Source: a bacterium
GTDB lineage: Bacteria; Hydrothermota; Tepidihabitantia; Tepidihabitantales; Tepidihabitantaceae
Assembly (NCBI GenBank): GCA_046485285.1
Contig: JAWOHE010000071.1
Span: 1-19,633 of the forward strand
DNA: 19,633 nucleotides
Direction: 5' to 3'
Shown here: positions 1-19,633 of the stretch, one piece after another
How positions within the stretch are numbered: position 1 is the stretch's first letter
Layout of the letters: each line of letters starts with the position of its first letter
Position numbers and translations under genes: made by a program
Notes under the pieces: generated by a model
The model's database searches: none
What the model saw: the letters and a program-made list of their open reading frames with translations, nothing else
What the model was told of the DNA's origin: nothing

Positions 1-1
1 G

Positions 2-208
2 ATAAAGATAAAAACCTGATAAGTTTGTCTCGGTCTGGGTAGTCCAATTCAGGGTAACATAATTCTGTGCATTAACAACGGCTGTGAAAGAGGAAAGCTC
101 CACCGGCCAGAGCCCGACCTGCCGGCAGTTGAGCGAGTCCTGCCCGGGCGCAGGCAGGGCCAGCGCGAGCAGGACGACAATCGTTGGAATCAGCAGGAAT
201 CGGTCCAT
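2..208 (-). CDS. Secreted protein, 5' partial (runs off window edge)
   Basis: Not in the ORF track. SD AGGGAGG (220-214), ATG at 208, open to the edge: MDRFLLIPTIVVLLALALPAPGQDSLNCRQVGLWPVELSSFTAVVNAQNYVTLNWTTQTETNLSGFYLY. Signal peptide, then a PVELSSF..V.L.W.T..E.N..GF motif seen in Ig-like domains near T9SS-type C-terminal sorting domains. Confidence 0.75.
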   Translation of the reverse strand, partial: MDRFLLIPTIVVLLALALPAPGQDSLNCRQVGLWPVELSSFTAVVNAQNYVTLNWTTQTETNLSGFYLY

Positions 209-261
209 CGTGTCCTCCCTTCGGCCCGCGGGACTCGCGGAGAGGTCAGGGCCGGTCAAAG

Positions 262-306
262 CTAAGTGCCGCCCCCCCCCGCACTTACTGACATCCGCAC
301 TCTCAT
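262..306 (-). CDS. 14-aa upstream ORF containing a G9 tract (MRVRMSVSAGGGGT)
   Basis: Strong SD GAGGAGG just upstream of ATG at 306; TAG at 264-262; C9 on + at 272-280. Confidence 0.55.
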   Translation of the reverse strand: MRVRMSVSAGGGGT

Positions 307-420
307 CGTTCCTCCTCGCCGGACGCCCGGCCCGGACTGCGCAGCCCTCTACCGATTCGGCAGGGACGCGGTCCGTCTGAGCCACGGAGCCGCCGCGACT
401 CAAGCCCTGTCGTCGGGAAC

Positions 421-448
421 AGGTTAGGCAGAATGCCCCTCGTGTCAA
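421..448 (-). promoter_or_regulatory. Sigma70-type promoter for the leftward uORF and secreted-protein gene
   Basis: Minus strand TTGACA (448-443)-N16-TAACCT (426-421). Confidence 0.6.
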
Positions 449-491
449 GAGGCAATCTCAGCGCCGTGCATTCACGGGGAATGACGACATC

Positions 492-520
492 TTGACTGAT
501 GCGCCGTGGTCTTCTATCCT
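492..520 (+). promoter_or_regulatory. Sigma70-type promoter for greA
   Basis: TTGACT (492-497)-N17-TATCCT (515-520), 8 nt before an in-frame GTG at 529. Confidence 0.6.
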
Positions 521-528
521 CTCGTCCA

Positions 529-2448
529 GTGGTCGATCCAGCGTCGGTCTTTCGTCAGCACCTCGGACGCCGCGAGTTTGAACTGCTGGAAGGAGACTGG
601 CTTGAGCTTCTGGGGTCTTCACTCCCGCCGACAGACCTCCTCGACCTGGTCGAGCTTGCCGTTCGCTATGCCCCGGCCGGCACTGCCGTCGACCTGCTGA
701 GAGTGCTCGCCGAGTGGCTCGGCGAGAAAGGCGAATGGTGTTGGCAGTTGGCAGCCCTGCGACGGCTCCTCGAGCTCGGCGGCGACGAACCCGGGCTTGC
801 CGAGCTGATCGCCAACTGCTACCGACGGCTTCACGCGGGAGACGAGATGATCGAACGCCTGCTCCAGCGGTCCGGCCTTGGCTACGGCGGCGAGACCCGC
901 CGTGCGTTCGACGCAATCGAGAATCTCGTGAAACTGTTGCCCGGACGCGTCCTGCTGGACCCGGAGTGCGGGCCGGTGAGGGTCACCAGGACCGACCTCC
1001 TGCTGGACCGTTCGACCGTCCGGACAACCGACGGGCGCGAGCTCGTGCTGGACCTGAATGCCGCGGCCAGCAGGCTGAGACCGGTCGAGCCCGGCGGGCT
1101 CTACGAACTGCTCATCACCGACCCGACCCGCCTGGGTGCCGCGGTCAGGGACGCACCGGGGCGCTTCGTCCAGTCGCTCCTGCGCGACCGGCGCCGGCCG
1201 ATGTCCGCGCGGGAAATCCGCGCCGAACTCGCTGACGTCATAACCGACAGCGAATGGGACGGCTTCTGGGGCCGGGCCCGGCGCGAGCTCGACGGCGCCC
1301 CCCACGTGATGACCGTGGACCGGCCCGCGCGCGGCTACCAATGGTCGGATGTCCCGGTCGAGCAGGCGGAATCGCGGCCCCGCAAGTCACCGGCACGCGG
1401 AGCGCCCGTGTCCGAGGAGGGGCTGGCAAGTGCGTCCCGCGCTGATGCGCTCGCGATGTACACCGCCCGGGCCAGGCTGACCGACCGGCGCCAGTTCGTC
1501 AGTCTTGCCGTGGAGTCCGGGCGGCCGGACCTGCCGGAGCTCCTGTCCGACCTGTTCTGCGCCGAGCGTGACTCGCGCGCCCGCGACTTCATCGAGGGGC
1601 AGTTGCGACAGCTATCACCCGGGTCGTGGACCAGGCTGGTCGCCCGGGTGCTGACGTCGTACCGGCAACTGCCCGCTGCGTTCGCTTGGGTCGCCGCGAA
1701 TTCGGCGAGGCTCGAGGGCGTCGAGCCTTCGGCCGTGCTGACCCGGACGCTCGACCTGCTCGAATCACCGGACCACAAGGCGCAGTTCGCCACGCTGTTG
1801 CGCGCGCTCTTCGCGGACGACTACCGGCTGGTCCGGGCGAGCCTGGACGCGTCGGAGCCGGCCGGTGCCCGCCGCCTGTTGGACCGGCTCGGCCGCATCG
1901 CCGGCGTCGAGGACTACCGCCGCCAGGAGCTCGCCGCGCTGGTCCAGGCCCGCCATCCGGTTCTCGGTGACAGCCCGGACGACGGCGTGATGCTCACGAC
2001 CGCCGCCGGGTTGGCGCGAGCCCGGGGCGAACTCAAACGGCTGACCGGGGAGGAGATGCCCCGCGTCGCCGATGAGCTGGGCCGGGCCCGCGCCCAGGGC
2101 GACCTCAGCGAGAACTACGAGTACAAGGCGGCCAAGGAGAAGCAGGCCCGGCTCGCGGCCCGGGTCGGGCGCCTGCAGGCCGAACTGGGCCGCGCGAGGG
2201 TGGTCCGTCCCGACGAGGTCGAGCGCGACCGCGTGTCTTTCGGCTGTCGCGTCGACGTCGAGGACAACACCGGGGCCGTGACCGGCTACTCGGTCCTCGG
2301 GCCGTGGGATTCCGACCCTGACCGCGGGGTGATTTCCTACCTGGCCCCGCTCGGACGCGCGATGCTCGGCCGGCGCGCCGGCGAAAGCTTCGAGCTCGAT
2401 GGCCGCATCCACACGATCGTCGGCATCGCCCCTGCCGGGTTTGACTGA
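529..2448 (+). CDS. greA: Transcription elongation factor GreA with long N-terminal extension
   Basis: C-terminal Gre domain (ARAQGDLSENYEYKAAKEKQ; VSFGCRV; ILGPWD-like VLGPWDSD; ISYLAPLGRAMLG). Start moved from ATG 499, which lies inside the promoter, to GTG 529. Confidence 0.9.
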   Translation: MVDPASVFRQHLGRREFELLEGDWLELLGSSLPPTDLLDLVELAVRYAPAGTAVDLLRVLAEWLGEKGEWCWQLAALRRLLELGGDEPGLAELIANCYRRLHAGDEMIERLLQRSGLGYGGETRRAFDAIENLVKLLPGRVLLDPECGPVRVTRTDLLLDRSTVRTTDGRELVLDLNAAASRLRPVEPGGLYELLITDPTRLGAAVRDAPGRFVQSLLRDRRRPMSAREIRAELADVITDSEWDGFWGRARRELDGAPHVMTVDRPARGYQWSDVPVEQAESRPRKSPARGAPVSEEGLASASRADALAMYTARARLTDRRQFVSLAVESGRPDLPELLSDLFCAERDSRARDFIEGQLRQLSPGSWTRLVARVLTSYRQLPAAFAWVAANSARLEGVEPSAVLTRTLDLLESPDHKAQFATLLRALFADDYRLVRASLDASEPAGARRLLDRLGRIAGVEDYRRQELAALVQARHPVLGDSPDDGVMLTTAAGLARARGELKRLTGEEMPRVADELGRARAQGDLSENYEYKAAKEKQARLAARVGRLQAELGRARVVRPDEVERDRVSFGCRVDVEDNTGAVTGYSVLGPWDSDPDRGVISYLAPLGRAMLGRRAGESFELDGRIHTIVGIAPAGFD

Positions 2449-3113
2449 TGCCCATCACCCTGCGCGTCCGGCCCGGCCGGCCGAATGATTCGGCGGTCCT
2501 GGAGGCCGCCGCGATTATCCGGGCAGGCGGCATCGTCGTGTTCCCGACCGAGACCGTCTACGGCATCGGTATCGGGCTCGACCACGCGGGAAGCGGGGAG
2601 ACGGGAGTGGCCCGCGTCTCCGCGCTGAAGGGACGGCCCGCCGGGATGCCGGTACTGCTCCACTGTGCCTCGGTCCAGGACATCCCGGGATTGGCCCGGT
2701 CGATGCCGCGGTCGGCGCTCGACCTGGTGCAGGCCTTCCTGCCCGGCCCGCTGGCGCTCGTACTGCCCGCATCCGACCGCGTGCCCGCCGCACTGCAGGG
2801 ACCGGGCGGCACGGTCGGCATCCGCGTGGTCGCACTGCCGGTCACCCAGGCGCTCATCCGCCGGGTCGGGACGCCGCTTGCCGGGTCGAGTGCCAACCCG
2901 CACGGCACGCCGGCGACCGCCGGGTTCTCCGAACTCGACGCAGCGATCCTGGCCGGCGCGGACGTCATCCTCGACTCGGGCCGATGTGGAACCGGCCTGG
3001 CCTCGACGGTGGTGGACCTGGCGACCGGCCCGCCGCGACTGCTTCGCGAAGGCGCGATTCCCCGCGCGGCGGTCGAGTCGGTGCTGGACGTGCGGCTGGC
3101 GGAAAGCGGCTAG
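2448..3113 (+). CDS. tsaC: L-threonylcarbamoyladenylate synthase (YrdC domain only)
   Basis: VVFPTETVYGIG, LKGRP, FLPGPLALVL, TVGIRV, SSANPHG, ASTVVD, LLREGAI motifs; TGATG overlap with greA. Confidence 0.93.
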   Translation: MPITLRVRPGRPNDSAVLEAAAIIRAGGIVVFPTETVYGIGIGLDHAGSGETGVARVSALKGRPAGMPVLLHCASVQDIPGLARSMPRSALDLVQAFLPGPLALVLPASDRVPAALQGPGGTVGIRVVALPVTQALIRRVGTPLAGSSANPHGTPATAGFSELDAAILAGADVILDSGRCGTGLASTVVDLATGPPRLLREGAIPRAAVESVLDVRLAESG

Positions 3114-4672
3114 TAGCGGTACTCGAACCGCAGTCCGAAGTCGAGCCCCGAGCGTCTTTCGGTCGTGCCGTCGGCGTTCTCCCGGCGCCACCAGGAGAAG
3201 TCGCCGAGAACCCTGAGGTCGCGCAGGGGACGAAGGCCCGCTTCCAGCCCGAGCCTGAGCTCGCGCTCGATCAGTTCGCCCTCGAGCTCGGACGGGAACC
3301 CGCCGGGAAGCCCGCCTCCCAGCCAGCTCCTGCGCTCGAAGTCGCCGCGGTTGTGATAGCCGCGCCGGACGTGACGGCCGAAGGCACACAGCTCCAGCGG
3401 CTCCGCCGGAAACAGGCCGACCCGGAGGTCGAGCAGGTCGGCGTCAGGCCCAAGGCCGTGGCCGAGCGGCATCCCGTAGTGCTCGTACATGATGTGGTGG
3501 ATTCGGTGGTAGTAGGTGAACGGGTTGATCCGGACGTACTCGGCCCGCACGTCGAGCGGCAGGTTCGGCGCCCAGCGTCCACCGACCTGCACCGCGGTCG
3601 CATTCGGCGGCATCTGCTCGCGCGGTAGGAACTCGAAATTGTCGACGAGCAGAGCCGCGTAGGCCCGGAACGGCGCGAAGTCCAGCACCAGGTCGGCCCC
3701 GACCAGCAGGTTGTCGTCGTGGCCCGAGTTGGCGACCTCGAGGTAGATCGGTATCAACGGGTTCATCATCCCGAAGAAGGAACGCGTCTGGAGCGAGTCC
3801 CACGAGTAGACGTTGGCGAGCACCCCGCCCAGCCGCAGGCGCCGCCACGGCGACAGCTCGACCCGCTGGAGCGAGACGAACCGGTGCTTGAGCCCCCAGC
3901 GGGACAGGTAGGCGGTGAGACCCTGATACTTGAAGCCGCCGTAGTCCGCGACCAGCCCGACATGGTCGAGCGCGGGCGCCTCGTCGCCAAGGATCACCGC
4001 CCCGGTGTAGCCCGGCCCCCAGCGAAACTCGTCGCGGCCGACCCCGAGCCGGAGCCGCCACGGCAGGCGAAACGCCAGCCAGGCCTGCTCGACCTCGAGC
4101 GTCCCGAGGTTCATCCACGACTCGACCCGCGTCCCCCGGACGTAGTGGCCGGCCGAGTCCGCGACCTCGACCGTGTCCGGCCGGAACACCGTGAACTCGG
4201 CCCGTTCCAGGAACGCAAAGTCGGCGCCCGGCCGATTGCCGAGCGTCGCGCCGAGCGAGCCGAACACGTCGGTCCGCCCGCCCAGTCGCCTGACACCGCC
4301 GCGACTGAACAGGTCGGCATCGAACCTGGCGTCCGGGCCGGCCGGCGGGACCGGCAGGCTGAGCACCGGCCGGCGCGGCCCGCCGTATCCGCCGCCCGGC
4401 GCCAGATACTCCCGGAACTCGCGGGCCAGCCGGGCCAGCGCCGCACGCAGTCCGGGCGCGAGCCGTCGGCCCGCCGCCAGCGACTCGGCCTCGAAGGCGA
4501 GCCGGCCGGCCTGGCTCCTCGTCCACGGCCGGCTCGTGGGCGGCGCGGTCCTGACGAACCCTGCCACGCGCAACAGCTCGACGTCGTCGTAGACCGGCGA
4601 GTCGGTCGGGATGTGGGCGATGCTCGCCGCGGCCGTCGCGGCCAGCGCCAGGACCAGCAGGGCGGTTCGCAT
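3110..4672 (-). CDS. Capsule assembly Wzi-family-like outer-membrane beta-barrel protein
   Basis: Signal peptide; N-terminal TRPWTR helical segment; GRDEFRWGPGYTGAVILGDEAP; LGHGLGPDAD; C-terminal aromatic beta-signal LRFEYRY. Confidence 0.75.
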   Translation of the reverse strand: MRTALLVLALAATAAASIAHIPTDSPVYDDVELLRVAGFVRTAPPTSRPWTRSQAGRLAFEAESLAAGRRLAPGLRAALARLAREFREYLAPGGGYGGPRRPVLSLPVPPAGPDARFDADLFSRGGVRRLGGRTDVFGSLGATLGNRPGADFAFLERAEFTVFRPDTVEVADSAGHYVRGTRVESWMNLGTLEVEQAWLAFRLPWRLRLGVGRDEFRWGPGYTGAVILGDEAPALDHVGLVADYGGFKYQGLTAYLSRWGLKHRFVSLQRVELSPWRRLRLGGVLANVYSWDSLQTRSFFGMMNPLIPIYLEVANSGHDDNLLVGADLVLDFAPFRAYAALLVDNFEFLPREQMPPNATAVQVGGRWAPNLPLDVRAEYVRINPFTYYHRIHHIMYEHYGMPLGHGLGPDADLLDLRVGLFPAEPLELCAFGRHVRRGYHNRGDFERRSWLGGGLPGGFPSELEGELIERELRLGLEAGLRPLRDLRVLGDFSWWRRENADGTTERRSGLDFGLRFEYRY

Positions 4673-4679
4673 CTTCGCG

Positions 4680-5309
4680 CTAGCGGATGACGCCGAGCCA
4701 GTCCCGGAGCAGGAACTGCAGCCGGCCGATCAGGAGCGACATCCGCGCCATCACCGTGTAGCCGAACGATGCCCCGAACCCGACCATCAGGAAGACGACG
4801 CCGGTCTCGGACGCGACCTTGAGCGCGCCCTTGTGCTCGCGCGAGAAAAAGAAGTAGAAAACCGAACAGACGACGCCGACGAACGATATCAGCGCGCCGA
4901 GCAGGACATCCCAGCGCGAGAAGTCCGCGGGCGTCAAGAGCGAGCCCTGGATCTGCTTGATGACGTTGGTCTGGAAGAACGCCGGGATCGCCACGCCCGA
5001 GGCCCAGCCGAGCACGAACGCCATCGGGAACCGGATCAGCCAGGAGACCTTCGGGACGAACCGCGCGAAGTAGCAGAGCCCGAGCCCGAACGGGATGATG
5101 TAGACGAGCTGACCCTCGCGGAACAGCGGCGTCACGAGGTCCGGGTAGACCGAGTTGTACCACGTCAGCGCGATGGTGTAGCCGACCGAGACCCCGACGA
5201 ACAGGTGCTCGCAGAACTTGTAGAACGGGTTGTCCTTCCACAGGAACGAGAAGATGCCGAGTGTCAGGATGGCGGCAAGCCAGGTCAGGATGCTGGTCGA
5301 GACGTGCAT
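4680..5309 (-). CDS. Uncharacterised 6-TM membrane protein (209 aa; cluster subunit D)
   Basis: Start taken as ATG 5309 (MHVSTSILTW...), TGATG-coupled to the upstream gene; hydrophobic; KDNPFYKFCEHLFVGVSVGY and FGASFGYTVMARMSLLIGR motifs. Confidence 0.88.
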   Translation of the reverse strand: MHVSTSILTWLAAILTLGIFSFLWKDNPFYKFCEHLFVGVSVGYTIALTWYNSVYPDLVTPLFREGQLVYIIPFGLGLCYFARFVPKVSWLIRFPMAFVLGWASGVAIPAFFQTNVIKQIQGSLLTPADFSRWDVLLGALISFVGVVCSVFYFFFSREHKGALKVASETGVVFLMVGFGASFGYTVMARMSLLIGRLQFLLRDWLGVIR

Positions 5310-6151
5310 CACGCCCTCCGCTTCCGGGTCGCGAAGTAGGCGACGTTGCCGATGACGACCAGCAGCATTATCACCACGTGCGCGAGCGACTGCGAGTCCA
5401 TCGCCGCCACCGCCGGCATGTAGCCCCGGCTGTAGCCGGCCTTCTGGATCATCACCTCGTACTCGGCCCCGCCCTTCATCCCGGCGAGCATCCCGGTGAG
5501 CTGGCCGCTCTGCAGGTAGGGATAGACGTCCGCGGCCGAGACCGCGGTCACCCCGGCGCCGACCTTCATCCCGTAGCGCGACTGGGCGTAGAGCAGCCAG
5601 TCGCGGTAGCCCGGGTCGCCGGCCGATATCGCCACCGCCATCGCGATATCGCGCAGCTTCGTCACCTCGCGCATCATCGCCAGCGACTCGAGCGGGTGCC
5701 CGTAGTAGTCGAGCGCGAAGACGTTGCGGATGCTCTCGCCCATCCCGAGAATCACCGCGTCGACCCCGGCCTTCCAGCCGAGGTAGACGACGTCCTCGCC
5801 GTAGACCTTGCCGTACTCGGGCGCGACCTCCTGCACCGCCTGGTCGGCGAGCCCGGCCCCGGTCACCCAGAGCCCGCACAGCACCACCCTGACGTCGCGC
5901 GCGAAGGCGTGGCGCATCAGCCCGACCAGCATCGGGTAGAGCTCCGGCATCGAGCTCGGGTCGAAATCCACCGAAATCAAGAGTGTCTGGCCGGCCGGGA
6001 TTGCGTCAACCGCCTCGAACAACGCCTGTGCCCGCGGCCCTGACGACACGCCCAGCCCGAGCGGCACGACCAGCGGGAAGGTCACCAGCGCCGCCATTAC
6101 GAGGAAGATGACCCGGCGGTCGATCCTCTGCAGCAGCTCGAAGAACCTCAC
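5309..6151 (-). CDS. Uncharacterised protein with N- and C-terminal TM anchors around an alpha/beta domain (280 aa; subunit C)
   Basis: GTG 6151 overlaps the upstream stop (GTGA); RIDRRVIFLV.. TM, DVVYLGW, GMKGGAEYE, MDSQSLAH + TM + RKRRA. Confidence 0.88.
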   Translation of the reverse strand: MRFFELLQRIDRRVIFLVMAALVTFPLVVPLGLGVSSGPRAQALFEAVDAIPAGQTLLISVDFDPSSMPELYPMLVGLMRHAFARDVRVVLCGLWVTGAGLADQAVQEVAPEYGKVYGEDVVYLGWKAGVDAVILGMGESIRNVFALDYYGHPLESLAMMREVTKLRDIAMAVAISAGDPGYRDWLLYAQSRYGMKVGAGVTAVSAADVYPYLQSGQLTGMLAGMKGGAEYEVMIQKAGYSRGYMPAVAAMDSQSLAHVVIMLLVVIGNVAYFATRKRRA

Positions 6152-6777
6152 GACTTCCCGCCCCCCAGCCAGCCGCGCTCGATGCCGAGAATCACCTTGA
6201 GCGAGGTCGCGATCGCGCCCAGCGCGACGCCGAACAGGATTCCCCGCTTCGCCGCCATGTTCGGGACCGAGAGCACCCACTCGGCGATGTCGGGCAGTTT
6301 GTCCCACATCACCCGCCCCACCGGCACCATCCCCAGCATCACGATGAACGCCGCGACGAGCAGCAGCGCCGCCTCCCTGGTCCGCGCCCGGAACGCCCGG
6401 TAGGCGGCCGAGGCCATGTAGAACGCGAGGATCGCGAACATCGAGGCGTTCAGCGGCACCAGCAGGTTCTTGAACACGACCTCCTGCAGCGGCGAGCCTG
6501 GCCGCACGCCCCAGCCCAGGCCGACGACCGTCGTCGCCACCACCGCGACCAGCGTGACGATCGAGTACGGCCAGCCCGCGCGCCTGCGCCGCAACCGGTC
6601 GGCGTGGTAGAGGACGAGACTGCCGACGCCAAGCACGAGCGCGAACGCGGCGACGATCCGAATCCACTTTGTCGTGACGTCGTAGACCGCGACCGAGGCC
6701 GGGTGCGGGACGAAGAACTGGATCATCATCATTACGCCCATCACCAGGCAGATGGCCAGGGGAATCGTCCGGCTCAC
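6148..6777 (-). CDS. Uncharacterised 6-TM membrane protein (209 aa; subunit B)
   Basis: SD-like AGGAGAGG, GTG start; six hydrophobic segments; SMFAILAFYMASAAYRAFRAR, VPNMAAKRGI, LKVILGIER motifs. Confidence 0.88.
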   Translation of the reverse strand: MSRTIPLAICLVMGVMMMIQFFVPHPASVAVYDVTTKWIRIVAAFALVLGVGSLVLYHADRLRRRRAGWPYSIVTLVAVVATTVVGLGWGVRPGSPLQEVVFKNLLVPLNASMFAILAFYMASAAYRAFRARTREAALLLVAAFIVMLGMVPVGRVMWDKLPDIAEWVLSVPNMAAKRGILFGVALGAIATSLKVILGIERGWLGGGKS

Positions 6778-6785
6778 GTCCTCTC

Positions 6786-7904
6786 CTAGCTCGTCTCAAA
6801 CAGGCCGGCGACGCGGCCGAGGAACCCGAGCGCGGGCAGTCGCGACAAGAGCATCAACGCCGACCCGAGGACGATGACCGCGAGGATGATGAGCTTCCCC
6901 AGGTCCTGGCCCTTGAGCGACCCCACCAGCAGCGGCTCGCGCGACAGGTAGGCCGACGCGGCGTAGAGCTCCTCGCCGATGAGCGTGTAGTCGCAGGCGG
7001 TGATGAAGAACGGGAGCTGGAACACCGAATCGGTGCCGGCGATCTGGATCGCGCCGGTCGTCGCGCCGGTCTCGGCGAGAATCAGCGACTCGGCCCAGAA
7101 CGTCCCGAGGAAGAAGTTCGTCGCCGGCTTCTCGCGGACCATCAGCCCGTCCACCGCCGCGGCGTAGGCGAACTGCTCCGAGGTCACGAAGAACACGCTA
7201 TCCTGCCTGAATGCATCCGGCCGCCCGGCCCTCGTGTAGGCCTCGCGGACGACCTCCCTCGCCACGGTGTAGACGATCGGGTCGCGGTTCGGCACGAGCA
7301 GTGTCGAATCGTACTGGGCGATCTTCTTCGCCACCTCGCCGAGGATGTTTATCGAGGCGATTGTCGCGATTTGCGACACGTCGGCCAGCCCGGGGACGTA
7401 GATTATCGGCCGTCCCATCTCGGTCGCCCGGCCGACCGCCTCCTCGACCGCATCCAGCCCGGCGATTCGCCGGATGAAGAGGCTCTTCCCGCGCTTCGCC
7501 TGCTGGATGAAGTAGATGACCAGCGCAAAGAACACCACCATCCCGACGAGAATGTTGATCCGGTCGGTGTTGAAGAACTGCGGCGCGGCTATCGCCTGCG
7601 CCGACGCCTCTGACCATAACGTATCCGCGTCCGTCACCGCTGCGACGCGGTAGCGATAGGCCACGCCGTTCCCCGCGCCCTCGTCGAGGAAGCCCGCGTC
7701 GGTCCCGGGCACGGACGCTATCACCTCGGCCTCGCCGCCCTCGGCCGTCCGCTCGATCAGCCACGCCTCGGCCGCGACACCCGCGCCCGCCTGCCAGCAC
7801 ACGGTGATGCTGCCGCCCCGGTCGTTCGGCGTATCCGCCGCCGTGACCAGGCCCGGCGCCCCGGCCGAATGGACGCCCAGCAGGACGACGAAGAGCGCCA
7901 TCAT
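6786..7904 (-). CDS. FN3-like domain + TM + DUF6754-like domain protein (372 aa; subunit A)
   Basis: ATG 7904 overlaps the MazG-like stop (ATGA); signal peptide; FN3-like (DTPNDRGGSITVCW...FLD...YRYRVAAV); TM; IRRIAGLDAVEEAVGRATEMGRP...DYTLIGEELYAASAYLS, recalled as DUF6754. Confidence 0.85.
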   Translation of the reverse strand: MMALFVVLLGVHSAGAPGLVTAADTPNDRGGSITVCWQAGAGVAAEAWLIERTAEGGEAEVIASVPGTDAGFLDEGAGNGVAYRYRVAAVTDADTLWSEASAQAIAAPQFFNTDRINILVGMVVFFALVIYFIQQAKRGKSLFIRRIAGLDAVEEAVGRATEMGRPIIYVPGLADVSQIATIASINILGEVAKKIAQYDSTLLVPNRDPIVYTVAREVVREAYTRAGRPDAFRQDSVFFVTSEQFAYAAAVDGLMVREKPATNFFLGTFWAESLILAETGATTGAIQIAGTDSVFQLPFFITACDYTLIGEELYAASAYLSREPLLVGSLKGQDLGKLIILAVIVLGSALMLLSRLPALGFLGRVAGLFETS

Positions 7905-8233
7905 CGCGCATCCCCTCGCTGGCCGCCCGCTGGCGCGTCGGCAGGGCCCGGCTCGGCGCAAGCGCAGGGCGTCCCACCGCACTTGGGACAGCCCGACGCG
8001 TATTTCGCGCACGCCACCTCGAGGTCGACGCCCTCAAGCGTCGCGAGGCTCGCCAGCCAGGCCAGCACGTCGGCGAACTCCTCGCGGAGGTTGTCCGGCT
8101 CGCCGCGACGCATCGCCCGCGCCAGCTCGCCGGTCTCCTCGACCAGCCAGCGGAACGTCCCGTCGCGGCCGCGCCGGGAGTCCTTCGCGAAGTACGCCCT
8201 GCGAATCAGCGCCTGGAACTCGGCGATTGTCAC
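7901..8233 (-). CDS. MazG-like nucleotide pyrophosphohydrolase with C-terminal Cys cluster
   Basis: WLVEETGELA and EEFADVLAWLASLA all-alpha NTP-PPase motifs; CPKCGGTPCAC tail. Confidence 0.88.
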   Translation of the reverse strand: MTIAEFQALIRRAYFAKDSRRGRDGTFRWLVEETGELARAMRRGEPDNLREEFADVLAWLASLATLEGVDLEVACAKYASGCPKCGGTPCACAEPGPADAPAGGQRGDAR

Positions 8234-8239
8234 CGCGTC

Positions 8240-8267
8240 AGTATCGGGGAAACGCCCCCGCTGTCAA
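8240..8267 (-). promoter_or_regulatory. Putative internal promoter for the MazG-like gene and membrane cluster
   Basis: TTGACA (8267-8262, overlapping the upstream stop)-N16-GATACT (8245-8240), 6 nt before GTG 8233; no SD. Confidence 0.45.
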
Positions 8268-9337
8268 CACCGTCTTCGCTCGAGCAGGGAAGCGAAAGCC
8301 TCGACGCGGGTCTGGAAGCCGACCTCGCTCGTGTGCTCGTCCAGCGACAGCGACAGGAACGGTATCCTGTAGTCGCGGCTCGCCCGCTCCAGCGCCGGCT
8401 GGACGACCGTGCCCGGCATGCACCCGAACGGGTGGACGTGGATGACGCCGTCATAGCCGGACCGCGCCGCCAGGATCAGGTGGCCGAGCGAGTTCTCGTC
8501 CTCGCCGCCGACGCAGTCCCGCCAGTACCGGCGCGCGGCCCGGCGGGCGCGAACCAGCTCGCCCTTGCCAACCCGAAACCCGTGGAAGCCCAGCCAGCGG
8601 TGCTCGGTCAGGAACGGCTCGACCTCGACCCCGATCTCGCCCAGCCTGGCGATGATGTCGAAGTTGATGAACGGCTCGATCGTGCAGAAGCTCTCCCCGA
8701 CCAGCATCACCCTCGGCACCCGGCCGCGGCCGTCGAGTGGCACCCTCGCGAATGAGCCCGGGATCGACCGCTCCAGCCGAGCCAGCCCGGCGACGCTCCC
8801 GGTCGCCTCGATGGCCCGGACGAGATCCCGGTACGCGGCCCGGCAGTCGCGCGGCCGTGCCGCGCGCGGCATCGTCCGGCGACAGCACTCCTGCGCGCAA
8901 TCGAGCGCCCGCGACTTGTGCCAGCCCAACCGCAACGCCCGCGCCAGCCTGACCGCGGCACGCTCCGTCCGCCCGCCGCTCAGCGCGATGAGCTCGCGGG
9001 CAATCGCCCCGAGACTGTCATGCCGTAGTTCGATCAGCCGGAAGCGATAGCCCCGACCGCGCAGGATCTCGGCCTGCAGCCGCCCGTAGTAGCCGAATCG
9101 GCACGACCACGACCCGCTCACGTAGGCGAGGGTGTCCGCGCCCAGCTCGAGGCTCCGGACCATGTTTCCCAGCGTCAGCTTGAACGGTATGCACATCAGC
9201 TCGGGCGCCAGCCTGACCCCGAGCTCAAGTACCCTTCGGTCCGGCGGCGGCGGCACGACCGGCTCGATGCCCAGCTCGCGCAGAATCGGCGCGAGCACGA
9301 CCCGGATCTCGCCCATGTACGGGAACGCGAGCTTCAT
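8264..9337 (-). CDS. CoA-substrate activase / 2-hydroxyacyl-CoA dehydratase-related Fe-S protein (COG3581-like)
   Basis: MKLAFPYMG, PELMCIPFKLTLGN, SCRFGYY, LVGE, DGVIHVHPFGCMP, LDEHTSEVGFQTRVEAF. Confidence 0.8.
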   Translation of the reverse strand: MKLAFPYMGEIRVVLAPILRELGIEPVVPPPPDRRVLELGVRLAPELMCIPFKLTLGNMVRSLELGADTLAYVSGSWSCRFGYYGRLQAEILRGRGYRFRLIELRHDSLGAIARELIALSGGRTERAAVRLARALRLGWHKSRALDCAQECCRRTMPRAARPRDCRAAYRDLVRAIEATGSVAGLARLERSIPGSFARVPLDGRGRVPRVMLVGESFCTIEPFINFDIIARLGEIGVEVEPFLTEHRWLGFHGFRVGKGELVRARRAARRYWRDCVGGEDENSLGHLILAARSGYDGVIHVHPFGCMPGTVVQPALERASRDYRIPFLSLSLDEHTSEVGFQTRVEAFASLLERRRC

Positions 9338-10278
9338 CGACCGACCGCCGCCGAATCCAGGCGCCGGCTTGCGCGCGGCCGCCTCAGCATCTCGACGAAC
9401 GACTCCAGTCGGGTGGCCAGCCCGCCCGGGCTCGAATGCTCGTCGAATAGGAGCTCGAGAATCGGCATCCCGGCCTCCCGGCCCGGCACCCGCCGCACCG
9501 ACAGCCGTATCAACTCGTTGGTCACCGCCGCCGTACCGCAGGCGAAGCTCGCCGCCAGCACCAGCCCGCCAACCTCGGGGTCGGCGGCCGCCCGAAACGC
9601 GGCTCGCAGCAGCTCACGTTCGAACCGCCAGTTCGGCTCGAAGCACCCCGGCGGCACCGAGTCGGCGACGCCGGGCCGGGCGACAAATGGAGACGCCCCG
9701 GCGCGTCGCAGCGCCGCCACGACACCCATGCTCAACTCGTCGTCGCCCAGCAGGTAATCGTGCCCGACGACAGCGACTCTCGGGCCGCTTGCGTTGGCCG
9801 CGTCAACACCCACCCCGGCTGAGACAACCGACCGCGCCGCGCGCAGGGCGCGGCGCCAGCGACCACCACCGACGCCCAGCGCACGTGCCAACCGGCGGAA
9901 CGACTCGTCCTCGGAATGCGCCCGCTCGTCGAAGACGATTTCGGCCGCCGGCGGCAGGTCGGGCAGGAGCGCGCGGGTCAGGTCCGGCAGGGCCAGCGCC
10001 TTCGGGCAGGCGAACTCGATGTCACCGTCCCGGCGCCAGCACACCAGCCTCGGCAAGAGAAGCCGGTCGACCGAGGGCGCGAGCGTGACCACGTGGCCGA
10101 GGAACGCCTTGACCGGCAGGCACAGCTCGGCCGGGGCAATCCGGATTCCGGCGAGCAGCATCCGGCGGCTGGTCGGCGGTGAGACCCGGACTTCGAAGCC
10201 GAGCCCGGCAATGAAGGACTCCCAGGCAGGCAGGAACCGGTAGGCGTCGAGGGCGCGGCAGATGCCAACAGTCTGCAA
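9334..10278 (-). CDS. Acyl-CoA dehydratase activase-related protein (DUF2229/COG3580-like)
   Basis: VGICRAL, VSPPT, ELCLPVKAFLGHV, ACPKALALPDL, VVGHDY, SFACGT, DEHSSPGGLATRLESFVEML; TTG start. Confidence 0.8.
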   Translation of the reverse strand: MQTVGICRALDAYRFLPAWESFIAGLGFEVRVSPPTSRRMLLAGIRIAPAELCLPVKAFLGHVVTLAPSVDRLLLPRLVCWRRDGDIEFACPKALALPDLTRALLPDLPPAAEIVFDERAHSEDESFRRLARALGVGGGRWRRALRAARSVVSAGVGVDAANASGPRVAVVGHDYLLGDDELSMGVVAALRRAGASPFVARPGVADSVPPGCFEPNWRFERELLRAAFRAAADPEVGGLVLAASFACGTAAVTNELIRLSVRRVPGREAGMPILELLFDEHSSPGGLATRLESFVEMLRRPRASRRLDSAAVGR

Positions 10279-10287
10279 GAGAACCCG

Positions 10288-10355
10288 ATTCTATTGGCGC
10301 GCGCCGGGCAGTCAAACGGCCGGCCGGTTGACTCGGCCGCACCCGGCAATATAGT
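10288..10355. promoter_or_regulatory. Back-to-back divergent sigma70 promoters
   Basis: Minus: TTGACT (10315-10310)-N16-TAGAAT (10293-10288). Plus: TTGACT (10328-10333)-N16-TATAGT (10350-10355). Confidence 0.75.
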
Positions 10356-10364
10356 CGAGTCACC

Positions 10365-12878
10365 GTGAAGACGCTGACAGCCGTCCTGTTCTCCGCAATG
10401 GCCGCGCTCGTGGCCGGGAACCTTCCCGCCCTCCCGGACAGCATCGTCGTCCGTGACTGGCTGGTCGCCGGGCCGTTCCCGGCCGGCCCGCGCGAGGGCA
10501 TTACCGGTGTCGTCGAGGACGCCGCGAGCTTCCGGCCCACGCCGGGCGAGACGCTCTGGTCCGCACTCGTCCAGGGCGGACGGCTGACCTGGCGCGCGGC
10601 CAGGGCCGACTCAGCCGGGTGGCTCGAGACCGGCTACGAAGGCGTCCGATGGGACACCATCCAGGACTACCTGGGCATCGCCGGACTCTACGGCGCGGGC
10701 TACGCCTGGGCCGAGTTCGAGAGCCCGCGGGCAGGGCGGGCGCTGGCGAAGACCTCCCGGCTCGGCGGCTTCCACCTCAACGGCCGCGGCTACCCGGCCG
10801 ATGTCTACGGAGACGGCTGGTTGGAGGTCCCGGTCCTGGTTGACTCGGGACCGAACCGGGTCCTGCTCCGGCTCGCCGGGTTTGGCGATTCGCGGGTCCG
10901 GTTCGCGCTCGTTCCCCCGCCCGGACCGGTCCTGCTCGTCACCGGCGACGCCACCCTCCCCGACCTCGAGGCCGACTCCGCGCTCGCGGCCTGGGTCGGA
11001 ATCCCGCTGGTCAATACGACCGAACGCCGCCTCGACTCGGTGCTGGTCCGGCTCTGCGCCGGCGCCGACACCGTCGACACGGTCGTCAATAACCTGCCCG
11101 GCCTCGGCGCGAAGAAGGTGCCGATCCGGCTCTCCTTCCCGGCCGCCGCCTTCGACAGCGCCGAGCCGTGGCTCCCGGTAGTCGTGACGGTTTCGGCGGG
11201 CGGCTACGCCCGCACCGACACGCTCCGCGCCGCGGTCCGCCGCCCGGGCCAGCCGGTCCGCCGGACGTTCCGGTCCGGGATTGACGGCTCCTGCCAGTAC
11301 TACGCGGTGATGAAGCCGTCGAACCAGGACCCCGCCCGCCGCTACCCGGTCATCTACACGCTCCACGGCGCGGGTGTCGAGGCTTGGGGCCAGGCCAACG
11401 CTTACCGCCAGAAGGACTGGGCCTTCGTCGTCGCACCGACCAACCGGCGGCGCTACGGCTTCGACTGGCAGGACTGGGGCCGGCTCGACGCCGTCGAGGT
11501 TCTCGACACGGTCCTCGCCCGCCTGCCGATCGACCCGGACCGCGTGCTCCTGGCCGGCGGCTCGATGGGCGGCCACGGCGCCTGGCACGTCGGGCTCACG
11601 CACCCGGACCGCTTCGCGGTGGTGGCGCCCCAGGCGAGCTGGCCGACCCACCAGCTCTACGTGCCGTGGTACCTCCAGCGCAGCGCGATCTTTGCCCAGC
11701 CCGGCCAGCTCGCGGTCCGCGACCGCGTACTGCGCTCGGACAACGTGCCGGCAATGCTCGGCAACGCGCTCAACCTCCCGTTCTTCATCCTCCACGGCGG
11801 CGACGACGACAACGTCCCGACGTTCCACGGCCGCAACTTCGCGGCCTGGCTCAACGAGCTCGGCACGGAGTTCGTCTACCGCGAGGTCCCGGGCCGCGGT
11901 CACTGGTGGAGCGACGAGGAACTCGGCACGACCGTCTGCGACGACACCGCGCTCATCGCCTACATCCGCGACCGCCGGCGCGACGCCGGGCCCCGCCGCG
12001 TCCGGCTCCGGACCGCCGACCTCGGCACCGCCAACAAGGCCTGGTGGTGCGAAATCGAGCGGGTCATCCGGGTCGGCCAGGATGCGGAGATTGACGCCCG
12101 GGCCGGCGACGCGAGCATCGCCGTCCGAACGACGAACGTCGCCCGGTTCAGCCTCGAGCTCACCGGCCAGCCGTTCTTCGCCGGCCGGGTCGGCTTCGAG
12201 GTCGACGGCCGCGCGGTCGGTCGGCCGGTTGACCTGCCCGGCCGGTTCACGTTCCACCGCACGGCGAGGGGATGGACGGTCGGCCCGGGCCGGCCCGACC
12301 CGGCCGCCAAGACCCCGCGCCGCTACGGCCCCTGCCGGCAGGCGATGATGCGGCCCTTCACGCTCGTCTATGGCACGCAGGACCCTGCGCTCGCCGACGA
12401 CCTCCGCTCCGCCGCGACCGCCGAGGCGACCCGCTGGTGGCTCATCGCCAACGGCCTCTGCGAGGTGCTTCCCGACACGGCCGCTTCCCCGGCCGCCCTC
12501 GCCGGGCATAACCTCGTCCTCCTCGGCGGCGCGGACGCCAACGCCGTCACCCGCCGCCTCGCCGGCCGCCTGCCGATCGGCGCCCGCGACGGTGAGCTCT
12601 TCCTCGGCGACCGCCGGCTAGGTCCCGACCTCGCCGCGATGTTCGTCTACCCGGACCCGGACGACCCGGCGCGGCTGGTGCTGGTCCGGCTTGGCACCGA
12701 CGCCGAGCACACCCGGCTCGCCAACTTCTGGGGCCTCGTCCATTCCGGCGCCGGCATCCCGGACTTCATCGTCTTCGACCGCTCGGTCCGGCGACTCGGC
12801 TGGGGTGGAGTCCGCGCCGCCGGCTTCTTCGACCCGGACTGGCGATTCGACCCGGCCTCGAGCTGGCTCGCGGAGTAA
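10365..12878 (+). CDS. Secreted alpha/beta-hydrolase (prolyl oligopeptidase S9-like serine hydrolase) with accessory domains
   Basis: Signal peptide; LHGAG, GGSMGGHG nucleophile elbow, ILHGGDDDNVP (Asp), GRGHWW (His). Confidence 0.85.
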   Translation: MKTLTAVLFSAMAALVAGNLPALPDSIVVRDWLVAGPFPAGPREGITGVVEDAASFRPTPGETLWSALVQGGRLTWRAARADSAGWLETGYEGVRWDTIQDYLGIAGLYGAGYAWAEFESPRAGRALAKTSRLGGFHLNGRGYPADVYGDGWLEVPVLVDSGPNRVLLRLAGFGDSRVRFALVPPPGPVLLVTGDATLPDLEADSALAAWVGIPLVNTTERRLDSVLVRLCAGADTVDTVVNNLPGLGAKKVPIRLSFPAAAFDSAEPWLPVVVTVSAGGYARTDTLRAAVRRPGQPVRRTFRSGIDGSCQYYAVMKPSNQDPARRYPVIYTLHGAGVEAWGQANAYRQKDWAFVVAPTNRRRYGFDWQDWGRLDAVEVLDTVLARLPIDPDRVLLAGGSMGGHGAWHVGLTHPDRFAVVAPQASWPTHQLYVPWYLQRSAIFAQPGQLAVRDRVLRSDNVPAMLGNALNLPFFILHGGDDDNVPTFHGRNFAAWLNELGTEFVYREVPGRGHWWSDEELGTTVCDDTALIAYIRDRRRDAGPRRVRLRTADLGTANKAWWCEIERVIRVGQDAEIDARAGDASIAVRTTNVARFSLELTGQPFFAGRVGFEVDGRAVGRPVDLPGRFTFHRTARGWTVGPGRPDPAAKTPRRYGPCRQAMMRPFTLVYGTQDPALADDLRSAATAEATRWWLIANGLCEVLPDTAASPAALAGHNLVLLGGADANAVTRRLAGRLPIGARDGELFLGDRRLGPDLAAMFVYPDPDDPARLVLVRLGTDAEHTRLANFWGLVHSGAGIPDFIVFDRSVRRLGWGGVRAAGFFDPDWRFDPASSWLAE

Positions 12879-12883
12879 CCCGC

Positions 12884-13753
12884 CTGGCCTCGATCGAGCT
12901 CGCCGCCCGCGCCAAGGTCAACCTCGGCCTCTGGGTCGGTCCCCGACGGCCGGACGGCTACCACGACATCGTCAGCGTCGTCGCGCCGCTCGAGCTCGCC
13001 GACACGGTATCGGTGCGGACCGCCGCGCGCGGGCTCACGGTCCGGACCGACGACCCGGCCCTGCCCGCCGACGAGGAGAATCTCGCCGGCCGGGCCGCGC
13101 GCGCCTTCCTCGACGCGGTCGGCAGCCGGGCCGGCTGCCGCGTCCGCATCCGAAAGCGCATCCCGGTCGGCGCCGGCCTCGGCGGCGGGTCGGCCGACGC
13201 CGCCGCGGTGCTCGCCGGCCTCAACCGGCTCCACGGCCGGCCGCTCGCCGGCCGCGAGCTCCGCGCGCTCGGCGCCCGGGTCGGCAGCGACGTCCCGGCC
13301 CTGCTCGCCGGCCGCGCCTGCGCGGTCCGCGGCCGGGGCGAGCGCGTCCGCCCGGTCCGCCTGCCCCGCCTCCGGCTCATCCTTCACCTGCCCGGCTTCG
13401 GGGTGTCGACCGCCTGGGCGTACCGGCGGCTCGACGCCCTCCGCCGGGACGGCCGCGCCTTGACAGGGCCACCCGTTTCACCTAAGATGATCGCGCTCTC
13501 GTTGAGAGGGCAAGAACCGGACCGGGTCGCCTGCCTGCTCGCGAACAGCTTCGAGCCGGTCGTGTTCCGGCGCTACCCGGCGCTCGGACGCGCCCGCGCC
13601 GCGCTCCTGCGGCACGGCTGTTCGGCGGCCTCCCTCTCCGGCTCCGGCAGTACGGTCTACGGCCTGGTGTCGGCAACGCGGCAGGACCGGGAAGACCCGA
13701 TGGCCGCCCTGGCGCGCGTCGGCCTTCCCTGCATCGCAACCCGCACCGCCTGA
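12884..13753 (+). CDS. ispE: 4-diphosphocytidyl-2-C-methyl-D-erythritol kinase
   Basis: AKVNLGL, RRPDGYHDI (upstream of the tracked ORF start), KRIPVGAGLGGGSADAA, GSDVP, GRGE, NSFE, LSGSGSTVY; start inferred at CTG 12884. Confidence 0.93.
   Translation: MASIELAARAKVNLGLWVGPRRPDGYHDIVSVVAPLELADTVSVRTAARGLTVRTDDPALPADEENLAGRAARAFLDAVGSRAGCRVRIRKRIPVGAGLGGGSADAAAVLAGLNRLHGRPLAGRELRALGARVGSDVPALLAGRACAVRGRGERVRPVRLPRLRLILHLPGFGVSTAWAYRRLDALRRDGRALTGPPVSPKMIALSLRGQEPDRVACLLANSFEPVVFRRYPALGRARAALLRHGCSAASLSGSGSTVYGLVSATRQDREDPMAALARVGLPCIATRTA
13460..13488 (+). promoter_or_regulatory. Promoter inside ispE for tRNA-Gln-prs-rplY-pth
   Basis: TTGACA (13460-13465)-N17-TAAGAT (13483-13488), with a local run of AT-rich codons. 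Confidence 0.7.
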
Positions 13754-13755
13754 CC

Positions 13756-13770
13756 GCCTGCCCGGCAGGC
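13756..13770. repeat. Short palindrome between ispE and the tRNA
   Basis: GCCTGCC-C-GGCAGGC perfect inverted repeat. Confidence 0.6.
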
Positions 13771-13773
13771 ATT

Positions 13774-13844
13774 TGGGGCGTCGTCTAAGGGCAGGACCCG
13801 GGATTTTGGATCCCGGTGTGGAGGTTCGAATCCTCCCGCCCCAG
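13774..13844 (+). tRNA. tRNA-Gln (TTG)
   Basis: Acceptor TGGGGCG/CGCCCCA, anticodon arm CGGGA-TTTTGGA-TCCCG, T arm GGAGG-TTCGAAT-CCTCC, discriminator G; CCA not encoded. Confidence 0.96.
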
Positions 13845-13895
13845 CTCCTGACCGAGACCGACCGGCCGACGGACGATTCGAGAAAGCGAGGCAGT

Positions 13896-14837
<942 letters not shown>

Positions 14838-14851
14838 AGAAGCGAGGAGAT

Positions 14852-15514
14852 ATGGCCTACATCGCCAAAGCAACATCCCGGACCGAGACCGGCAAGGGCC
14901 GCATCCGCAAGCTGCGCCGCGGCGGCATCGTCCCGGCCGTCGTCTACGGCCACGGCGACCCCTCGGCAATGCTCAGCCTCAACGAGCACGACTTCGGCCG
15001 CCTGCTCGACAAGCTCCGCGGCCACAGCCCGATCGTCGAGCTCGACATCGACGGCAAGTCGACCCGCTGCGTCATCAAGACCCTCCAGCGCAACCCGGTC
15101 AACGGCCGGCTTCTTCACGTCGACTTCCAGAAAGTCCACGCCGACGAGAAGATCACCATCAACGTCCCGGTCCTGCTCCACGGCACCGCGATCGGCGTCA
15201 AGGAGGGCGGGATGCTCGACCACCTGCTGCGCGAGGTCCCGGTCCGCGCGACCATCAGCCGGATACCCGAGCACTTCGACGTCGACGTCACCGAGCTGAA
15301 GATGGGCGAGAGCGTCCACCTCTCCCGGCTCGCCGCCGAGGAAATCGAGTTCACCCTGCCGCCCGAGTCCGCGGTCGTCACCGTCCTCGCCCCGCGCAAA
15401 CTCATTGCCGAGACGCCCAAGGTCGAGGCGGCCGAGGGCGAGGCGCCTGCCGAGGGCGAGGCGGCCAAGGAGCCGGCGGCCGAGGAGAAGACCGAAGAGA
15501 AGAAGAAGAAGTAG
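14852..15514 (+). CDS. rplY: 50S ribosomal protein L25 / Ctc
   Basis: SD GAGGAG; GKG..RKLRRGGIVPAVVYGHG, LLHVDFQ, GVKEGG; acidic tail. Confidence 0.96.
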   Translation: MAYIAKATSRTETGKGRIRKLRRGGIVPAVVYGHGDPSAMLSLNEHDFGRLLDKLRGHSPIVELDIDGKSTRCVIKTLQRNPVNGRLLHVDFQKVHADEKITINVPVLLHGTAIGVKEGGMLDHLLREVPVRATISRIPEHFDVDVTELKMGESVHLSRLAAEEIEFTLPPESAVVTVLAPRKLIAETPKVEAAEGEAPAEGEAAKEPAAEEKTEEKKKK

Positions 15515-15533
15515 CCGCCGGACGCGGGACGCG

Positions 15534-16121
15534 GTGACGCTATTTGGCCTCGGCAACCCGGGCGGGCGCTATGCCGCCACCCGGCACAACGCCGGCTTCA
15601 TGGTCCTCGATGAGCTGGCCCGGCGCCTGCGCGCGCGCTTCCGCGCCGCCGACGGGCGTGACGCCGTCCGCGCCGACTGGCGGGGCCGCGACCTCGTCCT
15701 CGTCAAGCCGACGCGCTTCATGAACGAGTCCGGCCTGCCGGTCGCCGACCAGCTCCGCCGCCGGCCCGACGACTTCCTCGTCGTCTGCGACGACTTCGCC
15801 CTGCCGCTTGGCCGCCTCCGGCTCCGGCCGCAGGGCTCGGACGGCGGCCACAACGGCCTCGCCTCGATCATCGCCCGGCTCGGCACCGACCGCTTCCCGC
15901 GCCTCAGGGTCGGCATCGGCACCCCGCCGGCCGGGCAGGACTGGGCGAGCTACGTCCTCGAGCCCTTCGCGCCCGGCGAGGTCGAGCAGGTCGCCGGCAT
16001 CATCGGCCGGGCCGCCGACGCCTGCCTCGCGGTAGTCGAGCACGGCATCGAGCGGGCAATGAACCGCTTCAACCCGCCCGGCGACGCGGACCCGTCGCCC
16101 GCCCCGGGCCCGGCCTCCTGA
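15534..16121 (+). CDS. pth: Peptidyl-tRNA hydrolase
   Basis: GLGNPG..YAATRHNAGF, KPTRFMNESG, GSDGGHNGLASI, FPRLRVGIG, AMNRFN; GTG start at 15534. Confidence 0.96.
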   Translation: MTLFGLGNPGGRYAATRHNAGFMVLDELARRLRARFRAADGRDAVRADWRGRDLVLVKPTRFMNESGLPVADQLRRRPDDFLVVCDDFALPLGRLRLRPQGSDGGHNGLASIIARLGTDRFPRLRVGIGTPPAGQDWASYVLEPFAPGEVEQVAGIIGRAADACLAVVEHGIERAMNRFNPPGDADPSPAPGPAS

Positions 16122-16123
16122 CA

Positions 16124-17179
16124 ATGCGCGTCGGCATCGTCGGGCTCCCCAACGTCGGCAAGTCCTCGCTCTTCAACCTGCTCACCGGCGCGTCGGCCCG
16201 GGTTGACCGCTACCCGTTCACGACCGTCGACAAGAACGTCGGCGTCGTCATCGTCCCCGACGAACGGCTCGAGACGATCGGCCGCCTGCTCAAGCCCGAA
16301 AAGCTCACGCCCGCCCACATCGACTTCGTCGACATCGCCGGGCTGGTCGAGGGCGCGAGCCGGGGCGAGGGGCTGGGCAACCGGTTCCTAGGCCAGATCC
16401 GCGAATCCCACATCATCCTCCACATCCTCCGCAACTTCGACGCCCCGAACGCGCCCCACGTCTTCGTCGACGTCGACCCGGACCGCGACGCCGCGGTCGT
16501 CGAGGCCGAGCTCGCCCTCGCCGACCTCGCGCTCTGCGAGGCCCGGCTCGAACGCCTGCGCAAGGAGCCCCGGACCCCGGACAACGTCCTCCTGCTCGAG
16601 GCGCTCGAACCGACGACCGCCGCCCTGCGCGAGGGCTTCCGGCTCCCGGCCCTCCACGCCGAACAACTCGCCGCGCTCCGGCCGCTCCGGCTCTTCGTCA
16701 CCCTGCCGACGGTCTACGCGGTCAACTGCTCCGACACCGAGCCCGCCGACCCGGCCCGGTTCCCGGAAGTCGCCGCGCGGACCAGCCTGCTCTTCTCGTC
16801 CGCGCTCGAGGAAGCGGCGACCGGTTTCTCGGACGAGGAACGCGTCGAGCTCCGCCGCAGCCTCGGCCTCGCCCCCGAGGGCCCGGCCGGCATCACCCGG
16901 CGCTGCTTCGACGAGCTCGACCTCATCCGCTTCTACACCGTCAAGGGCGCGGAGTCCCGCGCCTGGGCCGCCCCGCGCGGCACGACCGCGGTCGATGCCG
17001 CCGCGCTCATCCACACCGACCTCGCCGCCGGCTTCATCCGCGCCGAAGTCCTCAACTACTCGGACCTCGTCGCGGCCGGCGACTTCCACCTTGCCCGCGA
17101 TGCCGGCAAGGCTAAGCTAGAAGGCAGGAACTACGTCGTCCAGGACGGCGACGTCCTGCTCATCAAGTTCCGTAACTGA
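16124..17179 (+). CDS. ychF: Redox-regulated ATPase YchF
   Basis: GLPNVGKS, YPFTT, VDIAGLVEGASRGEGLGNRFL, IHTDL..GFIRAEV, YVVQDGDV. Confidence 0.95.
   Translation: MRVGIVGLPNVGKSSLFNLLTGASARVDRYPFTTVDKNVGVVIVPDERLETIGRLLKPEKLTPAHIDFVDIAGLVEGASRGEGLGNRFLGQIRESHIILHILRNFDAPNAPHVFVDVDPDRDAAVVEAELALADLALCEARLERLRKEPRTPDNVLLLEALEPTTAALREGFRLPALHAEQLAALRPLRLFVTLPTVYAVNCSDTEPADPARFPEVAARTSLLFSSALEEAATGFSDEERVELRRSLGLAPEGPAGITRRCFDELDLIRFYTVKGAESRAWAAPRGTTAVDAAALIHTDLAAGFIRAEVLNYSDLVAAGDFHLARDAGKAKLEGRNYVVQDGDVLLIKFRN
17091..17118 (+). promoter_or_regulatory. Putative promoter inside the ychF 3' end for rpsF-ssb
   Basis: TTGCCC-N16-TAAGCT coinciding with atypical codons (CTT, GAT, GCT AAG CTA GAA). 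Confidence 0.45.
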
Positions 17180-17191
17180 CCAGGAGGAAAG

Positions 17192-17605
17192 TTGAATCAC
17201 TACGAAGCAGTGACGCTCCTCGTGCCGGAGTTCGCCGACAAGGACGTCCAGAAATACGTCGATGACCTGACCGAACTGCTCGGCCGTCACGGCGCCGCCG
17301 AGATCAGCCCGGCCCGGGTTGACCGCCGCGCGCTCGCCTACCCGGTCCGCAAGCGCACCGAGGGCTACTACGTCTACCTCCGCTTCGACGCCCCGGCCGG
17401 CCTGCCCGCGGAAGTCAAGAGCGAGTTCAAGCACCGCGAGGGCATCCTCCGCCTCGCCTTCGTGCGCCGGCCCAGGCTCGCGCCCGAGCCCGAGCTCGCC
17501 GGCCGCCCGGCCCCGCCGCCGCTGCCCGAAGAGCCGGTCGAGGACATCGAGGTCCCGCCCGAGCCGGCCGAGGCCGGCGAAGCCCCGGAGCGGGACGATG
17601 GCTGA
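17192..17605 (+). CDS. rpsF: 30S ribosomal protein S6
   Basis: SD AGGAGG, TTG start; HYE, RRALAYPVRK..EGYY, ILR; Pro/Glu-rich tail. Confidence 0.93.
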   Translation: MNHYEAVTLLVPEFADKDVQKYVDDLTELLGRHGAAEISPARVDRRALAYPVRKRTEGYYVYLRFDAPAGLPAEVKSEFKHREGILRLAFVRRPRLAPEPELAGRPAPPPLPEEPVEDIEVPPEPAEAGEAPERDDG

Positions 17606-18038
17606 CCTCCGGCTCGGCAGCCTCAACATCGTGCTCCTGACCGGCCGGGTCACGATGGACCCGGAACTCCGCTACACGCCGAAGGGCACCGCCGTCCTCC
17701 AGTTCCGGGTCGCGGTCAACCGCCGCTACCCGGACCGCAGCACCGGCGAGTGGAAAGAGGACACCTCGTTCTTCACCGTCATCGTCTGGGCCCAGCAGGC
17801 CGAGCGCCTCGGCGAGCAGATGAAGAAAGGCTCGGCGGTGATGATCGAGGGCGAACTCCGCAGTCGGTCCTGGGAGACCCAGTCCGGCGACAAGCGCTCG
17901 GTCGTCGAGATCCACGCCCGCCGGGTCCAGGTCCTCGACCGGGCCGCCGCCGGCGAAGCCCGGGCCGAAACCCCGGTCGTGGACCCGGAAGGCCCGCCCG
18001 AAGCCGGCACCGACCTGCTCGACGACATCCCGTTCTGA
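17598..18038 (+). CDS. ssb: Single-stranded DNA-binding protein
   Basis: LNIVLLTGR..DPELRYTP.G, KKGS.VMIEGEL.SRSWE, C-terminal DDIPF; ATG 17598. Confidence 0.97.
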   Translation: MADLRLGSLNIVLLTGRVTMDPELRYTPKGTAVLQFRVAVNRRYPDRSTGEWKEDTSFFTVIVWAQQAERLGEQMKKGSAVMIEGELRSRSWETQSGDKRSVVEIHARRVQVLDRAAAGEARAETPVVDPEGPPEAGTDLLDDIPF

Positions 18039-18063
18039 GCCGGCCGGGCGTTCGGCCGGTCAG
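18035..18063. terminator. GC-rich hairpin between convergent ssb and PASTA-TonB genes
   Basis: CCGGCCG-GGCGTT-CGGCCGG (18040-18059), extended by CTGA/TCAG that include both stop codons; no U-tract. Confidence 0.45.
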
Positions 18064-18725
18064 GGCTCGAGCATCGGGTCGCGGGGGGTGCCCGCGGGCG
18101 CGGGCTCGTGCTGTTCCTTGTACTCCCAGTGAAACGGCAACGGAAACCACACCCGCACCGGCGCGTCGTAGTGCTCGGCCGGGTGGAAGCTCGCCCGCAG
18201 GGCGGCGTCGAGCGCGGCCGAATCCGCCTCCGCGTGGCCGGACGACTCGACCAGCTTCGCGGCCAGCACTCCACCGTCGAAATCGACCAGCGCCTCGACC
18301 TGCGCCTTCCCGCTGAACGCGTACTTGAGCAGCTCCGGCGGGTAGCCGGCTCCGACCAGCCGCTTCGGCTCGGGCGCCTTCTGGACCCGATAGAATCCTA
18401 CCTGGTGCCGGAAGTCGCCGAGCAGCGGCAGTGCCGAGTCCTCCCAGTAGCGCAGGACGTGCGGGCAGTTGAACTCCAGCACGACCGTCGACTCGGGCAG
18501 GACCTCGCTCCCCGCGGCCGGCGACTGCCCGGCGACGTGGAACTCCGGAACCTCCGCGGTGTCGACCGCGACCTGCCGGTAGCGCACCGGCACGCCCAGC
18601 CCGCGCACTGCCCGGCTCGCCGGGTAGAGCGCCTCGCCGACTAGGGCCGGCATCGTCACCGCGCCAGAGTCCTGCGCGCCGGCGACCGCCGCCAGCACGA
18701 CACAGACCAGCAGTAGCGTGCGCAC
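18060..18725 (-). CDS. Exported PASTA domain + TonB C-terminal domain protein
   Basis: Signal peptide; PASTA (TMPALVG...VAGQSPAAGSEV....TVVL); TonB_C (YPP...SGKAQVEALVDFDGGV...SSG...DSAALDAA...FHPA...PVRVW..LPF). Confidence 0.82.
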   Translation of the reverse strand: MRTLLLVCVVLAAVAGAQDSGAVTMPALVGEALYPASRAVRGLGVPVRYRQVAVDTAEVPEFHVAGQSPAAGSEVLPESTVVLEFNCPHVLRYWEDSALPLLGDFRHQVGFYRVQKAPEPKRLVGAGYPPELLKYAFSGKAQVEALVDFDGGVLAAKLVESSGHAEADSAALDAALRASFHPAEHYDAPVRVWFPLPFHWEYKEQHEPAPAGTPRDPMLEP

Positions 18726-18730
18726 GAATG

Positions 18731-18759
18731 AGCCTAGGACAAGCCGGCTTCGCTGTCAA
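18731..18759 (-). promoter_or_regulatory. Leaderless-type promoter of the PASTA-TonB gene
   Basis: TTGACA (18759-18754)-N17-TAGGCT (18736-18731), 5 nt before GTG 18725. Confidence 0.65.
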
Positions 18760-19314
18760 GCCGCGAGTACCCGAGCCCTGACTTCTGCCCTCCGACTTCT
18801 CCGCTTCCCGGTCTTCCCCGTCGCGACGCACGGCCTGCTCGCCACATCAGTGAGCCTCGCGTCTGTTGGGTGCCGCCGGCCCGGAAAGCCAGCGCCGAAT
18901 CATCAGTCCTCGGGGAGCGAAACCGCCCCGCGTCCTCCAACTCAAACGATTGCGCGCGCTCGCCGCGCCCGGCTCTCGCAGTCACGAGGACCCGGTCCTC
19001 CCGCACCGACCGCCGGGCGTACCGGTCCAGCACCGGCGCAAGCTCCCAAAACGATGCGCCACAGGCCCGCCTGCGCGCAACGCGCGGGCAGGCTCGCCTG
19101 CGCGCGACGCGCGGGCAGGCCCGCAGGTAATCCGCAACCCGCCACAGCGTCGGGCACCCCACCCGGCCGTGCTCAAGCCGGCTGAGGTGCGAGCAGAAGC
19201 CGGCTTCCGGCCCATCAGGTGCGCCAGCTCGACCAGGCTAAGCCCGGCCCGAAGCCGCAACCCGCGTAACGCCGCACCCGGCGCAACCGTCTCTCCCGGT
19301 CTGAAGCCAGCCAC
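18734..19314 (-). pseudogene. Frameshifted XRE-family HTH gene
   Basis: GAALRGLRLRAGLSLVELAHLMGRKP continues in the -1 frame at about 19201 as GFCSHLSRLEHGRVGCPTLWRVADYLRAC; together these make one HTH_XRE domain. The 3' end is uncertain. Confidence 0.7.
19062..19124. repeat. 27-bp tandem repeat (about 2.3 copies) with palindromic unit
   Basis: CAGGCCCGCCTGCGCGCAACGCGCGGG / CAGGCTCGCCTGCGCGCGACGCGCGGG / CAGGCCCGC. Confidence 0.9.
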
Positions 19315-19337
19315 CTTCGCATCACTGCCAATGGCCT

Positions 19338-19366
19338 ATGTTAGTGGAGACTAACGACCCTGTCAA
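19338..19366 (-). promoter_or_regulatory. Sigma70 promoter with overlapping operator-like palindrome, upstream of the HTH gene
   Basis: TTGACA (19366-19361)-N17-TAACAT (19343-19338); GTTAGT-N4-ACTAAC at 19340-19355. Confidence 0.6.
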
Positions 19367-19491
19367 CTTGGAAATAGCCACAATCGATTGAAAAGCCAGA
19401 ACTTGATTGGGCTTCGAATTTACCCCCTCCCCCATACCCGGTAAGTTGCGTGCCATAATGTCTGCAAATTGGCAAAGAGAGAGTGGCCATT

Positions 19492-19633
19492 GAGCCGTGC
19501 CGCATTCCGATGAGAATGTGGCGTCAGTTATGATCGAAAGGAGGCTCGAATGGCCACAAGAAGAATGACCGATAGTAACACAGCCGAGGCGCCCGGACAA
19601 GGGTTTCTACTGGATGACCCGGAAGTGCTCAAG
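19492..19633 (+). mobile_element. Probable left end of an IS256-family insertion sequence (transposase 5' end at 19550)
   Basis: TATGAT box, SD AAAGGAGG, ATG 19550 open to the edge: MATRRMTDSNTAEAPGQGFLLDDPEVLK, resembling the MAT...LLDD(P) N-terminus I recall for some IS256 transposases. Only 28 codons are visible and the boundary at 19492 is a guess. Confidence 0.5.

Follow-up and report, generated by a model that had tools for sequence, protein, structure and literature searches.

A conserved four-gene DUF6754 module: a candidate translocase of the bacterial inner membrane

Introduction

The core of the Rnf and Na+-NQR complexes consists of two six-TM (transmembrane) subunits of about 200 amino acids, which lie in opposite orientations, together with one TM-anchored domain per membrane face; these subunits are co-encoded. 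In RnfA/E and NqrD/E conserved cysteines in the membrane hold an Fe–S centre between the two subunits. The SMR heterodimers (EbrAB) and Fluc are four-TM proteins of about 100–130 amino acids and are clear paralogues. Proteins of the PCP type (Wzz/Wzc) have a TM helix, a periplasmic domain and a further TM helix, with both ends cytoplasmic. The Wzi family of outer-membrane proteins is named for capsule assembly.

We describe here a module of four genes, A, B, C and D, in a 19,633-nt stretch of DNA (the window, by which we mean the whole stretch analysed). Like Rnf/NQR, the module has two six-TM subunits of about 200 residues, for which opposite orientation is predicted, and an anchored domain for each face. 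It has no sequence or profile similarity to those complexes, however, and neither an Fe–S nor a flavin-binding domain was found in A or C; Cys is absent from the columns that are invariant or nearly so in B (85 sequences) and D (69 sequences). A and C are anchored by two TM helices each and the domain subunits of Rnf/NQR by one. The family model PF02508 (Rnf-Nqr) matches neither B nor D at E ≤ 1, and profile–profile comparison (hhalign) of B or D with RnfA or RnfE gives probabilities of at most 1.2%. In 20 of 21 related genomes PF02508 finds exactly the two true Rnf genes, which lie elsewhere, apart from the module; it does not pick out the loci of B or D.

B and D resemble the SMR and Fluc pairs in being similar in size, opposite in predicted orientation and encoded in one locus, but have six TM segments and 209 residues each, show no detectable homology to one another and are accompanied by two domain-bearing subunits. 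The topology of C is PCP-like, yet C is modelled as a compact Rossmann-like domain that lacks the long helical hairpin of Wzz/Wzc. As in the group 1 capsule locus (wzi-wza-wzb-wzc), a Wzi-family outer-membrane barrel is co-encoded; Wza, Wzb, Wzc, Wzx and Wzy were found neither among the ten window neighbours scanned nor in the Pfam tallies flanking homologous clusters.

A sequence-only reading of the locus had recognized no ABC, MFS, TRAP or redox motifs, and Pfam and NCBIfam agree: no such family, nor any other transporter, channel or energy-coupling family, matches A–D above cut-off. No Pfam or NCBIfam model exists for B, C or D, and a search of named protein clusters with B and D gave no usable match. 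The Pfam entry for DUF6754, to which A belongs, names the domain only, leaving the partner families without a model, and a literature search by the names DUF6754 and PF20539 found no publication.

Results

Organization of the locus

The four genes lie on the minus strand at 4680–7904, where the sequence-only reading had placed their open reading frames correctly. Gene A (6786–7904, minus strand; 372 aa) encodes a signal peptide, an exported fibronectin type III (Fn3) domain, a TM helix, a predicted cytoplasmic DUF6754 core, which is modelled as Rossmann-like and is highly conserved, a second TM helix and a short tail. Gene B (6148–6777, minus strand; 209 aa) encodes a predicted six-TM protein with both termini inside. 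Gene C (5309–6151, minus strand; 280 aa) encodes a domain of about 200 residues, modelled as Rossmann-like and predicted to be periplasmic, between two TM helices, with both ends cytoplasmic. Gene D (4680–5309, minus strand; 209 aa) encodes a second six-TM protein, with two of its segments weakly hydrophobic and both termini most likely outside.

The tight coupling claimed for the four genes is borne out in that every junction described is present, but one of them lies outside the quartet. A and B are separated by an 8-bp gap, B and C overlap in GTGA and C and D in TGATG; the ATGA junction is where the stop codon of an upstream gene overlaps the start of A. That gene (7901–8233, minus strand; 110 aa) encodes a MazG-like nucleotide pyrophosphohydrolase (PF03819, E = 6.1e-12). 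Downstream, a gene for a Wzi-like outer-membrane protein (3110–4672, minus strand; 520 aa; PF14052, E = 3.2e-12) begins 7 bp past the stop codon of D. The coupled unit is thus wider than that first described, with the MazG-like gene upstream and the Wzi-like gene downstream. Just upstream of the MazG-like gene, at 8240–8267 on the minus strand, a sigma-70-like consensus match (TTGACA, a 16-nt spacer and GATACT) is a candidate promoter and possibly marks the start of the operon; matches to this consensus number three in the 8 kb searched against 0.3 expected, and it may not be the promoter type of the host phylum.

Distribution and co-inheritance

The survey of DUF6754 gene neighbourhoods proposed in the sequence-only reading found the four genes together in fixed order. 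In 41 related WOR-3 genomes of the same order, 102 of the 123 DUF6754 loci keep the order A-B-C-D (96 as such and six as A-A-B-C-D), and most of the others are at contig ends. This count drops short second pieces of listed genes, so that the rows kept were 123/123 for A, 109/142 for B, 108/109 for C and 107/112 for D. Across about 12 phyla, 100 DUF6754 genes at 80 loci were inspected: B-C-D follows in 80, 14 are cut by the end of the locus, two are part of an A-A arrangement and four are solo. At least two complete clusters are present in 12 of these 80 loci, and tandem copies are frequent. In 11–13 of 13 cases tandem copies resemble clusters from other genomes more closely than they resemble one another, and the family distance matrices of A, B, C and D correlate with r = 0.77–0.88 over 52 complete clusters. 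Judged by gene order and family distances, the four genes evolve as a unit, and we regard it as very probable that A, B, C and D form one co-functioning module. The reading that they are four unrelated membrane proteins, co-transcribed without assembling, is extremely improbable given an order fixed across about 12 phyla, duplication of the cluster as a whole, the correlated distances and natural fusions of C to D and of a C-like domain to A.

Of 151 WOR-3 genomes sampled, 135 carry DUF6754, at one to six copies in genomes of 1.5–3 Mb, and it is present in 76 of 77 genera. The module extends to Cloacimonadota, Zixibacteria, Poribacteria, Planctomycetota, Eremiobacterota and other phyla, and a search of 1.84 billion proteins for the C family gives 5347 representatives at E ≤ 0.001. 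The carriers of the module include a cultured organism, the planctomycete Stratiformator vulcanicus, in which C and D form a natural fusion.

Genes A and C

A is a full-length DUF6754 protein (PF20539; 407.6 bits against a gathering cut-off of 27 bits, E = 2.2e-122, profile positions 3–248 of 257). The match covers residues 108–353 (6846–7583, minus strand) and comprises TM1, six beta-alpha units and TM2. It is preceded by the Fn3 domain, at residues ~14–110 (7575–7865, minus strand), whose beta sandwich of seven strands can be superposed on Fn3 domains of known structure. A sequence-profile search of the PDB with A returned Fn3 matches only, and the fold search with the whole A model was dominated by Fn3 matches. 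Foldseek matches to the Nir2 C-terminal domain had an rmsd of ~27. A sequence-profile search of the PDB with C gave no match.

The assignment of A and C as proteins with an alpha/beta domain between two TM helices stands, with AlphaFold2 models at pLDDT 92.0 and 93.4, respectively. In these models the two proteins are alike in the order of their secondary-structure elements, six beta-alpha units running directly into a TM helix. In both, invariant residues sit after strands, which is where Rossmann-like folds bind their ligands; in the A core many of these residues are charged. In C the invariant residues also include His258 and Asn269, both in the second TM helix. By Lys/Arg counts the A core is cytoplasmic in 84 of 87 sequences. 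The two ends of C are cytoplasmic in all 80, so that its domain is predicted to be periplasmic.

The cytoplasmic A core is the most conserved part of the module, above the membrane subunits; the full-length identity of A to the window protein across phyla is 46–72%. The ectodomain of A is modular and variable, with Fn3 domains in varying number, PQQ-like beta-propellers and further domains, in contrast to the constant core. In all 12 long forms fetched, from 873 found, growth is confined to the exported N-terminal part, and one of them, P0185, bears a C-like domain there.

Genes B and D

Description of B and D as six-TM proteins holds in part: B has six hydrophobic segments and D has four that are strongly and two that are weakly so. 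Both are indeed 209 aa long in the window. This equality is not general and we consider it a coincidence of the window's copy, since homologues vary from 202 to 233 aa for B and from 199 to 287 aa for D.

Opposite orientation within each pair had been proposed from the Lys/Arg distribution. The same rule is clear for the flanks of A and C and for B, which is predicted to be N-in in 83 of 84 sequences, but is ambiguous for D (34 versus 22 of 68 sequences). The orientation of D was therefore read from natural fusions and extensions, using ten long forms fetched of 40 found. Two carry a signal anchor and a soluble stretch ahead of D, two are C–D fusions with one additional TM segment in the linker and three have one additional C-terminal TM segment followed by a Lys/Arg-rich tail. 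Seven of the ten fit a protein with both termini outside, two are neutral and one is against. The counter-example, P0126, is a C–D fusion with a linker of 14 residues and no additional TM segment, in which D would be N-in. Most likely D has both N- and C-termini outside, and B and D are, again most likely, oppositely oriented. Inverted topology of both pairs is a prediction from the Lys/Arg rule and the natural fusions that we consider probable.

Relationship between the pairs

The proposal that A/C and B/D are paralogue pairs was not supported. BLASTP gives no match between A and C or between B and D (E > 2 in each case), and the profile–profile probability is 1.7% for A against C (0.6% for the cores only) and 2.6% for B against D. 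As a positive control, RnfE and RnfA, a true antiparallel pair of the same lineage, give 98.9% by the same method. No internal 3+3 repeat was detected in B or D (1.1–1.3% between halves), and the comparison of the N-terminal half of B with the C-terminal half of D (11%, P = 0.0028) is not significant. Of the earlier idea of related soluble domains on both faces, the placement survives, with the A core predicted to lie inside and the C domain outside, but the relationship finds no counterpart in sequence homology.

We have considered whether A-B and C-D might nevertheless be ancient inverted duplicates. The module would then be a heterotetramer of pseudo-twofold symmetry, with a Rossmann-like domain on either face that is related to the one opposite, and would found a new transporter or translocase superfamily. 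Near-universal in WOR-3 and widespread in candidate phyla of the FCB/PVC type, this superfamily would have several substrate-specific copies per genome, one of them plugged into a Wzi-like outer-membrane channel. We judge this unlikely.

Neighbouring genes

The Wzi-like protein scores 46.6 bits against PF14052 (Caps_assemb_Wzi; cut-off 30.1), covering profile positions 64–383 of 392. In 29 of 41 related genomes its gene is the next one after D, and only one of three paralogous clusters carries it. On the evidence of gene order, it is the conserved fifth gene of the cluster paralogue present in the window.

Among the 80 cross-phylum loci no universal partner gene was found upstream or downstream. 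The only repeated neighbours are two genes found in Poribacteria, one DHQS-like (11 of 57 upstream) and one for a xylose-isomerase-like TIM barrel (12 of 45 downstream), and a PurF-like gene (four of 57). A solo DUF6754 gene beside that of a PMT_2/TPR protein in the genome of the window was considered as a functional link and rejected, since in relatives the orthologous genes do not lie beside DUF6754. The neighbour genes scanned include no ATPase or nucleotide-binding subunit.

Prediction of the complex

Complex prediction with A (residues 106–372), B, C and D, in which D was the partner, gave 0.77, 0.78 and 0.77; with the partner replaced the values were 0.00 and 0.00, while a control with C replaced gave 0.73, so that the scores weigh neither for nor against binding.

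Discussion

Our preferred reading, to which we give a probability of about 0.45, is that the module is a new kind of envelope translocase, an inner-membrane complex. A, B, C and D would be its subunits, with about 16 TM helices arranged as two topologically inverted halves. The first half would consist of A, with its exported Fn3 head and cytoplasmic Rossmann-like core, and of B, with six TM segments and the N-terminus inside; the second would consist of C, with its periplasmic Rossmann-like domain, and of D, with six TM segments and the N-terminus outside. The conserved pocket of the A core, in the cytoplasm, might bind or process a ligand, which would then cross the membrane through the helices of B and D and be passed to, or received from, the C domain in the periplasm and A's variable ectodomain. 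For the paralogue in the window there may be an onward link to the co-encoded Wzi-like outer-membrane barrel. We infer both the physical complex and this outer-membrane link, and assign transport or translocation as the function tentatively. Since the cluster encodes no ATPase, a gradient or chemistry at A would have to provide the drive.

Several observations sit less easily with a carrier. Transporter, channel and energy-coupling families of Pfam and NCBIfam give no match to A–D, and the conserved functional neighbours are limited to the Wzi-like gene in the WOR-3 order of the window and the DHQS-like and TIM-barrel genes in Poribacteria. None of the columns that are invariant or nearly so in B or D (the same 85 and 69 sequences) holds an acidic residue within a TM segment, which would be unusual for an ion-coupled carrier. 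The most conserved part of the module is the cytoplasmic A core and not the membrane subunits, a pattern that fits an enzyme better. The module could accordingly be pictured as a membrane-anchored complex for biosynthesis or envelope biogenesis, in which the A core would be the catalytic subunit on the cytoplasmic side and might act on a precursor that is lipid-linked or nucleotide-activated, the lipid or polymer would be held by B and D, and C would finish the product in the periplasm or position it there for passage by way of the Wzi-like barrel to the outer membrane. The invariant charged residues after the strands of A and the frequent presence of a gene from a family named for capsule assembly next after D point the same way. 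On the other hand, the searches revealed no family or motif of glycosyltransferases, acyltransferases, ligases or phosphotransferases; biogenesis machines usually exist in a single copy, but the module occurs one to six times per genome and in tandem arrays; and the pairing of solo A with the PMT_2/TPR protein is not kept in relatives. We find an enzyme complex a doubtful explanation.

A constant core beneath a variable, modular ectodomain is typical of receptors, and the ectodomain of A and the periplasmic domain of C might detect an envelope or external cue that the cytoplasmic A core relays. Such a sensing or signalling device would leave two six-TM subunits superfluous, and no kinase, cyclase, HAMP, PAS, receiver or DNA-binding domain is found in or beside the cluster. 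Near-universal, multi-copy presence in genomes of 1.5–3 Mb also suits core physiology better, and we regard signalling as improbable.

The architecture agrees well with that of the Rnf/Nqr core, and a distant relative that is cofactor-poor or differently cofactored could be imagined, with A in the place of RnfB/NqrF, C in that of RnfG/NqrC and B and D in those of RnfA/E or NqrD/E; ion movement would be coupled to a reaction, redox or otherwise. The profile comparisons, the true Rnf genes elsewhere in the related genomes and the lack of invariant Cys and of cofactor domains make this very improbable.

B, C and D fall outside every described family, and A is assigned only to a domain of unknown function. 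Given its conservation and its frequent duplication, the module is likely to be central to feeding or envelope building in abundant, mostly uncultured organisms, and its presence in S. vulcanicus places it within experimental reach. If the two halves were inverted duplicates, the module would add a new example of membrane machines arising by duplication with inversion of topology.

Organization of the gene cluster

The four genes for membrane proteins, A (6786-7904), B (6148-6777), C (5309-6151) and D (4680-5309), lie on the minus strand between a MazG-like gene (7901-8233) and a gene for a Wzi-like outer-membrane protein (3110-4672), both also on the minus strand. Third-position G+C is high in the whole run, in a window of about 70% G+C. 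The stop codon of the MazG-like gene overlaps the start of A in an ATGA junction, A and B are joined by TAG, 8 bp (GAGAGGAC) and GTG, and the B/C and C/D junctions are GTGA and TGATG, respectively, as the sequence-only reading had listed them. The close coupling extends beyond D, whose stop codon is followed after just 7 bp by the Wzi-like ATG. A sigma-70-like match lies directly upstream of the MazG-like gene but is a weak indication, since promoters of this phylum may not be of the consensus type.

Directly upstream of the MazG-like gene are two adjacent minus-strand genes (8264-9337 and 9334-10278) with DUF2229/HGD-D matches, by name a CoA enzyme activase or 2-hydroxyglutaryl-CoA dehydratase D-component; this pair has its own promoter-like site at 10288-10315. 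Elsewhere in the window, a plus-strand gene (499-2448) encodes a 649-residue protein in which GreA/GreB N- and C-terminal domains are confined to residues 500-634, following an N-terminal extension of about 500 residues, and a minus-strand gene (18060-18725) encodes a 221-residue protein with the unusual combination of PASTA and TonB C-terminal domains.

Conservation and inheritance

Each of the four genes is present in all 41 genomes of the same order. Once the coordinates of the A-D matches were merged, leaving out only short second pieces of genes already counted, the 123 DUF6754 matches in these genomes resolved into 96 A-B-C-D and six A-A-B-C-D clusters; the others are 11 A genes that stand alone and a small number of incomplete clusters, most of these at contig ends. 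A typical genome of the order carries three paralogous clusters. The genome of the window (G000) has, besides the window copy, one more complete cluster, located on a different contig, and a single solo A (5449-8454 of locus L013, contig C14), which has a PurF-like gene upstream and a PMT_2 and TPR membrane protein downstream. None of the orthologues of the latter in relatives adjoins DUF6754, unlike in G000, and a rearrangement or an assembly join may be the cause.

Scanning 185,579 species genomes with a pattern identified at least 559 relatives. Going by their record titles, the best 80 of these loci come from WOR-3, Stahlbacteria, Edwardsbacteria, Cloacimonadota, Zixibacteria, Poribacteria, Planctomycetota, Coatesbacteria, Fermentibacteraceae, Aegiribacteria, CSSED10-310 and Nitrospiria. 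They hold 100 A genes, 80 of which are followed by B, C and D in order; the end of the locus cuts off 14, two precede a second A and then a cluster, and four are solo. Complete clusters occur in 67 of the 80 loci, with two or three in tandem in 12. The co-occurrence expected from the earlier reading is thus borne out, and the genes A-D strongly belong together. For 52 complete clusters, the matrices of pairwise distances for the four proteins correlate with r of 0.77-0.88, values in which the shared history of related genomes overstates independence, and in 11-13 of 13 cases a tandem copy is closer to clusters of another genome than to the copy beside it. These two results indicate that the duplication of whole clusters is old and that each cluster has since been passed on as a unit.

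A Wzi-like match of any kind is found in 35 of the 41 genomes of the order, and in 29 of them the gene comes next after D in the same orientation, at 11-684 bp from the match end. This position in relatives marks the window paralogue as a five-gene unit reaching the outer membrane. Beyond this association the neighbours vary among lineages. PurF-like genes lie upstream of another paralogue (four of 57 upstream neighbours). In the Poribacteria loci (L059-L093) the cluster is preceded by a 3-dehydroquinate-synthase-like gene (11 of the 57 upstream genes scanned) and followed by a xylose-isomerase-like TIM-barrel gene (12 of 45 scanned), which may reflect a sugar or cyclitol link or lineage synteny alone.

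Domain structure and relationships

Protein A belongs to DUF6754 as a full-length member (PF20539, E = 2.2e-122), while B, C and D have no above-threshold match in Pfam or NCBIfam. AlphaFold2 models of A and C, built from alignments of 88 and 81 natural homologues, are both confident (pLDDT 92.0 and 93.4). In the model of A, a signal peptide and an Fn3 sandwich (18-106) come first; a TM helix (113-137) then leads into six beta-alpha units (148-321), a second TM helix (324-353) and a short tail. Fold searches of the PDB with this model listed Fn3 domains throughout. In C, an alpha/beta domain (39-237) of six main strands alternating with helices is placed between TM helices 12-28 and 246-279. 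B has six hydrophobic segments; D has four strong and two weak.

A/C and B/D had been proposed as paralogue pairs. At the level of sequences and profiles they are not detectably paralogous. BLASTP within the pairs gave nothing better than E = 2, and profile-profile comparison gave 1.7% for A against C, aligned over a TM helix alone, and 2.6% for B against D, figures with which a second run agrees. Restricting A and C to their cores gave 0.6%, and halves of B and D reached at most 11%. RnfE and RnfA, a textbook antiparallel pair, served as the control with sequences from ten related genomes and gave 98.9% (E = 1.5e-17, 162 columns). The models of A and C do have in common a succession of six beta-alpha units leading into a TM helix, an arrangement frequent among Rossmann-like folds. 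The identical length of B and D holds for this copy but is a coincidence of it and not a general feature.

Membrane topology

In A, a TM segment follows the Fn3 domain and precedes a stretch rich in Lys and Arg; counts of these residues place the core inside in 84 of 87 sequences. Both short ends of C are rich in Lys and Arg in 80 of 80 sequences, which would make its domain periplasmic. Long A proteins (12 read of 873 found) differ solely by larger exported N-terminal parts, with extra Fn3 repeats among them and PQQ-like propellers in Eremiobacterota. One A protein of 1071 residues, P0185, carries a C-like domain in its exported part, where insertions split the C-profile match into three fragments (residues 81-491). 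Its position there assigns the C domain to the ectodomain side and connects C with A; by its domain architecture P0185 is a Rosetta-stone link between the two.

The same counts give N-in and C-in for B in 83 of 84 sequences but are ambiguous for D (34 versus 22 of 68). We therefore turn to long D proteins, ten of which were read from 40 found. Two have a signal anchor and soluble stretch before D, two are C-D fusions whose linker holds exactly one extra hydrophobic segment (one from the cultured planctomycete Stratiformator vulcanicus) and three carry one additional hydrophobic segment at the C-terminus, with a Lys/Arg tail after it. These seven are consistent with an N-out, C-out orientation of D, the reverse of that of B. 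Two with a loop 4 insertion alone are neutral, and P0126, in which 14 residues join C to D with no extra segment, argues against D N-out. By inference from sequence, the proposed opposite orientations hold for the A core and the C domain, and the six-TM subunits B and D very probably face opposite ways, with P0126 on the other side.

Three D proteins (P0153, P0155 and P0156) have a large loop-4 insertion annotated PF12836 (HHH_3, ComEA-like) and PF01339; P0153, the one read, has an additional C-terminal TM segment. Further long forms have insertions of 250-400 residues, which in P0127 and P0133 look charged and coiled-coil-like.

Possible function

An explanation has to account for a four-gene unit of fixed order, a conserved domain of probable Rossmann-like fold on either face of the membrane, two six-TM subunits of very probably opposite orientation, an exported A head that varies, multiple diverged copies per small genome, and a copy connected to an outer-membrane barrel. 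The simplest reading, to which we give a probability of roughly 0.45, is that A-D form a hetero-oligomeric inner-membrane translocase. The A core would bind or process a ligand in the cytoplasm, B and D would form the membrane path, and C and the A ectodomain would handle the ligand in the periplasm.

The strongest competitor, an envelope-biogenesis enzyme complex, is less likely. In its favour, conservation is highest in the A core, and no acidic residue inside a TM segment is among the conserved columns of B and D; the high copy number speaks against it. No ABC, MFS, TRAP, ATPase, kinase or redox domain was found by Pfam and NCBIfam in the cluster or the neighbouring window genes; the sequence-only reading had likewise seen no ABC, MFS, TRAP or redox motif in the four genes. 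That A-D constitute a sensing device seems to us improbable, and a distant Rnf/Nqr-like pump even more so. B and D were considered as relatives of RnfA/E or NqrD/E and rejected: the Rnf-Nqr Pfam model (PF02508) matches neither, hhalign of B or D against RnfA and RnfE gave at most 1.2%, and the B and D family alignments hold no conserved Cys. In each of 20 of the 21 related genomes searched, PF02508 found exactly two real Rnf genes, located elsewhere than the cluster; the remaining one, G000, 88% complete, has no PF02508 match, probably owing to an assembly gap. Mere co-transcription of A-D is very improbable.

Novelty and distribution

The terms 'DUF6754' and 'PF20539' are absent from the roughly 8.4 million papers and preprints searched, supplementary files excepted, and among the records listed by a broader search none is relevant. 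Three of the subunits fall in no described family and none of the four has a characterised member, and we regard the A-B-C-D module as new; its function is the part we infer. Taken alone, the C family accounts for 5347 of 1.84 billion cluster representatives at E ≤ 0.001.

Across the phylum, DUF6754 is present in 135 of 151 sampled genomes and 76 of 77 genera, and all except one of the genomes that have no match come from a single genus. This genus, g41 (genomes within G049-G145), has a match in none of its 15 sampled genomes, which are 62-95% complete, and represents a natural loss group that is useful for comparative work.

Follow-up and report, generated by a model that had tools for sequence, protein, structure and literature searches.

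Rossmann-type domains attached to membrane proteins have been described in the RCK/KTN systems (TrkA, MthK, Ktr) and in transhydrogenase dIII, where the domain resides on the cytoplasmic side. The Rossmann-type arrangement is the commonest alpha/beta fold and is found in many unrelated families; Rossmann enzymes that bind dinucleotides have a GxGxxG-type glycine-rich loop after the first strand. The polysaccharide co-polymerases (PCPs) Wzz and Wzc work with Wza and Wzi, and the PCP architecture includes a long helical hairpin. Among inverted-topology paralogues, the pairs YdgE/YdgF, YdgQ/YdgL and DUF606 are encoded by neighbouring operon genes and have an opposite K+R bias (PMC3962082). The term “soluble domain” occurs 0 times in that review.

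The window analysed here is a stretch of 19,633 nucleotides (contig JAWOHE010000071.1, positions 1 to 19,633) from a WOR-3-like genome of about 70% G+C. Its minus strand, on which all of the features below are located, carries four tightly packed genes, A-B-C-D, together with gene E, which encodes a Wzi-like outer-membrane barrel (3110..4672; PF14052, E 3e-12). The ATG of A (7904..6786, 372 aa) lies at 7904 and is preceded by a GAGGGG motif. B (6148..6777) is a six-TM polytopic subunit according to family-averaged hydropathy, in which 6 segments appear and loops 2 and 4 are rich in K+R. The stop of B overlaps the GTG start of C (6151..5309, 280 aa), and the stop of C has a one-base overlap with the ATG of D (4680..5309), a polytopic protein with 5-6 TM helices by hydropathy. 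The operon alternates bitopic-polytopic-bitopic-polytopic. No Pfam, NCBIfam or PDB relative was found for B or D, C matched no known family in Pfam or NCBIfam, and when PDB sequences were searched with the profiles of all four proteins, FN3 for A was the sole match. PADLOC reported no defence family. It appears probable that A and C are distinct bitopic subunits of a conserved inner-membrane module of four proteins, each with one Rossmann-type domain between two TM helices, and that the two are inserted oppositely.

Subunit A starts with a signal peptide and an FN3 domain, after which the DUF6754 domain lies between two TM helices. The signal peptide (7839..7904, residues 1-22) has a hydrophobic core (hydropathy segment 2-20) and an AGA-type end. 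The FN3-like ectodomain (7581..7838, residues about 23-108) was recognized by a match of the A profile to the Fn3-like chain 3mpc_A (E 0.0014); Pfam fn3 is matched by 17/54 A-family members, and this is the part of A with the lowest conservation (36% mean identity). TM1 (7493..7568) spans residues 113-137 (helix 9-33 of the AlphaFold2 model; hydropathy segment 116-134), and the mean K+R after this helix is 4.9. The DUF6754 soluble core (6942..7463, residues 148-321) is a Rossmann-type a0-(beta-alpha)x6 unit that is predicted to be cytoplasmic. TM2 (6846..6935) spans residues 324-353 (model helix 220-249; hydropathy segment 335-353), with an invariant QD.GK motif (Q333, D334, G336, K337) at its start. 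DUF6754 (PF20539) is a catalogued Pfam family without a described function, in which membership is defined by a score above the gathering score of 27 bits. A qualifies as a full member, scoring 407.6 bits (E 2.2e-122) over model positions 3-248 of 257, and 54/54 proteins of the A family match. In the Protein Atlas the neighbours of A are all DUF6754, and there is no model for C. A literature search for DUF6754 found no paper naming the family, and a search on WOR-3/FN3 found nothing relevant.

In subunit C, a 216-residue domain lies between two TM helices. Its N-terminal tail (6113..6151, residues 1-13), predicted to be cytoplasmic, contains a conserved IDRR motif, in which I10 and R12 do not vary across 30 homologues; the mean K+R of the tail is 3.5. 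TM1 (6068..6118) covers residues 12-28 as a model helix and 14-32 as a hydropathy segment. The Rossmann-type domain (5441..6037, residues 39-237) is a predicted periplasmic a0-(beta-alpha)x6 unit. TM2 (5312..5416, residues 246-279 of the model helix) has a predicted cytoplasmic end, and the mean K+R after it is 3.8. The only longer forms of C seen were two 838-aa variants with a CARDB insert inside the domain; HEAT repeats are inserted in one variant and are uninformative on the membrane side. Among 120 diverse C proteins, none matched PF20539 at E<=1 and Wzz/GNVR was absent from the 25 commonest weak families; C itself had no match to Wzz (PF02706) or GNVR at E<=0.1.

The preliminary description had aligned eight segments of A with eight of C by eye, over a range (5309-7530) that takes in C, B and the part of A that begins near residue 125. 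All sixteen segments were located where they had been placed, starting at residues 152, 166, 194, 235, 286, 296, 306 and 329 of A and 44, 56, 81, 119, 196, 209, 220 and 250 of C. The charge motifs that it had named are also present: KRGK..RR after TM1 of A, RIDRR before TM1 of C and RKRR at the end of C. Secondary structure was taken from AlphaFold2 models, a sketch from hydrophobicity and helical moment being too crude. The model of C has a pLDDT of 97.2 and a pTM of 0.92, and that of A (residues 105-372) a pLDDT of 85.4 and a pTM of 0.77, with a pLDDT range of 63.5 to 85.4 over five runs. Both models have the same order of elements, TM1-a0-b1-a1-b2-a2-b3-a3-b4-a4-b5-a5-b6-a6-TM2, as had been claimed, and 8/8 of the segment pairs lie in equivalent elements (a0, b1, the end of a1 with b2, b3, b5, a5, b6 and TM2).

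Foldseek searches of the PDB with the two models gave no match at E<=0.001. The weak matches are generic, with 3wdm and 4nc9_A common to A and C. Of the 50 best PDB matches listed, 11 are common to both models and aligned over the same chain ranges. None stands out; those to RCK/KTN and transhydrogenase dIII are level with those to short-chain dehydrogenases, sirtuins and GT-B halves. A GxGxxG-type loop was found neither in A (YVPGLADVSQ after b1) nor in C (SVDFDPSSMP after b1). By a membership test, both domains belong to the Rossmann-type three-layer alpha/beta/alpha class; “same fold” is shown through third structures. On these models, A and C agree in build and in fold class, a common alpha/beta one.

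The two domains had also been proposed to face opposite sides of the membrane. This stands as a prediction from charge bias, the signal peptide and FN3 domain, the CARDB insert and evolutionary rates. In C, the termini exceed the domain flanks in K+R in 115/120 diverse proteins (2 ties, 3 reversed), and in A the domain-side flanks are the richer in 82/82 proteins. The side of the segment after TM1 of A is fixed because the signal peptide and FN3 precede this helix. The CARDB insert in C is of the cell-surface type, and no 19-residue window within the domain of A or C has a Kyte-Doolittle mean above 1.45. Identity to the window averages 36% in FN3, 58% in the C domain, 64% in both B and D and 80% in the A domain, and in 68/68 cassettes the A domain is better conserved than the C domain. 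This gradient places the C domain with FN3 and not with the A domain. Opposite membrane sides are the most likely arrangement on this sequence-based reading.

The further claim that A and C are distant homologues fared differently, as all sequence tests were at chance level. Three hhalign runs of A against C gave probabilities of 0.9%, 0.4% and 1.0% with only TM stretches aligned, and the power of these comparisons is limited because the A alignment is shallow (Neff 1.9-2.4). In global mode only 3-48 columns were aligned. Among all pairs of A, B, C and D the hhalign probability was below 1% (0.8% for B vs D). BLASTP of A against C gave an E of 2.3 or worse. The quoted segment pairs scored -2 to 9, save for the TM pair at 36, and against 300 shuffles the A-C alignment had a local z of -0.06 and a global z of 0.3. 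Cross HMM searches reached at most 9.6 bits, in TM2 only. The colinear profile score was 49.3, a value that 25-43 of 100 block permutations also reached and that circular shifts exceeded. Conserved columns were uncorrelated (r = 0.04), with 12 coincidences observed vs 13.1 expected. When the 20,882 genome ORFs were ranked by each profile, that of C placed the A paralogues 16th and 69th and left one unlisted, and that of A placed the C paralogues 117-118th. A greedy hhalign alignment of A and C was colinear over 230 columns and reproduced most of the pairs made by eye.

These null statistics would suit the view that the resemblance is a by-eye artefact and that the two domains fold differently. 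This is extremely improbable given two confident models with identical element order, the PDB matches shared over the same chain ranges and the position of every segment pair in equivalent elements. An arrangement in which the charge-based topology is wrong for one subunit and both globular domains share a side of the membrane is very unlikely. Charge bias can mislead for subunits inserted as part of a complex, and HEAT repeats, found in one C variant, are commoner in the cytoplasm. Nonetheless, the K+R bias is strong across both families, a signal peptide and FN3 lie ahead of TM1 of A, the insert seen in C (CARDB) belongs to a cell-surface type, and in evolutionary rate the C domain groups with FN3, apart from the A domain.

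A and C could also be envisaged as true paralogues that arose when an ancestral TM-Rossmann-TM gene, possibly along with a polytopic partner, was duplicated and one copy inverted, with the sequence signal since erased. Their identical architecture and element order, the shared fold class with 11 PDB chains aligned over the same ranges, the alternation of bitopic and polytopic genes, the colinear greedy alignment and the opposite K+R bias, as in known inverted pairs (PMC3962082), are consistent with this history. It is nevertheless unlikely, since the BLASTP, hhalign (at most 1%), cross HMM, permutation and genome-background tests are all null, B against D is likewise at chance in hhalign, PF20539 is touched by none of 120 C members at E<=1, the conserved columns of A and C fail to coincide, and the fold is common to many unrelated families with no outstanding PDB match. 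Descent of A and C from one gene has no support from the sequence tests. A fuller version is a speculative and rather doubtful one: the module would derive from a duplicated two-gene unit (bitopic TM-Rossmann-TM and polytopic partner) in which one bitopic copy was then inverted, so that the same globular domain is mirrored through the membrane plane on both faces. This would be the first inverted-topology pair in which the partners contain large soluble domains. It could relay a conformational signal to the periplasm from an actin-fold ATPase in the cytoplasm.

The A-B-C-D cassette is found repeatedly with an unchanged gene order, and often as tandem copies. In 69/80 loci all four genes occur, and in 6/80 (L075-L080) B, C and D stand without an adjacent A. 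C is present in 135/151 genomes of the phylum, with one to six module copies per genome, and the copy numbers of A and C are equal in 5/5 near-complete genomes (16 vs 16). The C profile matches 4147 cluster representatives, the A search gave at least 8000 matches, and a metagenome scan with a single protein gave 9 loci. Among the sequencing runs listed, none of RNA matches and one DNA run has a small share. A close relative of E follows D in 34/80 loci; Wza-like genes account for 13/26 same-strand upstream neighbours and Wzi-like genes for 8/18 of the same-strand downstream neighbours scanned. One PF13941 gene each was found in 6/6 module-bearing genomes and in 0/5 genomes of the one genus that is without both A and C. 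The GlmL-like gene was adjacent to the cassette in 0/109 loci, and its loss together with the module happened once, in a single genus. The suggestion that the module stands in for a missing PCP was rejected, as canonical Wzz genes are located elsewhere in 5/5 genomes tested and the missing-partner argument therefore fails; genome G000 gave no PF02563 match.

For the module of two distinct, oppositely inserted subunits, the current proposal is that the near-invariant DUF6754 domain of A would lie in the cytoplasm with its FN3 domain outside, and the faster-evolving C domain would lie in the periplasm, with both termini of C inside. The module would span the membrane with one Rossmann domain per face. 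The cytoplasmic domain of A may provide a constant docking or catalytic surface, possibly serving the one GlmL/MutL-type actin-fold protein that these genomes encode. A variable outer face would be formed by FN3 together with the C domain and may often work beside Wza-like and Wzi-like outer-membrane proteins on surface glycan. Domains of like build on opposite faces would offer a concrete picture of a trans-membrane coupling device and would indicate the surfaces to probe: the invariant inner domain as a candidate for partners or ligands, and the variable outer C domain and FN3 as candidates for specificity. The module is near-universal in one candidate phylum, widespread elsewhere and unstudied.

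Compared with known systems, the A-B-C-D module matches no studied transporter, motor or enzyme. The predicted topology of C (N-in, TM, periplasmic domain, TM, C-in) is the same as that of Wzz/Wzc, and the Wza-like and Wzi-like genes beside the module recall the partners of these co-polymerases, but the C model has a compact Rossmann-type domain without the long helical hairpin. The inverted pairs YdgE/YdgF, YdgQ/YdgL and DUF606 (PMC3962082) are operon neighbours with opposite K+R bias like A and C. The proteins of those pairs are small, polytopic and clearly homologous in sequence, whereas A and C are bitopic, have globular domains of ~200 residues and show no sequence relation. Such pairs are characterized by detectable homology between partners, which the sequence tests did not find for A and C, and by opposite positive-charge bias, which A and C have. 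If A and C were paralogues, the concept of inverted-topology duplication, which concerns small helical proteins, would also cover subunits whose globular domains are large.

The predicted inner-membrane module, here called the cassette, consists of four packed genes on the minus strand. Gene A (7904..6786, 372 aa) matches Pfam DUF6754 at E 2e-122 and is followed by B (6777..6148, 209 aa), C (6151..5309, 280 aa; its GTG start overlaps the B stop) and D (5309..4680, 209 aa; its ATG overlaps the C stop by one base). No family in Pfam or NCBIfam was matched by B, C or D. The Wzi-like gene E (4672..3110, minus strand, 520 aa; PF14052 at E 3e-12) comes next. The window has a G+C content of ~70%, and the closest protein relatives are labelled candidate division WOR-3. 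On the same strand, G (10278..9334) and F (9337..8264), both DUF2229/HGD-D-like, end 359 bases ahead of A. Together (8264-10278) they represent “CoA enzyme activase” accessory domains without an ATPase gene beside them; a paralogous pair on contig C40 of the same genome (15878-18585) has a BcrAD_BadFG ATPase after it. Just 4 of 80 related loci have such a pair beside the cassette, making it a lineage-specific neighbour. Elsewhere in the window, a 649-aa open frame at 499-2448 (plus strand) carries GreA domains at residues 500-634; in such G+C-rich DNA the frame is probably over-long. A small protein at 18060-18725 (minus strand) has both a PASTA and a TonB_C domain.

The preliminary description had paired eight segments of A and C by eye and proposed that their domains are distant homologues on opposite faces of the membrane. 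The sixteen segments and the charged clusters are all where it had placed them. Confidence is very high for the C model (pLDDT 97.2, pTM 0.92) and good for the model covering residues 105-372 of A (pLDDT 85.4, pTM 0.77, with five runs spanning 63.5 to 85.4). Both models have the element order TM1-a0-b1-a1-b2-a2-b3-a3-b4-a4-b5-a5-b6-a6-TM2; between a3 and b4, C has an additional loop that contains short helices. All eight pairs fall in equivalent elements, with b4 alone left without a pair.

Foldseek searches of the PDB gave no match at E<=0.001 for either model. Among the 50 chains listed, 11 were common to both (1kjn_B, 4i5i_A, 8jat_A, 4is2_A, 6zdz_A, 1id1_B, 3llv_A, 4j16_C, 6i8v_A, 6lrf_A and 5ojn_A). 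As the A and C models cover the same range on each of these, from nearly the same first residue, the modelled domains share a Rossmann-type fold by transitivity through third structures. The glycine-rich loop after b1 is absent from both sequences. Since no PDB match is outstanding and no alpha/beta fold is more common, the shared fold is no proof of descent.

The same pairing carries no signal as sequence: the pairs score -2 to 9, the sole exception being the TM pair at 36. Against 300 shuffles, alignment of A with C gave z = -0.06 (Smith-Waterman) and 0.3 (global), and the best BLASTP E value between them was 2.3. Family alignments were built from 120 representatives of C at 32-57% identity, drawn from an exhaustive profile search, and from 54 A sequences of the related loci, later extended with paralogues and metagenome loci. 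HHalign of the two profiles returned probabilities of 0.9%, 0.4% and 1.0%, with nothing aligned beyond a TM helix and a basic tail, and its power is limited because the slow evolution of A makes for a shallow alignment (Neff 1.9-2.4). Each of the six possible pairings of the four proteins stayed below 1%. None of the 120 C proteins matched PF20539 at E<=1, members of the two families had no weak Pfam family in common, and unfiltered cross HMM searches reached at most 9.6 bits, confined to TM2.

A greedy hhalign alignment of A and C was colinear across 230 columns and recovered most of the by-eye pairs, but scored 17. The global profile alignment scored 49.3, a value reached by 25-43 of 100 block permutations of A and exceeded by several circular shifts. 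Conserved columns were uncorrelated (r = 0.04; 12 top-quartile coincidences observed vs 13.1 expected). Among 20,882 ORFs of the whole genome, the C profile placed A paralogues at ranks 16 and 69 and left one unlisted, and the A profile placed C paralogues at ranks 117-118. At the sequence level, the profile tests of homology are thus all at chance.

Opposite faces, the other half of the proposal, hold as a prediction. Lysine and arginine are richer at the termini of C than at its domain flanks in 115 of 120 diverse proteins (two ties), and richer on the domain-side flanks of A in 82 of 82. The N-terminal part of A is a signal peptide with an FN3 domain, and forms lacking FN3 start directly ahead of TM1. 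Insertions in C concentrate at two sites, where two 838-aa variants carry CARDB repeats; HEAT repeats in one variant are uninformative on side. No segment inside either domain is hydrophobic enough for a membrane helix. Mean identity to the window rises from FN3 (36%) through the C domain (58%) and B and D (64% each) to the A domain (80%), which is better conserved than the C domain in 68 of 68 cassettes. All the evidence on side fits a predicted topology with the A domain inside and the C domain outside. It appears rather probable that the two domains have the same fold on opposite faces, with descent unproven. An extended C architecture was also seen in P0344 (472 aa), where TM2 and a basic stretch are followed by a third hydrophobic helix, a Gly-rich stretch with one Cys and an extra domain of ~170 residues.

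Of the 80 related loci, 69 carry the full cassette and six (L075-L080) carry B-C-D with no A next to it; several genomes have tandem cassettes. In one tandem pair the first A (L101:1-765) is divided between two ORFs that span family positions 113-224 and 226-361, pointing to a broken copy. Besides two full cassettes, the window's genome contains a third A (region C14:34451-37579, on contig C14, equal to L110:4451-7579), a DUF6754 gene without B, C and D. Four bases past it lies a PMT_2-plus-TPR glycosyltransferase of GT-C type, then RecJ; in the sister genome G029 (L109) the third A retains a complete B-C-D. Copy numbers of A and C are equal in five of five near-complete genomes (16 vs 16). 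Across the phylum C is present in 135 of 151 genomes, the exceptions being 15 of one genus and one other genome. That genus also lacks DUF6754 and PF13941 in all five genomes tested.

Among the same-strand neighbours scanned, a Wza-like gene lies upstream in 13 of 26, three further upstream neighbours being glycosyltransferases or a sugar-nucleotide dehydratase, and a Wzi-like gene lies downstream in 8 of 18. In the L060-L070 lineage, A (~6370-7330 in each) has neither signal peptide nor FN3 and begins directly ahead of TM1, and seven of seven loci scanned have a Wza-like SLBB gene immediately upstream in the same orientation. Each of six module-bearing genomes examined contained a single GlmL/MutL-type actin-fold gene, which adjoined the cassette in none of 109 loci. 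The sole near-adjacency seen is in an Ignavibacteria-labelled genome (G001 contig C40:2412-10173), where tandem DUF6754 cassettes have the single such gene on the same strand, ~2 kb upstream.

A tentative functional picture, which we hold to be somewhat doubtful, would place B and D at the core of the complex in the membrane. The constant cytoplasmic face would be the Rossmann domain of A, which is invariant and common to all paralogous cassettes; the single actin-fold protein may serve it. A variable outer face would be made up of FN3 and the C domain, often acting on a surface glycan together with outer-membrane proteins of Wza-like and Wzi-like type.

The members of the known inverted pairs YdgE/F, YdgQ/L and DUF606, as described in PMC3962082, are small, polytopic and clearly homologous; A and C resemble them in their opposite charge bias but differ in lacking such homology. 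RCK and transhydrogenase domains gave structural matches to A and C that were tied with others. PCP proteins differ from C in sequence and fold, although the predicted topology is alike.
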